A stretch of 64,000 bases of DNA from Sulfuricella sp. (GCA_035530375.1 DATKUY010000038.1:34229-98228), one strand, 5' to 3'; positions 1 to 64,000 are shown, numbered from the stretch's first letter. The notes: generated by a model not told the origin, from the letters alone. Numbers and translations are program-made.

Positions 1-789
1 GATATCAGCCACCAGATTGAGGCGCTCGATGTTGACCGCACCGACCGCACCGGCGCCATGGACGTTGATGGCCGACGGCACCCCGCCGACCAGCCACATC
101 GGATGGGGATTCTTGCCGCCGAACACCGCCTGGATCTTGACGATCTCGCGCTGGAAATTGAGCGCTTCGATGTAATGGGCGACCGCCATGAGATTGGCTT
201 CAGGCGGCAGCTTGTAGGCCGGGTGCCCCCAATAGCCGTTGCGGAAAGGCCCCAACTGGCCGGAGCCGACCATTTGCTTGATTTTTTTCTGGACATCGCT
301 GAAATAGCCGGGGGAAGAATTGGGCCACGAAGAAATCGACTGAGCCAGATCGGAAGTCGCCTTGGGCGAGGCGGACAGCGCCGAGACCACGTCCACCCAG
401 TCAAGCGCGTGCAGATGGTAAAAATGCACCAGGTGATCGTGCGCATACAACGTCAGATGCATGATATTGCGAATGGTGTTGGCGCTCGCCGGAATAGGGA
501 TGCCCAGCGCATCTTCCACCGCACGCACCGAGGCGAGAGCATGCACCCCGGTGCAAACCCCGCAGATGCGCTGGACGAAAGCCCAGGCATCGCGTGGATC
601 GCGCCCCTTGAGGATGGGTTCCAGGCCGCGCCACATGGTGCCGACGGAAACCGCGTTGCGAATGACGTTGCTCGAATCGACGTTGACCTCGATGCGCAAA
701 TGACCCTCGATGCGGGTGACCGGATCGATGACGACGCGGCGCCCCGAATTGTCGAGCGTGAAACCGTTGGGTGTGATGATCTGGCTCAT
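1..789 (-). CDS. hoxG: [NiFe] hydrogenase large subunit, membrane-bound uptake type, N-terminal 263 codons (partial; continues past window start)
   Basis: Absent from the ORF track because it runs off the window. The reverse frame from ATG 787-789 overlaps the small-subunit stop as ATGA. It reads [35 protein letters not shown]...[14 protein letters not shown]...[10 protein letters not shown]...GGKNPHPMW, typical of the N-terminal region of group 1 large subunits. Confidence 0.9.
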
Positions 790-1919
790 GGTTGTTTTTT
801 ATTTCCTGGCGTTTCGGTTTCATCCCCGGCATCGTCGGCGCCTTGTTTCAGGCGCCTGCCGGTCAAAATGCGCTTGACCAGCGTCGCGGTAGCCTGGACG
901 GCGATGGCGCCGCCAAGAACGGCGGCACCCACCACGGCAACCTTGTCGGCATTGGATTCGATGCCCCATTGATGCATATCGGGCAGACGCTCGTAAAACG
1001 GGCCACGATCCCAGAACCCCTCCTCCGAACAGCCGATACAGCCATGGCCGGATTTGATGGGAAAGCTGACCCCCTCGTTCCACCCCATTGAGGAACAGGC
1101 GTTATATGTGGTCGGACCGCGGCAGCCCATCTTGTACAAACACCAGCCCTGACGCGCGCCATCGTCGTCCCATGCCTCGACGAACTGGCCGGCATCGAAA
1201 TGGGCGCGGCGGTAGCATTTGTCGTGGACGCGCTGGGAATAGAACATCTTGGGGCGAAGCTGGTTGTCGAGCTCGGGCATGCGGTCGTAGGTCAGGATGT
1301 AGGAGAGCACCCCGGTCATCACCTCGGCGATGGGCGGGCAGCCCGGAACATTGATCACCGGGATGTGGCTGACCAGCTTGTGCACCGGTGTCGCCTTGGT
1401 GGGATTGGGGCGCGCCGCCTGCACGCAGCCGGAGGAAGCGCAGGTGCCCCAGGCGATGATGGCCTTGGCGTGTTCCGCCGCCTCGTCGAACTGGCGGTGG
1501 AAAGGCCGCCCACCGACGATGCAGGCCATCCCGTCATTGGCGAGGGGAATGTTGCCCTCGACGGCGAGGATATATTCGCCCCGGTAATCGCGAATGATGT
1601 CGTGGACGATCTCTTCCGCCTGGTCGCCGGCTGCCGCCATGATGGTATCGTCGTAATCGAGCGAAATCATGCTGGTGATGATCTCGCTCGCCATCGGGTG
1701 GCCGGAGCGCAAAAAGCTCTCGGAACAGCAGGTGCATTCGAGTCCATGCAACCACAATACGGGAATGCGCGGCTTGGTTTCCATCGCGTGCGCCACGGTG
1801 GCAACCCCTTTCGGGCCCAGCCCCAGCATGGTCGCCATGACGGCGCAGAACCCCAGAAATTCGCGGCGGGAAACGCCGCGCTGACGGATTACTTCGTAAA
1901 AGGTTTCATGTTTGGACAC
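786..1919 (-). CDS. hoxK: [NiFe] hydrogenase small subunit, membrane-bound uptake type with Tat signal and C-terminal anchor
   Basis: 377 aa, GTG start with GGAG 6 nt upstream. Twin-arginine signal SRREFLGF...VAHA. FeS ligand motifs [23 protein letters not shown] and PGCPP. Hydrophobic C-terminal helix [15 protein letters not shown]. Confidence 0.93.
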
Positions 1920-1942
1920 AGCGACTCCATGAACACACTACG

Positions 1943-1955
1943 TTGATTTTTATCA
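1943..1955. promoter_or_regulatory. FNR/CRP-family-like palindrome TTGAT-TTTT-ATCAg in the hoxK leader
   Basis: Matches the FNR consensus TTGAT-N4-ATCAA at 9 of 10 positions. It lies 23 nt upstream of the GTG start. An equivalent box sits at 14028-14040 upstream of the second hydrogenase operon. Confidence 0.3.
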
Positions 1956-1983
1956 GTCTTTATCGGATTTTATTTGTATGAAT

Positions 1984-2113
1984 GTAACATAAGCAGCATA
2001 TGCTATGCATGTATATTTTTATGACGGGTCAGATGACGGACTTGACCATCAGAAGACAGCGCCGCACCCTTCGATGGTCACAATTTCCAGCCGAAATAGC
2101 CTCATGGCGAGCG
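1984..2113 (-). promoter_or_regulatory. Conserved hydrogenase upstream element, copy A
   Basis: Aligns by eye with 14071-14190. Shared blocks are GTAACA, CATATGC, CATGTATAT, ACGG, GATGA, ACCA, CAGA, CCCTTCG, GTCACAATTT and GGCGAGCG, in the same order and similar spacing. Confidence 0.5.
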
Positions 2114-4150
2114 CACCAAGGGGATCGTAAAGCGAAAAATGCTGCCCCTGCCCAATTCCGACTCGGCCCAGATACGGCCGCCGTGGCTTTTGACGATTTG
2201 CTGGCAGATCGACAATCCCAGCCCGGTGCCTTGCGGCTTGTCGGTGAGGGTATCGCCGATCTGCCTGAACTTGTCGAACACTTTGTCCAGGCTCTCCCCG
2301 GCGATGCCGATCCCCGTATCCTGGATGCCGAAAACGATGAACTGCCCCTGCCGTGCCGCGCTTAACGTGATGTGACCGTGATCGGTGAATTTGACGGCGT
2401 TGGAAATCAGGTTGATCAACACCTGGAGCAAACGGTTTTCATCGCCGGTCACCTCGGGCAGATCGGGCTCGGCCTCCCAGGATAGCGTCAACCCTTTCTG
2501 TTCGGCCAGTGCGGCGGTGACGGCCACAGCGCGTTCGATCAGCCGCGCCGGCACCAGCGGGGCGAAGTGCCACTCCGACTTGCCGGCTTCCAGTTTGGCG
2601 CTGTCCAGTACATCGTTGATCAGCAGGGTGAGGCGCTCGCTTTCGTTGACGATGATGTCGATATTTCCCCTCGCCTGGGAAATGGCGCGAGCAGTTTTGT
2701 CGTCCGCGGCGGCGTTGGGGAACACCACCTCCTCCAGTTTCTTTTTCACCAGTTTGGCGAAGCCGACGATGGAGGTCATCGGCGTGCGCAACTCGTGGGA
2801 CACCGTGGAAAGAAAGTCAGACTTGAGCTGGTCGAGTTCCTTGAGTTCCTCGTTGGCTTTTTCCAGTTCGGCGGTGCGCTCGCTGACCCTGGCGTCGAGA
2901 TGCCGGATGTTGTCTTGCAGGCGGTCCACCATGCCGTTGAACGCCGTTGCCACCACGCCGATTTCATCGTCCCGCTGCAGCGCGCAACGCGCATCGAGGT
3001 CGCCGTTTTCCACCCGCAGGGCGGTGTCGCTCAGGTGTTTGAGCGGATCGGCGAGTCTCTTCACGAATAGGTAAACCAGGGCGATGGAAAGCAACAGGGT
3101 GACGGCAAATACCGCCAGCACACGGTTTCTGAGTATGCGTGCGCTCTCGTCGAGTTCTTCCACATACACCGAAGAGCAGATATACCAGTCGAACCCCCGG
3201 AAATAACGCACCCAGGAAATCTTGTCATGAACATAGTTGCCGGGATCGGATGGACTGTCCCATTGATAGCGCAGACCTTCCGGCTGGTCGGCCACCGCCA
3301 TGAGCATCGAGAAAAGCGGCTTGCGCGTGGACGGATCGAGCATGTTGCCGATATTTTTTCCTTCGATGTTCGCATTGGGATGGATGAGCATTTGGTTGTG
3401 ACTGTCGAAAATATACACATAACCGGTTTTGGCAAGGCGCGTGGCCCTCAGCCGCCGCCGCAATTCCCCGATGGCGGTGGCGCGTCTGGCGTTGAATGCG
3501 GCCTCGATGTCGTCGATGTAAACACCGGTGCCAATGACCAGTTCAAAGGCTGGCAAATGCTTGTAGAAAGTCAGCTTCTCGATCGGCTTTTCCTCGCCCA
3601 GACGGCGCCACCAATAGGAATGGAAACCTTCGCCGGCGGCCCTGGCGCCTGCCACCATCGGCGGCACGATAAGGTTGCCGTGCACGTCGCGCCGGTTGGA
3701 GAAATCAGCGCCGTTCAGCTTCGGATCGGGGTGGGACACCAGGACCGAATGATAATCCGACGCCCACACGTAATCACTGTGACCGTACTGGATATGGCGC
3801 AATTCCTCGAGCAGCATGCGCTTGGCCTGTTCTTTGGTGAGCTTTCCCGCCCGGATTTGCTGCTCCAGCCAGCCGGCGCGCGATTCGACCACGGCGATGA
3901 TATTGCGCAATTCCTGCTTGCGCGCCAGCAGCAGGGATTGGCGGCTGTTTTCGAGGTCGCGGTGGATTTGCTCCACCGTCTCGTAAACATCGTTGAGGAC
4001 GGTATGTGCGCTGCGTGCCTCGACACCCTCGACGGTGCTCTGGATAAATGGCACGGACAGCAGGTACATGACGGCGAATAACAGAATGACGGCCGCCGTT
4101 GTAGTGAAAAAAACCCGGGCAAACAAACTTGATTTGAACAGATTCCCCAC
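2102..4150 (-). CDS. Sensor histidine kinase with periplasmic double Cache-like region, HAMP, HisKA and HATPase (no receiver)
   Basis: 682 aa. N-terminal TM helix. Two Cache-like modules (DYVWASDYHSVLVSHPDPKLNG; GYVYIFDSHNQMLIHPNANIEGKN). Second TM helix plus HAMP. H-box STVSHELRTPMTS. G-boxes DTGIGI and GTGLGLSI. Confidence 0.9.
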   Translation of the reverse strand: MGNLFKSSLFARVFFTTTAAVILLFAVMYLLSVPFIQSTVEGVEARSAHTVLNDVYETVEQIHRDLENSRQSLLLARKQELRNIIAVVESRAGWLEQQIRAGKLTKEQAKRMLLEELRHIQYGHSDYVWASDYHSVLVSHPDPKLNGADFSNRRDVHGNLIVPPMVAGARAAGEGFHSYWWRRLGEEKPIEKLTFYKHLPAFELVIGTGVYIDDIEAAFNARRATAIGELRRRLRATRLAKTGYVYIFDSHNQMLIHPNANIEGKNIGNMLDPSTRKPLFSMLMAVADQPEGLRYQWDSPSDPGNYVHDKISWVRYFRGFDWYICSSVYVEELDESARILRNRVLAVFAVTLLLSIALVYLFVKRLADPLKHLSDTALRVENGDLDARCALQRDDEIGVVATAFNGMVDRLQDNIRHLDARVSERTAELEKANEELKELDQLKSDFLSTVSHELRTPMTSIVGFAKLVKKKLEEVVFPNAAADDKTARAISQARGNIDIIVNESERLTLLINDVLDSAKLEAGKSEWHFAPLVPARLIERAVAVTAALAEQKGLTLSWEAEPDLPEVTGDENRLLQVLINLISNAVKFTDHGHITLSAARQGQFIVFGIQDTGIGIAGESLDKVFDKFRQIGDTLTDKPQGTGLGLSICQQIVKSHGGRIWAESELGRGSIFRFTIPLVRSP

Positions 4151-4158
4151 GCCGTATC

Positions 4159-5982
4159 CTAGTCGAGATAGCGCGCGATATCGACTTCGTCGATCTGCTC
4201 GGCGGCGAGATGCTTTTGGGCGTAAGTCGAATAAATTTTTTCTGACAGAAACAGGTCGAACAATTCGCCGTCGATGTGGTTGTCCAGCTTCATGCGGTGC
4301 ATGATGCCGATCGCCCAGTTCAGCGTGCCTGGCTTGCGATAGGGCCGGTCGGGCGCGGTGAGCGCTTCGAAGATGTCGGCGATGGCCACGATGCGCGCCG
4401 GGACGGAAAGCTGGTCGCGCTTCAGCCCACGCGGATAACCGCGTCCGTCCATGCGCTCGTGGTGGCCGGCGGCATATTCCGTGACGTTGCGCAAAGAGCG
4501 GGGAAACGAAATTTGCGACAGCATGTTGATGGTATGGACAGCGTGATCCTCGATGATTTTCCGCTCTTCCGGGTTCAACGTACCGCGCTGAACAGAAAGA
4601 TTGTAAATCTCATTTTCGGTCAGCAGCGGGAGCTCTTCGCCGCATGAATTGTGCCAGGTATTGCGGGCGATATTCTGAATCCGCGCCACATGTTCGTCGG
4701 ACGTGAATTCGGCACCCCGGTTGCATTTTTCGAGGAAGGCAAAATCCTCGTCAAGCTGGCGTAAACGCTCCTGACATATCCGCCTGGCGGCTTCCTGGTC
4801 TTTTCCCTCGGCCAGCGCGCGATAAAGGTCGATCTCCGCATCCCGGCGCAGCACCTCGAAGCGCATGGCAATCAAGTGGATACGATTTTCGATACAATCC
4901 AGCTTGGTGGCTTTATCGACCACCCACTCCGGCGTGACCACTTTGCCGCAGTCGTGCAGCATGGCAGCAATTTGCAGGGTATTGCGCTCGTCCTCGTCCA
5001 GCACGAAATCAGCAAATGGCCCGCTGTCGGCCTGGTGCGCCATATCCGCGATCATCAGGGCAATCTCCGGCACGCGGCGGCAGTGGCCGGCAGTGTAGGG
5101 CGATTTGGCGTCGATGGCGGTGGCGATGACGCGGACGAAGGACTGAAACATATCCTGCTCGGCGGCATAAAGCTGGGCATTGCGTAGCGCGGTGGCAGCA
5201 ACGGAGGATAGCGTTTGCGCGCGTTTCAAGTCGCCCGCGGCAAAGCCATCGCTATGGCGCGAGGCCAGCACCAGCAGGCCGAGATTTTCGCCATGGGCGA
5301 TCAGGGGCAGCCATAGCAACGCCCGGAAATCCGCAACTTCCCCGGCCCACAGCGGCGAAGCCGGCAAATCGTTAACGATGTCGCCGGTTTCGCGGACAGT
5401 CATTTCAGCAAACAGGCGGCTGCCCTGAAGCCGGGAAAATGCGTCTGCGGCGTTCTCGCCGAAAGACTGGATCAACTCCAGGCTGGCGCTGTCCGGGTTG
5501 CGCAGGAAAACCGCGCCATAATCGGCGGCATCCTTGCGCCCGTCGAATTCCTTGAGCAGTGAAGCTGCCACGGCGGTGGGCTTGAGGAAATGGTTGAGCT
5601 CGGTAACGGCGCGTTGCAGCAAAGCCATCTCGCGGTAGCTTTCGAGCGTTTCGCGCGCGACCGAACGACGCCCGTGTTCGGCCTCGAGCATCCCTTGCAG
5701 GACATGGGCGAGCAGGTCGCCCCAGGTTTGCGCCTGTGCGGTTTCGCCCCCCGCAGGCAGGCGCAGCAGCAACGTTCCCACCCGCTCTCCTTCCAACATC
5801 AGAGGAAAGGCTTGCACATCCGGAGCACCCTCGATCAAGTCGTGGCCGGCCTCATTCATTTCCACCAGACGCTTGCCGCCAAGTTGCAGCGCCACGCCAG
5901 TGCCGGGCGGCAGCAGAGGCAGCGCCAGCTCGAACTGCCGACGCGCCCAGGCGGGTTTGAGATAGTGTTCCGCCTTGATCAT
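4159..5982 (-). CDS. GAF-domain HD-GYP phosphodiesterase (c-di-GMP hydrolase family)
   Basis: 607 aa. Central GAF-like segment (LWLPLIAHGENLGLLVLAS). HD-GYP catalytic motifs AAMLHDCGKV and GHHERMDGRGYPRGL. Its stop is 8 nt from the next start, and its start overlaps the receiver gene stop. Confidence 0.9.
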   Translation of the reverse strand: MIKAEHYLKPAWARRQFELALPLLPPGTGVALQLGGKRLVEMNEAGHDLIEGAPDVQAFPLMLEGERVGTLLLRLPAGGETAQAQTWGDLLAHVLQGMLEAEHGRRSVARETLESYREMALLQRAVTELNHFLKPTAVAASLLKEFDGRKDAADYGAVFLRNPDSASLELIQSFGENAADAFSRLQGSRLFAEMTVRETGDIVNDLPASPLWAGEVADFRALLWLPLIAHGENLGLLVLASRHSDGFAAGDLKRAQTLSSVAATALRNAQLYAAEQDMFQSFVRVIATAIDAKSPYTAGHCRRVPEIALMIADMAHQADSGPFADFVLDEDERNTLQIAAMLHDCGKVVTPEWVVDKATKLDCIENRIHLIAMRFEVLRRDAEIDLYRALAEGKDQEAARRICQERLRQLDEDFAFLEKCNRGAEFTSDEHVARIQNIARNTWHNSCGEELPLLTENEIYNLSVQRGTLNPEERKIIEDHAVHTINMLSQISFPRSLRNVTEYAAGHHERMDGRGYPRGLKRDQLSVPARIVAIADIFEALTAPDRPYRKPGTLNWAIGIMHRMKLDNHIDGELFDLFLSEKIYSTYAQKHLAAEQIDEVDIARYLD

Positions 5983-6362
5983 GACCGTCCCAAAATCTCG
6001 CGGGCCAAATCTAGAATTTCGTCGGGATCGAATGGCTTGGTGACGAAGCGATGTGCACCCACTTCCAGGCCGCGCACCCGATCCGATTCCTGACCCTTGG
6101 CGGTCAGCATAACGATGGTTATATCAGTCAGCACAGCATTTTTCCGTACCGCCGCGCAGACTTCATAACCGTTCATAAGCGGCATCATGACATCCAGAAA
6201 CACCAGCTTGGGGTGCTCGCGTTCGATCAGCGCCAATCCTTCAGCGCCGTTGACGGCCACCAGGATTTCCGGTTCCCCTTCCAGGTCTTCCAGGGTTTGC
6301 TCAAGCAGGGAGCGGATGTGGGTTTCGTCGTCCACAATAACGATTTTTGCATTTTCACTCAT
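5979..6362 (-). CDS. Single-domain response regulator (CheY-like receiver)
   Basis: The track ORF is 5979-6374. ATG 6360-6362 is preferred (GGAGGA 5 nt upstream), giving MSENAKIVIVDDE...FLDVMMPLMNGYE...MLTAKG. This ATG overlaps the upstream kinase stop (GATGAGTGA). Confidence 0.9.
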   Translation of the reverse strand: MSENAKIVIVDDETHIRSLLEQTLEDLEGEPEILVAVNGAEGLALIEREHPKLVFLDVMMPLMNGYEVCAAVRKNAVLTDITIVMLTAKGQESDRVRGLEVGAHRFVTKPFDPDEILDLAREILGRS

Positions 6363-9201
6363 CGTGTCCTCCAATAGTTATTCTGTCGTTCATTGCCATT
6401 TCTGTCCGGGTTTCGCGTGCCGCCGGCACGGGCATGATCATGACTTCCAGAGAGGGAATGGCGTTCAACATGCTTAAATCCACCTTGTTGAGCAAATCGG
6501 TAGGGATCAACAGCATACCCTGAAAGCCTGACCGGATGCGAATGGACAGCTCATCGATGGAGCAAAAATCCACCTCGCAATGGGCGGTGAAGCCGCCTGG
6601 TGCCATCGCCGAATTCCGCTCCACATCGTAGAGCATCAAGAAGCGCACTTTTTTCAACTCCGCGCTTTCGCCATCGCCCAGCAGCAAATGAATATTCTTC
6701 AGGAAACGCGACTCGTCGAGCGGCTTGCCCATGGCCAAATCCCCGCCCGCCGTTTCCCAGCCGGAGAAAGCCGAAACCACCATGATGGGAATGTGTTGCA
6801 GCTCCGGGTCGGAGCGCAGCCTGGCGATCGCAGTGCGTCCGTCCATCACCGGCATGGCGAGGTCCATGGTAATCAGGTCGGGGCGATGCGCTTGCGCGGC
6901 ACCCATGGCGGCTTGTCCGTCCGCCGCAGAAATGACGTCGTAGCCCTGTTCCTGCAATAACTGGGTGAGATAGTCGCGCACACCTACGTCATCATCCACC
7001 ACCAGCACCCTGGGTTTTCCGCCCATGCCGGATGGTCTCGCCTCATACTGCTCTTCGGCGGCTGATGGCGCGATATGCGAGGAGATGTCGGCCGCATTCG
7101 CCAGACTATCAGTGGCAGGCAACAACACGGAGAACACGCTGCCCTTGCCCGGCTGCGATTGCGCCTGGATTCTCCCGCCGTGCCGCTCGACGATCTCGCG
7201 CGAGATCGCCAATCCCAGACCGGTGCCGGCGGGTCTGTCCATCAGGGTGTCGCCATGCTTGGCCTGCTGAAATTTGTCGAAAATCGTTTCAGCTTCTTCC
7301 GGGGGGAATCCAATGCCGCTGTCGCTGATGTCAATCTGGATCAGGTTTTCCGGGTTGAGGAAAACTTGCACCGTCACCGCGCCCCGGTCGGTAAATTTTG
7401 CGGCGTTGTTGAGCAGGTTGACCAGCACCTGCAACATGCGGTCGGCATCGCCGACGAACAGCGGCAATCCGTCCTCGATTTCAACTTTCAGTTCGACACC
7501 GGGTTTCAGATCGAACATCCCTTGCGCCGCGTTGACCGCATCGTGCACCAGCACGCCGGGCTGCACCGGCGCATCGCGCCACTCGACCCTTCCCGCCTCG
7601 ATTTTGGCCAGGTCGAGAACATCGTTGATGAGGCGGGTGAGACGGTCCGATTCCTTGAGGATGATCGCCAGATTTTCCCGGATGCGTTCGGATTTCTTGT
7701 TCAACCCGGCGTCATCGAACGCCTGGGGGGCGAAGCTGCGGGAAAACTCGCGCTCGACCAGATGGGCGAACCCTCTGATCGAAGTGAGCGGCGTGCGCAA
7801 TTCGTGGGAAACAGAGGAAAGGAAATCCGACTTCAGTTGATCGAGTTTTTGTAAACGCCGATTTGCCTCCTCCAACTCCGTATAGCTGTCGCGCAGCTTC
7901 CCTTCTGCATCTTCCGCCATCTCCTTCGCACGCAGCATCGCTTCTGTGGCCTCGTATTCAGTGGTAACGTCCTCGACTGTCCATACCGAGCCATGTGTCG
8001 GATCGATGGAGAGTGCACAGCCGCTCAGCCTGGCCCAGAAAAGAGACCCGTCTTTGTGCTGCATCTTCATGACTCGCTGGTGGGTATTGCCGTGCACCAA
8101 ATCGCGATAAGCTTCGCCGACAGCTCGATAGCTTTCCTCGTCCGGATACCAGCACCGCGTCGGTTGCCCGCAAAGCTCACCTGGGTCATAGCCTAACAAC
8201 TCTTCGAGTTTGCGATTGGCTCTGACCACAACACGATCCTTGATGAAAGCAATGCCAAACGTTGACGACTCGAAAATCGCTGCCTGCTCTTCATTCGCCT
8301 TGTCCACCGCATCCTTGGCGGTCTGGAGCCGGGTCAGGATAGCCTCGGTTTTTTCGAACTGGTCGACCACCAGTTTGTTGAAGGCCCTGGCGATGCCGAC
8401 GGCCTCCAAACCGCCCGTTTCCGGCAACCGGCGCCGCAGGTCGCCGCTGACCTCGATCTCGCCCATGACCCGCGCGGCATCGGCGATCGGTTGCGCAATA
8501 CTCCGCGCGATAATTGTGGAAATGGCATACAGCGCCGCGCCAAGCAGCAAGACGATGAAGGCGAAACTCCATACCATCTTCCAGTAGAGCGCATCGATGT
8601 CGTCGATGTAGATGCCGGAACCGATGACCCAGCCCCAAGGCGCGAATTTCTTCACATAGGACATCTTCGGGAAGATTTCTTCGGTCACGCCTCCGCCTTG
8701 CTTGGGCTTGGGCCACAGATAGGTCACGTAGCCGTGGCCCGCCTTGTTTGCCACTGTGTCGAAGGCGACGAACAAATTCATCTTGCCGTCGGTAGTCTCC
8801 ACCCGGCCGTCGGTGCCCTCCTGCATGCTGGTGGCGCAATTAAACTTTGCCGAGTCCAGCACCTTGCCATCGAGGCTCGGCACGGTCGGATGCATCACCA
8901 TTTTCGGCACGGGGGCGCCCAGGTCGTTGATCCAGAAATATTCCTCGCCCGCGTAGCGCAGCGTTTTGATCTCTTCGACCGCCGCCTTGCGCGCAGCGTC
9001 GCCCGTAAGCTTGCCCTGCTTTTCCTGTTGCTGGTAATAATTCAGCACGCCGTAGGCCGTCTCGACCAGATGACGGGTCTTGAGCTTCCTCTCCTGCAGC
9101 AGATCGGTCTTCTTGCCGGCCACGATCAATATCGCAAGAACCACGAGTATCACCAGCGGCAACAGGTTTGCCAATCTGAGCTTGAACGCAATGCTCTTCA
9201 T
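6355..9201 (-). CDS. Hybrid sensor histidine kinase: TM, single Cache, TM, HAMP, PAS, HisKA, HATPase, REC and an extra C-terminal domain of about 100 aa
   Basis: 948 aa. Cache motif EEYFWINDLGAPVPKMVMHPTVPSLDGK. PAS (IFESSTFGIAFIKDRVVV...). H-box SSVSHELRTPLTS. DSGIGF and GTGLGLAI. REC (PRVLVVDDD...ITMDLAMPVMDG). Tail KKVRFLMLYD...EVMIMPVP. Confidence 0.9.
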   Translation of the reverse strand: MKSIAFKLRLANLLPLVILVVLAILIVAGKKTDLLQERKLKTRHLVETAYGVLNYYQQQEKQGKLTGDAARKAAVEEIKTLRYAGEEYFWINDLGAPVPKMVMHPTVPSLDGKVLDSAKFNCATSMQEGTDGRVETTDGKMNLFVAFDTVANKAGHGYVTYLWPKPKQGGGVTEEIFPKMSYVKKFAPWGWVIGSGIYIDDIDALYWKMVWSFAFIVLLLGAALYAISTIIARSIAQPIADAARVMGEIEVSGDLRRRLPETGGLEAVGIARAFNKLVVDQFEKTEAILTRLQTAKDAVDKANEEQAAIFESSTFGIAFIKDRVVVRANRKLEELLGYDPGELCGQPTRCWYPDEESYRAVGEAYRDLVHGNTHQRVMKMQHKDGSLFWARLSGCALSIDPTHGSVWTVEDVTTEYEATEAMLRAKEMAEDAEGKLRDSYTELEEANRRLQKLDQLKSDFLSSVSHELRTPLTSIRGFAHLVEREFSRSFAPQAFDDAGLNKKSERIRENLAIILKESDRLTRLINDVLDLAKIEAGRVEWRDAPVQPGVLVHDAVNAAQGMFDLKPGVELKVEIEDGLPLFVGDADRMLQVLVNLLNNAAKFTDRGAVTVQVFLNPENLIQIDISDSGIGFPPEEAETIFDKFQQAKHGDTLMDRPAGTGLGLAISREIVERHGGRIQAQSQPGKGSVFSVLLPATDSLANAADISSHIAPSAAEEQYEARPSGMGGKPRVLVVDDDVGVRDYLTQLLQEQGYDVISAADGQAAMGAAQAHRPDLITMDLAMPVMDGRTAIARLRSDPELQHIPIMVVSAFSGWETAGGDLAMGKPLDESRFLKNIHLLLGDGESAELKKVRFLMLYDVERNSAMAPGGFTAHCEVDFCSIDELSIRIRSGFQGMLLIPTDLLNKVDLSMLNAIPSLEVMIMPVPAARETRTEMAMNDRITIGGHDE

Positions 9202-9317
9202 CGTTCTTCCCTACAAGTAAAAATTCGTACTCCTGGCACATCCTCGCTCAGGTCTTGCCACCCTCGCCCAGACTGCCTTGGGATAACCCGCCGTCTTGCT
9301 CGTGTCATTTACAGAAT

Positions 9318-9350
9318 CTTGCGCGCACAATCGCGATTTTTGCATTTTCA
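9318..9350 (-). pseudogene. Relic of a response-regulator 5' end left by duplication of the kinase/receiver junction
   Basis: The minus strand reads GAGGAGTGAAAATGCAAAAATCGCGATTGTG, against GATGAGTGAAAATGCAAAAATCGTTATTGTG at 6340-6365. The receiver ATG is mutated to AGG. Similarity ends after about 30 nt and a stop follows. Confidence 0.5.
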
Positions 9351-11102
9351 CTCCTCGTGTTCTCCAATAGTCATTCTGTCGTTCATTGCCATTTCCGTCC
9401 GGGTTTTGCGTGCCGCCGCCGGCACGGGCATGATCATGACCTCCAGCGAGGGCGTGGCATTGAGAAAGCCGATATCGACCTGGTTGAGCAGGTCGGCCGG
9501 AATCGCCACCATGCCCTGAAATCCTGCCTGGATGCGAGCGGGCAGTTCCTTGATCGGGCAGAAACCCACTTCGCAGTAAGCGGCGAAGCCTCCCGGCACC
9601 ATCGTCGGCGACCGCCCCTCTTCGTAGAGCACGAGAAAATGCACTTTTTTCGTCTCGACGTTGCCGGCGGTCGCGTCGTTCAGCAACAAATGGATGTTTT
9701 CCACAAAACGCGTTTCGTCCAGCGGCTTGCTCATGGCGACATCCCCTCCCGCCGTTTCCCAGCCGGGGATGGCCGAAATCACCATGATCGGGATACGTTT
9801 CAGCTCGGGGTCGGCGCGCAGCAGGTTGATGGCCGTGCGCCCGTCCATCACCGGCATGGCGAGATCCATGGTAATCAAATCCGGCCGGTGGCTTTTCGCG
9901 ATGGCCAGCGCCGCCTGGCCGTCCGCCGCGGTAATCACCTCATATTCCTGTTCCTGCAGCAGTTGGGCGAAGTAATCGCGCACACCCGGATCGTCGTCCA
10001 CCACCAGCACCTTGGGTTTACCCTCCTTGCCGGCCACAGATTCGCCAGCGGCTTCCCGATGTTTTCCCTCCTCGACGAAGGAGGCGATGCGGGAAGTGAT
10101 TGCTACGGTTTCCGCCAGCCCCTCGGCGGCGGGCGGCAGCACCAGGGTGAACACGCTGCCTTGGCCGGGTTGCGATTGCGCCCATACCCGCCCGCCGTGC
10201 CGGCCGACGACTTCACGGCAAATCGCCAGCCCCAGGCCGGTTCCCTTGGGGCGATCCAGCAGGGTGTCGCCGTGCTTGGCCTGCTGGAATTTGTCGAAAA
10301 TCGCCTCCGCCTCCTCCTGCGGAAACCCGATGCCGGTGTCGTGGACCTCCATCTGGATCAGCTTTTCCGGGTTGAGGAAGGCTTTCACCGTCACCGAACC
10401 CTGATCGGTAAACTTGGCGGCGTTGTTGAGCAGGTTCACCAGCACTTGCTGCATGCGGTCGGCATCGCCGATGAATAGAGGTAATCCCGGCTGGATTTCG
10501 AGGCGTAATTCGACCGCCGGGTTCTGCTCGAACATGCCGTGCACCGCGTTGGCCGCATCCCGGATGAAGGCGGCGACCTGCAACGGGGCATCGTGCCAAT
10601 CGGTTCGCCCGGCCTCGATCTTGGCCAGATCGAGGACGTCGTTGATGAGACGGGTGAGTCGCTCCGATTCCTTGAGAATGATTTTCAGGTTTTCCTCGAT
10701 ACGGGCGGCTTTCTTTTGCAGTCCGGCGTCTTCCCCTGCCAGCGGCGCGAAACTGCGTGTGAACTCGCGGTCGATCAACTGTGAAAATCCGCGGATGGAA
10801 GTCAGCGGGGTGCGCAATTCGTGGGAGACCGAAGAGAGGAAGTCCGACTTCAGTTGATCCAGATTTTGCAAACGCTGGTTGGCTTCTTCCAGTTCGGCGT
10901 TGTTTTCGTTCAGGCGCTCGCCGGCGGCCTGGAGCCGGGTCAGGATGGCTTCGGTTTTTTCGAACTGCTCGACCACCAGTTGTGCGGTGATTTCCGCTGC
11001 TTCCCGCGACACGCGGATTTCCTCGCGCAGCATGCGGTTCTCCGCTTCGAGCGCTGTGTGCCCGTCATTTCCGGCTGTCAGGGTTGGATCATGACGCTCC
11101 AT
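9348..11102 (-). CDS. Hybrid histidine kinase without a recognizable input domain: coiled coil, HisKA, HATPase, REC and the same C-terminal ~100-aa domain
   Basis: The track ORF extends to 11255, but that part lies inside the protease gene. ATG 11100-11102 is preferred (GAGG upstream), giving MERHDPTLTAGNDGH... (584 aa). It is a close paralog of 6355-9201 from FEKTEAILTRLQ onward and has no TM, Cache or PAS. The start overlaps the protease stop by 14 nt. Confidence 0.85.
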   Translation of the reverse strand: MERHDPTLTAGNDGHTALEAENRMLREEIRVSREAAEITAQLVVEQFEKTEAILTRLQAAGERLNENNAELEEANQRLQNLDQLKSDFLSSVSHELRTPLTSIRGFSQLIDREFTRSFAPLAGEDAGLQKKAARIEENLKIILKESERLTRLINDVLDLAKIEAGRTDWHDAPLQVAAFIRDAANAVHGMFEQNPAVELRLEIQPGLPLFIGDADRMQQVLVNLLNNAAKFTDQGSVTVKAFLNPEKLIQMEVHDTGIGFPQEEAEAIFDKFQQAKHGDTLLDRPKGTGLGLAICREVVGRHGGRVWAQSQPGQGSVFTLVLPPAAEGLAETVAITSRIASFVEEGKHREAAGESVAGKEGKPKVLVVDDDPGVRDYFAQLLQEQEYEVITAADGQAALAIAKSHRPDLITMDLAMPVMDGRTAINLLRADPELKRIPIMVISAIPGWETAGGDVAMSKPLDETRFVENIHLLLNDATAGNVETKKVHFLVLYEEGRSPTMVPGGFAAYCEVGFCPIKELPARIQAGFQGMVAIPADLLNQVDIGFLNATPSLEVMIMPVPAAARKTRTEMAMNDRMTIGEHEE

Positions 11103-11517
11103 GAATGGCGACCTCCATGCTGCGTTCGGCCAGTGCGCGGATAGCCGGTTCATCCATCGCGCCCTCCGCACCGACCAGCGCGATTTCCGGCAGCGGCGCC
11201 GCGCATACCTGCGGCAACAACTGCAACAGGTAAGGCAATCCTGCGCCATGGCCATAGCGGCCGGCGTAACCGGCCACCTGTTCGCGGCTCAGCACCACAA
11301 TACCGTCGGCGTCCGCCACGCCTGCCAAGGCATCGACGAACACCACGCGGCACTTGCCTTCCACCAGCCGCAGCAGATCCAGGCCGCACAAACCGCCGTC
11401 GAATACTTCGATGCCCTGCGGAATAGCGCTGCCTGTCAGGCAGTCGAACACGCGGCAACCGACGTCGTCGCCCGGAACGAAGCGGTTGCCAAGACAGATG
11501 ACGGCGGTTTGGGTCAC
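11089..11517 (-). CDS. Hydrogenase maturation endopeptidase (HyaD/HupD/HoxM family)
   Basis: The track ORF is 11089-11634, but its 5' part overlaps the large-subunit gene. GTG 11515-11517 gives (M)TQTAVICLGNRFVPGDDVGCRV..., 142 aa. Family motifs present: GNxxxxDDxxG, VVFVDA and GHGAG. Confidence 0.8.
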   Translation of the reverse strand: MTQTAVICLGNRFVPGDDVGCRVFDCLTGSAIPQGIEVFDGGLCGLDLLRLVEGKCRVVFVDALAGVADADGIVVLSREQVAGYAGRYGHGAGLPYLLQLLPQVCAAPLPEIALVGAEGAMDEPAIRALAERSMEVAIHGAS

Positions 11518-11521
11518 GATT

Positions 11522-13057
11522 TCAACACCGCAACGGGGTTTTATCGGCGCCGACCACATGCACCGTGCATACCAGGCACGGGTCGAAGGAGCGCACCACA
11601 TGGCCGGCTTCCACCGGGTTGTCGATATCCGCAATCGGGGTACCGATCAACGCTTCCTCCCATGGCCCGCGCACCCCCGCATGGTCGCGCGGCGAACCGT
11701 TCCAGGCGGTGGGGGTGACGATCTGGTAGCGGGCAATCTTGCCGTCGCGAATCTCCACCCAATGCCCCAGTGCGCCGCGCGCTGCCTCGACCAGACCAAA
11801 ACCGCGCCCGTCCTTGATGGGCGGAACCGGCTCGTAATAGGGTTGGTCGGGCCGCGCGGCCATTTCGCCTAGCCAACTTTCCATAGCGGCCAGCAGCGTT
11901 GCCGGACGGGTAAGACGCGCCAACTGGCGAATGACCAGGTTGGCGCCGTCGCGCCGCAGCAGGTCGCCAAACAACGGGTCGCCGCCGACGATGCGTTCGG
12001 CCAGCGGCCCGGTTTCCGCCGGCAAGCCGGCGTAGCGCGGCGCTTTGCTCCACGAGTATTTTTTGCCGTCGGCGCCGGTGGCATGGGGAACGGTTTCGCC
12101 CTCGAACGGGTGTTTTCCGCCATCGTAATCGGCGTACCACGACGAGGCGACATGCTCCGCCACCAGGGCTTGGTCGAAGGGCTGCGCATGCCCATCCCTG
12201 GCGACGAAGCCGGATCCGACCAATTGTGTTCCCGCGCCGCTGCCGGCGACGGCGCTGTCGCCGGGCAGTTCCAGCGAACCGCAGGATAAAAAATGGCCGT
12301 GCCCCTGCCCCAAGGCGAACAGTCCAGCTTCGCGGGCGAAGCGCAGGAAGAAGCCGACATCGCTGTCGCGCTGAGCATCGCTCTCGTTCAGCCAGGCGTC
12401 GAGATCGGCGGCGCTTTGCACTGCCTGCCAGCGTTCCAGCGAACAGCCGAGCACGCTTTTTTCATACCAACTGCGATAATGTTTCAGGATATGGCGGCAC
12501 TGGTTCAGTTCGGCCAGTGGCGGAATATAGGACACGCCGCCCGGCACCATGAACGAGCTGTGCGGCCACTGACCGCCGAGAATGGCGATGATCTCCAGGA
12601 GGGTCTTGGTCTGCCGCACCACGTCGATGCAGCGCTCGCCTGCCAGCGGCGCGTAGCGCTTGACTGCCTCGGCGTATAACGAGTGCGCCGCGTAAACCGG
12701 CGCGGCGAAATCCGGCAGGAACATCAGCACCGACTGGCGCACGTCGCTCTGGCAATGCTCGACCATCAGCGTCACGTTGCGCAGCCGGACGGCATTATCC
12801 GGTAGATCGACCCCGGCGATATGGTCGAGCGCCTTGGCTGCCGCCATCAGGTGAGTGGTGCTGCATATGCCGCAGACGCGAGGGGTGATCACCAATCCAT
12901 CGAGCGCGCCGCGACCCACCAGAATGTTCTCGAAGCCGCGGAACATCGTGCCTGAACTCCAGGCATCGACAACCCGATTGTTTTCCAGTTCGACGCGGAT
13001 TTCCAGGTCGCCTTCGACGCGGTTGAGGGGAATGTCGCGGATGATTCTTCTCGTCAT
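11522..13057 (-). CDS. [NiFe] hydrogenase large subunit, cytoplasmic sensor-like type (HoxC/HupV-like) with an 11-residue C-terminal extension
   Basis: 511 aa. N-terminus IPLNRVEGDLEIRVE rather than TRIEGH. Ni ligand motifs PRVCGICS and DPCLVCTVH, followed by VVGADKTPLRC. GGGAG Shine-Dalgarno in the 13-nt gap after the small-subunit gene. Confidence 0.9.
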   Translation of the reverse strand: MTRRIIRDIPLNRVEGDLEIRVELENNRVVDAWSSGTMFRGFENILVGRGALDGLVITPRVCGICSTTHLMAAAKALDHIAGVDLPDNAVRLRNVTLMVEHCQSDVRQSVLMFLPDFAAPVYAAHSLYAEAVKRYAPLAGERCIDVVRQTKTLLEIIAILGGQWPHSSFMVPGGVSYIPPLAELNQCRHILKHYRSWYEKSVLGCSLERWQAVQSAADLDAWLNESDAQRDSDVGFFLRFAREAGLFALGQGHGHFLSCGSLELPGDSAVAGSGAGTQLVGSGFVARDGHAQPFDQALVAEHVASSWYADYDGGKHPFEGETVPHATGADGKKYSWSKAPRYAGLPAETGPLAERIVGGDPLFGDLLRRDGANLVIRQLARLTRPATLLAAMESWLGEMAARPDQPYYEPVPPIKDGRGFGLVEAARGALGHWVEIRDGKIARYQIVTPTAWNGSPRDHAGVRGPWEEALIGTPIADIDNPVEAGHVVRSFDPCLVCTVHVVGADKTPLRC

Positions 13058-13070
13058 GGCAGGCTCCCGC

Positions 13071-14006
13071 TCAAACCTTGGTTTCGCGCTTCTTCAGGCG
13101 CTCCGGCGCGGCCGCAGCGGCCATCCCCTTGTACACCATGTAATGGGCGCGACTGATGCCTTTCGGCAACTCGATGGGTACGCCCTCGATGTTGCGGGTT
13201 TCGAAGAAAGGGAAAGGCATCGGGAATTCCGGGCTGGTGCAGCCGAAGCACGGTACGCCTGCCCGTGTCTTGGACGAGCGGTTGTTCCATAGCAACTTGT
13301 TGCACGGCCCATCGGCCAGCGGCCCGTGACAGCCCTTGTGGAAAAACAGGCAGCCGCGCTGGGCGAAATCCCATTCCTCGACGCGGTACTCGTGATATTC
13401 GTTACGGGTGCAGCCCTGATGCACCGTCATGCCGTACCAGTCAAGCGGCCGGTTGAATTCGTCCAGTTCCAGCGCTTGCCCGGCGACCAGCGCGGACAAC
13501 GTACCGGCCATGACTTCGGCATGGCACGGGCAGCCCGCCAGGTTAATCACCGGCAAGCCGGATTTTGAACGGAAATCCTTGCCGAGCAGCCCACCGGGCT
13601 GTTTTTTCAGGAACTGCAAACCGGTGGCCTGGATATCGCTGTCGGCGCCTATCCCGCCGAACGCGGCACAAGTGCCGGCAGCGACCACCATGCGCGCTTG
13701 TGCCGCCAGCGCCGACACCAGATCCTTTTTAGGGCGTCCATTTCTGACGTCGAACATGCCGGTGCTGGCGGGGCCGCGAATGATCGCGCCTTCCACCACC
13801 AGAATGTCCAGCGCTTGTTCCCCTTGGGTCAGGCTTTCGACCAGCTCGTTCTGTGCCACGGGCGACAGGGTCGACAAGGACGGATGCCACAGGAGTTGAA
13901 TGCCGAGGATGTCGAACAACTCGATCATATCCGGGGATTCGGTATTGAGAAACGACATGGTGTCGCCGCCGCACCCGCCGCATTGCAACCAGAATAACGA
14001 AGCCAT
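13071..14006 (-). CDS. [NiFe] hydrogenase small subunit, cytoplasmic type without Tat signal (HoxB/HupU-like)
   Basis: 311 aa. It starts directly at MASLFWLQCGGCGGDTMSF with no RRxFLK signal. FeS cysteine motifs GTCAAFGG, AGCPCH, CHGPLADGPC and VPCFGC. Confidence 0.9.
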   Translation of the reverse strand: MASLFWLQCGGCGGDTMSFLNTESPDMIELFDILGIQLLWHPSLSTLSPVAQNELVESLTQGEQALDILVVEGAIIRGPASTGMFDVRNGRPKKDLVSALAAQARMVVAAGTCAAFGGIGADSDIQATGLQFLKKQPGGLLGKDFRSKSGLPVINLAGCPCHAEVMAGTLSALVAGQALELDEFNRPLDWYGMTVHQGCTRNEYHEYRVEEWDFAQRGCLFFHKGCHGPLADGPCNKLLWNNRSSKTRAGVPCFGCTSPEFPMPFPFFETRNIEGVPIELPKGISRAHYMVYKGMAAAAAPERLKKRETKV

Positions 14007-14027
14007 ACCCCACCTTTTTATTAATTA

Positions 14028-14040
14028 TTGATTTTTATCA
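14028..14040. promoter_or_regulatory. FNR/CRP-family-like palindrome TTGAT-TTTT-ATCAt in the leader of the sensor-type hydrogenase operon
   Basis: Same 13-mer core as 1943-1955. It lies 21 nt upstream of the ATG at 14004-14006, just 5' of the AAGGTGGGG Shine-Dalgarno. Confidence 0.3.
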
Positions 14041-14070
14041 TGATTTTCTAACTTTATGGTTTTTCAAGTG

Positions 14071-14190
14071 TAACAAACATATGCCATTCATGTATATATT
14101 AATTACGGCTCGGATGAACCTCGACCACCAGACAGTGCCCCGCCCTTCGGTTGTCACAATTTGCACCCTCTGCCTGGTCTCGGCGAGCGG
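14071..14190 (-). promoter_or_regulatory. Conserved hydrogenase upstream element, copy B
   Basis: Homologous by eye to 1984-2113. See copy A. Confidence 0.5.
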
Positions 14191-14229
14191 TCCGACGGTG
14201 TCGAGCACGCCGGACATGGCTGCAGTCGC

Positions 14230-14691
14230 TCAGGTGTTGGGATGACTGTGCAGATGGGAATGCGCGCCGTGCTCATGCTCCTCCACATCCAGGTTGACCG
14301 GAATCAGGTTGAGCTGGCCGTGGCGCACGCCGCGCTCGGCGATGACGCTATCCGAAAAAGCCCGCACCTCGGCGGTCGGCCCACGCAGAATCACGGTTTC
14401 CAGGCAATCGTCGTGGTTGAGGTGGACGTGCATGGTGGACAGGTTGAGGTGGTGATGAGCGTGCTGCAGGCTGGTAAGCCGCGCCGCCAGGTCGCGTTCG
14501 TGATGGTTATAGACATAGCTCAGACTGGCGATGCAATTGGGCGCCTCGGCACTGCAGATGCGCCGCGCTTCAAGCTGTTGTCGCAGCATGTCGCGCACTG
14601 CCTCGGAACGGTTCAGGTAGCCGCGGCTCTTGATCAGATCGTCGAACTGCCGCGCCAGCGATTCGTCCAGGGAAAAGGTAAAACGTTCCAT
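14230..14691 (-). CDS. nikR: Nickel-responsive transcriptional regulator NikR
   Basis: The track ORF is 14230-14811; ATG 14689-14691 is preferred. MERFTFSLDESLARQFDDLIKSRGYLNRSEAVRDMLR is the ribbon-helix-helix N-terminus. The ACT-like C-domain has His and Cys ligands (YVYNHHERDL, HAHHH, HVHLNHDDCLE), followed by a His-rich tail. Confidence 0.9.
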   Translation of the reverse strand: MERFTFSLDESLARQFDDLIKSRGYLNRSEAVRDMLRQQLEARRICSAEAPNCIASLSYVYNHHERDLAARLTSLQHAHHHLNLSTMHVHLNHDDCLETVILRGPTAEVRAFSDSVIAERGVRHGQLNLIPVNLDVEEHEHGAHSHLHSHPNT

Positions 14692-14811
14692 AGCCTCTCT
14701 TTCATGCAAGATAAATGCCGCGCCAGAAATCCAGCTTACCGCCAAATTATTCCCGGGAATAGGCAGGACTCCATGCAAGACAAGGAGCCCTGTAACTATG
14801 GCACGAAACAT

Positions 14812-14838
14812 GTATGATGATTATTAAAGTTATCATAA
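14812..14838. promoter_or_regulatory. Candidate NikR operator GTATGAT-N13-ATCATAA
   Basis: Inverted repeat 16 nt upstream of the NiCoT ATG, in the nikR/NiCoT divergent intergenic region. It resembles the E. coli nik operator GTATGA-N16-TCATAC; here the form is GTATGA-N15-TCATAA. Confidence 0.55.
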
Positions 14839-14854
14839 CCGCAAGGAACCCGAG

Positions 14855-15691
14855 ATGGAAAATTTGCCCAACGACTGGCTCGCGCTGCTGGCTCTGGTAT
14901 TCGTGCTGGGGCTGAAACACGGCTTCGATCCCGACCACCTCGCCACCATCGACGGCCTGACCCGCTTCAACGCCGCCGCCAACAAACCCCGGCTGTCGCG
15001 CTGGTCGGGCCTGCTGTTCTCGCTCGGCCATGGCACCGTGGTGATGGCGGTGGCGGTGCTGGTCGGCCTCGTCGCCAAGCGCTGGGCGATACCCGCCTGG
15101 ATCGAGGATTTGGGCGCATGGATTTCGATTTTGTTCCTGCTCGCGCTCGGCGCGGTCAACCTCCTTGCCGTCATCCGCGCCCGCCCCGACCAAGTGGTGC
15201 GCATGACCGGTCTGAAAGGTCGCTGGCTGGGCAGACTCAGCCAGGCCAGCCATCCCGTGCTGATCGCCTGCATCGGCGCGCTGTTCGCCCTTTCCTTCGA
15301 CACCTTGAGCCAGACCGCGCTGTTTTCCCTGGCCGCATCGAGCATGGCAGGCTGGCTATACTCGGTGGTACTCGGCCTGGCTTTCATGCTCGGCATGATT
15401 GCCACCGACGGCATCAACGGTCTGTGGATTTCGCATTTGCTCAACCGCGCCGACCAGCGCGCGCTGATTGCTTCGCGCGTGATGGGCCTGACGGTGGGCA
15501 GCTTGAGCCTGTTGGTCGGCGCGTTCGGCATCGTCAAATATTTTTTCCCCGAAGTCGGCGCCCACACCGAGGGACGCGAACTGCTGATGGGACTGGCCGT
15601 GGTCGTCATCGTGGCATTGAGCTTCTATCTCGCCTTGCACCTGTCGCGCCGTCAGCCCGCCACGCTCGCGCCGCTTTCTTCCGAAAACTGA
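14855..15691 (+). CDS. NiCoT-family nickel/cobalt permease (HoxN/NixA-like, short form)
   Basis: 278 aa polytopic membrane protein. It carries the NiCoT signatures LKHGFDPDHLATIDG and FSLGHGTVV, plus LGMIATDGINGLW. Confidence 0.85.
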   Translation: MENLPNDWLALLALVFVLGLKHGFDPDHLATIDGLTRFNAAANKPRLSRWSGLLFSLGHGTVVMAVAVLVGLVAKRWAIPAWIEDLGAWISILFLLALGAVNLLAVIRARPDQVVRMTGLKGRWLGRLSQASHPVLIACIGALFALSFDTLSQTALFSLAASSMAGWLYSVVLGLAFMLGMIATDGINGLWISHLLNRADQRALIASRVMGLTVGSLSLLVGAFGIVKYFFPEVGAHTEGRELLMGLAVVVIVALSFYLALHLSRRQPATLAPLSSEN

Positions 15692-15727
15692 ATCCGAACA
15701 ACTTTCACTAAAGGGGATCTTTTCGTC

Positions 15728-17779
15728 ATGCGGTATGACAAAACTCTTTTTCTTCTTACACTGACATTGCTTGCCGACTCTAACGCCTTAGCCGGCGGCA
15801 TCCAGACACTGGAGGAAGTCGTGGTCAGGGATAGCTCGGAAAACCTGATCGGGGTAGCGGATGCCGCAAGCCAAGGCACGATCACCGCCAAGCAACTGGA
15901 GAACCGCCCGCTGCTGCGCCCCGGCGAAATTCTGGAAGTCGTGCCCGGCGTCATCATCACCCAGCACAGCGGCGACGGCAAAGCCAACCAGTATTTCCTG
16001 CGCGGCTTCAATCTCGACCACGGCACCGACCTGGCCATAAGCCTCGACGGCATGCCGGTGAACATGCCGACCCATGCCCACGGCCAAGGCTGGGCCGACC
16101 TCAACTTTTTGATCCCGGAACTGGTCGCCGGCATGCGTTACAAGAAAGGCCCCTACTACGCCGAAGAAGGCGATTTCTCGGCTGCGGGCGCGGTGCATAT
16201 CCGTTACGCGGACAAACTGGAAAGCAGTATCGCCCAACTCGGCGCCGGCAGTTTCGGCTACCGCCGCATGCTGGCGGCAGCCTCGCCACAACTCGCCGAC
16301 GGCAACCTGCTGATGGCGGTGGAAGCGTTCCGCAACGACGGGCCATGGGATAACCCGGAAGCCTACGGCAAGCTCAATGGCGTGCTGCGCTACAGCCGAG
16401 GCACGACACAAAACGGCTTCAACCTCGCCGCGATGGCCTACCAAGCCGACTGGAACAGCACCGACCAGGTGCCGCAGCGCGCCCTGGATAGCGGCCTGAT
16501 CTCGCGCTACGGCGCGATCGACCCGACCGATGGCGGCAAAACTTACCGCTACAGCCTTTCCGGCGGTTGGCGGGAAACCGGCAACGACACGACGACCCAG
16601 GCCAGCGCATACCTGATCGACTACCGCCTCAACCTGTTCTCCAACTTCACTTACTTCCTCGACGATCCCGTCAACGGCGACCAGTTCGAGCAGGCCGACC
16701 GGCGCGTGGTGTCCGGCGGCGCGCTGAACCACGCCTGGGCCGGCAAGTGGGGCGGGCGTGAGATCGAGCATAGCGCTGGTATACAGGTACGCAACGACAA
16801 TATCATCAGCGTCGGGCTTTACCACACCCAGGCGCAGCAACGCCTCGCCGTCACCCGCGCCGACCATGTCGTGCAGACCAGCGTTTCCCCGTATTATCAG
16901 GCGGTAGTGCAGTGGAGCGACCACTTTCGCAGCGTTGCCGGCCTGCGCGGCGACTTCTACCGCTTCCATGTCGCCAGCAGTCTGGCCGCCAACTCCGGCG
17001 ATATCGGCGACCATCTTCTCAGCCCGAAACTGAGCCTGATCTTCGGGCCATGGAACAAGACCGAGTATTACCTCAACCTCGGCGACGGTTTCCACAGCAA
17101 CGACGCCCGCGGCGCAACCCTCGCGCTCGACCCGAAAACCCTCGCTCCGGCGGACAGGGTGACGCCACTGGTGCGCGCCAGCGGCGCGGAAATCGGCGTC
17201 CGCACCGTACCCCTTCCGGGTTGGCAAAGTGCCCTGGCGTTGTGGCGGCTGGACACCGCCTCGGAATTGATTTTCGTCGGCGATGCCGGCACCACCGAGC
17301 CGAGCCGCCCCAGTCGCCGCATGGGCGTGGAGTGGGCCAACTATTACCGGCCCAACCCTTGGCTGACGCTGGACGCCGACTTGGCTATCTCGCGGGCATG
17401 CTTCACCGATGACGACCCGGCCGGCAACCTGATTCCCGGTGCAATCGAAAAAACCTTTTCAGTAGGTGTATCACTCGACAGCGAGCGGGGCTGGCACGGC
17501 GGCATGCGCCTGCGCTACTTCGGTCCGCGTCCGCTGATCGAGGACGACAGTGTGCGCTCCAAATCGTCCACCCTGATCAACGCCCGTATCGGCTACAAGT
17601 TCGACAAGCAATGGCAGGTCGCGCTGGACGCCTATAACCTGCTAAATCGTCAGGTCAGCGATATCGATTACTACTACACCTCGCGACTGGCCGGCGAGCC
17701 GGCTGCGGGTGTGGCTGATATACACACCCACCCGGCCGAGCCGCGCGCGCTGCGCTTGAGCGTAACCGCCCGGTTCTAG
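15728..17779 (+). CDS. TonB-dependent outer-membrane receptor
   Basis: 683 aa. Signal peptide. Plug-domain motifs (EEVVVRD, RPGEILEVVPGV, FLRGF, DGMPVN). Beta-barrel ending in the terminal ...LSVTARF. The start is 36 nt after the NiCoT gene. Confidence 0.9.
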   Translation: MRYDKTLFLLTLTLLADSNALAGGIQTLEEVVVRDSSENLIGVADAASQGTITAKQLENRPLLRPGEILEVVPGVIITQHSGDGKANQYFLRGFNLDHGTDLAISLDGMPVNMPTHAHGQGWADLNFLIPELVAGMRYKKGPYYAEEGDFSAAGAVHIRYADKLESSIAQLGAGSFGYRRMLAAASPQLADGNLLMAVEAFRNDGPWDNPEAYGKLNGVLRYSRGTTQNGFNLAAMAYQADWNSTDQVPQRALDSGLISRYGAIDPTDGGKTYRYSLSGGWRETGNDTTTQASAYLIDYRLNLFSNFTYFLDDPVNGDQFEQADRRVVSGGALNHAWAGKWGGREIEHSAGIQVRNDNIISVGLYHTQAQQRLAVTRADHVVQTSVSPYYQAVVQWSDHFRSVAGLRGDFYRFHVASSLAANSGDIGDHLLSPKLSLIFGPWNKTEYYLNLGDGFHSNDARGATLALDPKTLAPADRVTPLVRASGAEIGVRTVPLPGWQSALALWRLDTASELIFVGDAGTTEPSRPSRRMGVEWANYYRPNPWLTLDADLAISRACFTDDDPAGNLIPGAIEKTFSVGVSLDSERGWHGGMRLRYFGPRPLIEDDSVRSKSSTLINARIGYKFDKQWQVALDAYNLLNRQVSDIDYYYTSRLAGEPAAGVADIHTHPAEPRALRLSVTARF

Positions 17780-17833
17780 CAGGCGGTTATGCTATCCTGA
17801 TATGCATTATCGTACCCCGCCGGGTGAGGAATC

Positions 17834-18892
17834 ATGCCAAAACATATCAAGCGCTCGAAAAAGACCGGTCTGCCACCCGGCACGCTGATTCATATCGGGG
17901 AAAAGCGCAGCGAAAAAAGCCGAATCCGCCTGATTAATTTCGACGAAGCCAATTACGTCGACAAAGAGGCTGGCGCTACGGAGGACTATTGCGCCGCCAG
18001 GGCGGCGACCGGCATCACCTGGGTCAATGTGGAGGGCATCCAGCAGATCGAACCGCTGCAACAGATCGGCGACTGCTTCGGACTCCATCCGCTGGTGCTG
18101 GAAGACATCATGAATGCCGATCAGCGCCCGAAGATGGAAGATTTTGGCGACTACGTCTTTATCGTTCTGAAGATGCTGTCCTTCGACCGTCACGGAAGTA
18201 TCGTTGCCGAGCAGTTGAGCCTGGTTGTGGGGCAAAATTTCCTGCTTTCCTTCCGCGAGCGGGAGAGCGATATTTTCAACCCGATCATCGAGCGTATCAA
18301 GAACGCCAAGGGCCTCATCCGCAAGGGCGGCACGGATTACCTTGCCCACGCCCTGCTCGACGCGGTGGTCGACCATTATTTCGTCGCACTGGAAAAGGTG
18401 GAGGAAGAAATCGACCGGCTTGAGGAAGATGTCATCGCCGACGCAACGCCAAAAACCCTGCAAAGAATCCACAAACTCAGGCGCGAGCTGATCTTCCTGC
18501 GCAAAGCCGTACTCCCTTTCCGTAGCGTGATCAGCTCTCTGGAGCGCGGCGAATCGCCATTCTTCAAGCAGGCATCACGAATCTATTTGCGCGATATCTA
18601 CGACCATACCATCCACATCATCGACTCGCTCGAAACCTTCCGCGATCTCGCCACCGGCCTACTCGACATCTATTTGTCCAGCGTCAGCAACCGCATGAAT
18701 GCGGTGATGCGGGTGCTCACCGTGATTGCCACCATTTTCATGCCGCTCACCTTCCTCGCCGGACTCTACGGCATGAATTTCAAGCACATGCCGGAACTGG
18801 AATGGCGCTGGGGCTATCCGGCGATATTGCTGCTGATGGCGACCGTCGGCATCGGGATGCAGGTCTATTTCCGCAAGAAAAAATGGCTATAA
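17834..18892 (+). CDS. corA: CorA-family divalent cation (Mg/Co/Ni) transporter
   Basis: 352 aa. Two C-terminal TM helices with the signature YGMNFKHMPE. Confidence 0.9.
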   Translation: MPKHIKRSKKTGLPPGTLIHIGEKRSEKSRIRLINFDEANYVDKEAGATEDYCAARAATGITWVNVEGIQQIEPLQQIGDCFGLHPLVLEDIMNADQRPKMEDFGDYVFIVLKMLSFDRHGSIVAEQLSLVVGQNFLLSFRERESDIFNPIIERIKNAKGLIRKGGTDYLAHALLDAVVDHYFVALEKVEEEIDRLEEDVIADATPKTLQRIHKLRRELIFLRKAVLPFRSVISSLERGESPFFKQASRIYLRDIYDHTIHIIDSLETFRDLATGLLDIYLSSVSNRMNAVMRVLTVIATIFMPLTFLAGLYGMNFKHMPELEWRWGYPAILLLMATVGIGMQVYFRKKKWL

Positions 18893-18976
18893 CGCGATAA
18901 CCGGCCTTTTGCAGGTTGGCGCAGCCGGAAGCCGGCACGCCGCGCAGTCATGCTAGAATAAATCAATTCCTCTGAC

Positions 18977-20266
18977 ATGCCGACTCAGCCCATGCCACAC
19001 AACACCCACAGCCTGCTGGTCAATTTTTTTACCGATCTGGACCAAACCACAATTCTGTGGCAACTGCCCGTTCTGGTACTCAGCCTGGCGCTCGCCTGGG
19101 GATTCACTCACTTGTTGAGAAGCCATCTGCCGAAATCGGAAGGCGCATTGAAGGTCGGTTTGGGCGGTGTTTCCCGCATCGCTTTTCCGCTGATCGCGCT
19201 ATTGCTGGTGGTGGTTGGCAAGACCGTACTCAAGAACTGGCATTCCGTCAATCTGCTGAACATCGCTGTTTCCCTGTTGCTGGCACTAGCACTGGTTCGC
19301 CTTGCCGTCTATGCCCTGCGCAAAATTTTCGCTCCGAGCGGTTGGCTTCACAGCTCCGAGCGTTTTATTGCCATGACCATCTGGATCGGGCTCGCTTTGC
19401 ATCTCACCGGCTTCCTGCCCGAAATCCTGGATGCGATGGACGATCTCAGCTTCAATATCGGCAAACAGAAAATTTCGCTGCTCATCATCCTGAGCGGCAT
19501 ACTCTCCGTCGTTATTACCCTTCTGGCGGCGATGTGGATGGGGAGAGTGCTGGAAAACCGGGTAATGAGCGCAGAACATCTGGAAATGAATTTGCGCGTG
19601 GTGCTGTCCAAGCTGATCCGCGCCGCACTGATCGTGCTCGGCGTTCTGGTCGCCCTGCCGCTGGCCGGCATCGACATCACCGTGCTTTCGGTATTCGGCG
19701 GCGCATTGGGCGTAGGCATCGGCTTCGGTCTGCAAAAAATTGCCAGCAACTACGTCAGCGGCTTCATTATTCTGCTCGACCGTTCCATCCATCCCGGCGA
19801 TTCCCTGACCGTGGACGGGCGTTTCGGCACTGTTTCAAAACTGACCGCCCGCTATATGGTATTGAAAGGGCTGGACGGCACCGAAGCGATCATCCCCAAC
19901 GAAACCCTGATCAGTTCCACGGTCATCAACCATTCCTATACCGACCGCCGGATACGCATCGGCGTTCCGATGCAGATCAGCTACCAAAGCGATCTGGAGC
20001 GTGCCATGACGATCATGAAGGAAGCTGCGACAAATCAACCCAGAGCGCTTGCCGACCCGGAGACGAAGGTCTTTCTCAAGTCATTCGGCGACAACGGCAT
20101 CGATCTGGAAATGAGCGTCTGGATCGACGACCCGGAAAACGGCCAGCTCAACCTGAAATCGGACATCAACCTGGAAATCTGGCGCAAATTCCAGGAGGCC
20201 GGCATCGAAATTCCCTACCCGCAACGAGACATCCGCATCATCGGCGGCGGACAGCCGCTCGCCTGA
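18977..20266 (+). CDS. Mechanosensitive ion channel family protein (MscS-like)
   Basis: 429 aa with multiple TM helices. The MscS core is GFGLQKIASNYVSGFIILLDRSIHPGDSLTVDGRFGTVSKL...IIPNETL. Confidence 0.85.
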   Translation: MPTQPMPHNTHSLLVNFFTDLDQTTILWQLPVLVLSLALAWGFTHLLRSHLPKSEGALKVGLGGVSRIAFPLIALLLVVVGKTVLKNWHSVNLLNIAVSLLLALALVRLAVYALRKIFAPSGWLHSSERFIAMTIWIGLALHLTGFLPEILDAMDDLSFNIGKQKISLLIILSGILSVVITLLAAMWMGRVLENRVMSAEHLEMNLRVVLSKLIRAALIVLGVLVALPLAGIDITVLSVFGGALGVGIGFGLQKIASNYVSGFIILLDRSIHPGDSLTVDGRFGTVSKLTARYMVLKGLDGTEAIIPNETLISSTVINHSYTDRRIRIGVPMQISYQSDLERAMTIMKEAATNQPRALADPETKVFLKSFGDNGIDLEMSVWIDDPENGQLNLKSDINLEIWRKFQEAGIEIPYPQRDIRIIGGGQPLA

Positions 20267-20359
20267 CATCCGACCGGCTTGACAGCTTCCGGACTTTATT
20301 CCCGACTATTTTGGTATACAATAGCCATTGGGTTATTATTTAGATAAGGAATCGAATCC

Positions 20360-21112
20360 ATGTTCTCAGGCATCCTGGATCTACCATGGTGGGGATTGGT
20401 GCTGGCTACGCTGGGGCTGACGCACGTCACCATCGCCAGTGTCACCATTTTTTTGCATCGCCATCAGGCGCACCGGGCGCTGGAATTGCACCCGCTGGTC
20501 AGCCACTTTTTCCGTTTCTGGCTATGGTTCACCACCGGCATGGTGACGCGTGAATGGGTGGCGGTACACCGCAAACACCATGCCAAATGCGAAACCGACC
20601 ACGACCCGCACAGCCCGCAAGTCCTCGGCATCAACAGTGTGCTGTGGGGTGGGCTGCTGCTTTATCGCAGCGAAAGCAGCAAACCCGAAACGATCGCAAT
20701 TTACGGCCGCGGCACGCCCGACGACTGGCTGGAGCGCAACCTTTACGCGCCGTACAACGGCTTTGGCATAACGATCATGGCCTTGCTGAATATCGCCCTG
20801 TTCGGACTCGTTCCCGGCATCCTGATTTTTGGCGTGCAAATGGCCTGGATTCCGTTCTGGGCAGCGGGCGTGATCAATGGTATCGGCCACTGGTGGGGTT
20901 ACCGCAACTTCGCCAGCCCGGATCAGAGCCGTAACATCCTGCCTTGGGGCATCCTGATCGGTGGCGAGGAATTGCACAACAACCACCATGCCTATGCCGG
21001 CTCCGCCCGGCTGTCGAACAAATGGTACGAATTCGACATCGGCTGGGCTTATATCCGCATGCTGGCGGTGTTCGGGCTGGCGCAGATAAAGAACGTGGCA
21101 CCGAGAACATAA
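20360..21112 (+). CDS. Membrane fatty-acid (acyl-CoA/acyl-lipid) desaturase family protein
   Basis: 250 aa. Three His boxes are present: HRHQAH, HRKHH and HNNHH. Confidence 0.8.
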   Translation: MFSGILDLPWWGLVLATLGLTHVTIASVTIFLHRHQAHRALELHPLVSHFFRFWLWFTTGMVTREWVAVHRKHHAKCETDHDPHSPQVLGINSVLWGGLLLYRSESSKPETIAIYGRGTPDDWLERNLYAPYNGFGITIMALLNIALFGLVPGILIFGVQMAWIPFWAAGVINGIGHWWGYRNFASPDQSRNILPWGILIGGEELHNNHHAYAGSARLSNKWYEFDIGWAYIRMLAVFGLAQIKNVAPRT

Positions 21113-21131
21113 CAAGCTGTTTAAAAAATCT

Positions 21132-21171
21132 GCCCAACAAAAAACCCGCCAGAGCGGGTTTTTTGTTGGGC
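21132..21171. terminator. Bidirectional intrinsic terminator between the desaturase gene and rpmG
   Basis: Perfect hairpin GCCCAACAAAAAACCCGC-caga-GCGGGTTTTTTGTTGGGC, with A/T runs on both sides. Confidence 0.7.
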
Positions 21172-21189
21172 AATACCGGGAAAAACTGC

Positions 21190-21357
21190 TTACTTCAGTT
21201 TGGTTTCCTTGTAATCCACGTGCTTGCGCGCCACCGGATCAAATTTCTTGATCAGCATTTTTTCCGGCATGGTGCGTTTGTTTTTGGTGGTAGTGTAAAA
21301 GTGGCCGGTTCCAGCAGTGGATTCCAGCTTGATCTTCTCGCGTGCGCCTTTAGCCAT
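21190..21357 (-). CDS. rpmG: 50S ribosomal protein L33
   Basis: 55 aa, below the ORF-track cutoff. Translated by hand: [55 protein letters not shown]. Confidence 0.9.
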
Positions 21358-21368
21358 TTTTCAGCTCC

Positions 21369-21605
21369 TTAAATGGATTCGCCGCGAGCACGCAGCTTGG
21401 CCAGCACGGCATCGATGCCGTTCTTGTCGATAGTGCGCAGAGCCGCGCACGAAAGGCGCATGCTCACCCAGCGGTTTTCGCTTTCAACCCAGAACTTGCG
21501 GTTTTGCAGGTTCGGCAGAAAACGGCGCTTTGTCCTGTTGTTGGCGTGGGAAACGTTATTCCCTGACATCGGCTTCTTGCCGGTGATCTTGCATACGCGG
21601 GCCAT
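21369..21605 (-). CDS. rpmB: 50S ribosomal protein L28
   Basis: 78 aa: [34 protein letters not shown]... Confidence 0.95.
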
Positions 21606-21743
21606 GGTGTTGCTCCAAAGATAGAATTCGAAAAACGCGATTTATACCATATTTCCGCAGGACAACTCAAGATAAAATTTCATTCCGGCCGACAAACCTC
21701 GTTCCATAGATGGAAGGAAACCGACTGCAAATCCGGCAAACTC

Positions 21744-22418
21744 CTAGAGCAAGCCTCGCTCCGCGAACGACAAGAAGCCGCCGCCGGCGACTATGAAATG
21801 ATCGAGCACCCTGACATCCACCAGCATCAACGCGCTTTTCAACGCCTGCGTCAATGACTGGTCGGCATGGCTCGGCTCCGCCATGCCGGAGGGATGGTTG
21901 TGCGCGAGGATCACCGCGGCTGAGTTGTGGTGCAATGCGCGCTTGATCACCTCGCGCGGATAAACACTGGTCTGAGTGAGCGTACCCCGAAACAGTTCCT
22001 CGCTCGCAACGACCCGATTCTGTGCGTCCATGAAAAGCACCATGAATACCTCGTGGGCCAAGCCCTGCAACCTGAGCCGCAAGTAATCGCGCACGGCTTG
22101 CGGTGAGGACAGCGCATCGCGCTGCGACATCTCCTCGTGCAATGCGCGCCTCGCCATCTCCAGCACCGCCTGCAACTGCGCATATTTCGCGGCGCCCATG
22201 CCGTGCGTCAGGCAAAACTCCTTTTCCCCCGCCGCAAACAGCGCTGCCAGGCTGCCAAAACGGGCAAGCAGATCGCGCGCCAGATCCACCGCACTTTTCC
22301 CCGTCACGCCGGTGCGCAGAAAAATCGCCAGCAGTTCTGCTTCTGAAAGCGTTGCCGCGCCGTTCTTCAGGAGTTTTTCCCTGGGCCGCTCGCCTTCGGG
22401 CCAATCTGTTATCGCCAT
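21744..22418 (-). CDS. radC: RadC-family JAB/MPN domain protein
   Basis: 224 aa. N-terminal ERPREKLL and [17 protein letters not shown] motif ILAHNHPSG. Confidence 0.9.
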
Positions 22419-22456
22419 GACAAATTCTTTTTATTTCAAGTAGAATTAGGATCATT

Positions 22457-23671
22457 ATGATCGATCTGATTACCGAAGTGGCAACAAAACGCCTGGTTCT
22501 CGGCGTCACCGGCGGCGTCGCCGCCTACAAGGCGGCTGAACTCACGCGCCTGCTAGTGAAAAACGGCACCGAGGTACAGGTGGTCATGACCGAAGCTGCC
22601 CGCCATTTCGTCGGCCCGGCCACTTTCCAGGCGCTCTCCGGCAAACCGGTGCTGACCGACCTGTGGGATGGCGGCAGCGCCAACGGCATGGCGCACATCG
22701 AGATCACGCGCAGCGCCGATGCCGTGCTGATCGCCCCCGCCAGCGCCGATTTTCTCGCCAAGCTGGCGCACGGCGCTGCGGACGACCTGCTTTCCGCCAT
22801 CTGTCTGGCGCGCTCCTGCCCGCTGCTGGCCGCTCCGGCGATGAACCGCGAAATGTGGGACAACCCCGCCACCCAGCGCAATATTTTTCAATTGAAGCGC
22901 GACGGCGTAACCATCCTCGGCCCGGCCAGCGGCGCCCAGGCTTGCGGCGAAACCGGCATGGGACGGATGGTGGAGCCGCAAACGCTGATCGAGGACGTCG
23001 ATTCGTTCTGGTACCCCAAACGGCTGCAAGGCAAGCGCGTGCTGATTACCGCCGGCCCGACCTTCGAGGCCATCGACGCGGTGCGCGGCATCACCAATTT
23101 GAGTTCGGGCAAGATGGGCTATGCCGTCGCCCGTGCCGCCATCGAAGCCGGCGCCGCCGTCACGCTGATCTCCGGCCCGACTTGCCTGACGCCGCCGGCT
23201 GCGGCAAAAACCCTGTCCGTCACCAGCGCGCAGCAAATGCTGGATGCGGTCAACGGCGGAATCGCCGACACCGATATTTTCATCAGCGTCGCTGCGGTAG
23301 CCGATTATTACGTGCTCAACCCGAGCGAACAGAAGATCAAGAAAGACGCGCATATCTTCACGCTGGAACTGGCGCCCAACCCGGATATCGTGGCGAATGT
23401 GATGAACCTGCCCAATCCGCCGTTCTGCGTCGGCTTCGCGGCAGAAAGCGAAAACCTCTACGAATTTGCCGAGATCAAGCGCAAGCGCAAAAACCTGCCG
23501 CTGCTGGCCGCCAACCTGGTGCAGGATGCCATCGGCAGCGAAGAAAGCGAACTGATCCTGTTTGACGACGATGGCGCCCACCCGCTGCAGCGCGCACCGA
23601 AAATTGCGCTGGCCCGGCAGCTTATCGAACATGTTGCCAAGCTCTACCACAAGGAAAGAGGTCCAACCTGA
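22457..23671 (+). CDS. coaBC: Bifunctional phosphopantothenoylcysteine decarboxylase/synthetase
   Basis: 404 aa. Flavoprotein N-domain ([12 protein letters not shown]) and CoaB C-domain ([25 protein letters not shown]). Confidence 0.93.
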
Positions 23672-23672
23672 G

Positions 23673-24134
23673 ATGAAAAAAAACCTGAAAACCGTTGACG
23701 TCAAAATCCTCGACGAACGCCTCAAGCAGCACCCGCCCAGCTATGCCACGCCGGGCGCGGCGGGTCTGGATTTGCGCGCCTGCACCGAGCATGTGCTCAC
23801 CATCCATCCGGGGCAAACCGAACTCATCCCCACCGGCCTCGCCATCCACCTGCGCGACCCCGGCATGGCGGCGATGATCCTGCCGCGCTCCGGCCTGGGC
23901 CACAAACACGGCATCGTGCTCGGCAACCTGATCGGGCTGATCGATTCGGACTATCAGGGCCAGCTCTTCGTTTCCTGCTGGAACCGCGGCCACACGCCTT
24001 TCATCCTCAACCCGCTGGAACGCATCGCGCAGATGGTGATCGTGCCGGTGATCCACGCCGACTTCAACGTGGTGGAAAGCTTCGAGGAAAGCGATCGCGG
24101 CGAAGGCGGCTTCGGCAGCACCGGCCGCCACTAG
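23673..24134 (+). CDS. dut: dUTP diphosphatase
   Basis: ATG 23673, immediately after the coaBC stop. [17 protein letters not shown]...GAAGLDLRA...[14 protein letters not shown]...DSDYQG...[12 protein letters not shown]. Confidence 0.93.
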
Positions 24135-24164
24135 CAGGCAACAGGGAACTACCTGCCAGCGCTT

Positions 24165-24545
24165 CTAATAGCCCCCGCGGGAACCCCCGCCCATTCCGCC
24201 GCCGGGACCCATCATGCCACCGCCCGGCCCCATGCCGCCAGGACCCATACCACCGCCCCTCGCAGGCGGCACATCCGGCAAGGTAACGCCTTTCTCCTTG
24301 GCGCGCGCCTTCATCTGCTCATGATGCGCGGCGCGAATTTTTTCGCGCTCTTCCGGGGTCTTCGCGGCACGCATGCTGGCGCGATAGGCAGTGCGCTCTT
24401 CCCGCGTCATCATCTGCGAACCATAAATCTGCTCCTGTTGGCGAGTCTGTACCTGCGGCTTCGCCGGCTCCTCGGCAACAGCGACCGCGGACGCAACGGC
24501 AATCCCCGCCGCCAGCGGCAACAACCATAATGTCTTAACCATCAT
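24165..24545 (-). CDS. Hypothetical secreted protein with a Gly/Met/Pro-rich C-terminal tail
   Basis: 126 aa. Signal peptide MMVKTLWLLPLAAGIAVASAVAVA. Charged helical middle section. Tail GGGMGPGGMGPGGGMMGPGGGMGGGSRGGY. Confidence 0.6.
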   Translation of the reverse strand: MMVKTLWLLPLAAGIAVASAVAVAEEPAKPQVQTRQQEQIYGSQMMTREERTAYRASMRAAKTPEEREKIRAAHHEQMKARAKEKGVTLPDVPPARGGGMGPGGMGPGGGMMGPGGGMGGGSRGGY

Positions 24546-24606
24546 CTATCTCCTTGTCGTACGAAAAGTTAATCGGTTCACCTACCGTTTCATTATAGTT
24601 AGGATT

Positions 24607-25104
24607 ATGAAACCTTCCGCTCTTTTCCTGTGCGACGTCATGCTGGCGCGGCTGGCCCGCTACCTGCGCGCCGCCGGAATCGACACCACGCTGGCAGACG
24701 CGTCCGCCACGGACGCGCAGATTCTGCGCGAGGCGATCGACCAGGATCGCTGGCTGCTCACCACCGACCGCAAGATCATGGATCACAAGGCCGCCAGGGA
24801 TCGCGTCATCCAGCTACCCTTCGGCTCGCTCGACACCCAGGCGGCGGCGCTAAGCGCGAGATTCGACATCGACTGGCTCGGCCACGCCTTCACCCGCTGC
24901 TTGCTGGACAACGCCCCGCTCCAGCCTGCCACGGCGGAACACGCCCTGCAGGTGCCGGAAGATGTTCGCCAGTTGGGAGAGGCGCTGCTGGTTTGCCCGG
25001 AATGTGGGCGGGTTTATTGGCGGGGGTCGCATTACAAGAGGATGAGGGGAAAACTGGAAAGCTGGCAGAAGAATGCAGCCGCAGCAACCAACAAGCCACT
25101 TTAG
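24607..25104 (+). CDS. Mut7-C RNase domain (DUF82) protein
   Basis: 165 aa. PIN-like N-terminus FLCDVMLARLARYLRAAGID. C-terminal zinc ribbon: TRC...CPECGRVYWRGSHY. Confidence 0.8.
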   Translation: MKPSALFLCDVMLARLARYLRAAGIDTTLADASATDAQILREAIDQDRWLLTTDRKIMDHKAARDRVIQLPFGSLDTQAAALSARFDIDWLGHAFTRCLLDNAPLQPATAEHALQVPEDVRQLGEALLVCPECGRVYWRGSHYKRMRGKLESWQKNAAAATNKPL

Positions 25105-25196
25105 AGATGCCCTGACTTTATCCGTACATTCTTGTCATGCGCGATGGCGGAGCGTATAGTCACATCTTACCCCGTCTTACCAATTAGAGGTATCAA

Positions 25197-25457
25197 ATGG
25201 AAACAACCCGGTTATCCAGCAAAGGGCAGGTGATTCTCCCTAAATCCGTGCGGGAGTCGCATCACTGGGTGCCTGGCACCGAATTCACGATCGAGGACAC
25301 GCCCGATGGCGTTCTGCTCCGGCCAGCCAAGGCTTTCAAGCCGACGCGCCTGGAAGACGTGATCGGCTGCACCGGCTACAAAGGCCCGGTGAAAACGCTG
25401 GAAGAAATGGAAAACGCCATTGCAAAAGGCGTCAAGGCTCGCCATGCTCGCGGTTGA
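25197..25457 (+). CDS. vapB: AbrB/MazE/SpoVT-type antitoxin (VapB-like)
   Basis: 86 aa with SSKGQVILPKSVRESHHW. The stop overlaps the start of the downstream PIN gene. Confidence 0.8.
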   Translation: METTRLSSKGQVILPKSVRESHHWVPGTEFTIEDTPDGVLLRPAKAFKPTRLEDVIGCTGYKGPVKTLEEMENAIAKGVKARHARG

Positions 25458-25833
25458 CACCCACCTCGTCGTCAGACTGCTCGCCAACGATGACACGCTG
25501 CAAGCGCGCCGCGCGGCGGCGCTGTTTGCCAGCAAACAGATTTTCATCTCGAAGACCGTGCTGCTTGAATCGGAATGGGTATTGCGCTTTTCTTATGAAT
25601 TGCCGCCGAAAGTCATCTTGCAGGCGTTACGCAATATCGTCGGCTTGCCGAATGTCACGGTAGAGCAGCCGCGTGAAGTCGCCGAAGCACTCGATGGTTT
25701 CGAACAGGGACTCGATTTTGCCGATGCGCTGCACCTCGCCAGCAGCCGCCGTGCCGGGAGATTCGCCACTTTCGACAGGAAGCTGATCAAGCGGGCCGAG
25801 AAACTGACAGATATTGAATTGGTGCTGGCATAA
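25444..25833 (+). CDS. vapC: PIN-domain toxin (VapC-like)
   Basis: ATG 25444 is preferred over the track start at 25420. MLAVDTHLVVRLL... carries the N-terminal acidic residue. About 129 aa. It overlaps the antitoxin by 14 nt. Confidence 0.8.
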   Translation: MLAVDTHLVVRLLANDDTLQARRAAALFASKQIFISKTVLLESEWVLRFSYELPPKVILQALRNIVGLPNVTVEQPREVAEALDGFEQGLDFADALHLASSRRAGRFATFDRKLIKRAEKLTDIELVLA

Positions 25834-25859
25834 GTAATGGGCTTGACTCGTACAACTCC

Positions 25860-26400
25860 CTATCCACCGCCTTTCGCTTCGCTACAGGTGCCCTGCGTTG
25901 CTCGCCAAGCCGGGCTGCTGCGGAACTCGCGCTACGCGCTCAAACAATCCGCGCAGAAATCTCCCGGCTTGTCTGCGCTACTCGGCGGCGGCTCAAGGGG
26001 AAGTTAAACCAAACAACCCATCCCCATCCTGGCCTTCCCCTATGAAGGGGAAGGAACAGTAGCCCTCTCTCCCTCCGGGAGAGAGCTGGAGAGAGGGGCG
26101 GAGGCGAAGAAAATCGACTTGCTGCGACCACCCGTTTTTCCCCCTCTGTGCCGCCTCGATTTTCCGAAAAGGTCGGGCGGCTGCGGAAACTCGCGCGTTG
26201 CGCTCAAACAGCCGCAGCCGACGGCCCCCGATCTTTTCGAAAAATCGAGGGAAGCCCACAGGGCCGGTGCGGGTGGGTGTCCTTTTGTTTGGTTACTTCT
26301 ATTTTGGACAAGCAAAATAAAGTAACCTGCTGCCGGGCAGCCCCCGGCATATAAGCAACTGCGCGTAGCGCACTCAAAACCTATCACCGCTTGTAACAAC
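25860..26400. repeat. Repeat-dense non-coding tract (REP-like hairpins plus a thrice-repeated ~30-nt motif)
   Basis: The motif GCTGCGGAA(A)CTCGCGC..GCGCTCAAACA occurs at 25917-25946 and 26180-26210, with a diverged copy at 26357-26380. Hairpins are CCTTCCCC-tatga-AGGGGAAGG (26033-26054) and CCCTCTCTCC...GGAGAGAGGG (26063-26097). There is no convincing ORF. Confidence 0.6.
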
Positions 26401-26495
26401 TAGAACAAAGACCTAACATTCCAATACAAAATTTAATCGCACCTAGCTCCATATTCATTTGCGGCGAATTCAAAATTTAAGAAGGCTACAGCCAC

Positions 26496-26996
26496 ATGGC
26501 AACAGGATTGAGTACACAGCTAACACGCCAGATCGGTGAACACCTAGTAACTGCTGAGCTTGGAAGACGAGGAATTATTGCGACCCCATTTGCAGGTAAT
26601 GTGCCTGATATAGATATTCTTTCGTTTGCCAATGGGATATCTACATCTATCCAGGTAAAGGCCATCAACGGAAATTCTTGGCAATTTGATGTTCGTTCTT
26701 TTTTGGATGTAACCGTGACCGAACAGGGCCAAAAAATTAATGGACTCAATCAAAATCTGGACAAGAAAATAATTTGTGTATTTGTCGCAGTTGAAAAAAA
26801 ATTGGGGGAAGACGCATTTTATGTATTTCAGTTGGGGTGGCTTCAAGATTATTTTCACAACAACTATAAAGGTCGGCAGGCACCCAAAAATATTGAGTCT
26901 TTTCACTGCGCAATTTGGAAGCGCGATCTTGAGCAGCACTTGGAAAAATGGAGTTTAATTGAGCGCAAGTTCAAATTAAAACCGACTAACACTTAA
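26496..26996 (+). CDS. Orphan hypothetical protein in an AT-rich islet, possible PD-(D/E)xK nuclease fold
   Basis: 166 aa. It is visibly AT-rich (about 40% GC by eye) against GC-rich flanks. Candidate motif order is E15 (GEHLV), D38/D40 (VPDIDIL), Q53-x-K55 (IQVKA). The function is not established. Confidence 0.6.
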   Translation: MATGLSTQLTRQIGEHLVTAELGRRGIIATPFAGNVPDIDILSFANGISTSIQVKAINGNSWQFDVRSFLDVTVTEQGQKINGLNQNLDKKIICVFVAVEKKLGEDAFYVFQLGWLQDYFHNNYKGRQAPKNIESFHCAIWKRDLEQHLEKWSLIERKFKLKPTNT

Positions 26997-27016
26997 CAAT
27001 TAAAGCCCAACCCCGG

Positions 27017-30000
27017 CTAATCAACCTCAAACACCAACCCATTCCCAAACACCAACACCGCCCTAACCGGTTTGGCCGAAAACACCCCGCCCATGGCGTC
27101 AAGATACTCCCGCATCACACCCAGATAAGGCTTGGCGCAAGCCGCCAGATTCGCTTCCTCTGCCCGTTCGGCGGCCTTGAAATCCAGTATCCAGACACTG
27201 TCCTCGAACTCGACCAGCCGGTCGAGCCGCCGGCTGTCGCCTGCCGCCGTACGGTAGGGCAGTTCTTTCCAGGCACTGAGATAACATGCCGGATCGAAGA
27301 AGCGCTGCAAATGCGGAGCCTGCATGAGGTTCATGGCATCCTGCCAGAGCGCATCAAATTCGGCCCCATCCACGTCCAGCTTCTCTTGCAGCCAAACCCG
27401 GTCAAGCACCGCCGCAGGCGGGGCGACCCACTCCAGCAGCGCATGCAGCCGGATGCCGTGGCGCTGCGCGGCGGTGAGGCTCTGGCTGATGCGCTTGCCG
27501 GTGGGCATGAGCGGCGCTGAGCCGACATGAAAAACCGGGGCGGCGGTTTCCGCCTGCGCCGCATCGGGGGATAGCAAGGGCATCTGGCCGAGTTCGCAAA
27601 TTTCCACGGCCTCTTCGCCGGCCACGGCGTTCCAGATTTTTCCGTGCCAGCCTTCCGCCGTGCCGCGCGTGGACGCGCAGCCACTGACGATCAGCGCCTG
27701 CCGGGCGCGGGTCATGGCGACATACAGCAGGTTGAGGTCTTCGCGCCGTTCCTGTTCGGCCTCGGCATCGAACACCGGCTGCCATTGCGCGGCGCGTTCG
27801 CGCTTGCCGGCATACAGGAAAAAATTCTGCGGCTTGGCACTTTCCGGCGGCCAGTCGAGCATGGCCCGGTAGCCGCGTTCGTTACGGGGAGCGGCATTGG
27901 CGTCGAGCAGCCAGACGATCGGCGCTTCCAGCCCTTTGGAGCCGTGGATAGTAAGGATGCGCAGCGCATTGCCGGCATCGCCGACGATGCCTTCGTCGGG
28001 CGCTTCCTCTGCGCGCGCCCGGCGCAGTTGCTGGAGTTCGTTGATGAATTTCGGCAGGCTGGGGTAGCGGCCGCTGTCCAGCTTCAGCGCCTGCTCCATG
28101 AAGGCATGGAGATTGGACTGCACGGCGCCACGCATCGCTTCCGGCACGGCGGCATGGTAGCGCTGCAGCAGCTCGCCCTCGAAATAGATGCGGTCGAGCA
28201 GGTCGTGCACCGGCAGCCGGTCGGTCAATGCCAGCCAGCCTTGCAGCAGGCCCAAGGCGCGGCGCAATGCCGGGCTGGCCTGCTCGCGCCCGGCCACGGC
28301 ATGCAGGCGCGCCCACCAGGAACCGTCGGCCTCGCTCGCCAGTGCCATCAGATCCTCGTCGGTGCAGGCGATCAGCGGCGAACGTAGCGTCTGCGCCAGG
28401 CACAGGTCGGCGAACGGAGTGATGAGGAAGGTCAGCAGCGCGATCAGGTCGCGGCATTCCAGCGTGTCCAGCAGGCCGCCCTGGCGCGAGCTGACATAGG
28501 GGATGCGCGCATCGCGCAACGCCCTTTCGTAAATATCCAGACGGGTACGGCTGCGCTTCAGCAGCAGAATGTCGCGGAACTCGGCGGGCCTTTCCTCGCC
28601 ACTTTCCGCTGTCACCTGCCACTGACCGACGATACTGCGGATTTTTCCCGCCAGTTGCTGCGCTTCCCGCTCGACGCGCTGATCTTCCGCCTCATGCAGC
28701 GGCTCGATCAGGGGATTGCGCAAGGTCATTGCCGCTAGCGACGCTTCAGCGTCTTCCCCTGCTTCTGCCAAAGGCAACACTTCCACCCGGCCCGGCAGCT
28801 CGCCATGAAACGCCTGGTGCGACTCGAAGCCGGTGAACGCCGGCTCTTGTTCAAACAGACGGTTGACCGCCGCCAGCACCGGCGTGGCACTGCGGCGCGA
28901 GACGTTCTGCTGCAGCCGGGCCGCACCGTAGCCCTGCTCGAGGAAATCGGCGGCGATGCCGAACAGGCGCGCGTCGGCACGGCGGAAACGGTAGATCGCC
29001 TGCTTCGGGTCGCCCACCAGGAAGACGGTGGGCGCACTGCCGGCTCCCGCCGAGGCATCGAGCCAGGAACGCATGATCTGCCATTGCAGCGGATTGGTGT
29101 CCTGAAACTCGTCGAGCAGGATATGGCGGTAGCGCGCATCGAGCTTGTACTGCATGTACTCGGCATGGTCGGAATGGTTGAGCAGGCGGTGGACGCGCCA
29201 TTCCACGTCGGTGAAATCGACTGTCCGCCGTTCTTCCTTGAGACGCTGGTAGGCCGCCAGAAATTCTGCGCCGCAACGCAGGGCGGCAAGGTTGAAGCGC
29301 CAGGCGGCTTGGGCGGTGAGCGCATCGCGCACAGCGGTAAGGCGCTCGCATAAGCGGCCATGCAGTTCAAGCAAGCGCGCTTCGCCCTCCGCGCCCAGAC
29401 GCTTTGCCTGATCTTTGCTCGCCTTGCGCTTTCTCGGTTCGCCTTTCTGAGTGAAGAATATGGCAAAGATCGCTTCGAAGCGTTCGGAGATATCCCTCTC
29501 CCCGACCCCTCTCCCGTTTGCGGGAGAGGGGCTTATGCTCCCCTCGCCCACTTGTGGGAGAGGGGTCGGGGGAGAGGGCGCCACCGCCAGAACTCGCGCC
29601 AGCCCGACCGCCAGCCCCTTGTCGGTATCCGTGTTGATTTCCAGCAGCCCCAGAAAGGACTGCAAATCCAGTGTTAAATCATTATCCGCGAATAGCTCGG
29701 CAACCACGTCCCGCTCCGGTTCCACCCCGAGATCACGGCGCAGGGCTTCGGCGGCAAATTGCGCCGGGTCGTCAGCGCCTTCGGTATAGGCCCACCATTC
29801 GGCGCGTCTGGCGACAAAATCGAGCAGCAGGCTGCGGGTGCTGTGCAGGCCGTATTCGGCGAACAGGAAATCCAGCGCCTGAGCCGTTTCTGAATCGGGC
29901 TCGGTGCGCAGCGCTTCGGCGAACAGTTGCCATGCCTCCTCGAGCAGGGTGGAGGTTTGATCCAGCAGGCCCCAGTCGCCGCCCACGCCGCTGTCCAGCG

Positions 30001-30415
30001 GCGCGCGCTGGAGCAGTTGCAAAAACCAGCCATGAAAGGTGTTGATGGTGATGCCGGGCTGGGCGGCAAGGAAGGTTTCGAACAGGCTGCGGGCGCGCGG
30101 CAGCAGGCTCTCGATCTCATGCTCCGGCACGGCGCGCGCGCGCAGAAATTTTCTGACCTCGTCATCGGACTCCAGCGCCAGCAGGCGCAGCCAGTCATGC
30201 AGGCGCGACGCCATTTCCTGCGCCGCCTTGCGGGTAAAGGTGATCGCCAGAATCTCGGACGGCGCGGCACCGGCCAGCAGCAGGCGCACGATGCGCGACA
30301 CCAGCAGCCAGGTCTTGCCGCTGCCGGCACAGGCCTCGACCACCGCCGAACGGGTGGGGTCGAGAGCGGCGCGGTTGATCGCACTTCCATCACGGTTCAG
30401 CATGACACGGTCCAT
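27017..30415 (-). CDS. addA: Double-strand break repair helicase-nuclease AddA (UvrD-type helicase plus C-terminal PD-(D/E)xK nuclease)
   Basis: 1132 aa. Walker A ACAGSGKTW. UvrD motifs (ILAITFTRKAA, ILLDEFQDTN, VGDPKQAIYRFR, TIHGSKGLE, LLYVAMTRAR). C-terminal RLDRLVEF...WILDFK. Confidence 0.9.
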   Translation of the reverse strand: MDRVMLNRDGSAINRAALDPTRSAVVEACAGSGKTWLLVSRIVRLLLAGAAPSEILAITFTRKAAQEMASRLHDWLRLLALESDDEVRKFLRARAVPEHEIESLLPRARSLFETFLAAQPGITINTFHGWFLQLLQRAPLDSGVGGDWGLLDQTSTLLEEAWQLFAEALRTEPDSETAQALDFLFAEYGLHSTRSLLLDFVARRAEWWAYTEGADDPAQFAAEALRRDLGVEPERDVVAELFADNDLTLDLQSFLGLLEINTDTDKGLAVGLARVLAVAPSPPTPLPQVGEGSISPSPANGRGVGERDISERFEAIFAIFFTQKGEPRKRKASKDQAKRLGAEGEARLLELHGRLCERLTAVRDALTAQAAWRFNLAALRCGAEFLAAYQRLKEERRTVDFTDVEWRVHRLLNHSDHAEYMQYKLDARYRHILLDEFQDTNPLQWQIMRSWLDASAGAGSAPTVFLVGDPKQAIYRFRRADARLFGIAADFLEQGYGAARLQQNVSRRSATPVLAAVNRLFEQEPAFTGFESHQAFHGELPGRVEVLPLAEAGEDAEASLAAMTLRNPLIEPLHEAEDQRVEREAQQLAGKIRSIVGQWQVTAESGEERPAEFRDILLLKRSRTRLDIYERALRDARIPYVSSRQGGLLDTLECRDLIALLTFLITPFADLCLAQTLRSPLIACTDEDLMALASEADGSWWARLHAVAGREQASPALRRALGLLQGWLALTDRLPVHDLLDRIYFEGELLQRYHAAVPEAMRGAVQSNLHAFMEQALKLDSGRYPSLPKFINELQQLRRARAEEAPDEGIVGDAGNALRILTIHGSKGLEAPIVWLLDANAAPRNERGYRAMLDWPPESAKPQNFFLYAGKRERAAQWQPVFDAEAEQERREDLNLLYVAMTRARQALIVSGCASTRGTAEGWHGKIWNAVAGEEAVEICELGQMPLLSPDAAQAETAAPVFHVGSAPLMPTGKRISQSLTAAQRHGIRLHALLEWVAPPAAVLDRVWLQEKLDVDGAEFDALWQDAMNLMQAPHLQRFFDPACYLSAWKELPYRTAAGDSRRLDRLVEFEDSVWILDFKAAERAEEANLAACAKPYLGVMREYLDAMGGVFSAKPVRAVLVFGNGLVFEVD
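29484..29568. repeat. REP-like compound palindrome embedded in frame in addA
   Basis: CCCTCTCCCCGACCCCTCTCCC (29484-29505) pairs with GGGAGAGGGGTCGGGGGAGAGGG (29546-29568). The inner hairpin is CCCCTCTCCCG-tttg-CGGGAGAGGGG (29496-29521). It is translated as ...PSPPTPLPQVGEGSISPSPANGRGVGE... Confidence 0.7.
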
Positions 30416-30431
30416 AATGTCGCTAAAAACA

Positions 30432-30515
30432 TTTCACCGCAAAGGACGCCAGGGTACGCAAAGGAAATTGAATTCATGGTGTACCTCGCGTTCCTTGGCG
30501 TACCTCGCGGTGAAA
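30432..30515. repeat. Imperfect inverted repeat (REP-like) in the addB-addA gap
   Basis: TTTCACCGCAAAGGACGCCAGGGTACGCAAAGGAA faces GTACCTCGCGTTCCTTGGCGTACCTCGCGGTGAAA. About 26 of 35 positions are complementary by hand count. Confidence 0.5.
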
Positions 30516-30531
30516 GCTGTTGATCGTCTCT

Positions 30532-33306
30532 TTAAACTCCATCATGGTCATCCCGGTAATCCTTGCGGCACAGGCCGCTCATCTCGCACCAGGCGCAGGC
30601 CTGGTCGTTGCCTTGGGCGGGCAGCGTCGCACCGCGATAGATGCCGTTGAACAGCTCGCGCAACCGCAGTTCGGTGGACTTGCCCAGCGCATGGATTTCT
30701 TCCTGCGGCACCGCCTTGATCTCGCCTTCCTCGTCCACCGGCACGAACGCCGCCTCGACTACTGCGCCCCCCAGCAGCAGGGCGTACACCGGCAACTGCA
30801 CGTCCTCGCCCAGGGCTTCCAGCTTTTTCTTCAGCACGAGGCGGCTCTGCGTCTTGTAATCCAGCACCGCGTAAGCGGCTTCGCCATCGTCCGACCGGGT
30901 GTCGACGCGGTCGATCCGACCCTTCAAGGTCAGATTGCGCCCTTCGTCCAGCGCCAGTTCCAGCATACGTTTCAGCTCGCCGTCGTGCCAGCGCCAGCCT
31001 TCCCGCTCACGCGCCGCCTGCCAGTCGAGGTAAGCGGGAATATGCGCTTCCCAGCGCAAGGCCCAGGCGCGGGCGAGATAATCCGCCTCCAGCGCCTGTT
31101 TGAATTCCTCGCGGCTGATCTCGCGCAGCGCCTGCTCCAGTTCTACGCGCCCATGGCCGCCGATGACCGGATAATGCTGGTGGAAATGGTGCAGGATGGC
31201 ATGGACGTGTTCGCCGTAATCCTTTTTCTCCAGCGCCTGCTGCACTTCGTCCAGCTCGTTCAGGTGCAGGGCGTGGCGCGCATAAAACTGGTAGGGGCAG
31301 GCCATCAGGCTGTTGTAGCCGCTGGCGGAAAGGCTGGCCGGAACCAGTTCTGGCGGCAGTATCGGTCGGGATGTAACCGGCCGGGGAAGAGAAACGCCGG
31401 CCTCCTCAGCCATATTCCCGATCAGCAGACGTGGCAGCCCTTCGCCATAAGCCAGCTCGTGAAAAGCTTCCAGCCTTTCTATCCACGGACTGGCCAGATT
31501 GGGCTCGGCGTTTTTCTGCGCCTGCCAGGTCACCAGCATGGCGCCGCAGCTTGCCAGCAGTTCGGAAAAATCCAGCATGGTCCGGCGCAGTTCCTGCTCG
31601 AACGTCGGCAGCCCCAGTTGCACCCGCACCGACTGGTTGAAGAAGGCGCTTTCCCGCCCCTGCCCCGGAAAATGGGCGGCGTCGCCGCCGGCCACGATCA
31701 CGCCATCGAAGCGGCGCAACCGGGTGGCACCGAGATGGGTGAACACCACCGGACTGGTGATGCCGGTATCGCGGAAGGTGGCGGCCTCCAACTGGCCGTC
31801 GAGCCAGCGCCGCCATTCGCTCAGGGAGAACACGCCCTGATCGCGGCTCAATTCTCTTTGCAGACGGGCCAACAGCCGCAGCAACTGCTCCCCGGCCAAA
31901 TCCTGTGCCAGGCCCTGGCGCAAGCCGAGGGTATCCAGACTTTCGAGCAGGCTGGCAAGCCACGCCGAGAGGGCGCGCTTGCGTCCGCCGAATCCAGCCT
32001 GGGCCTGTTCCAGCCGCGCCAGCAGGTCGAGCACTTCAACCGCATCCTCACGCCGAGCCAGATTGCGGTAGTGGTGCAGGCCGGAGACCACGCTGTGACG
32101 CCGCACCAGCTGCTCCAGGCGATAAACGGCACGTTTGCGCAAACCGGCATCCCAGTCGGAAAAAATCAGCGGGGACTTGAGCAGATCGAGCAGATCGAGA
32201 TGGTGAAACCGGCTTGCCATGGCGTCCAGCCAGCGCATCACGACGGCGCTCGCCGCCACGGTGGAAAATGTCCAGCCGGTTTCGTCCGCCACCAGTATCT
32301 GGCTGCGTTCCAGCAGTGCGCGGGCACGCCGCGCCACCATCCGGTCCTGGACGATCACCGCGATGGCGGTTTTGCCCTGCCGCAGCCAATCGCGAATTGT
32401 TTCGCTCAGCGCTTCGGCTTCCTGTTCCAGGCTGTGCGCGGGAAACAACGCCAGATTTTCACGCAGCGGACTTGCCGGGTGGTTGCGGCGAAAAACCGTG
32501 GCGCGCTCGCGCAGGCTCGGCGCCGCATTTTCCTCCGATGAGATCGGAGGCTGCCAAGCGGTTCCCAGCAATGCGCCGACAGCATTATCGGGGAAATTCT
32601 CGTCGCAGCCGAACAGTTGCACCGGCTGGCGCCCGGCATAACGGCGAAAGAAATCCCGCTCCATCGGCGTCAGGCCGGACAAGCCGACCGCGTACAGGGG
32701 TGCGCAGGCATCGTCGGCCAGCCGCCCCAGCCGCATATGATAAGCAGTGATGCCGTCCACGCTGTCGTCATTGTCCCGGCTCATGGCATACCACAGCTCA
32801 TGCACCAGCCGCGCTTCGAATTGCAGCGGCGTACCGGATCGTGCCTGGTAAGCCTGCTCCAGCCAGGCGACAAATTCAGCATAGGAAGTCGGCAGGCTGA
32901 CGCCCTGCCGGGCAATATCGTCGAACAGGCTGAGCAGTTCGCGGCTGATATGCCACAAATCGGCATCGGCAAACCAGTTGCGGCTGCGCAAGGCCTGATA
33001 AAGCAGCGCCGCACGGCAACTGTCCGGTGCGGTTTCGCGATCCAGCGGCACCGTTGCGGCCCACTCCGTCAAGGTGGTCATCCGCGGCAACAACAGCGCA
33101 CCGCCAGCCGCTGCCTCGCACAGCGCCGCGCCCATCGCATCGGCGGCATAAAAATTGGGCAGGAGAACGATCAGGTCGGCCAGGTTGGGCAGGCACTCCC
33201 GCTCAAGCGCGACGATCTCCTGCGCGGCGCTGCGCAACAGGCTGGATTCGGTGGTTTTCCGCATAACCATGAATGTGGTGAGTGCCAGAAAAAAGTGGGG
33301 AACCAT
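30532..33306 (-). CDS. addB: Double-strand break repair protein AddB (proteobacterial type, PD-(D/E)xK nuclease with FeS cysteines)
   Basis: 924 aa; the start is uncertain (alternative Met codons at 33270 and 33264). C-terminal nuclease GRIDRVD...AVLDYKT. Cysteines: ACPYQFY plus CAWCEMSGLC. Confidence 0.88.
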   Translation of the reverse strand: MVPHFFLALTTFMVMRKTTESSLLRSAAQEIVALERECLPNLADLIVLLPNFYAADAMGAALCEAAAGGALLLPRMTTLTEWAATVPLDRETAPDSCRAALLYQALRSRNWFADADLWHISRELLSLFDDIARQGVSLPTSYAEFVAWLEQAYQARSGTPLQFEARLVHELWYAMSRDNDDSVDGITAYHMRLGRLADDACAPLYAVGLSGLTPMERDFFRRYAGRQPVQLFGCDENFPDNAVGALLGTAWQPPISSEENAAPSLRERATVFRRNHPASPLRENLALFPAHSLEQEAEALSETIRDWLRQGKTAIAVIVQDRMVARRARALLERSQILVADETGWTFSTVAASAVVMRWLDAMASRFHHLDLLDLLKSPLIFSDWDAGLRKRAVYRLEQLVRRHSVVSGLHHYRNLARREDAVEVLDLLARLEQAQAGFGGRKRALSAWLASLLESLDTLGLRQGLAQDLAGEQLLRLLARLQRELSRDQGVFSLSEWRRWLDGQLEAATFRDTGITSPVVFTHLGATRLRRFDGVIVAGGDAAHFPGQGRESAFFNQSVRVQLGLPTFEQELRRTMLDFSELLASCGAMLVTWQAQKNAEPNLASPWIERLEAFHELAYGEGLPRLLIGNMAEEAGVSLPRPVTSRPILPPELVPASLSASGYNSLMACPYQFYARHALHLNELDEVQQALEKKDYGEHVHAILHHFHQHYPVIGGHGRVELEQALREISREEFKQALEADYLARAWALRWEAHIPAYLDWQAAREREGWRWHDGELKRMLELALDEGRNLTLKGRIDRVDTRSDDGEAAYAVLDYKTQSRLVLKKKLEALGEDVQLPVYALLLGGAVVEAAFVPVDEEGEIKAVPQEEIHALGKSTELRLRELFNGIYRGATLPAQGNDQACAWCEMSGLCRKDYRDDHDGV

Positions 33307-33525
33307 CGGATTTTATCCCGAAACAGGAATACATAAACAACGCATTCCCCTTGCTGGATTTTTTTGGTTGGTATATAAAGTGAAAAGATAAATTTCATTC
33401 CCGGCCCACAAGAGCTGGCAGTTCGTCTGTTACAACACAACTACAAACAAATAAAAATCATCAAGCGGTCGCAGCGTTTCACTATATTTTTCCGTTGATT
33501 CTCTTTGAATTGGAGCAAAAACCCC

Positions 33526-33852
33526 ATGAGCGAGCATATTTACTACGTCACCGACGACACCTTCGAACAGGAAGTCCTGCAATCCCCATTGCCCGTGCTG
33601 GTCGATTACTGGGCGGACTGGTGCGGCCCGTGCAAAATGATTGCACCGGTACTCGACGAAGTGGCGCAGGAATACGCCGGACGCCTCAAGATCGCCAAGC
33701 TCAACATCGACGAAAACCAGGCCACGCCGCCGAAATACGGCATCCGTGGCATCCCGACCCTGATGATTTTCAAGAACGGCAACATCGAGGCGACCAAAGT
33801 CGGCGCCCTGTCCAAATCGCAACTGACCGCATTTATTGACAGCAACATATAA
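33526..33852 (+). CDS. trxA: Thioredoxin
   Basis: ATG 33526 is preferred over the TTG at 33505. 108 aa: [17 protein letters not shown]...[15 protein letters not shown]. Confidence 0.95.
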
Positions 33853-33862
33853 AGCCATTAAC

Positions 33863-33900
33863 CTTGCGCCTGACCTGCCCTTTCTGGGCTCAGGCGCAAG
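33863..33900 (+). terminator. Hairpin after trxA, in the rho leader (no T-run)
   Basis: 11-bp perfect stem CTTGCGCCTGA-N16-TCAGGCGCAAG. Confidence 0.45.
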
Positions 33901-33924
33901 TTAGTTCCCGCCGCACTCTTTCCA

Positions 33925-33956
33925 GATTTACATTCTCATTGATTTACATTCTCATT
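33925..33956 (+). repeat. Perfect tandem duplication of a 16-mer in the rho leader
   Basis: GATTTACATTCTCATT occurs twice back to back, ending 26 nt before the rho ATG. Confidence 0.85.
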
Positions 33957-33982
33957 CTCTTGATTCACTCGACCATACCGCC

Positions 33983-35242
33983 ATGCGCTTATCCGATTTA
34001 AAACATCTCCCCGTCACCGAACTCGTCGAAATGGCGATCACCAACGAAATTGAGGGCGCCAGCCGCCTGCGCAAGCAGGACCTGATTTTTGCCTTGCTGA
34101 AGAACCAGGCCAAACGAGGCGAAAGCATCTATGGTGAAGGCACGTTGGAAGTCTTGCCGGACGGCTTCGGCTTCCTGCGTTCGCCCGATACTTCCTACCT
34201 GGCAGGGCCGGACGACATTTACGTCAGCCCCTCGCAGATCCGCCGCTTCAACCTGCATACCGGCGACTCCATCGAGGGTGAAATCCGCACCCCCAAGGAG
34301 GGCGAGCGTTATTTCGCGCTGGTCAAGGTGGACAAGGTCAACGGCGAACCGCCGGAAAACTCCAAGCACAAGATCCTGTTCGAGAACCTGACGCCGCTGT
34401 TCCCGAACCAGCCGCTGATTCTGGAACGCGACATCAAGGCTGAAGAAAACATCACCGGCCGCGTCATCGACATGGTCGCGCCAATCGGCAAGGGCCAACG
34501 CGGCCTGCTGGTGGCCTCGCCGAAATCCGGCAAGACCGTGATGCTCCAGCATATCGCCCACGCCATCACCGCCAACCATCCTGAAGTCATCCTGATCGTT
34601 CTGCTGATCGACGAGCGGCCGGAAGAAGTGACGGAAATGACGCGCACGGTGCGCGGCGAAGTGGTCGCCTCGACTTTCGACGAGCCCGCCACGCGCCATG
34701 TCCAGGTCGCCGAAATGGTGCTGGAAAAAGCCAAGCGCCTGGTCGAGCACAAAAAGGATGTGGTGATCCTGCTCGATTCGATTACCCGCCTGGCACGCGC
34801 CTACAACACCGTGGTACCTGCTTCCGGCAAGGTGCTCACCGGCGGCGTGGACGCCAACGCCCTGCAGCGCCCCAAGCGCTTCTTCGGTGCGGCGCGCAAT
34901 ATCGAGGAAGGCGGTTCGCTGACCATCATCGCTACTGCGCTGGTGGATACCGGATCGCGCATGGACGATGTAATCTACGAGGAATTCAAGGGCACCGGTA
35001 ACATGGAAATCCACATGGATCGCAAGATGGCGGAGAAACGCCTATACCCGGCGATCAACGTCAACCGTTCCGGCACGCGCAAGGAAGAACTGCTGATCAA
35101 GCCCGACATCCTGCAAAAGATCTGGGTACTGCGTAAATTGCTGTACCCGATGGACGATCTGGAAGCGATGGAGTTTCTCCTCGACAAGGTCAGGGCAACC
35201 AAGAACAACGCCGATTTCTTCGACTCCATGCGTCGAGGGTAA
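33983..35242 (+). CDS. rho: Transcription termination factor Rho
   Basis: 419 aa. [18 protein letters not shown]..., RNA-binding domain, Walker A PKSGKT. Confidence 0.97.
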
Positions 35243-35337
35243 ACGGACTTGATAACAAGCGATTTTTAAGGGATAATTCCGGTTTTTAAGAATTGGGCTC
35301 CCAAAAGCCGCCAGATTCCCCCCGAGGACTTTAAGCC

Positions 35338-35541
35338 ATGAAACCGGAAATTCATCCTGATTACGCCGAAATCGATGTAACCTGCAGCTGCGGCACCAAG
35401 TTCAAGACCCGCTCTACCATGAGCAAAGCACTGAACATCGAAGTCTGCTCAATGTGCCACCCGTTCTACACCGGCAAACAAAAAACCATAGACACCGCCG
35501 GCCGCGTCGAGAAATTCCGTCAGAAATACGGCATGAAGTAA
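35338..35541 (+). CDS. rpmE: 50S ribosomal protein L31 (Cys-containing form)
   Basis: 67 aa: MKPEIHPDY...CSCG...[13 protein letters not shown]. Confidence 0.95.
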
Positions 35542-35564
35542 TCTTGACACATCGCAGTGACATC

Positions 35565-35590
35565 AAAGGCAGCTTGAGGCTGCCTTTTTT
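35565..35590 (+). terminator. Intrinsic terminator of rpmE
   Basis: AAAGGCAGC-ttga-GGCTGCCTTTTTTG. Confidence 0.75.
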
Positions 35591-35605
35591 GTTTATGTAC
35601 ACTAG

Positions 35606-35660
35606 CCCGTATGTTTCATGAATTCGCGCGATGATCGCGCGAATTCATGAAACATACGGG
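35606..35660. repeat. Perfect 55-bp palindrome (27-bp arms, 1-nt centre)
   Basis: CCCGTATGTTTCATGAATTCGCGCGAT-g-ATCGCGCGAATTCATGAAACATACGGG. Checked base by base. Confidence 0.9.
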
Positions 35661-35684
35661 TTGGTTGGTTTAAAATACTCCGCC

Positions 35685-37139
35685 ATGAAACTCTCTCGCG
35701 CTTTCAGATTGGTTGTCGGCCTGCTCTGCCTGGCCCTGCTGGCCAACTGCGCGGTCAACCCGGTTACCGGGCGGCAAAACTTCGTCACGATGTCCGAAAG
35801 CGACGAGATCCGCACCGGCAAGCAGGCCGATGCGGACGTTCGCAAGGAATACGGGGTATATGACAACCCGGCGCTACAACGCTATGTCAACGATATCGGG
35901 CAACGCCTCGCACGCAAAAGCCACCGCGCCAACCTGGAATACCACTTCACCATCGTCGACAGCCCGGAAATCAACGCCTTCGCATTACCCGGCGGCTATA
36001 TCTATATCACCCGCGGCATCATGGCTTACCTCAGTTCAGAGGCCGAACTGGCCGCTGTGCTGGGGCATGAAATCGGCCATGTCACCGCGCGTCACGCCGT
36101 GCGACAACAAAGTGCGTCAATGGCCGCCGGCATCGGCATAGCGCTGGGCTCGATTCTGGTGCCGGATTTGCGCTCGCAGGGCGCGCAGGATCTGCTCAAC
36201 CAATTCGGCAATGCACTGATATCCGGTTACGGGCGCGATCACGAACTGGAGGCTGACCGCCTGGGCGCGGAATATCTGGCGCGCGCGGGCTACGATCCGC
36301 AGGCGATGGTGAAGGTGATCGGTATCCTGAAAAACCAGGAATTGTTCGACGCCCAGATCGCCCGTGAGGAGGGCCGCGAACCGATGCACTACCACGGCCT
36401 GTTCGCCACCCACCCGGACAACGATACCAGGCTCAAGGAGGTGGTCAGCGAAGCTGACCGCCTGGCTCAGCCCGGAGCCGACGATCACCAGGCCGCCTAC
36501 CTGGCACAGATCAACGGGCTGGTTTTCGGCGACAGCCCAAGCCAGGGCATCGCTCGCGGCAACCGGTTCCTGCACGGGGAGTTGGGCTTCGCGCTGGATT
36601 TCCCTCCTGGCTGGAAGATCAAGAACCAGCCCGACAAGGTCGTTGCGTCAAGCCCAGGTAATGATGCGCTGATCGAACTGCAAATGGCCGGTCCGGCGCG
36701 CGGCGCCCCAGCGGATTTCCTGCGCCGCAATATCCGGCTGGACGCCGGCAGCGAACTGGACACCTCTCCGATCAACGGTCTGCCCGCCGCCGTCATCAGC
36801 GGCACCCGCCAAGGCAAGCCGATCAGGGCCGGCGCCGTTTACCTCAAGGAAAAAACTTTCGTTTTGGCCGCCACTGCGAAATCCCCCGCCATTTACAACC
36901 GCTACCGGGAATCCATGTCCGCCACGATTACCAGTTTTCACGTCCTGCAGGATACCGAGCGCAAACTGGCAAAGCCCATGCTTGTCCGCACCCGCCCCGC
37001 CAAAAAAGGGGAAACCTTCGCCAATCTGGCGCTCCTGACCCCCCTCGGCAAAAATGCCGATGGCTACCTGCGCCTGATGAACCACGCCTACCCCACTGGC
37101 GAACTGCGGCCAGGGCAATTACTTAAAACAATAGAATAA
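35685..37139 (+). CDS. M48-family zinc metalloprotease, probable lipoprotein
   Basis: ATG 35685 is preferred. The signal MKLSRAFRLVVGLLCLALLANC has a lipobox-like Cys. The zinc motif is LGHEIGHVTARH. Confidence 0.85.
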   Translation: MKLSRAFRLVVGLLCLALLANCAVNPVTGRQNFVTMSESDEIRTGKQADADVRKEYGVYDNPALQRYVNDIGQRLARKSHRANLEYHFTIVDSPEINAFALPGGYIYITRGIMAYLSSEAELAAVLGHEIGHVTARHAVRQQSASMAAGIGIALGSILVPDLRSQGAQDLLNQFGNALISGYGRDHELEADRLGAEYLARAGYDPQAMVKVIGILKNQELFDAQIAREEGREPMHYHGLFATHPDNDTRLKEVVSEADRLAQPGADDHQAAYLAQINGLVFGDSPSQGIARGNRFLHGELGFALDFPPGWKIKNQPDKVVASSPGNDALIELQMAGPARGAPADFLRRNIRLDAGSELDTSPINGLPAAVISGTRQGKPIRAGAVYLKEKTFVLAATAKSPAIYNRYRESMSATITSFHVLQDTERKLAKPMLVRTRPAKKGETFANLALLTPLGKNADGYLRLMNHAYPTGELRPGQLLKTIE

Positions 37140-37151
37140 AGCCATTACTCC

Positions 37152-38804
37152 ATGAATCAACCCACAACCCACAGCTTCTCCGGCAACCGCTCGACCTTGT
37201 TAATGCTGGCGGCGCTTTGCCTTGCCTGGATAGTCCCCGGCCTGATCGGCCATGAGCCATGGAAACCCGACGAAGCTTACAGCTTCGGGCTGGTTTACCA
37301 TATCCTGCGGAGCGGCGATTGGATCGTGCCGACATTGGGCGGCGAACCGTTCATGGAAAAACCGCCTTTGTACTACATCAGCGCGGCATTATTCGGAAAA
37401 ATGTTTTCACCCCTGCTTCCGCCGCAAGATGCAGCGCGCCTGGCCACCGGATTTTTCATGGCGCTCACGCTGCTGTTCACCGGTATCACAGGCAGGGCGC
37501 TATGGGGAAAAGGCCATGGACGCCTCACCGTGCTGATTCTGATCGGCTGCCTCGGACTGCTGATCCGCGGTCATGAAATGATCACCGACATTGCGCTACT
37601 GACCGGCTTCGCCGTGGCTATCTACGGATTCGCCCTGAGCCGACGGAGCGCCCTGCTGGCGGGCTTCTGGCTCGGCACCGGCACCGGCATCGGGTTCATG
37701 TCCAAGGGGTTGCTGGCGCCGGGAATAATCGGAATGACAGCCCTGTTGCTGCCGATCCTGTTCCGCAGTTGGCGCAGCAGGAGTTATGCCTCCTGCCTGG
37801 CTGTCGCGTTTTTCGCGATCATGCCCTGGCTTGTCGTCTGGCCCACCCTCCTCTATCTGCGCTCACCGGACCTTTTCATGAAATGGTTCTGGATCAACAA
37901 TCTGGGACGATTCTTCGGCTTCGCCCATCTCGGCCCCGGCAACGGCCACTGGCATTATTTCGAAATCCTGCCCTGGTTCGCCTGGCCGGCACTGCCGATC
38001 GGGCTGTGGACATTGTGGCACGGCGGACGCGCCGGCCTGAAGCGCCCCGAAATCCAACTTTCTCTCACCCTCTTTCTGGTCATGCTGGCGGTGCTGAGTG
38101 CAGCTTCCGACGCGCGCGAGGTGTATGCCCTGCCGATGCTGCTGCCGCTTTCCCTGCTCGCCGCACCGGGTGTCGCCAGCCTGCGGCGTGGTGCGGCCAG
38201 CGCGCTGAACTGGTTCAGCATCATGACCTTCGGCTTCTTTGCCGGACTGTTCTGGTTCTTCTGGTTCGCCCTGGTCAGCGGCCACCCCGCAGCCCGGGCC
38301 GAGCACCTGCGAGAATTGCAGCCCGGCTACACCCCGACCTTCGAACCGCTGCATTTCGCAATCGCCCTGCTCGCGACCATCGCCTGGCTAATCATCGTGT
38401 TCCGGGTAAAATCCCTGCCCCGCAACCCACGCACGGTGATCAACTGGGCCGCCGGCATCACCCTGGTTTGGATCATGATCATGACGCTTTGGCTGCCCTG
38501 GCTCGATGCGGGAAAAAGCTACCGCGCCATGATCGCCTCTCTGCAGCGGTCGCTGCCTGCCCAGCACAAGTGCATCTCCAGCAGCAGCCTGGGCGAGCCG
38601 CAACGCGCCTTGCTGGAGTACTACGCCGGCATCGTCACCCGGCGCACTGAAGTTTACGAGGGCATCGAATGTGATTTACTGCTGGCTCAAGGCAATGCCA
38701 ATGATCCGGATACTCTTCCCGGCCCGGAATGGCGAAAGATTTGGGAGGGCAACCGGCCCGGAGACAAATCGGAGCGCTACCGCCTGTTCCAGCGCACGCC
38801 TTAA
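37152..38804 (+). CDS. ArnT/PMT-like glycosyltransferase (GT39/GT83-type, polytopic membrane protein)
   Basis: 550 aa. N-terminal motif GHEPWKPDEAYSFG...GEPFMEKPPLYY. More than 10 TM helices. Confidence 0.8.
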   Translation: MNQPTTHSFSGNRSTLLMLAALCLAWIVPGLIGHEPWKPDEAYSFGLVYHILRSGDWIVPTLGGEPFMEKPPLYYISAALFGKMFSPLLPPQDAARLATGFFMALTLLFTGITGRALWGKGHGRLTVLILIGCLGLLIRGHEMITDIALLTGFAVAIYGFALSRRSALLAGFWLGTGTGIGFMSKGLLAPGIIGMTALLLPILFRSWRSRSYASCLAVAFFAIMPWLVVWPTLLYLRSPDLFMKWFWINNLGRFFGFAHLGPGNGHWHYFEILPWFAWPALPIGLWTLWHGGRAGLKRPEIQLSLTLFLVMLAVLSAASDAREVYALPMLLPLSLLAAPGVASLRRGAASALNWFSIMTFGFFAGLFWFFWFALVSGHPAARAEHLRELQPGYTPTFEPLHFAIALLATIAWLIIVFRVKSLPRNPRTVINWAAGITLVWIMIMTLWLPWLDAGKSYRAMIASLQRSLPAQHKCISSSSLGEPQRALLEYYAGIVTRRTEVYEGIECDLLLAQGNANDPDTLPGPEWRKIWEGNRPGDKSERYRLFQRTP

Positions 38805-38829
38805 TCAACAGATCGAGAGTTAACCTCGC

Positions 38830-39429
38830 ATGACGACCGGACAACCCAAAATCTCCGCTGTCATCCTGGCAGGCGGCCAAGCCCGGCGCATGGGCGGTAC
38901 CGACAAGGGGCTGACGCTTCTGGGAGGCCGCCCCCTGATCGCATGGGTGCTGGAATGCATCGCACCGCAGGTAGACGAACTGTTCATCAGTGCCAACCGC
39001 AATCTCGACCAATACCGCCAATTCGGCCGACCGGTGCTGACGGATATCTCGCCGGATTTCCAGGGGCCTCTCGCCGGACTATGCCGCGCCATGGCCGAAG
39101 CGACTCACCCGCTGATTCTGTGCGCGCCGTGCGACACTCCATTTCTGCCCCACGATCTGGTCGGACGATTGGCAAACGCGCTTGATGAAAGCGGCGCGGA
39201 TATTGCCCTACCTGTTTGCGGCGGACAGATCCATCGCGCAGCCTGTTTGTGCCACCGCAACCTTCTGTCCGGCCTGGTGCATTTCATCGGCCAGGGTGGC
39301 CGCCGAGTCGGCGAATGGCAAGCTGGGCTTCGCCGTATCGAGGTGCCATTCGAGGATGAACACGCATTTCTCAACCTCAATACCGTGGATGAACTGGCCG
39401 CCAGCGAAAAACGAATCAATGCCGGGTAG
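38830..39429 (+). CDS. mobA: Molybdenum cofactor guanylyltransferase
   Basis: 199 aa. VILAGGQARRMGGTDKGL and CAPCDTPFLP. Confidence 0.9.
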   Translation: MTTGQPKISAVILAGGQARRMGGTDKGLTLLGGRPLIAWVLECIAPQVDELFISANRNLDQYRQFGRPVLTDISPDFQGPLAGLCRAMAEATHPLILCAPCDTPFLPHDLVGRLANALDESGADIALPVCGGQIHRAACLCHRNLLSGLVHFIGQGGRRVGEWQAGLRRIEVPFEDEHAFLNLNTVDELAASEKRINAG

Positions 39430-39574
39430 AACGGGTGGGCAACCGTCTTTAGAAGGGTCCTTTACTTGTTAAAAATGATCCTCCGCACGCGCATAGAAAT
39501 AAAAAAAACCCGACAGGAAATTTGCCGGGCTTTCTGGGGATACGACGCATCCCATGATATTTATGAGAGGCCCT

Positions 39575-40567
39575 CTAGCTATCCGATGCGGAGTTGGCCG
39601 CCACGACGGTTTTCCATCCCTTTTTTGGCGTATTGAACATGGCCGCGCGAAGCTTGGCGCCACGGCTGCTTTCCATCCATTTCTTGATGCGCTGGGCATC
39701 ACCGATACGCGACTGCTTGCCCCAGGAATCAAGCAACACGATAATCATCGGCTGATTGGCGATGCTTGCCTGCATCACCAGACAATGCCCCGCCTCGTTG
39801 ATAAACCCGGTTTTGGAAAGTCCGATATCCCAAGCCTTGTTTCGCACCAGCATGTTGGTATTTTTGAATTGCATACGCAATGATTTGCCCCGCATCGCCA
39901 CATCATAGGAACCCGTGGTGGTGATATCGCGGATCAGGGGATAACTGTATGCAGCGTTCACCATTTTCACCAGGTCCTGGGCGGTCGAGGTGTTGTCGCA
40001 GTTGAGGCCGGTGGAATCCACGAAGTGGGTATGCTTCATGTTGAGGCTGTCTGCCTTGCGGTTCATGGCGGCGACAAAGGCAGGGAATCCGCCCGGATAA
40101 GCATGGGCCAAGGCGGCGGCGGCGCGATTTTCAGAAGACATCAGAGCCAGTTGCAGAGCCAGACGGCGGCTGAGCGTCACGCCAACCTTGAGTCTGGAAT
40201 GTGTACCTTTCAGCGAGTCCCTGTCTTCGCTACTGATGGAAATTTTTTCGTCAAGGGGCAGTTGTGCATCCAGCACCACCATCGCCATCATCAGCTTGGT
40301 GATGGAAGCAATTGGCGTGCGCACATCGGTATTCTTGCCAAGCAGCGTGCGACCGGTCTTCTGGTCCACCACCATTGCCGACGACGAACGCAGGTTAAGA
40401 CCGGAATGACGAAAGACGGCAGGCGTGTCGCTATTTTCCGGCTGCGGCTCGGACGGAGACACAATACCCGTAGTCGGTTCAGTCTGGCCTTGCACCGTGC
40501 CAGTTTCGCCAGCCATGGCTACGGATGCCGCCAGCAATGCGCACCCTGCTATCCAGTTTAACTGCAT
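39575..40567 (-). CDS. D-alanyl-D-alanine endopeptidase/carboxypeptidase (S11 family, PbpG-like)
   Basis: ATG 40565-40567 is preferred, with GGAGGG upstream. Signal peptide MQLNWIAGCALLAASVAMA. SxxK motif ASITKLM, SEN motif SSEN, and KTG motif LSKTGF. Confidence 0.85.
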   Translation of the reverse strand: MQLNWIAGCALLAASVAMAGETGTVQGQTEPTTGIVSPSEPQPENSDTPAVFRHSGLNLRSSSAMVVDQKTGRTLLGKNTDVRTPIASITKLMMAMVVLDAQLPLDEKISISSEDRDSLKGTHSRLKVGVTLSRRLALQLALMSSENRAAAALAHAYPGGFPAFVAAMNRKADSLNMKHTHFVDSTGLNCDNTSTAQDLVKMVNAAYSYPLIRDITTTGSYDVAMRGKSLRMQFKNTNMLVRNKAWDIGLSKTGFINEAGHCLVMQASIANQPMIIVLLDSWGKQSRIGDAQRIKKWMESSRGAKLRAAMFNTPKKGWKTVVAANSASDS

Positions 40568-40745
40568 GTTCCCTCCCCAAGGCCAAGACTCAAAGCTCTG
40601 CTGGCAAAAAGTGTATACCATGTTACCAGCGAATGTAAAACCATTTTCTAGATATATCGGCTTATCGCCATAATTTATTTAGGTAAATTTAAAAAAATAT
40701 TCCCAAAAAAACCTGAAGCCATAAATCATTCATGATATCCGGGGC

Positions 40746-41996
40746 CTATTTCATCCGCGCCACCATCTCCCGACCAAAGGCCGAACAGGAAACCTGGGTT
40801 GCACCTTCCATCAATCTGGCGAAATCATAGGTCACATTTTTCGCCAGGATCGCCCGCTCCATCGACTTGACGATCAGATCCGCCGCTTCGAGCCATCCCA
40901 TGTAGCGCAACATCATTTCCGCAGACAGGATGATCGAACCGGGATTGACATAATCCTTGCCGGCATACTTCGGCGCAGTGCCGTGAGTCGCCTCGAACAT
41001 CGCCACATTATCGGAAAGGTTGGCGCCCGGCGCAATGCCGATACCACCAACCTGAGCCGCCAGGGCATCGGAAATATAATCGCCGTTCAGGTTCAGGGTG
41101 GCGATTACATCGTAATCCTCGGGCCGTAAAAGAATCTGCTGCAGGAAAGCGTCGGCGATCACGTCCTTGATCACGATGCCACCGAAATTATCCGCCAGTT
41201 TCATCCATGGCCCGCCGTCCAGCAGCTCGGCGCCGAATTCGCGCCGGGCCAGCTCATAGCCCCACTTTTTGAAACCACCCTCGGTGAATTTCATGATGTT
41301 GCCCTTGTGTACCAACGTTACCGACCTGCGCTTATTGTCGATGGCATACTGAATGGCCTTGCGCACCAGACGCTCGGTGCCTTCAATGGATACCGGCTTG
41401 ATGCCGATCGAAGAGGAGTCGGGGAAGCGGATTTTCTTCACGCCCATTTCCTGCTGCAAAAACCGGATGACTTTTTTCACTTCCGGCGAACCGGCTTCCC
41501 ATTCCACGCCGGCGTAAATGTCCTCGGTGTTTTCGCGGAAGATCACCATATCGGTCTTCTCAGGTGTTTTCACCGGACTGGGCACGCCCTGGAAATAGCG
41601 CACCGGACGCAGGCAGACATAAAGATCGAGCTGCTGGCGCAACGCCACGTTGAGCGAGCGGATGCCGCCCGACACCGGCGTGGTCAGCGGGCCCTTGATC
41701 GACACCACATAATCCCTCAGCGCCTGGACGGTTTCCTCGGGCAGCCAGGTATCGGGGTCGTAAACCCTGGTTGCTTTCTCGCCGGCATAGATTTCCATCC
41801 AGGCAATCTTGCGCTTGCCGCCATAGGCTTGGTCCACCGCCGCATCCACCACCTTGCGCATCACCGGAGTGATATCCACGCCCGTGCCGTCACCCTCGAT
41901 AAAGGGGATAATCGGATTGACCGGAACATTCAGGGAAAAATCGGCGTTAACCGTGATTTTGCTGCCTTGGGGTGGCACTTGAAATTTTTGCGTCAT
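40746..41996 (-). CDS. icd: NADP-dependent isocitrate dehydrogenase
   Basis: 416 aa. [35 protein letters not shown]. Confidence 0.95.
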
Positions 41997-42029
41997 GTCT
42001 ACTCCGGGCCAGTCCTATATAATATTTCC

Positions 42030-42572
42030 ATGAGCCGCCTAATCCTGTTCAACAAGCCTTTTGGCGTCATCACCCAATTCAGCAGCGACGGCAAGCATGC
42101 CACGCTGAAAGACTTTATACCGCTGCCCGGCGTCTATCCGGCGGGGCGCCTAGATACCGACAGCGAAGGGTTGCTTATTTTAACCGATGACGGGCCTTTG
42201 CAACACCGCATTAGCGATCCTCGCCATAAGCTGCCCAAAACCTACTGGGTACAGGTGGAAGGAATTCCTGATGAAGCCGCACTGGAACGACTCAGGCACG
42301 GCGTCGACCTGAACGATTTCGTCACCCGCCCGGCCCAGGCGCGCGTCATCGACGAACCCGACGAGCTGTGGCCACGCACACCGCCGATCCGCTTCCGCAA
42401 AAACATCCCCACCAGCTGGATTGAGCTGGTTATCCAGGAAGGCAAGAACCGTCAGGTACGCCGCATGACCGCAAAAATCGGCATGCCCACCCTGCGCCTG
42501 ATCCGCTGGCGCATTGGCGACTGGGATCTTGATGGCTTGGCACCGGGAGAGTGGCGGGAAATTAATGTTTGA
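42030..42572 (+). CDS. rluE: 23S rRNA pseudouridine synthase (RluE-like)
   Basis: ATG 42030 gives [13 protein letters not shown]...[18 protein letters not shown]...GKNRQVRRM. The upstream part of the track ORF is antisense to icd. Confidence 0.88.
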
Positions 42573-42679
42573 AAATAACTTCAGCAAGGCTGTCAACCGG
42601 GCCAACAATCAGTCGTTATTGGATGTGACACGCAAATCGTGTCAATTGAATTCAACCTTAACTAGTTAAAGGAATTAAA

Positions 42680-42895
42680 ATGAGCAAACTGTTGTCCGCC
42701 CTGATCGCCGCTGCTTTCGCTGCCGTTACTTTCTCCGCTGTTGCTGCTGATGCTGCCGCTCCTGCTGCCGAAGCTCCTAAGGCTGAAGCTGCCAAGCCGG
42801 CCAAGAAAGCCAAGCATGCCAAGAAAGCCAAGCATGCCAAGAAAGAAAAGAAAGAAGAAGCCGCTCCTGCTGCTGAAGCCGCTCCTGCCAAGTAA
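42680..42895 (+). CDS. Small secreted Lys/Ala/Glu-rich low-complexity protein (paralog 1)
   Basis: 71 aa. AGGAA Shine-Dalgarno. Signal peptide MSKLLSALIAAAFAAVTFSAVAADA. Mature part rich in KKAKHAKK repeats. Followed by an intrinsic terminator. Confidence 0.7.
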   Translation: MSKLLSALIAAAFAAVTFSAVAADAAAPAAEAPKAEAAKPAKKAKHAKKAKHAKKEKKEEAAPAAEAAPAK

Positions 42896-42910
42896 TCTCG
42901 GCATAGCAAT

Positions 42911-42942
42911 AAAAAAGGCAGGGTTCGCCCTGCCTTTTTTAT
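42911..42942 (+). terminator. Intrinsic terminator
   Basis: AAAAAAGGCAGGG-ttcg-CCCTGCCTTTTTT. Confidence 0.8.
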
Positions 42943-43111
42943 TGCGTTTCTACCCACGCAACGGCAAAAAAAACCGTATCTGGTAAAAAAACATTCCATC
43001 TTGTCAACCCCATGGAAGACTTATACGTTATACTTCCAACGCCGTGAATTTTACGGTGTTAAATCAAACCATTAATTTCGATTTATTAAGTTAAATAACA
43101 GGGAATCCAAA

Positions 43112-43342
43112 ATGAACAAATTGCTGACCGCATTGATCGCCGCTTTCGCCGCTGTTTCTTTCTCCGCTGTTGCTGCTGACGCTGCTAAAGCCACCAAAAC
43201 TGAAGCCAAGGTGGAAGCTAAGGCAGAAGCCAAGGTAGAGGCCAAGAAAGACGAAGCCAAAAAAGACGACAAAGCTGCCAAAAAAGGCGCCAAGAAAGGC
43301 GCCAAGAAAGAAGAGAAAAAAGACGACAAAGCTGCCAAGTAA
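43112..43342 (+). CDS. Small secreted Lys/Ala/Glu-rich low-complexity protein (paralog 2)
   Basis: 76 aa. Signal peptide MNKLLTALIAAFAAVSFSAVAADA is nearly identical to that of paralog 1. Mature part has KVEAKAEAK and KKGAKKGAKK repeats. Followed by a terminator. Confidence 0.7.
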   Translation: MNKLLTALIAAFAAVSFSAVAADAAKATKTEAKVEAKAEAKVEAKKDEAKKDDKAAKKGAKKGAKKEEKKDDKAAK

Positions 43343-43361
43343 TTTTTACTTCGCATCATCT

Positions 43362-43395
43362 AAAAAGGCAGGGCGCAAGTCCTGCCTTTTTTATT
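43362..43395. terminator. Intrinsic terminator shared by convergent genes
   Basis: AAAAAGGCAGG-gcgcaagt-CCTGCCTTTTTT. It overlaps the queE stop codon. Confidence 0.8.
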
Positions 43396-44038
43396 TTCCC
43401 CGCCCATCGCCCCATAACAGCTTGTGCAACTGGATTTGCAGCCGTACGGGCAGGTTGTCGCGCAGCATCCATTCTGCCAGCACAGTCGGTTCAAGCTGAC
43501 CTTGCGATGCCGACAACAGCACTTGGCAATGATCGGCGATATGCCTCTCGCCAAGCACCTGTTTCATCCACAGATAATCCTCTTCGCCGCACAGCACGAA
43601 CTTCACTTCATCCTGCGGTGTCAGACATTCCAGATTTTCCCAGCGGTTTCTTTCGGATTCGCCCGAGCCCGGCGTTTTGATATCAAGTATCCTGGAAACG
43701 CGCGGATCGACATTGGAGATATCCAGTGCGCCGCCGGTTTCCAGCGACACCGCATAGCCCGCATCGCATAGCTGCCGCAGCAGTACCAGACAATTCTTCT
43801 GAGCCAGCGGCTCGCCGCCGGTCACCGTGACATAGCGCGCATGATATTGCGCCACCTTGCCGAGAATTTCCGGCAATTCCAGTATTTCCCCTTCCTGAAA
43901 GGCGTAGGAGGTATCACAGTAGCTGCAGCGTAGCGGGCAACCGGTCAGGCGGACGAACACCGTGGGCAAACCGACGCGGCTGGTTTCACCCTGCAGGGAA
44001 TAGAATATTTCGTTGACGCGCAGCGTGGGCAGAGGCAC
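43391..44038 (-). CDS. queE: 7-carboxy-7-deazaguanine synthase (radical SAM)
   Basis: The track ORF reaches 44173, but that part overlaps cpoB. GTG 44036-44038 gives (M)PLPTLRVNEIFYSLQGETSRVG...LTGCPLRCSYCDT, 215 aa. Confidence 0.88.
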   Translation of the reverse strand: MPLPTLRVNEIFYSLQGETSRVGLPTVFVRLTGCPLRCSYCDTSYAFQEGEILELPEILGKVAQYHARYVTVTGGEPLAQKNCLVLLRQLCDAGYAVSLETGGALDISNVDPRVSRILDIKTPGSGESERNRWENLECLTPQDEVKFVLCGEEDYLWMKQVLGERHIADHCQVLLSASQGQLEPTVLAEWMLRDNLPVRLQIQLHKLLWGDGRGK

Positions 44039-44045
44039 TGACTGG

Positions 44046-44843
44046 CTATTTGATCTTGGCAAGGCGATTCTTGGCCAGAACCGCCGCATTGCTGAGTGGA
44101 TATTTCGCCACGATGCTTTCCAGCGTTTTCCTTGCTGCTGCCGTATCGCCCAGCCCCTGCTGGCAACTGGCAATATTCAGCAGCGCATCCGGCACCTTGG
44201 CGCTATCGGGAAACTGGCTGGCCAGTTTCTGCTGGCTGGCAATCGCATTTTTATAATCGCGCAGGTTAAAGTAGGAATTGCCGATCCAGTAATGCGCGCT
44301 GGGAGCTAACTGGCCGTTGGGATAGGCGCTGATGAAGCGCTGAAAACCGGCGATGGCGCCCTGGTAATTTCCTGCCCTGAATAAAGCCAGAGCGGCATCA
44401 TATTCTTGAGGCTCATCAACAGTATCTGTGCCGGCGGCCGGAGCCACCTGCGTCGGATCAGGAGCCGCCTGCTTGCCGGGATTGGCCTGAACCGGCGTTT
44501 CCGAAACAGGTCCGCCAACGCGCTCCAGCTTGCGCAAGCGATTATCGAGATCGACATACAGATCGCGTTGCCGCTTCTGCGTGGTTTCGATGTCGTGGGT
44601 CTGTACTTCAATCTGTCCGCGCAGCGTGGCCAGATCAGACTTGAGCGCGTCCAGCTGGGACAACAGCCCCACACCCTGGGATCGCGAAGTATTCTCCATT
44701 TGCGCAACGCGCTCCTCCATCCCCTGAATCTGCTGCTGCAACGCAGCAATTTTCTGGCGGGCTTCATCGTCCGAGAACAGCCCGGCAGAACACAGCGAAA
44801 CACCGCCAAGGAACAGGATCAGGAAAAGCGCGAGGCGACGCAC
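44046..44843 (-). CDS. cpoB: Tol-Pal system protein CpoB/YbgF
   Basis: 265 aa with a signal peptide, a coiled coil and C-terminal TPR repeats. It lies downstream of pal. Confidence 0.9.
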   Translation of the reverse strand: MRRLALFLILFLGGVSLCSAGLFSDDEARQKIAALQQQIQGMEERVAQMENTSRSQGVGLLSQLDALKSDLATLRGQIEVQTHDIETTQKRQRDLYVDLDNRLRKLERVGGPVSETPVQANPGKQAAPDPTQVAPAAGTDTVDEPQEYDAALALFRAGNYQGAIAGFQRFISAYPNGQLAPSAHYWIGNSYFNLRDYKNAIASQQKLASQFPDSAKVPDALLNIASCQQGLGDTAAARKTLESIVAKYPLSNAAVLAKNRLAKIK

Positions 44844-44846
44844 GGC

Positions 44847-45362
44847 TTATTCGCCCTGGTAAACGATATCGGCGCGACGATTTTCCTTCCAGCAGGATTC
44901 GTCATGGCAAGTAGCGCGGGGTTTTTCCTCGCCAAAGCTGACAGTCTCAATCTGGCTGTCCGGCACGCCCAGCACGTTCATCATTTTCCTGACGCTGTCG
45001 GCACGACGATTGCCGAGGGCAAGGTTGTACTCGCGGCTGCCGCGTTCATCGCAATTGCCCTGCACGGCCACCTTGGCATCCTTGTGACCGGTCAGGTACT
45101 TGGAATGCGCTTCAACCAGCGGCTTGTACTCGTTTTTTACATCGTACTTGTCGAAATCATAAAAAACGCTGCGCTTGGAAAGAATGTTGTTGGGGTCTTT
45201 CAAAGGATTGGCTTCAACCGCTTTCTGCTCCGACGGCGCGGTCTGGGCGGTCTGAGACGCGGATTTGTCCTCAACCCCGGCCTTGGGTTGCTCTTTCACA
45301 TCCTGCCCTGCGCAACCGGCCAACAGGCTGACTAACAAAGTACCGAGCAATATTTTATTCAA
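44847..45362 (-). CDS. pal: Peptidoglycan-associated lipoprotein Pal
   Basis: 171 aa. Lipobox LLAGCAG. OmpA-like domain (NLALGNRRADSV). Confidence 0.95.
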   Translation of the reverse strand: MNKILLGTLLVSLLAGCAGQDVKEQPKAGVEDKSASQTAQTAPSEQKAVEANPLKDPNNILSKRSVFYDFDKYDVKNEYKPLVEAHSKYLTGHKDAKVAVQGNCDERGSREYNLALGNRRADSVRKMMNVLGVPDSQIETVSFGEEKPRATCHDESCWKENRRADIVYQGE

Positions 45363-45394
45363 TTTCTCTTCTCCTCATTGGAATTACAGTTAAA

Positions 45395-46699
45395 TTACTG
45401 ATCCTTCGACAACGGCCCCCATTCGGGCTCGCGCACATCGCCAAACCGGGTGGACAGCCGCTGCTTTACCCGGCCATCGCTCGAAACAGCGGCCAATATT
45501 CCGCGCCCACCAATTTCTGTTGCATAGAGTAACATTTTACCGTTGGGCGCGAAACTGGGGGATTCATCCATGTGCGTATCGGTCAGCACTTGCATCTGGC
45601 CAGACGCCAGATCCTGCAGCGCGACATTGAAGGAAGATCCGTTAATACGCTGGATGAATGTGAAACTTTTTCCATCCGGGCTGAAATGCGGGGAGACGTT
45701 GTAATCACCCTCGAAAGTCAGGCGCTGCGCGCCATTGCCACTGACGGCCATGCGGTATATCTGCGGACTGCCGCCGCGATCGGAGGTGAAAATGATTGAC
45801 ATGCCATCCGGCGAAAAGCTGGGTTCAGTATCGATGGAAGAACTATAGCTCAAGCGCTTCAGCCCGCTGCCATCGGCATTGACCAGATAAATCTGCGAAC
45901 TGCCGTCCCTGGTCAGCACAATGGCGAGCTGCTTGCCGTCCGGCGACCAGGCCGGCGCGCTGTTGTTGCCTTTGAACTGGGCCAGCACCTGGCGCCGGCT
46001 GCTGGCAAGAGACTGGATATAAATGATCGGTTTTTTGCGCTCGAACGACACATAGGCCAGTTTGGTGCCGTCTGGCGACCAGGACGGGGAAATGATCGGC
46101 TCGTTTGACGCCAGCACGGTCTGGGCGCCGTAGCCATCCGCATCCGCCACCTGCAGTTCGTAGCGTTTGCCACTCTTGACGATGTAAGCGATGCGGGTGC
46201 CGAATACGCCGACATCGCCGGTCAATTTTTCGTAAATCAGGTCGGCGATCTTGTGCGCCGTGGCGCGCAACTGGGCGGCATCGATAATGTAACTATAGCC
46301 GGCAAGCTGCACCTGCTTGACCGCGTCGAGCAGGCGAAAGCGCACTTCCAGCTTGCCATCCGGGCGTTGCAAAATACTGCCGATCGCCAGCGCCTCGGCG
46401 CTACGCGCGCGCCAATCCTGGTAATTCACCTCGGCCGGCTCATGCGGTTCGGGCGTTATCCCGACGGAATCGACAATTTTGAACAGGCCGCAACGCTGCA
46501 AATCAGCCGCGACTACGCTAGTAATCGCCTGCGGCAACAGGCTTTCGCCGGCAAACGGCACGACCGCAACCGGAACCTGATTGGCACCGCTGCCAACGAT
46601 CTCGATGGTCAGCGCTGCATTTGCGCTTCCCGATGCCGCCAGCAACACGGCAACAAAAAAATGCCCAAAATTCATTATCCGATTTATTGCCATTCTCAT
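45395..46699 (-). CDS. tolB: Tol-Pal system beta-propeller protein TolB
   Basis: 434 aa. Repeated PxWSPDG and FSPDG blades. Confidence 0.95.
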   Translation of the reverse strand: MRMAINRIMNFGHFFVAVLLAASGSANAALTIEIVGSGANQVPVAVVPFAGESLLPQAITSVVAADLQRCGLFKIVDSVGITPEPHEPAEVNYQDWRARSAEALAIGSILQRPDGKLEVRFRLLDAVKQVQLAGYSYIIDAAQLRATAHKIADLIYEKLTGDVGVFGTRIAYIVKSGKRYELQVADADGYGAQTVLASNEPIISPSWSPDGTKLAYVSFERKKPIIYIQSLASSRRQVLAQFKGNNSAPAWSPDGKQLAIVLTRDGSSQIYLVNADGSGLKRLSYSSSIDTEPSFSPDGMSIIFTSDRGGSPQIYRMAVSGNGAQRLTFEGDYNVSPHFSPDGKSFTFIQRINGSSFNVALQDLASGQMQVLTDTHMDESPSFAPNGKMLLYATEIGGRGILAAVSSDGRVKQRLSTRFGDVREPEWGPLSKDQ

Positions 46700-46739
46700 T
46701 TAAAAAATTCCATCCCTCAAAAACGGCTTGGGCCGCTTC

Positions 46740-47543
46740 TCAGTCATTAGGTTGAAGTTCCAGATGAAGTTCCCTGAACTCCCCAAAAAGACCTGATTCT
46801 GCCGGCGGCAAGGGCAACGGCTGCGCCAGCAAAATCGCCTTCTCGATGGCCTGGTCGCACATGACGTTGCCGCTCGGCTTCCTGAGCCTTGGTTCCATCA
46901 GCAATTGGCCCGTGGGCATTAACGTAATATCAAACTCCACTTTTGGATTATTCAACTGCTGGCAAGTCTGATTATTGATAAACCGCTTAACCTTGTCGCT
47001 AATTTTCCGCCTGTAGCCATCTACTTCACGCTGCCTGGCCGATGCCTGTTGCCTGGCGATAGCCTGTGCCGCTTCCTGCTGCTGGCGCATCGCCTCGCGC
47101 TGCTGCTCCTGCACGAGCCGCTCCTGCTTCAGCTTTTCCTGCTGCTGGCGCTTCAGCTCGGCCTGCTCGCGTTTCTCCGCTTCGGCTTTCTTCTGTTCCT
47201 CGAGTTTTTTCAGCTCTTCCTTGCGCTTCTTTTCCTTTTCTTTCGCCTTGAGCTCGATGTCGACCTTGGGCGGTTTGGGCTGCTCCACCTTGGGCTCCGG
47301 TTTCGGTTGCGGTTTCGGCTCCGGCACTGCTTTCGGTTGCGGTTTCGGCTCCGACTCGCGTTTTGGCGCCACCTTTTGCGCCGGCGCGGGCAGGCTGGAC
47401 CACAACTCCGCCATCACCGGCCCGGCTTCCCTGCTCTGCCAACTGACTCCGAACACCAGCACCGCAATAAAAATCAGGTGCACCAGAACAGCCAGAACAA
47501 TCGCCCACTTCCTGCCCGGTTCCTTGCGATCTGTCGGCGGCAT
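46740..47543 (-). CDS. tolA: Tol-Pal system protein TolA
   Basis: 267 aa. N-terminal TM helix. Pro/Lys/Glu-rich linker (PKPQPK, KEKEKKRKEE). TonB/TolA C-terminal domain. Confidence 0.85.
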   Translation of the reverse strand: MPPTDRKEPGRKWAIVLAVLVHLIFIAVLVFGVSWQSREAGPVMAELWSSLPAPAQKVAPKRESEPKPQPKAVPEPKPQPKPEPKVEQPKPPKVDIELKAKEKEKKRKEELKKLEEQKKAEAEKREQAELKRQQQEKLKQERLVQEQQREAMRQQQEAAQAIARQQASARQREVDGYRRKISDKVKRFINNQTCQQLNNPKVEFDITLMPTGQLLMEPRLRKPSGNVMCDQAIEKAILLAQPLPLPPAESGLFGEFRELHLELQPND

Positions 47544-47962
47544 TATCCAGCCCGGGGCTTCGCCAGCAGCCCGACTTTCTTCACATGGTTGCTTTGCAGC
47601 TTGTCCATCACGTTCAGCACCGCCTCATAGCGCACGTTTTTGTCCGCCGAGATCACCACGGCCTGCTCGGGGTTACGCTGTTGCTGTTCCCTGACCGCGT
47701 CGACCAGCTCGTCCAGGGTAACTTTGCGCTCCGCGCCGGATTTCTCGCGGTCGCGCAAATGCAGGCTGTTGTCCGTGCGAATCTCCACCTCCAGCGGCGC
47801 CACCGGGGGCTTGAGCGATTGCCCCACAGAAGGCAACTCGATCTGCCCCGGATTGATCAGCGGTGCAGTCACCATAAAAATAATCAGCAACACCAGCATC
47901 ACGTCGATATAAGGCACGACGTTGATCTGGTTCATGAAGCGGCGGGGGCGACGATTCATCAA
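47543..47962 (-). CDS. tolR: Tol-Pal system protein TolR (ExbD family)
   Basis: 139 aa: INVVPYIDVMLVLLIIFMV. Confidence 0.92.
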   Translation of the reverse strand: MMNRRPRRFMNQINVVPYIDVMLVLLIIFMVTAPLINPGQIELPSVGQSLKPPVAPLEVEIRTDNSLHLRDREKSGAERKVTLDELVDAVREQQQRNPEQAVVISADKNVRYEAVLNVMDKLQSNHVKKVGLLAKPRAG

Positions 47963-48639
47963 GTATTCGTCTGCCTTTGCAGGATATTGGAAAATTCCTC
48001 CATGAAGCTGTCGAAGCGGGTCGCCAGCCGATCCACGTCATGGGAAAAATGATTGTAGGCGAGCACCGCCGGAATCGCCGCGAACAAGCCCATCGCCGTG
48101 GCAATCAGCGCTTCGGCGATGCCCGGCGCGACATGCGCCAGGGTCGCCTGCACTACGTTGGAGAGGCTGCGGAACGCGTTCATGATGCCCCACACCGTGC
48201 CGAACAGGCCGATGTAGGGGCTGACCGACCCGACCGAGGCGAGGAAAGCCAGATGCTGCTCGAGTGCGTCCAGCTCGCGCTGGCAGGCCGCGCGCATGGC
48301 GCGGCGGGTACCCTCCATGATGACCGCGACATCCATCCGCCCCTGCCGCTTGAGCTTGAGAAATTCCCTGAAACCGGCCTCGAAAATCTTTTCCATCCCC
48401 ACCGCCTGCGTCCGGCCTGAACTGACACGCTGGTACAGGTTGCTGAGATCGGCGCCGCTCCAGAACTCATCCTCGAACCTGTCCGCCTCGCGCACCGCAG
48501 CGCGGATGGAAAACATCTTGCCGAAAATAAAATACCAGGACAGCCCCGAGGCCATCAGCAGGATCAGCAGGACCAATTGTACCAGCACGCTGGCGTGTGT
48601 GATCAGGCTCAAAAAAGACAGGTCTTGCGTAACGTTCAC
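47959..48639 (-). CDS. tolQ: Tol-Pal system protein TolQ (MotA/ExbB family)
   Basis: 226 aa: SPYIGLFGTVWGIMNAF. Confidence 0.95.
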   Translation of the reverse strand: MNVTQDLSFLSLITHASVLVQLVLLILLMASGLSWYFIFGKMFSIRAAVREADRFEDEFWSGADLSNLYQRVSSGRTQAVGMEKIFEAGFREFLKLKRQGRMDVAVIMEGTRRAMRAACQRELDALEQHLAFLASVGSVSPYIGLFGTVWGIMNAFRSLSNVVQATLAHVAPGIAEALIATAMGLFAAIPAVLAYNHFSHDVDRLATRFDSFMEEFSNILQRQTNT

Positions 48640-49136
48640 GATATCCTTTCAAGTTTCTCTCTAACCGGGGCGGGAATCTGTACTGGTTTGAAGGTTTGCC
48701 CGTTGACACAAACGATCTTGACCCGCGCCTTCACCAGCACCTCGCGACACAGCCCCCCGTCTGGGCGCTCCACCGTTTGATCCAGCTCGATCCAGCTGCG
48801 GCCTGCTTCGTGGAGGCGCACGCTTACCGTCAGCAGATCGTTGAACAGCGCGGGGCGAAGATACTCTATCTGCACAGATCGCACCACGAAAATCACTAAA
48901 TGGTCACGCAGCAACTCCGGCTGCTCGAAACCCTGTGCGCGCAGCCACTCGGTGCGCGCGCGCTCCATGAACTTGAGGTAGTTGGTGTAATACACCACGC
49001 CACCGGCATCCGTATCTTCATAATAAACACGCACCGGCCAAGCGAACGTCTCGGCTTCAGACTGCGTCGATCCAGCGTGCTCACCCATTCCGGCCCCAGC
49101 AAGACCGGAATGCAGGATAGAGAGGAATCCTGACAC
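48636..49136 (-). CDS. ybgC: Tol-Pal-associated acyl-CoA thioesterase YbgC (4HBT fold)
   Basis: FAWPVRVYYEDTDAGGVVYYTNYLKFMERARTEWLR. The start is uncertain; an alternative Met at 49088 gives 150 aa. Confidence 0.85.
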   Translation of the reverse strand: MSGFLSILHSGLAGAGMGEHAGSTQSEAETFAWPVRVYYEDTDAGGVVYYTNYLKFMERARTEWLRAQGFEQPELLRDHLVIFVVRSVQIEYLRPALFNDLLTVSVRLHEAGRSWIELDQTVERPDGGLCREVLVKARVKIVCVNGQTFKPVQIPAPVREKLERIS

Positions 49137-49154
49137 CCGCCTGACAACAACCGG

Positions 49155-50213
49155 TCACTGCGAGCCCTCCCACAAATCGCCTGACGACGACCTGGGCAGG
49201 GCAAGGCCGAAATGCAGGTAAGCCATTTGCGTCGCTACCCGCCCGCGCGGAGTGCGCATCAGATAGCCCTGCTGGATCAGGTAAGGCTCGAGTACGTCCT
49301 CGATGGTATCGCGCTCCTCTCCGATCGCCGCCGCCAGGTTTTCCACCCCGACCGGCCCGCCGCCGAATTTTTCCAGTACCGCCTGCAACAGCTTGCGGTC
49401 CATCATGTCGAGCCCGACCTTGTCCACATCGAGCATGATCAGCGCGGCATCCGCCACATCCCGCGTCACCCTGCCGTCCGCCTTGACCTCGGCATAATCG
49501 CGCACCCGGCGCAGCAGCCGGTTCGCGATGCGGGGCGTGCCGCGAGAGCGTTTCGCGAGTTCCGTAGCGCCGTCGTCGGAAAGCTCAACATCCATCAGCC
49601 CGGCCGAACGGGCCACGATCTGCTTCAATTCGCCGTGAGTGTAAAACTCCAGCCGCGCCACGATGCCGAAACGGTCACGCAGCGGGTTGGTCAGCATGCC
49701 GGCACGAGTAGTGGCGCCAACCAGCGTAAAGGGCGGCAGGTCCAGCTTCACCGAGCGCGCCGCCGGCCCTTCGCCGATCATGATGTCGAGCTGAAAATCT
49801 TCCAGCGCCGGGTAAAGGATTTCCTCGACGACCGGGGAAAGACGATGGATTTCGTCGATGAACAGGACATCGTTCGGCTCCAGGTTGGTGAGCAGCGCGG
49901 CAAGGTCACCGGGGCGCTCCAGCACCGGGCCGCTGGTCTGGCGCAGATTGACCCCCATTTCGCGGGCGATGATATGCGCCAGGGTGGTCTTGCCCAGCCC
50001 CGGCGGGCCGAACAGCAGCACATGATCGAGTGACTCGCTGCGACCGCGGGCCGCCCGGATGAATATCTCCAACTGTTCGCGCGCCTTCTCCTGTCCGACA
50101 TATTCCTCCAGCGACTTGGGGCGCAAGGCGCGCTCCGCGGCCTCTTCCCGGGATGAAATCGGCGCGGCGGAGATCAGGCGGCTGCCGGCTTTGAGATCGT
50201 CTGTTTCGATCAT
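49155..50213 (-). CDS. ruvB: Holliday junction helicase RuvB
   Basis: 352 aa. [18 protein letters not shown]. Confidence 0.97.
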
Positions 50214-50800
50214 GCTTTGGAGGATAACAATTTAAGGGCCTGGCGGATGCTGTCGGAAACATTCAGGTCGCCGGGCAGTTGCTTGATCGCCCAGCCCGCT
50301 TCGCGCTCATTGTAGCCCAACGCCAGCAGTGCCTCCAGGACGTCGTTGCGCGCATCCCGCGCGTGCCCGGCCCCGGATGACAGCAAGGCCGCCGCCGCGC
50401 CCGGCAGCTTGTCGCGCAATTCCAGCAGCAGGCGCTCGGCGGTCTTCTTGCCGATGCCCGGAATCCTGGTCAGCCGGCCCACTTCCTGGGCAGCGACCAC
50501 CTGGGACAATTCGGCGACCGACATACCGCTGAGGATAGTCAGCGCCAGCTTCGGCCCGACCCCGCTGATCTTGAGCAACTGCCTGAAAGCGGCGCGTTCA
50601 TCCAGGGTGGCGAAACCGTAAAGCTGGTGCGCATCCTCGCGCACGATCAGTTGGGTATGCAACGCGATTTTCTCGCCGAGGGCGGGAAGGTTATAGAAAG
50701 TGCTCATCGGCACGTCGATCTCGTAACCGACGCCGCCGACATCCACCAACACCAGCGGGGGATGCTTTTCGAGAAGAGTGCCGCTGATTCTGCCTATCAT
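50210..50800 (-). CDS. ruvA: Holliday junction DNA-binding protein RuvA
   Basis: 196 aa. [12 protein letters not shown]... and the HhH motifs ISGVGPKLA and [12 protein letters not shown]. Confidence 0.95.
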
Positions 50801-50823
50801 TCAGATCTGCCTATCCGGATCAT

Positions 50824-50906
50824 GGGTAATGAGAGATGGGTAAGGGGTAATGGGAGAAACCCCGCGTGCCACCGTTTTTTATCACTCATCGCTCATCGCC
50901 CATTAC
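50824..50906. repeat. REP-like element built from inverted arrays of a GGTRATG-type heptamer (copy 1)
   Basis: GGGTAATGAGAGATGGGTAAGGGGTAATGGG ... ATCACTCATCGCTCATCGCCCATTAC, located between ruvC and ruvA. Confidence 0.6.
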
Positions 50907-50908
50907 TG

Positions 50909-51430
50909 TCATTTCACGAGCCTTCCATTTTTCATCCGGAATCCGGCGGTTGCCAGCTTGCCCAGTCCCTGCCCACCATGAGCGTGACAGATGGCGCAGG
51001 CCAGCGCATCCGCCGCATCCGCCTGGGGGTCGCCCTCGAGATGCAGCAAGCGTTTGACCATCTCCTGCACCTGTTCCTTGGCGGCCTTGCCATGCCCGAC
51101 CACCGCCTGCTTCACCTGCAGAGCGGTGTATTCAGCCACCGGCAAATCCCTCAGGATCGCCGCGCAAATCGCTGCGCCGCGTGCCTGCCCAAGCAATAAC
51201 GTGGACTGCGGGTTGACGTTGACGAATACTTTCTCCACCGCCACCTGCTCCGGGCTGTAGGTAGCGATCACTTCCGCCAGCCCTTCGACAATCACTTTCA
51301 GCCGCTGCGGCAATTCGCCGCTCGGCGTACGGATGCAGCCGCTGGCGACATAGGCCAGTTGCTGGCCGGTTTTTTCAATCAAGCCGAACCCGGTCACGCG
51401 CAAGCCGGGATCTATGCCGAGGATGCGGAT
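50909..51430 (-). CDS. ruvC: Holliday junction resolvase RuvC (non-canonical start inferred)
   Basis: The track ORF begins at TTG 51403 (LRVTGFG...). The in-frame upstream codons read I-R-I-L-G-I-D-P-G, the conserved RuvC N-terminus including the catalytic Asp. ATC 51428-51430 lies 5 nt after GAGGAA. Confidence 0.8.
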
Positions 51431-51432
51431 CT

Positions 51433-52161
51433 CTATTCCTCGTCCATGACGGCGGTGGTGTAAACCTCCTGCACGTCATCGAGGCTCTCCAGGGCGTCGA
51501 TCAACTTGTGCATTTTCGTTGCATCGTCGCCGGTGAGTTCGGTTTCGTTGGCCGGTTTCATGGTCACTTCGCCGAGCTCCGGCTGAAACCCGGCCTTGGT
51601 CAGCGCTTCCTTGACGGCGGCGAACCCATATGGATCGGTGGTCACCTCGATGCTACCGTCGTCGTTCGTCACCACGTCCTCCGCACCGGCTTCCAGAGCC
51701 GCTTCCATCAGCTTGTCCTCGTCCGTGCCGGGGGCGAACAGCATCTGCCCGCAATGCTTGAACAGGAACGCGACCGAGCCGTCGGTGCCGAGGTTGCCGC
51801 CATGCTTGGCGAAAGCATGACGCACGTCGGCCACGGTGCGGGTCTTGTTGTCGGTCAGGCAATCTACCATCACCGCCACGCCAGCCGGTCCGTAGCCCTC
51901 GTAGCGCAACTCCTCGTAATTCACGCCCTCGAGGTCGCCGGTGCCGCGCTTGATCGCACGCTCGACGTTATCCTTCGGCATATTGTTTTCAAACGCCTTG
52001 TCCACCGCCAGACGCAGGCGCGGATTGCACGATATATCGCCGCCGCCCATCTTGGCGGCTACGGTTATCTCCTTGATCAGACGAGTGAAAATCTTGCCGC
52101 GCTTGGCGTCCGTTGCGGCTTTCTTGTGCTTGATGTTAGCCCACTTGCTATGACCTGCCAT
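51433..52161 (-). CDS. yebC: YebC/PmpR-family transcriptional regulator
   Basis: 242 aa: [28 protein letters not shown]. Confidence 0.93.
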
Positions 52162-52225
52162 AACTTCCTCGGTATTCTTTGCAAAAGCTTGATATTAGCA
52201 TTTCACCCCTCTCAGATAAAGGCGC

Positions 52226-53392
52226 TCAGCTTTCCTCGTAGCGGCGCGCATAGCCGGCCATTCCCATCAGGATTCGCACCATGCCGTAGCTCGCCCATGC
52301 CAGAAACCGGCTGTAAAGCGGCTGCTGACGCCAACGGTCGGGAGCGACCTGCTGCGCGCCCTCGCCGATCGCCTGCAGCAAGCTCGCCCTGAGCGCAGCG
52401 GCAAACCCGGCGTCGAGCGCCACGACGTTGGCTTCCAGCGCCAGCATCAGGCTGAACGGATCGATGTTGGAAGAACCCACGGTAGCCCAGCGCCCGTCAA
52501 CAACCGCTACCTTGGCGTGCAGAAAACTCTTGTTGTAGCTGTAGATTTCGATGCCCGCATCCAGCAGCACGCCGTACAGGGCGCGCGAAGCATAATGCAG
52601 CAGAATGTACTCCACCCGCCCTTGCAGCAGCAGCACCACCCGCACTCCACGCTCTGCGGCCTGGATCAGCGCCTGCCGGAAGCGCCTGCCGGGCAGGAAA
52701 TAGGCGTTGGCGATGATGACCTCTTCCTTGGCCGAAGCGATGGCGTCAAGATAGGCGCTCTCGATGTCGCGCCGGTGGCGGAGATTGTCGCGTCTGACGA
52801 AGGCGGCCTCGATGCTGCCGCAAGGCGCCGGATGCAGGGGCCTGTTTTGTTTCCGACTGCGATAAAGGCGGATCTTCCGCCAAGCTGCCAGGGACCAGGT
52901 ACGCTTCACCGCCTGGAGAATCCCCGCCAGCAACGGCCCTTCGACAGCAACCGCATAGTCGAAACGCGGCGGAATCTGACCGGGCGTATCCATATCGTCG
53001 ATCACGTTGATGCCGCCGACGAACGCGATACGCGCATCGATCACCGCGATTTTGCGGTGCAATCGGCGCAGCCTGTGGCGTTTGAACCGCCAGGGAGAAA
53101 CTTCGCGGCGATAAAGCAGGAGCTGCACGCCCGCCGCACACAAGTCTTCGACAAAATACTCCGGCAGCGTTCTCGAACCAAAGCCGTCAAGCAGCAGGTG
53201 CACGGTCACGCCCCGACTGGCCGCCCGTTTCAACGCCTCGCCGATCAGTCTGCCGGTTTCGTCGTGCTCGTAAATATACGATTCCAGGAAAATTTCACGG
53301 TGCGCGCTGTCGATGGCGGCCCCCAGCGCCGGAAAATATTCAGCGCCGTTCTTGAGAAGGGTCAGGCGGTTGCCGGGGATCAGATCCATCAT
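52226..53392 (-). CDS. clsB: Phospholipase D-family cardiolipin synthase (ClsB-like)
   Basis: 388 aa. Two HKD motifs: LHRKIAVIDARIAFVGGIN and LHAKVAVVDGRWATVGSSN. Confidence 0.85.
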   Translation of the reverse strand: MMDLIPGNRLTLLKNGAEYFPALGAAIDSAHREIFLESYIYEHDETGRLIGEALKRAASRGVTVHLLLDGFGSRTLPEYFVEDLCAAGVQLLLYRREVSPWRFKRHRLRRLHRKIAVIDARIAFVGGINVIDDMDTPGQIPPRFDYAVAVEGPLLAGILQAVKRTWSLAAWRKIRLYRSRKQNRPLHPAPCGSIEAAFVRRDNLRHRRDIESAYLDAIASAKEEVIIANAYFLPGRRFRQALIQAAERGVRVVLLLQGRVEYILLHYASRALYGVLLDAGIEIYSYNKSFLHAKVAVVDGRWATVGSSNIDPFSLMLALEANVVALDAGFAAALRASLLQAIGEGAQQVAPDRWRQQPLYSRFLAWASYGMVRILMGMAGYARRYEES

Positions 53393-54141
53393 GCCCTATG
53401 GACGGTGGCAGACAATGCGGCGTGGTCGGAAATTTTCGACCACGGCCTGCCGCTATGCACTTCGGCGGCGGTCACGTGCAATCCCCGCACATAAATGCGG
53501 TCGAGCCGGAACATCGGCAGCGCCGCCGGGTAGCTGCAGGCGGGGCGGCCATTGGTCACCCCAAACGCCTCTTTCAGGTGCATCTGGCGGGCCAGCGTAT
53601 CGCATGCCTCGTTGCGCCAATCGTTGAAATCGCCGGCGATGATCAGCGGCGCGTGAGGCGGCACCAGCTTTTCGATCCTGTCGCGCAACGCCGACAACTG
53701 CATGCGGCGTCCGCGGGAAAACAGGCCGAAGTGGAGGCAGACGCAATGCAGGGTCTCGTCCCATCCCGGCATCCTCAATTCGCAGTGCAGCAAACCGCGC
53801 TGCTCGAAACGATGGGCGGACACATCGATATTTTCCCAACTGACAATCGGAAAACGGCTCAGGATCGCATTGCCGTGATGCCCTTCGGGATAAACGGCAT
53901 TCTTGCCGTAGGCGAAATCCTGCCAGATGGAATCGGCGAGGAACTCGTATTGGGATGTGACCGGCCAGTTCAGATGTTGCCTTGCGTGAAGATCGTGAGC
54001 GCCCACTACCTCCTGCAGGAACACGATATCGGCATGGATGCCGCGCAACTGGTCGCGCAGGTCGTGCAGCACCATGCGCTGGTTGAACTGGGAGAACCCC
54101 TTGTGGATGTTATAGGTGACGACCCGGATCGGATGTGTCAT
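53389..54141 (-). CDS. Endonuclease/exonuclease/phosphatase (EEP) family protein (YbhP-like)
   Basis: 250 aa. VVTYNIHKG, FLQEV, GDFNDW, SDHAAL. It overlaps clsB by 4 nt, in the same order as E. coli ybhP-clsB. Confidence 0.85.
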   Translation of the reverse strand: MTHPIRVVTYNIHKGFSQFNQRMVLHDLRDQLRGIHADIVFLQEVVGAHDLHARQHLNWPVTSQYEFLADSIWQDFAYGKNAVYPEGHHGNAILSRFPIVSWENIDVSAHRFEQRGLLHCELRMPGWDETLHCVCLHFGLFSRGRRMQLSALRDRIEKLVPPHAPLIIAGDFNDWRNEACDTLARQMHLKEAFGVTNGRPACSYPAALPMFRLDRIYVRGLHVTAAEVHSGRPWSKISDHAALSATVHRA

Positions 54142-54150
54142 TTTTTATTC

Positions 54151-54239
54151 GTAAGGGGTAATGAGTGATGGGTAATGGGTAACGCCAAAAACAAAGCCTC
54201 CTCCGGTTTCTCATCACCCATCACTCTTGACTCATCACT
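54151..54239. repeat. REP-like element built from inverted arrays of a GGTRATG-type heptamer (copy 2)
   Basis: GTAAGGGGTAATGAGTGATGGGTAATGGGTAA ... CTCATCACCCATCACTCTTGACTCATCAC, located between nadA and the EEP gene. Confidence 0.6.
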
Positions 54240-54241
54240 TT

Positions 54242-55357
54242 TCAAGAAGCATCCAGCATGCGCTGCAATGCCACCCGCGCCAATTCGGCCTCTTCGACCG
54301 GTACTTTGATCTGGTTCACCACATGGCCGGCAACCAGATTCTCCAGGCACCAGGCCAGATGCTGCGGATCGATGCGCGCCATGGTCGAGCACATGCACAC
54401 GGTGGAGGCCATGAACTGGACGATCTTGCCCTGAGCCTTGAGCTGCTCCGCCAGGCGGTTCACCAGATTCAGCTCGGTGCCCACCAGCCAGCGCGTACCG
54501 GGCTCGGCCTCGGTGATGGTCTTGATGATGTATTCAGTGGAGCCGACGAAGTCCGACAGTTCGCATACTTCGAAGCTGCATTCCGGGTGGGAGATCACGA
54601 ATCCATCCGGGTGCTCCTGGCGGAAGCGCTGGATGTGCGACGGCTGGAACATCATGTGCACCGAGCACAGGCCATTCCACAGGATGATCCGGGCTTTCCT
54701 TATCTGCTCGGGAGTCAGGCCGCCGAGCGGCTGATCCCAGTCCCACAACACCATTTCATCGAGCGGGATGCCCATCTTGTGGCCGCTCCAGCGCCCCAGA
54801 TGCTGGTCGGGAAAGAACAGCACCTTGTCGCGCCGGGCGAATGACCATTCGAGAATTTTAGGGGCGTTGCTGGAAGTGCAGACGATGCCGCCGTGCTCGC
54901 CGCAGAAAGCTTTCAGGTCGGCGGCCGAATTGATGTAGGTGACCGGAGTAAAAGTTGCATCGGGGTCGCACACCGCTTTCAGTTCGCGCCAGGCCCGCTC
55001 GACTCGCGCCAGCGTCGCCATGTCCGCCATCGAACAGCCCGCCGACAAGTCCGGCAGGATCGAGATTTGCTCGGGACGCGACAGGATATCCGCCACCTCG
55101 GCCATGAAGTGAACACCGCAGAACACGATGTAATCCGCTTCCGAGTTGGCGGCGAGGCGCGACAGCTTGAGCGAGTCGCCGGTGAAATCGGCGTGCTGGA
55201 ACACGTCGGAGCGCTGGTAATGGTGGCCCAGTATCACCAGTCGCTTGCCGAGCTTTTCCCTGGCAGCCCGGATGCGCGGCTGGCATACCTCGTCCGGCAA
55301 CGACTGAAAATCGGAAAAAGGCAATGCGGCGGAAGGCGGAATGTCTTTCAAATCCAT
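54242..55357 (-). CDS. nadA: Quinolinate synthase
   Basis: 371 aa. ILGHHYQ, VFCGVHFMAE, three-domain NadA pattern with conserved Cys residues. Confidence 0.95.
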   Translation of the reverse strand: MDLKDIPPSAALPFSDFQSLPDEVCQPRIRAAREKLGKRLVILGHHYQRSDVFQHADFTGDSLKLSRLAANSEADYIVFCGVHFMAEVADILSRPEQISILPDLSAGCSMADMATLARVERAWRELKAVCDPDATFTPVTYINSAADLKAFCGEHGGIVCTSSNAPKILEWSFARRDKVLFFPDQHLGRWSGHKMGIPLDEMVLWDWDQPLGGLTPEQIRKARIILWNGLCSVHMMFQPSHIQRFRQEHPDGFVISHPECSFEVCELSDFVGSTEYIIKTITEAEPGTRWLVGTELNLVNRLAEQLKAQGKIVQFMASTVCMCSTMARIDPQHLAWCLENLVAGHVVNQIKVPVEEAELARVALQRMLDAS

Positions 55358-55370
55358 GGTTCGCGTTTCT

Positions 55371-55985
55371 TTATTCGCCGATGCGGGCGCTGGCTTCGAG
55401 GATCGCCGCTTTGAGCGCCTCGTAATCCTTCGTCACGGGGAACTGGGGAAACTCCCGCACCACGTTTTCCGGCGGACGGAACAGGATGCCGGCATGCGCT
55501 TCGGCCAGCATCGCGGTGTCGTTGTAGGAGTCGCCCGCAGCGATCGTCCTGAAATTAAGCGCCTTGAACGCCTTCACCGATTCCCGCTTCTGCTCCGGCA
55601 TGCGCAGATGGTAATTCACCAGCATACCCTCGGCATCGGCCTCCATGCGGTGGCAGAACAAGGTGGGCCAGCCCAGTTGCTTCATCAACGGCATGGCGAA
55701 TTCGTAGAAAGTGTCGGACAGGATCACCACCTGGAAGCGGTTGCGCAGCCAGTCGAGACACTCGCGCGCGCCCGGCATCGGCTCCAGGCCGGCAATCACC
55801 TCCTGGATGTCGGGCAAACCGAGCTTCTTCTCGGCCAGGATGCCGAGGCGGTACTTCATCAGCTTGTCGTAATCGGGCTCGTCGCGGGTAGTGAGGCGCA
55901 ACTCGGGGATGCCGGTGCGTTCGGCAAAGGCGATCCATATCTCGGGAACCAATACGCCTTCAAGATCTAGGCAAACGATTTGCAT
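55371..55985 (-). CDS. thrH: Phosphoserine phosphatase/homoserine phosphotransferase ThrH-like HAD protein
   Basis: ATG 55983-55985 gives MQIVCLDLEGVLVPEIWIAFAERTGI...ILSDTFYEF...AAGDSYNDTAML. From my recollection of its sequence, this closely resembles Pseudomonas ThrH. Confidence 0.85.
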   Translation of the reverse strand: MQIVCLDLEGVLVPEIWIAFAERTGIPELRLTTRDEPDYDKLMKYRLGILAEKKLGLPDIQEVIAGLEPMPGARECLDWLRNRFQVVILSDTFYEFAMPLMKQLGWPTLFCHRMEADAEGMLVNYHLRMPEQKRESVKAFKALNFRTIAAGDSYNDTAMLAEAHAGILFRPPENVVREFPQFPVTKDYEALKAAILEASARIGE

Positions 55986-56030
55986 GGGCAGGAAATCCAT
56001 TCATGTTGAGGGGAAAACCCCGACATTTTA

Positions 56031-56513
56031 TCACTTTCTCATTGCGGGATTGGCCTGGTGCTGCAAGATCCGGGAATCCGGACCGGGGCACAAACGCTCG
56101 ATCGCCGCCGCATTGGTCCAGGAAAAAACTTTTTTTGCCGCTTCCTCATGCGCCATCCACATGAAATTCAGATGCTCGCGCGGCTCCAGTTCGACCGCCA
56201 CGGGCTGCGGCAGTTCCAGCCCGAACACATGCTCGACATTATGCGTCACGCCGGGCGCATAGCGGTAGCGCCATTCGGCGAAAATCTCGAAGTCGAACTG
56301 CAAGTCCCAGTCGATAAGCGTGTACTTCTCCGCATCCAGGCCGGTTTCCTCGCGCACTTCGCGCACTGCGGTCTGGCGCAAACTTTCGCCCGGCTCGCTG
56401 CTGCCCGTCACCGACTGCCAGTAACCGGGATGATCGGCGCGCTCCAGCAGCAGCACCTGCCGATCAGGGGTGTAAATCACCACCAGGATGGATATGGGAA
56501 TTTTATAAGACAT
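56031..56513 (-). CDS. nudB: NUDIX hydrolase (dihydroneopterin triphosphate diphosphatase NudB-like)
   Basis: ATG 56511-56513 gives MSYKIPISILVVIY.... The Nudix box is GSSEPGESLRQTAVREVREETG. Confidence 0.8.
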   Translation of the reverse strand: MSYKIPISILVVIYTPDRQVLLLERADHPGYWQSVTGSSEPGESLRQTAVREVREETGLDAEKYTLIDWDLQFDFEIFAEWRYRYAPGVTHNVEHVFGLELPQPVAVELEPREHLNFMWMAHEEAAKKVFSWTNAAAIERLCPGPDSRILQHQANPAMRK

Positions 56514-56728
56514 GCCGTATTGTTTCAGTTCCCCATCGCCCAGACAAGCGGCACCCGTGATGTTCAGCGCGAGATGTATCATCAGGATCGGACTTTTCAC
56601 CGCAGCAACCCTGTTGAATACAAGACGAGCAGGAACCGTATCCCAAAAACCCCGGCCTAGCTAAAAATTTATTTTTTCTATATGATTTCCATGACTTATA
56701 CATTCTTCCATTGAATATCGGTTTCACC

Positions 56729-57514
56729 ATGCCATCTACCGAATCGTTCCATGAACGCACTCATGCCCTGTGGGACGAACTCGCCGATTTCGAGGCTTCG
56801 CAGGCCGATGAGGCACTTCATCACCTGATGAAACGATTGTGCGAGTTGGTCGGCGCCCAAAATGCCTGCTGGGTGGGTGCAGTGCGTTTATCAGGCGATT
56901 TTTCCGGCGATCCGGTGAAGGGCTGGCGGCCACGCGTCGTCCGCTTCCTGCACCCCTCGCCATTACTGGATGAAGGTGTGCGGGAACAGATGGCGAAGCT
57001 GGAACAAGGGGTCGCGGATATAACCACCATCCGCAATGCGGAGGGAGCGGGTATTTTTCGCGCTAACCGGTTGCGGGATATAGTCGCTCCCGAGTGGTTT
57101 GAGACTCCATATTATCAGGCTTATTACCGCGACCTAGGCAAGGCGGATGCCATCTGGGTCTCTTTCCCAATAAACGAGGATGCGGAATCCTTGTTCGGTA
57201 TCTATAGCACTCTGGATCGCCCACCATTTACCGAGGCCGAACGAGATATCAGCGCCTACACCCTGCGGGGTATCAAGTGGTTCCATCGCCAGATCATGCT
57301 CTCCCACTGTCTGCTGGTGGCCGGGTCGCCCCTGACTCCGGTAGAACGGCAGGTATTGCACGGGCTGCTGTCCGGGCTGACCGAAAAGGAAATCGCGATA
57401 GCCCAGAATCAGAGCTACCACACCACCCACGAATACGTCAGCGCCATATACCGCAAGTTCGGCGTAAACAACCGCGCAACGCTGATGGCACTATGGCTCG
57501 GCAAAGCCTCCTGA
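56729..57514 (+). CDS. LuxR-family transcriptional regulator with an uncharacterized N-terminal domain
   Basis: ATG 56729 is preferred over the TTG at 56711. C-terminal HTH: LTPVERQVLHGLLSGLTEKEIAIAQNQSYHTTHEYVSAIYRKFGVNNR. Confidence 0.8.
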   Translation: MPSTESFHERTHALWDELADFEASQADEALHHLMKRLCELVGAQNACWVGAVRLSGDFSGDPVKGWRPRVVRFLHPSPLLDEGVREQMAKLEQGVADITTIRNAEGAGIFRANRLRDIVAPEWFETPYYQAYYRDLGKADAIWVSFPINEDAESLFGIYSTLDRPPFTEAERDISAYTLRGIKWFHRQIMLSHCLLVAGSPLTPVERQVLHGLLSGLTEKEIAIAQNQSYHTTHEYVSAIYRKFGVNNRATLMALWLGKAS

Positions 57515-57625
57515 CCTTTTCCCCCTGATTAGGGGGTACAACAAAAACAAACACATAGGCATAATTGATAATTCTCAATCTCGGGGTATTCCCGAGAAAC
57601 AACCGATTTGTTCAGGAGCAGGGCT

Positions 57626-59263
57626 ATGGCAGGAATCAGGGATTGGCGCATCGTCGGGCTGTGCGGGCTGGCGGTATTCTCTTTTGGCGCAATGGCTCAG
57701 GAGCTGCCGCCCGGCGACACCGGCCCCAAATGGGGTCCGCACATCGATGCCGAGGCCAAGCTCGGCAACAAGCGCAATCTCGGCGAAGCCGACCTGTTCC
57801 TGCCGATCTCCCAGGATAACCGCACCCTGGTCTTCGCCAACCTGCGCGGACGTTTCGACGACAACGCCAGCCGCGAAGGCAACTTCGGCCTCGGCGTGCG
57901 CCGCATGCGGCAGGATGGCTGGAACCTGGGCGCCTACGGCTATTTCGACCGCCGCCGTAGCGACACGGGCAATTTCTTCAACCAGGGTACGCTGGGCGTC
58001 GAGGCGCTGGGGCGCGATCTGGATTTCCGCGCCAACGGCTATGTGCCCATCGGCACGCGGGTGCGTGATCTTGGCGAAACCAGCAGCGCCGCACTGTCTG
58101 GCGCTTCGGTCCAGCTCACCACTACCGACCGGGAGGAACGCGCCCTCAAAGGGTTCGACGCCGAGGCTGGCTGGCGTTTACCGTTGTTCGACCCCGAAGC
58201 TCGCCGCCAGTTTCGCCTTTTTCTCGGCGGTTACCGCTTCAGCGACGATGTGCTGACGGTAGAGGGGCCGCGCGTTCGCGCCGAACTGACGATGGAAGAA
58301 CTACCCTGGCTCGGCAAGGGCGCGGGGCTATTCTTGGGTGCCGAGGCCCAACACGACAATACGCGGGGCGGCCAGTCTTTCCTTTCCCTACGCTTGCGCA
58401 TCCCCCTCGGCAAGGAAAGCGCGCGCCCCAGCACGCTCAACGCTCAGGAACGCCGCATGGCCGCGCCGGTAATGCGCGACGTAGATATCGTGACCCAGAG
58501 CCGAGTCGCCTCGATGCTAGTGGAAACCGCCACCCAAACGGCAGGCGGCAGCGCGATCACGGTGCTGGATAGCGCCACCACCGCCGGCGCAGCGCTCCCC
58601 GGCGCAGTGACCGCCGCCGGAGCCAACAGCACGGTAATCCTCTCCGGCACCTTCAACACCACTGCAACCACCACGCTTCAGGCCGGACAAACCGTGATGG
58701 GAGGTGGCTCGCTCACCGTGAAAAGCGCCTCGGGGCGCACCGCCGCCTTGAGCCTGCCCAGCGCCACCGTTGCCGGCGGCATAGGCGGCGGCGTGAACTC
58801 TTCGACCTTCGCGTTGGCCAACAACAGCACGTTGACCGGCCTGACGATCTCCAACTCTGGAAACGCGGGTGCCGGAATTGCCGCCATCTACGTCAACGGC
58901 ATCAGCGGCGTGACCCTTTCCAACAACACCATCACTGGTACGGAGAGCGGCGCCAACACGGGCATAGGGGTAGCCCTGAACAACGCCAGCAACATCACGA
59001 TCAGCGGCAACAACATCAGCGCCAGCGCCGGCGCCACCGCGGAAGCCCTCGTCATGATCGACAGCACCGCGACGATAACAGGGAACACGCTGAGTGCCAG
59101 CCACGGCGCGAACAACTACTACGCCTTCTTCAACACTGGCGGCGGAAACACGACATTGACGTCCTCGACCGGCAACGTCCACAGCAACGGAACCTGCCAG
59201 AACTTCGCCGCCGGCCATATCACCGGCAGCCTATCCTTTACCGACTTGAGCACCTGCCCATAA
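57626..59263 (+). CDS. Inverse-autotransporter-like outer-membrane protein with a short parallel beta-helix (PbH1-repeat) passenger
   Basis: ATG 57626 followed by the signal peptide ...AVFSFGAMAQE. The segment ADLFLPISQDNRTLVFANLRGRFDDNASREGNFGLGVRRMRQDGWNLGAYGYFDRRR...GVEALGRDLDFRANGYVPIG matches the intimin/invasin beta-domain pattern. The linker is ERRMAAPVMRDVDIV. The C-terminus has repeats such as GVTLSNNTITG and ASNITISGNNISA. Confidence 0.7.
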   Translation: MAGIRDWRIVGLCGLAVFSFGAMAQELPPGDTGPKWGPHIDAEAKLGNKRNLGEADLFLPISQDNRTLVFANLRGRFDDNASREGNFGLGVRRMRQDGWNLGAYGYFDRRRSDTGNFFNQGTLGVEALGRDLDFRANGYVPIGTRVRDLGETSSAALSGASVQLTTTDREERALKGFDAEAGWRLPLFDPEARRQFRLFLGGYRFSDDVLTVEGPRVRAELTMEELPWLGKGAGLFLGAEAQHDNTRGGQSFLSLRLRIPLGKESARPSTLNAQERRMAAPVMRDVDIVTQSRVASMLVETATQTAGGSAITVLDSATTAGAALPGAVTAAGANSTVILSGTFNTTATTTLQAGQTVMGGGSLTVKSASGRTAALSLPSATVAGGIGGGVNSSTFALANNSTLTGLTISNSGNAGAGIAAIYVNGISGVTLSNNTITGTESGANTGIGVALNNASNITISGNNISASAGATAEALVMIDSTATITGNTLSASHGANNYYAFFNTGGGNTTLTSSTGNVHSNGTCQNFAAGHITGSLSFTDLSTCP

Positions 59264-59363
59264 GCGCTTCCTCCGCCCGCTTGCAGGCGGATTCATGAAA
59301 CAGCAGACACGGAATCACCCCTGCCCTCCGGGCAAGGCGTCCGCTGACCGCAGGAAAAACGGG

Positions 59364-59397
59364 CAAAAAAAGGGCGGCCTCTTAGCCGCCCTTTTCC
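59364..59397. terminator. Bidirectional intrinsic terminator between the autotransporter gene and aspS
   Basis: AAAAAAAGGGCGGC-ctctta-GCCGCCCTTTTCC. Confidence 0.75.
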
Positions 59398-59416
59398 TTG
59401 TGCGAACCAGCAAAGA

Positions 59417-61210
59417 TCAGGTCTTCTCCACCTCGACCGAGGTCTGCACCTGCTGGCGCAGGCGGATGTGCAATTCGCGCAACTGCTTCTCGTCCACCGC
59501 GTTCGGGGCGTTGGTCAGGAGGCAGGTGGCGCGCTGGGTTTTGGGGAAGGTGATGACGTCGCGGATCGATTCCGCCCCGGCCATCAGCGTGACCAGCCGG
59601 TCGAGACCGAGCGCCAGGCCGCCGTGGGGCGGTGCGCCGAATTGCAGGGCTTCGAGCAGGAAGCCGAATTTTTCCTGGGCTTCCTCGGCGCCGATGTTGA
59701 GCGCGCGGAACACCTTGGACTGGACGTCCTGGCGGTGGATACGGATCGAGCCGCCGCCCAGTTCCCAGCCGTTGAGCACGAAATCGTAGGCCTTGGACAG
59801 CGCTTTGCCGGGGTCGCTGGTCAGCAGTTCCTCGTGGCCTTCGGCGGGCGCGGTGAAGGGGTGGTGCAGGGCAACCCAGCGGTTTTCTTCCTCGGCATAT
59901 TCGAACATCGGGAAATCGACCACCCACAGCGGTTTCCAGGTGCCCTCGGCAAAACCGCGCTCATGGCCGATCTTGGCGCGCAGGGCGCCGAGCGCCTCGT
60001 TGACCACTTTCGCCTTGTCGGCGCCGAAGAAAATCAGGTCGCCGTCAGTCGCGCCGGTGCGCTCGATCACCGCTTTCAGCGAAGCGTCGGACAGGTTCTT
60101 GACGATCGGCGACTGCAGGCCGTCGCGGCCCTTGGCGACGTCGTTGACCTTGATGTAGGCCAGACCCTTGGCGCCGTAGATGGACACGAACTGGGTGTAG
60201 GCGTCGATCTCGCCGCGCGTGATTTCGCCGCCCTTGGGCACGCGCAGCGCCGCGACGCGGCCGATAGGCGAATTGGCCGGGGCGCTGAATACCTTGAAAT
60301 CGACCTCTTTCATCACGTCGGTGAGTTCGGTCAGCTCCAGCGTCACGCGCAGGTCGGGCTTGTCGGAACCGTAGCGGCGCATCGCTTCGGCAAAAGTCAT
60401 GCGCGGGAAGGCGGGCAGATCGACGTTGAGCACGCTCTTGAACAGGTTCCGCGCCATCTCCTCGACCATGTCGGTGATCTGCTGCTCGGTCATGAACGAG
60501 GTTTCGATATCGACCTGGGTGAATTCGGGCTGGCGGTCGGCGCGCAGATCCTCGTCGCGGAAACATTTCACGATCTGGTAATAACGGTCGAAACCCGACA
60601 CCATCAGCAACTGCTTGAACAACTGCGGCGATTGCGGCAGGGCATAAAAGGAGCCGGGATGAACACGGGACGGCACCAGATAGTCGCGCGCGCCTTCGGG
60701 CGTGGAGCGGGTCAGCATCGGCGTTTCCAGCTCGATGAAGCCGTTCTGGTCGAGCGCGTGGCGCAAGGTCTTGGACACCTGGTAGCGCAGCATCATGTTC
60801 TTCTGCATCGCCGGGCGGCGCAGGTCGAGGTAGCGGTGGGTCAGGCGCACGGTTTCGCTGAGGTTCTCGTCATCGAGCTGGAACGGGATTGGGGCCGAAG
60901 CATTGAGAATCTCGATCTCCTGCGCCAGCACCTCGATCTCGCCGGTGGAAAGATTGGGATTGATCGTGCCTTCCGGACGGCTGCGCACCAGGCCGGTGAT
61001 TTTCAGCACGAACTCGCTGCGAATCGTTTCTGCGGTGGCGAAGGTCGTCGCACGGTCGGGGTCGCACACCACCTGCACCAGACCCTCCCGGTCCCTGAGG
61101 TCGATGAAGATCACCCCACCATGGTCGCGGCGGCGATGCGCCCAGCCGCACAGGGTAACGGTTTGCTGCAGGTGGCTACTGTTGACGTCGCCGCAATAAT
61201 GGGTTCGCAT
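59417..61210 (-). CDS. aspS: Aspartate--tRNA ligase
   Basis: 597 aa: [10 protein letters not shown]...[19 protein letters not shown]..., with class II motifs. Confidence 0.97.
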
Positions 61211-61273
61211 ACTTACAATCCAATTTTTAGAATCTTGTTGATAGGGGAAGAAAAACGGAAAATCCGGATAATT

Positions 61274-61897
61274 CTAGTCGCCTGCGTAAACCCTGACCGG
61301 CGATTCCTTCTCTGAGGAAGCCATCACTCCCATGGAAACGATGTACTTGAGCGCATCGTCCACGCTGATATTGACCTCGATGGTGTCGCTCTTGCGCACG
61401 AAGAAATAGAAACCGTTGACCGGGCTGGGCGTGGTCGGAATAAATACCCCTACGTACTCGCCTTCAAGCTTCGGCACCACATTCCTCGGAACGGCGGTCT
61501 GCAACGCCAGCGACCAGGCCTCCGGGTGGGGATAACGCACCAGCAACACCTTGCGGAAAGCCTCGCCTTTGCCGGAAAACAGCGTATCGCTAACCTGCTT
61601 GACGCTGTAGTAGATCGACTTCACCACCGGAATGCGCGCCAGCACGCCTTCCCAGAAGCGGACCAGGCGCTGGCCGACGATGTTCGCGGTCAGCACGCCG
61701 GTCAAAAAAATCACCGCGATAGTCAGTATCGCACCCACCCCAGGCAAATACATCCCCAGCCAGCTTTCCGGCCTCATGCGCTGCGGCAGCAGCAGCAGGC
61801 TCTGGTCCATGCTGCCGATCAGCAGATTCAGCACCCACACCGTGATGCCCAGCGGCACCCAGATCAGCAGGCCGGTGATAAAGTACTTCTTGATCAT
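61274..61897 (-). CDS. DUF502-family membrane protein
   Basis: 207 aa: MIKKYFITGLLIWVPLGITVWV... Confidence 0.85.
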   Translation of the reverse strand: MIKKYFITGLLIWVPLGITVWVLNLLIGSMDQSLLLLPQRMRPESWLGMYLPGVGAILTIAVIFLTGVLTANIVGQRLVRFWEGVLARIPVVKSIYYSVKQVSDTLFSGKGEAFRKVLLVRYPHPEAWSLALQTAVPRNVVPKLEGEYVGVFIPTTPSPVNGFYFFVRKSDTIEVNISVDDALKYIVSMGVMASSEKESPVRVYAGD

Positions 61898-62152
61898 TTA
61901 TACGGCGCAACCGCCGCAGCCACCGCTACCGCAGGCAGGCGCGGCCGGCTTCGGTTCTTCCTTGGGCTTGGCATTCTTGAAATCGGTCTGATACCAGCCG
62001 CTGCCCTTGAGCTGAAAGCCGGCGGCGGACAACATCTTGGCGAAGGTTTCCTGCTTGCATTCAGGGCAGGCGGTGAGCGGTGCATCGCTCATTTTCTGGA
62101 TAAATTCCTTCTGGAAACCGCAGGAAGAACAACGATATTCGTAAATTGGCAT
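61898..62152 (-). CDS. FmdB-family zinc-ribbon protein
   Basis: ATG 62150-62152 gives MPIYEYRCSSCGFQKEFIQKMSDAPLTACPECK. Confidence 0.85.
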   Translation of the reverse strand: MPIYEYRCSSCGFQKEFIQKMSDAPLTACPECKQETFAKMLSAAGFQLKGSGWYQTDFKNAKPKEEPKPAAPACGSGGCGGCAV

Positions 62153-62323
62153 GACACCCTCCAAAAAACAAGATTATATCTCAATTGACTACGAAACAAC
62201 GATGAAACAACGCTGCTTCTATATGGGGCGGATTCGCCGCTTTACAAGAACAAGCCCGCTATCATGCAGGATTTGCCGTTTCAGGCGATAATGCCCGTAC
62301 CCAACCCGCCGCAGCCACCCAAT

Positions 62324-63334
62324 ATGAATGAAACTATAACTTATCGCCACGCCGCCTGGCTGCTGGCTGCCCTGTTCCTGCTCCTGGTACTCAAACTCCA
62401 CTTGCTGCCCGCGCTGATCGCCGGCCTGCTGGTTTACCACCTGGTTCACATCACCGCGATCAAGCTTGCCATCACCCGGCTGTCCGGCAGAAACGCCAAA
62501 ATCCTGTCGGTCGTGCTGGTTTCCACGCTGGTCATCACCCTGCTGGTGGCGGGCGCGATCGGTATGCGCACCTTCCTTCACCACAGCGAAAGCGGTGGGC
62601 TTGCCCCGTTCATGGAAAAACTGGCCGAAATCCTGGAATCGTCGCGCGCCGCTCTTCCCGAATGGATTTACAGCGCCATGCCGCGCGATGCGGAAGAACT
62701 GAAAACCCAACTTGCCCACTGGCTGCGCGAACACTCCAGCGAACTGCAATTACTCGGCAAGGAAGCCGGCCATACCCTGGCCCATGTGCTGATCGGCATG
62801 ATCATCGGTGCCATGCTCTCGCTCCATGAAATGGTTGCCGTCGAAGTCCGCAAACCCTTCGTTAATGCGCTAACCGGACGCACCGCCAAATTCAGCGCCG
62901 CATTCGGCGACATCGTCTTCGCCCAGGCGAAAATCGCCGCGATCAATACCTTTTTCACCTGGCTTTACCTGGGCGTCGCGCTGCCGCTGGCCGGCGTCAA
63001 GCTCCCCTTTGCCGCCACCTTGATCGTGGTCACTTTTATCACCGGCCTGATCCCGATCATCGGCAACATCCTGTCGAATACCGCCATCGTCATCGTCAGC
63101 TTCGGTTACTCCTTCCAGTTGGCAGCGTCATCGCTGCTGTTTCTGGTCGGCATCCACAAGCTGGAGTACTTCCTCAACGCCAAAATCATCGGCTCTCAAA
63201 TCAAGGCCAAGGCATGGGAACTGCTGACCGCCATGCTCGTGATGGAAGCCGCGTTCGGCCTGCCTGGGCTGGTTGCGGCGCCGATTTATTATGCCTATCT
63301 GAAGAGCGAGCTGAAGGAGAGGGGCGTAATTTGA
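62324..63334 (+). CDS. AI-2E family transporter (PerM/UPF0118)
   Basis: Polytopic membrane protein. The track start is 62264; Met 62324 (MNETITYRH...) is an equally plausible start. Confidence 0.8.
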   Translation: MNETITYRHAAWLLAALFLLLVLKLHLLPALIAGLLVYHLVHITAIKLAITRLSGRNAKILSVVLVSTLVITLLVAGAIGMRTFLHHSESGGLAPFMEKLAEILESSRAALPEWIYSAMPRDAEELKTQLAHWLREHSSELQLLGKEAGHTLAHVLIGMIIGAMLSLHEMVAVEVRKPFVNALTGRTAKFSAAFGDIVFAQAKIAAINTFFTWLYLGVALPLAGVKLPFAATLIVVTFITGLIPIIGNILSNTAIVIVSFGYSFQLAASSLLFLVGIHKLEYFLNAKIIGSQIKAKAWELLTAMLVMEAAFGLPGLVAAPIYYAYLKSELKERGVI

Positions 63335-63514
63335 GGGAGCCGCACAAAGGCAGCATGACAGGATTAATTCTATTGTAATTCAGCAGGATGTGGCGTTTAA
63401 TCCAGCATATATATCTTTCGTTTTGGCCGCACCGGGGCCAACACCGATAGGCTGCAACACACACCAGCGCCTGCTTGCCGCTTACGGCAGGCAGCATGGA
63501 CAAATAAGGCACCA

Positions 63515-64000
63515 ATGAAAATTCCGAAAAGACTCGAACCGCTCGTCCAGGACGGACTCGTCGACAAGGTCCTCCGCCAACTCATGAGCGGCAAGGAGGC
63601 CATGGTGTTTGTCGTCCTCTGCGGGGACGATGTCCGCTGCGCAAAAGTTTACAAGGAGGCCAACAAACGCAGCTTCCGCCAGAGCGTCAGCTACACCGAA
63701 GGCCGCAAGGTAAAAAACAGCCGTCAGGCCCGCGCCATGGAGAAGAGCTCCAAATACGGGCGCAAAGAACAGGAAGCCGCCTGGCAAAATGCCGAGGTAG
63801 ACGCCTTGTACCGCCTCGCCGCTGCCGGGGTGCGCGTGCCGCAGCCCTATAATTTCCACGAGGGCGTGCTGCTGATGGAACTGGTGACCGACGACGACGG
63901 CGACGCCGCGCCGCGGCTCAACGATCTGGTGCTGACGGAAGAGCAGGCCCGAAAATATCACCGCATACTCATCACCCAGGTCGTGCGCATGCTCTGCGCC
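63515..64000 (+). CDS. RIO-type serine protein kinase/ATPase, N-terminal part (partial; continues past window end)
   Basis: Absent from the ORF track because it has no stop in the window. ATG 63515 gives MKIPKRLEPLVQDGLVDKVLRQLMSGKEAMVFVV...AKVYK...WQNAEVDALYRLAAAGVRVPQPY...VLLMELV, the RIO1 pattern. Confidence 0.75.
   Translation, partial: MKIPKRLEPLVQDGLVDKVLRQLMSGKEAMVFVVLCGDDVRCAKVYKEANKRSFRQSVSYTEGRKVKNSRQARAMEKSSKYGRKEQEAAWQNAEVDALYRLAAAGVRVPQPYNFHEGVLLMELVTDDDGDAAPRLNDLVLTEEQARKYHRILITQVVRMLCA

Follow-up and report, generated by a model that had tools for sequence, protein, structure and literature searches.

A predicted group 2c [NiFe] hydrogenase paired with a helix-bearing histidine kinase in Sulfuricella: a candidate bacterial H2 sensor

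The gene cluster of Sulfuricella sp. described here specifies a cytoplasmic [NiFe] hydrogenase of the group 2c type, which probably serves as a signalling input module rather than as an energy-conserving enzyme, and the cluster hydrogenase together with the hybrid histidine kinase K1 is a promising candidate for a second type of H2 sensor in bacteria. Group 2c has already been predicted as a class, in which function is predicted from gene context alone, and it is reportedly named 'diguanylate cyclase-linked (putative)' in HydDB (Greening et al. 2016). What is new here is the pairing of such a hydrogenase with a kinase bearing a specific N-terminal helix. Our literature search found no experiment on any member of the clade that contains this hydrogenase. 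The original prediction for this DNA, a sensor-type hydrogenase feeding a phosphorelay, is supported, and it is from association that we infer H2 sensing.

The window, that is, the whole stretch of 64,000 nucleotides analysed (GCA_035530375.1 DATKUY010000038.1:34229-98228), carries the cluster on the minus strand, reading from 14006 to 2102 (Table 1). Nine packed co-directional genes had been proposed for this range; the packing and the order hold, but the genes number eight, because the ninth is hoxK, which lies outside it. The junctions are short, as had been noted, with gaps of up to 13 nt and overlaps of up to 20 nt (14 nt between the protease and K1 genes, 4 nt between the receiver and HD-GYP genes), except for the 146 nt that separate K1 from K2. 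In this gap neither promoter nor terminator signals exceeded shuffled controls, and the gap is missing from a 93%-identical relative (L081), whose orthologue was also used to infer the protease start. K3 is followed after 182 nt by the co-directional hoxK, the first of the membrane-bound hydrogenase genes (hoxK, hoxG), which are of the O2-tolerant type, and both motifs that had been ascribed to the membrane-bound enzyme were seen in the hoxG N-terminus. Nickel-supply genes (NikR, permease and TonB-dependent receptor) also adjoin the cluster, and L081 is arranged alike.

Table 1. Coordinates of the cluster genes and their neighbours in the window
Feature	Position	Strand	Length and annotation
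hoxG N-terminus	1-789	-	TRIEGH, RICGVCT; gene continues beyond window edge
hoxK	786-1919	-	Tat leader RREFL; CTCC + GTCASSGC cysteines
K3, dCache-HAMP histidine kinase	2102-4150	-	682 aa; Pfam
GAF + HD-GYP protein	4159-5982	-	607 aa; Pfam HD_5, HD, GAF_2
Stand-alone CheY-like receiver	5979-6374	-	131 aa; Pfam Response_reg 1.7e-28
K2, sCache-HAMP-PAS hybrid kinase	6355-9201	-	948 aa; Pfam
Intergenic gap K1/K2	9202-9347		146 nt
K1, hybrid histidine kinase	9348-11102	-	584 aa; Pfam
K1 N-terminal motif (residues 16-72)	10887-11057	-	ENRMLREEIRVSREAAEITAQLVVEQFEKTEAILTRLQ
HycI/HupD-type maturation endopeptidase	11089 to ~11517	-	~142 aa; TIGR00072 + weak Pfam HycI
Large subunit	11522-13057	-	511 aa; PF00374
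Small subunit	13071-14006	-	311 aa; Pfam Oxidored_q6 + NiFe_hyd_SSU_C
NikR	14230-14811	-	Pfam; upstream of small subunit, co-directional
NicO/HoxN-type permease	14855-15691	+	Pfam
TonB-dependent receptor	15728-17779	+	Pfam

The spacing and orientation of hoxK, the flanking nickel regulator and uptake genes, and a group 1 small subunit that adjoins the cluster in L081, L082 and L021 as well would all suit an H2 sensor that mainly switches on the adjacent membrane-bound hydrogenase operon, as HoxBC-HoxJ does, with the cyclic-dinucleotide enzyme as a side branch. We nevertheless consider this unlikely, since, in most relatives, no group 1 hydrogenase is encoded within 10 kb, and since neither the cluster nor the 64-kb window encodes a DNA-binding response regulator, an NtrC-type activator or a c-di-GMP riboswitch; no riboswitch was found upstream of hoxK either. 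The missing DNA-binding output and the missing riboswitch were also counted against the sensor reading as such. It had been claimed that equivalents of HoxJ and HoxA are missing, and indeed no ORF in the window encodes a HoxJ-like kinase or an NtrC-type activator.

The preferred reading of the hydrogenase as a signalling input is centred on K1. Both K1 and K2 carry Pfam HisKA, HATPase_c and Response_reg domains and are thus hybrid histidine kinases. K1 had been called input-less, a description that has to be abandoned: the protein starts with a helix motif of ~50 aa (ENxxLReEIRVAReAAEITAxLVVeQFEkTE), which precedes the DHp, CA and receiver domains and, at the C-terminus, a small alpha/beta domain in which CxxxxC is conserved. 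The AlphaFold model of K1, whose nearest fold is the hybrid kinase ShkA (6qrj), predicts an unbroken helix over residues 12-118 that runs into the phospho-acceptor His94 (SHELRTP). No Pfam or NCBIfam model covers the motif, and a search of 1.84 billion representative proteins returned only 118 matches, N-terminal in all but two, which are multi-stretch internal matches. The association of the motif with hydrogenase is near-exclusive. When metagenome loci were collected solely by the motif and not by the hydrogenase, a [NiFe] large subunit lay directly upstream in 58 of the 59 testable loci; conversely, ~45 loci seeded on the large subunit carry the motif at the N-terminus of the post-hydrogenase gene, and some of the loci so seeded encode short proteins consisting of the motif and GGDEF only. 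The motif of K1 is 70% identical to that of a Magnetospirillum kinase, whereas their kinase cores share only 33% identity. The motif is a candidate hydrogenase-docking and signal-input helix.

Gene order was compared across about 100 related loci. A kinase directly follows the hydrogenase/protease genes in 31 of the 32 relatives with enough flank, which come from Proteobacteria, Planctomycetota, Desulfobacterota, Acidobacteria and others. A c-di-GMP enzyme (GGDEF or HD-GYP) is nearby in only 15 of these 32, being HD-GYP in beta/gammaproteobacteria and REC-GGDEF in Desulfobacterales; that about half of the relatives are without one was counted against the sensor reading. In a departure from HydDB 2c, the constant partner within the clade is the helix-bearing histidine kinase, and the proposal that three kinases are wired to the hydrogenase holds as a universal tie for K1 but not for all three. 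As predicted, the order hydrogenase, protease, hybrid kinase, receiver and GAF/HD-GYP is syntenic in relatives, being kept in other Sulfuricella, in Rhodocyclaceae and in unclassified beta/gammaproteobacterial contigs. A Sterolibacterium locus carries receiver and HD-GYP as a single fused protein, a form recorded for L010 and L134; this fusion, like the 4-nt overlap of the two genes in the window, speaks for the signalling reading. Ideonella-type loci place GGDEF-EAL straight after the protease. Far more than chance lies behind the arrangement, since its core is found again in dozens of unrelated genomes.

The small subunit begins MASLFWLQCGGCGG and, as had been stated, has no twin-arginine leader, which makes it the cytosolic type, whereas the membrane-bound small subunit of the same window carries a 50-aa RREFL leader. 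Aligned with HoxB, HupU, HucS and the membrane-bound small subunit, it has the complete FeS ligand set and an extra Cys (motif GCPCH), and it ends ~25 residues before HoxB and HupU, without the C-terminal tail that 2b proteins use in complex formation. The large subunit is 100% identical to a protein of a Sulfuricella sp. MAG and has all four active-site cysteines, the L1 motif RVCGICSTTHL and the L2 motif SFDPCLVCTVH (sequence RSFDPCLVCTVH), the latter matching the group 2c consensus SFDxCLVCTVH (PMC4853749). An 11-aa extension (VVGADKTPLRC) follows CTVH, and the accompanying protease, whose position is kept in relatives, scores 49.6 bits against TIGR00072 (cut-off 47.45). In a neighbour-joining tree with 100 bootstraps, the large subunit falls outside 2a and group 1, in line with the original prediction, and into a clade of its own (91%), which joins the sister Ideonella-type GGDEF/EAL-linked clade at 95%; 2a and 2b are each recovered at 100%, both excluding the window protein, and the window-type clade is the sister of 2a. 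By its L2 motif and its own clade, the large subunit is placed in predicted group 2c, in a tree whose anchor sequences do not include one that HydDB explicitly labels 2c.

Like the 2b sensors HoxBC-HoxJ-HoxA of Cupriavidus necator and HupUV-HupT-HupR of Rhodobacter capsulatus, the cluster hydrogenase is a cytoplasmic, Tat-less group 2 enzyme whose genes adjoin those of a histidine kinase and a respiratory uptake hydrogenase, and it has Ile at the CGIC gas-channel position. Membership of 2b (HoxC/HupV) is nonetheless ruled out by the 100% 2b clade, the C-terminal extension and the dedicated protease, since none of the six 2b sequences extends beyond CT[VA]H. Further differences are the L1 residues (STTHL here, SVSQS in 2b) and the hybrid K1 with its N-terminal helix motif in place of the PAS input of HoxJ, with no NtrC-type activator beside it; identity to HoxC is 38%. 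The canonical 2b arrangement was seen in the pHG1 and Acidovorax loci. PLNRVEGDLE and the Ile of CGIC, which had been offered as sensor signatures, are present but common to all group 2 and not diagnostic: the Ile occurs in every 2a, 2b and 2c sequence compared, and RVEGDLD in 2a enzymes too. The gas-channel pair is Ile/Met in the window protein, unlike the Ile62/Phe110 (HoxC numbering) of 2b, a difference that was counted against the sensor reading; at the F110-equivalent position, Met is found in 36 of 55 clade members and Ile or Leu in 2a. With 2a enzymes (Huc and cyanobacterial uptake hydrogenases), the window protein shares RVEGD, CGIC, the extension and a dedicated protease. Membership of 2a is likewise ruled out, by the separate clade and by motifs that read CGICGGSHL and SFDSCLVCTVH in 2a; in addition, the 2a loci compared carry maturation and hypothetical genes, with no kinase directly downstream.

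These affinities to 2a underlie the possibility that the hydrogenase is catalytic, with an energy or redox-balancing role, and that the kinases act as its regulators or are simply transcribed along with it instead of responding to it, the helix tethering a regulator to its target enzyme. Among solved structures its nearest relative is Huc (7utd/7uus, E=3e-126), which conserves energy, and the extension and protease are kept as in catalytic enzymes and unlike proven 2b sensors, two points that were also counted against the sensor reading; the active-site cysteines and FeS ligands would fit as well. However, such a role appears rather improbable, given that no locus compared encodes an electron-acceptor subunit or membrane anchor (HucM-like, cytochrome b), that the sole invariant neighbour is a signalling protein, that the proteins made of motif and GGDEF are hard to see as enzyme regulators and that a respiratory membrane-bound hydrogenase is already next door.

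For the hydrogenase as a signalling input, we propose that the mature dimer of small and large subunits docks on the K1 N-terminal helix. An H2-dependent change in the hydrogenase, of redox state or conformation, would then switch K1 between its kinase and its phosphatase state, because the helix is predicted to run unbroken into the phospho-acceptor His helix. Redox coupling of hydrogenase and transducer is also suggested by the Rieske [2Fe-2S] domain that the transducer of the sister clade carries. The stand-alone receiver, whose acidic pocket, phospho-acceptor Asp, Thr and Lys are intact and which is kept between kinase and HD-GYP in L001, L007, L081, L082, L089, L099-L101 and L162, would receive phosphoryl groups, although the route from K1 is not evident, because K1 is a hybrid kinase and yet the cluster encodes no Hpt domain (Pfam). 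The receiver would in turn control the GAF/HD-GYP phosphodiesterase and thereby set the cellular amount of a cyclic dinucleotide, probably c-di-GMP; since the HD-GYP protein carries GAF in place of a receiver, this control must act in trans. K2 and K3 may be lineage-specific additions that feed periplasmic, Cache-sensed signals to the same receiver through DHp helices near-identical to that of K1. K2 is a membrane hybrid kinase and a K1 paralogue, 67% identical over kinase, receiver and C-terminal domain, in the order TM, sCache_2, TM, HAMP, second half of the motif, PAS, DHp-CA, receiver and K1-type C-terminal domain, and its sequence from residue 276 onward runs collinear with the sole PAS kinase of L082 and L089. 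K3 is a membrane kinase without a receiver, 49% identical to the K1 kinase core and with a DHp close to those of K1 and K2; its position is matched in L007, L081, L101 and L162.

The metal-ligand motifs of the HD-GYP protein are complete (GHCRRV, LHDCGK, DHAVH, ADIFEAL and the previously noted HHERMDGRGYP), with a Pfam HD_5 match of 3.7e-40. The substrate may be c-di-GMP or 3'3'-cGAMP, between which the sequence matches are not discriminating: the best match in the PDB, the cGAMP-specific phosphodiesterase V-cGAP3 of V. cholerae (5z7c, 6e-23), narrowly outscores PmGH, a c-di-GMP enzyme (4mcw, 2e-21). This ranking, together with an unusual insertion of ~100 aa between the halves of the HD-GYP domain, could suggest an output other than c-di-GMP hydrolysis, either degradation of 3'3'-cGAMP or a non-catalytic nucleotide receptor. 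We hold this to be doubtful, since other branches of the clade have REC-GGDEF or GGDEF/EAL outputs, which are c-di-GMP enzymes, and since the conserved metal ligands would argue for catalysis. The cluster resembles HydDB 2c in its cytosolic hydrogenase, its L2 motif, its gene-order link to c-di-GMP-turnover genes and its overlapping taxa (methanotroph-related Gammaproteobacteria and Desulfobacterales) but differs in that its output is an HD-GYP phosphodiesterase reached through kinase and receiver, not a diguanylate cyclase. The literature agrees with the original statement that a c-di-GMP link of sensory hydrogenases is only a bioinformatic prediction, [NiFe] group 2c being a putative diguanylate cyclase-linked class in HydDB (Sondergaard et al. 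2016, PMC5037454).

A module that reads not H2 but the redox state of the cell or O2, by way of the FeS clusters of the hydrogenase, seems very unlikely, for although the Rieske [2Fe-2S] domain of the sister-clade transducer points to hydrogenase-transducer redox coupling and suggests electron flow as the signal, and the extra Cys of GCPCH and the conserved CxxxxC of the K1/K2 C-terminal domain would fit, a complete NiFe site with dedicated protease and nickel-supply genes would be costly for a plain redox sensor.

Circuits of a gas-sensor protein, a kinase and a c-di-GMP phosphodiesterase are known from H-NOX/HnoK with HnoB/HnoD (Shewanella, Vibrio) and from NosP/NahK, in which a separate metalloprotein controls a cytoplasmic kinase without a classical sensor domain and the relay ends on EAL or HD-GYP response regulators, which set c-di-GMP levels. 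By analogy, the H2 sensor proposed here may follow the same logic of a separately encoded gas-binding metalloprotein and a kinase, with a two-subunit NiFe enzyme instead of a haem protein and probably H2 instead of NO; matches to the NCBIfam NahK/ErcS and NosR models are far below the curated cut-offs, and there is thus no sequence-level membership. In RpfC-RpfG of Xanthomonas, a hybrid kinase acts on a REC-HD-GYP c-di-GMP phosphodiesterase in response to a diffusible fatty-acid signal. The proposed path from hybrid histidine kinase to HD-GYP is similar here, and L010 and L134 have the same fused form, whereas in the window the receiver and the HD-GYP protein are separate, the latter carries a GAF domain and the proposed input is a hydrogenase.

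The gene cluster on the minus strand, which the original prediction had counted as nine genes, was examined by ORF listing and Pfam scans of the window; the genes were confirmed as described, but the cluster proper holds eight, the ninth being hoxK of the adjoining membrane-bound hydrogenase. Starting from the small subunit gene, the junctions are in order a 13-nt gap, a 4-nt gap, a 14-nt overlap, a 146-nt gap, an 8-20-nt overlap, a 4-nt overlap and an 8-nt gap, and the spacing between the genes of K3 and hoxK is 182 nt. No other kinase, receiver or NtrC-type regulator was found elsewhere in the 64-kb window, and the remaining window genes are housekeeping. The three genes directly upstream of the small subunit look like a nickel-supply module tied to the hydrogenase genes, and locus L081, from a Sulfuricella relative, shares this arrangement. 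The hoxK product contains the supernumerary cysteines CTCC and GTCASSGC, a typical trait of the O2-tolerant enzymes of group 1d, whose proximal cluster is [4Fe-3S].

Features of the hydrogenase-kinase cluster and its surroundings
Feature	Position (nt)	Strand or location	Basis or remark
Small subunit, no Tat leader, 311 aa	13071-14006	-	ORF + Pfam
Large subunit, 511 aa	11522-13057	-	ORF + Pfam
HycI-like protease	11089 to about 11517	-	ORF + Pfam
Hybrid kinase K1, 584 aa	9348-11102	-	ORF + Pfam
K1 C-terminal domain	9351-9665		
sCache-HAMP-PAS hybrid kinase K2, 948 aa	6355-9201	-	ORF + Pfam
Receiver	5979-6374	-	ORF + Pfam
GAF/HD-GYP protein	4159-5982	-	ORF + Pfam
dCache-HAMP kinase K3	2102-4150	-	ORF + Pfam
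hoxK upstream region	1920-2101		
hoxK	786-1919	-	beyond eight-gene cluster
hoxG N-terminus with TRIEGH and RICGVCT	3' of hoxK, extends past window edge	-	sequence
NikR, NicO/HoxN-type nickel permease, TonB-dependent receptor	14230-17779	directly upstream of small subunit	Pfam

A Sulfuricella sp. MAG encodes a protein 100% identical to the large subunit, whose closest solved structure is the group 2a enzyme Huc of Mycobacterium smegmatis (E=3e-126), with much weaker structure-database matches to group 1 enzymes. Its identity is 38-40% with HoxC/HupV (2b), 42-44% with 2a enzymes, 46.5% with the Ideonella dechloratans plasmid enzyme and 60-93% within its own family. In a neighbour-joining tree (100 bootstraps) of 80 genome loci and annotated-plasmid references (HoxC of pHG1, HupV of Acidovorax and Bradyrhizobium, and Huc-like enzymes of Mycobacterium and Sphingopyxis), the 2b and 2a clades each received 100% support, the window-type clade of 40 taxa 91% and the Ideonella-type clade 98%, and the last two joined (95%) as a sister group to 2a. 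The L1 and L2 motifs separate the types just as cleanly: window-type enzymes have RxCGICSTTHL in L1 and RSFDPCLVCTVH with a 5-20-aa extension at L2 and the C-terminus, 2b enzymes have RxCGICSVSQS and stop exactly at CT[VA]H, and 2a enzymes have RICGICGGSHL and RSFDSCLVCTVH with an extension. Membership in 2b, 2a or group 1 was rejected. The window L2 motif matches the consensus published for group 2c, SFDxCLVCTVH (PMC4853749), Methylobacter genomes contain enzymes classified by HydDB as 2c (PMC12810054), and a Methylococcaceae MAG homologue is 81% identical to the large subunit; because of these correspondences in motif and taxon range, together with our own tree, the enzyme is filed under group 2c as a predicted assignment. 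A review (PMC11023054, Table 1 and text) labels the regulatory hydrogenases of C. necator and R. capsulatus "2c", in conflict with their placement in 2b by HydDB; we treat this as a labelling slip, and it is a possible source of confusion in literature searching.

Of the residues originally taken as sensor signatures, RVEGD proved to be common to all group 2 enzymes, and although the Ile of CGIC does equal HoxC Ile62, one of two gas-channel residues of sensors (PMC11023054), Ile occupies this position in every aligned 2a, 2b and 2c sequence and is not diagnostic. At the second channel position, Phe110 in HoxC, the window large subunit has Met112; in the alignment 36 of 55 clade members share this Met, whereas 2b enzymes have Phe and 2a enzymes Ile or Leu. 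The channel residues are consistent with a narrowed channel without marking the enzyme out as a sensor. In addition, the aligned small subunit is without the C-terminal tail of HoxB/HupU and carries a clade-specific extra Cys, GCPCH, beside a proximal-cluster ligand, where 2a, 2b and Ideonella-type proteins have GCPAH, GCPTH or GCAPH and the membrane-bound small subunit has GCPP; the additional Cys may point to a modified proximal cluster.

K1 had been described as input-less, a view that we reject, as it begins with a conserved, hydrogenase-associated motif, ENxxLReEIRVAReAAEITAxLVVeQFEkTE..L.R.Q. A profile located the same motif at the N-terminus of the protein whose gene comes after the hydrogenase in about 45 loci; two of these are short proteins that consist of the motif and GGDEF only. 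No Pfam or NCBIfam model covers it, and when 1.84 billion representative proteins were searched exhaustively with phmmer, only 118 matched, all at the N-terminus save two multi-stretch internal ones. Pfam analysis of 53 full-length motif proteins identified HATPase_c in 48, HisKA in 46, PAS in about 39, a receiver in 37, GGDEF in 4 and SpoIIE in 1; 18 contain Hpt, whereas no Hpt domain is encoded in the window cluster. As an independent test, metagenome contigs were scanned with the motif only (a 7-sequence alignment), and among 59 loci with at least 1.2 kb of upstream sequence, 58 were immediately preceded by a same-strand [NiFe] large subunit, at a distance of 54-774 nt, with the protease in between when the gap exceeded about 400 nt. 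In the sole exception, L118 on metagenome contig Ga0190283_1001230, no hydrogenase lies upstream of the motif kinase, and an MCP gene comes before HK-REC-REC and REC-GGDEF; the locus may have decayed or been rearranged. Because the motif is rare, N-terminal and preceded by a large subunit in nearly all motif-seeded loci, it is probably a hydrogenase-specific transducer module. K1 would then be the cognate hydrogenase partner, with K2 and K3 as putative lineage-specific additions.

K1 and K2 are paralogues, sharing 67% identity across the kinase, the receiver and a C-terminal domain of about 100 aa. In relatives such as L082 and L089 a single partner has the layout N-terminal segment, PAS, kinase, receiver and C-terminal domain; K1 keeps the N-terminal segment and is without PAS, as are many K1-like kinases of 560-590 aa, whereas in K2 TM-sCache-TM-HAMP has taken the place of the segment's first half, and its second half and PAS are retained. 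A comparison of 6355-11102 with L081:11956-16004 points to duplication of a single ancestor with N-terminal segment, PAS and kinase, with the breakpoint within the N-terminal motif. In L081, the 93%-identical Sulfuricella relative, K2 is only 767 aa long (HAMP and PAS undetected) and overlaps K1, so that the 146-nt gap does not exist there; the K1-K2 part of the cluster is changing quickly. K1 and the Magnetospirillum kinase share 70% identity in the N-terminal segment but only 33% in the kinase core. The sequence around the phospho-acceptor His is nearly the same in K1, K2 and K3, which is consistent with a common receiver for the three kinases.

An AlphaFold2 model of K1 built with 39 homologues (mean pLDDT 76.8) contains a single unbroken helix, 12-118, in which the motif leads straight into the DHp helix bearing His94; CA, receiver and a small alpha/beta domain follow, and the top fold match is the hybrid kinase ShkA (6qrj). 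This last domain, which has an equivalent in K2, contains a CxxxxC pair whose second Cys (Cys515) is invariant in 39 of 39 aligned kinases and whose first is near-invariant in a 31-sequence alignment. It has no Pfam match, a fold search of a separate model was not significant (best E=0.09), and its modelled fold is a generic flavodoxin/CheY-like alpha/beta; our guess is a pseudo-receiver, or it could be a redox or metal site.

Pfam annotation of relatives' contigs from Sulfuricella (93% identity), Rhodocyclaceae, an unclassified contig, Magnetospirillum magneticum AMB-1 and Phycisphaerae revealed that the order small subunit, large subunit, HycI-like protease and hybrid kinase is kept in all of them, and that what surrounds this core varies. 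In the beta/gammaproteobacterial branch the core is followed by a receiver and GAF/HD-GYP. In M. magneticum AMB-1 (L085) it is surrounded by a divergent receiver, a REC-PP2C (SpoIIE) protein and a STAS protein, and L108, L110, L120, L159 and L161 likewise pair the core with a receiver, a REC-PP2C (SpoIIE) phosphatase and, where Pfam-checked, a STAS protein; the predicted output of these loci is partner-switching instead of a c-di-GMP enzyme. The Phycisphaerae locus has a PAS protein upstream of the core and a STAS protein nearby. A census with Pfam spot checks covered 32 window-type loci whose downstream sequence reached at least 4 kb. In 31 of them a kinase directly followed the hydrogenase or protease (30 by script, plus locus L016, which the script had mis-parsed); 9 had REC-GGDEF or GGDEF, 6 had HD-GYP, and 17 were without a c-di-GMP enzyme. 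An adjoining group 1 hydrogenase was found at only a few loci (L081, L082 and L021), and therefore linkage to a membrane-bound enzyme is not a trait of the family. In the sister clade, of Ideonella type, the protease is directly followed by either a PAS-GGDEF-EAL protein or a kinase. At two such loci (L039:11986-14928 and L040:11945-14911), a Rieske [2Fe-2S] domain, scored by Pfam at 30.1 and 29.1 bits (cut-off 20.3), stands at the start of this signalling protein, and a similar coiled coil, PAS domains and then HK-REC or GGDEF-EAL follow; an FeS domain in this place suggests that electron transfer from the hydrogenase is itself the signal.

On the output side, the HD-GYP protein retains all expected metal-ligand motifs and the GYP loop, and about 100 inserted aa separate its HD half from its HHE..GYP half. 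Among PDB sequences it matches best the 3'3'-cGAMP-specific phosphodiesterase 5z7c, and the c-di-GMP enzyme PmGH (4mcw) also matches; because both kinds are among the top matches, the sequence does not decide between c-di-GMP and cGAMP as substrate. The receiver gene shares 4 nt with the HD-GYP gene, and their fusion in two relatives (L010 and L134) supports a probable signalling link between them.

From these comparisons, the most likely mechanism is a route from the hydrogenase through K1 and the receiver to the HD-GYP enzyme. The mature hydrogenase would dock onto the N-terminal helix of K1, H2 oxidation would alter its redox or conformational state and thereby shift K1 activity, and the signal would pass to the receiver and the HD-GYP enzyme to change the cyclic-dinucleotide level, with K2 and K3 contributing periplasmic inputs. 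The sister-clade Rieske domain is a hint of redox coupling. Four points count against this mechanism: the enzyme retains maturation features of the catalytic type, its closest relatives conserve energy, the phosphotransfer route is incomplete on paper, and we found no experimental study of any clade member in the literature searched. The original reading of an H2 sensor feeding a phosphorelay is supported as far as comparative genomics reaches, with its diagnostic residues and its choice of key kinase corrected.

To our knowledge, the sole characterized mechanism of bacterial H2 sensing is HoxBC/HupUV with HoxJ/HupT and HoxA/HupR. Classifications have listed group 2c since 2016 as "putative, undetermined role". 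The class itself was already predicted as HydDB 2c, and the window locus is a new member of it, elaborated with HD-GYP and several kinases; the kinase linkage of the clade through a dedicated N-terminal helix appears to have no earlier description in the literature searched. It is quite possible, if still somewhat doubtful, that group 2c evolved independently as a second family of H2 sensors in bacteria, in which a helix of about 50 aa (ENxxLReEIRVAReAAEITAxLVVeQFEkTE) plugs the hydrogenase into the signalling helix of kinases or diguanylate cyclases, with outputs that differ by phylum (HD-GYP, REC-GGDEF, PP2C/STAS partner-switching and Hpt relays) and that connect H2, beyond hydrogenase expression, to choices of lifestyle such as biofilm formation and motility via second messengers. 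If so, environmental H2 would be tied to second-messenger control in sulfur oxidizers, methanotrophs, sulfate reducers, magnetotactic bacteria and planctomycetes, and the HydDB label "diguanylate cyclase-linked" would fit only one branch of a kinase-linked family. The locus and its relatives provide handles on the role of 2c: the partner kinase is defined, the helix is short and highly conserved, and the cyclic-dinucleotide level offers a simple read-out.

As for control of the adjoining hydrogenase, no DNA-binding output is encoded in the cluster or the window, an Rfam search of 1-16000 detected no c-di-GMP riboswitch ahead of hoxK or elsewhere, scans for sigma-70 promoters and terminators gave nothing exceeding shuffled controls, and inspection by eye of the hoxK upstream region showed no sigma-54 -24/-12 element. 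This region is AT-rich, and a short palindrome in it, GCATATGC inside CATGCATAGCATATGCTG, could be a regulator-binding site.
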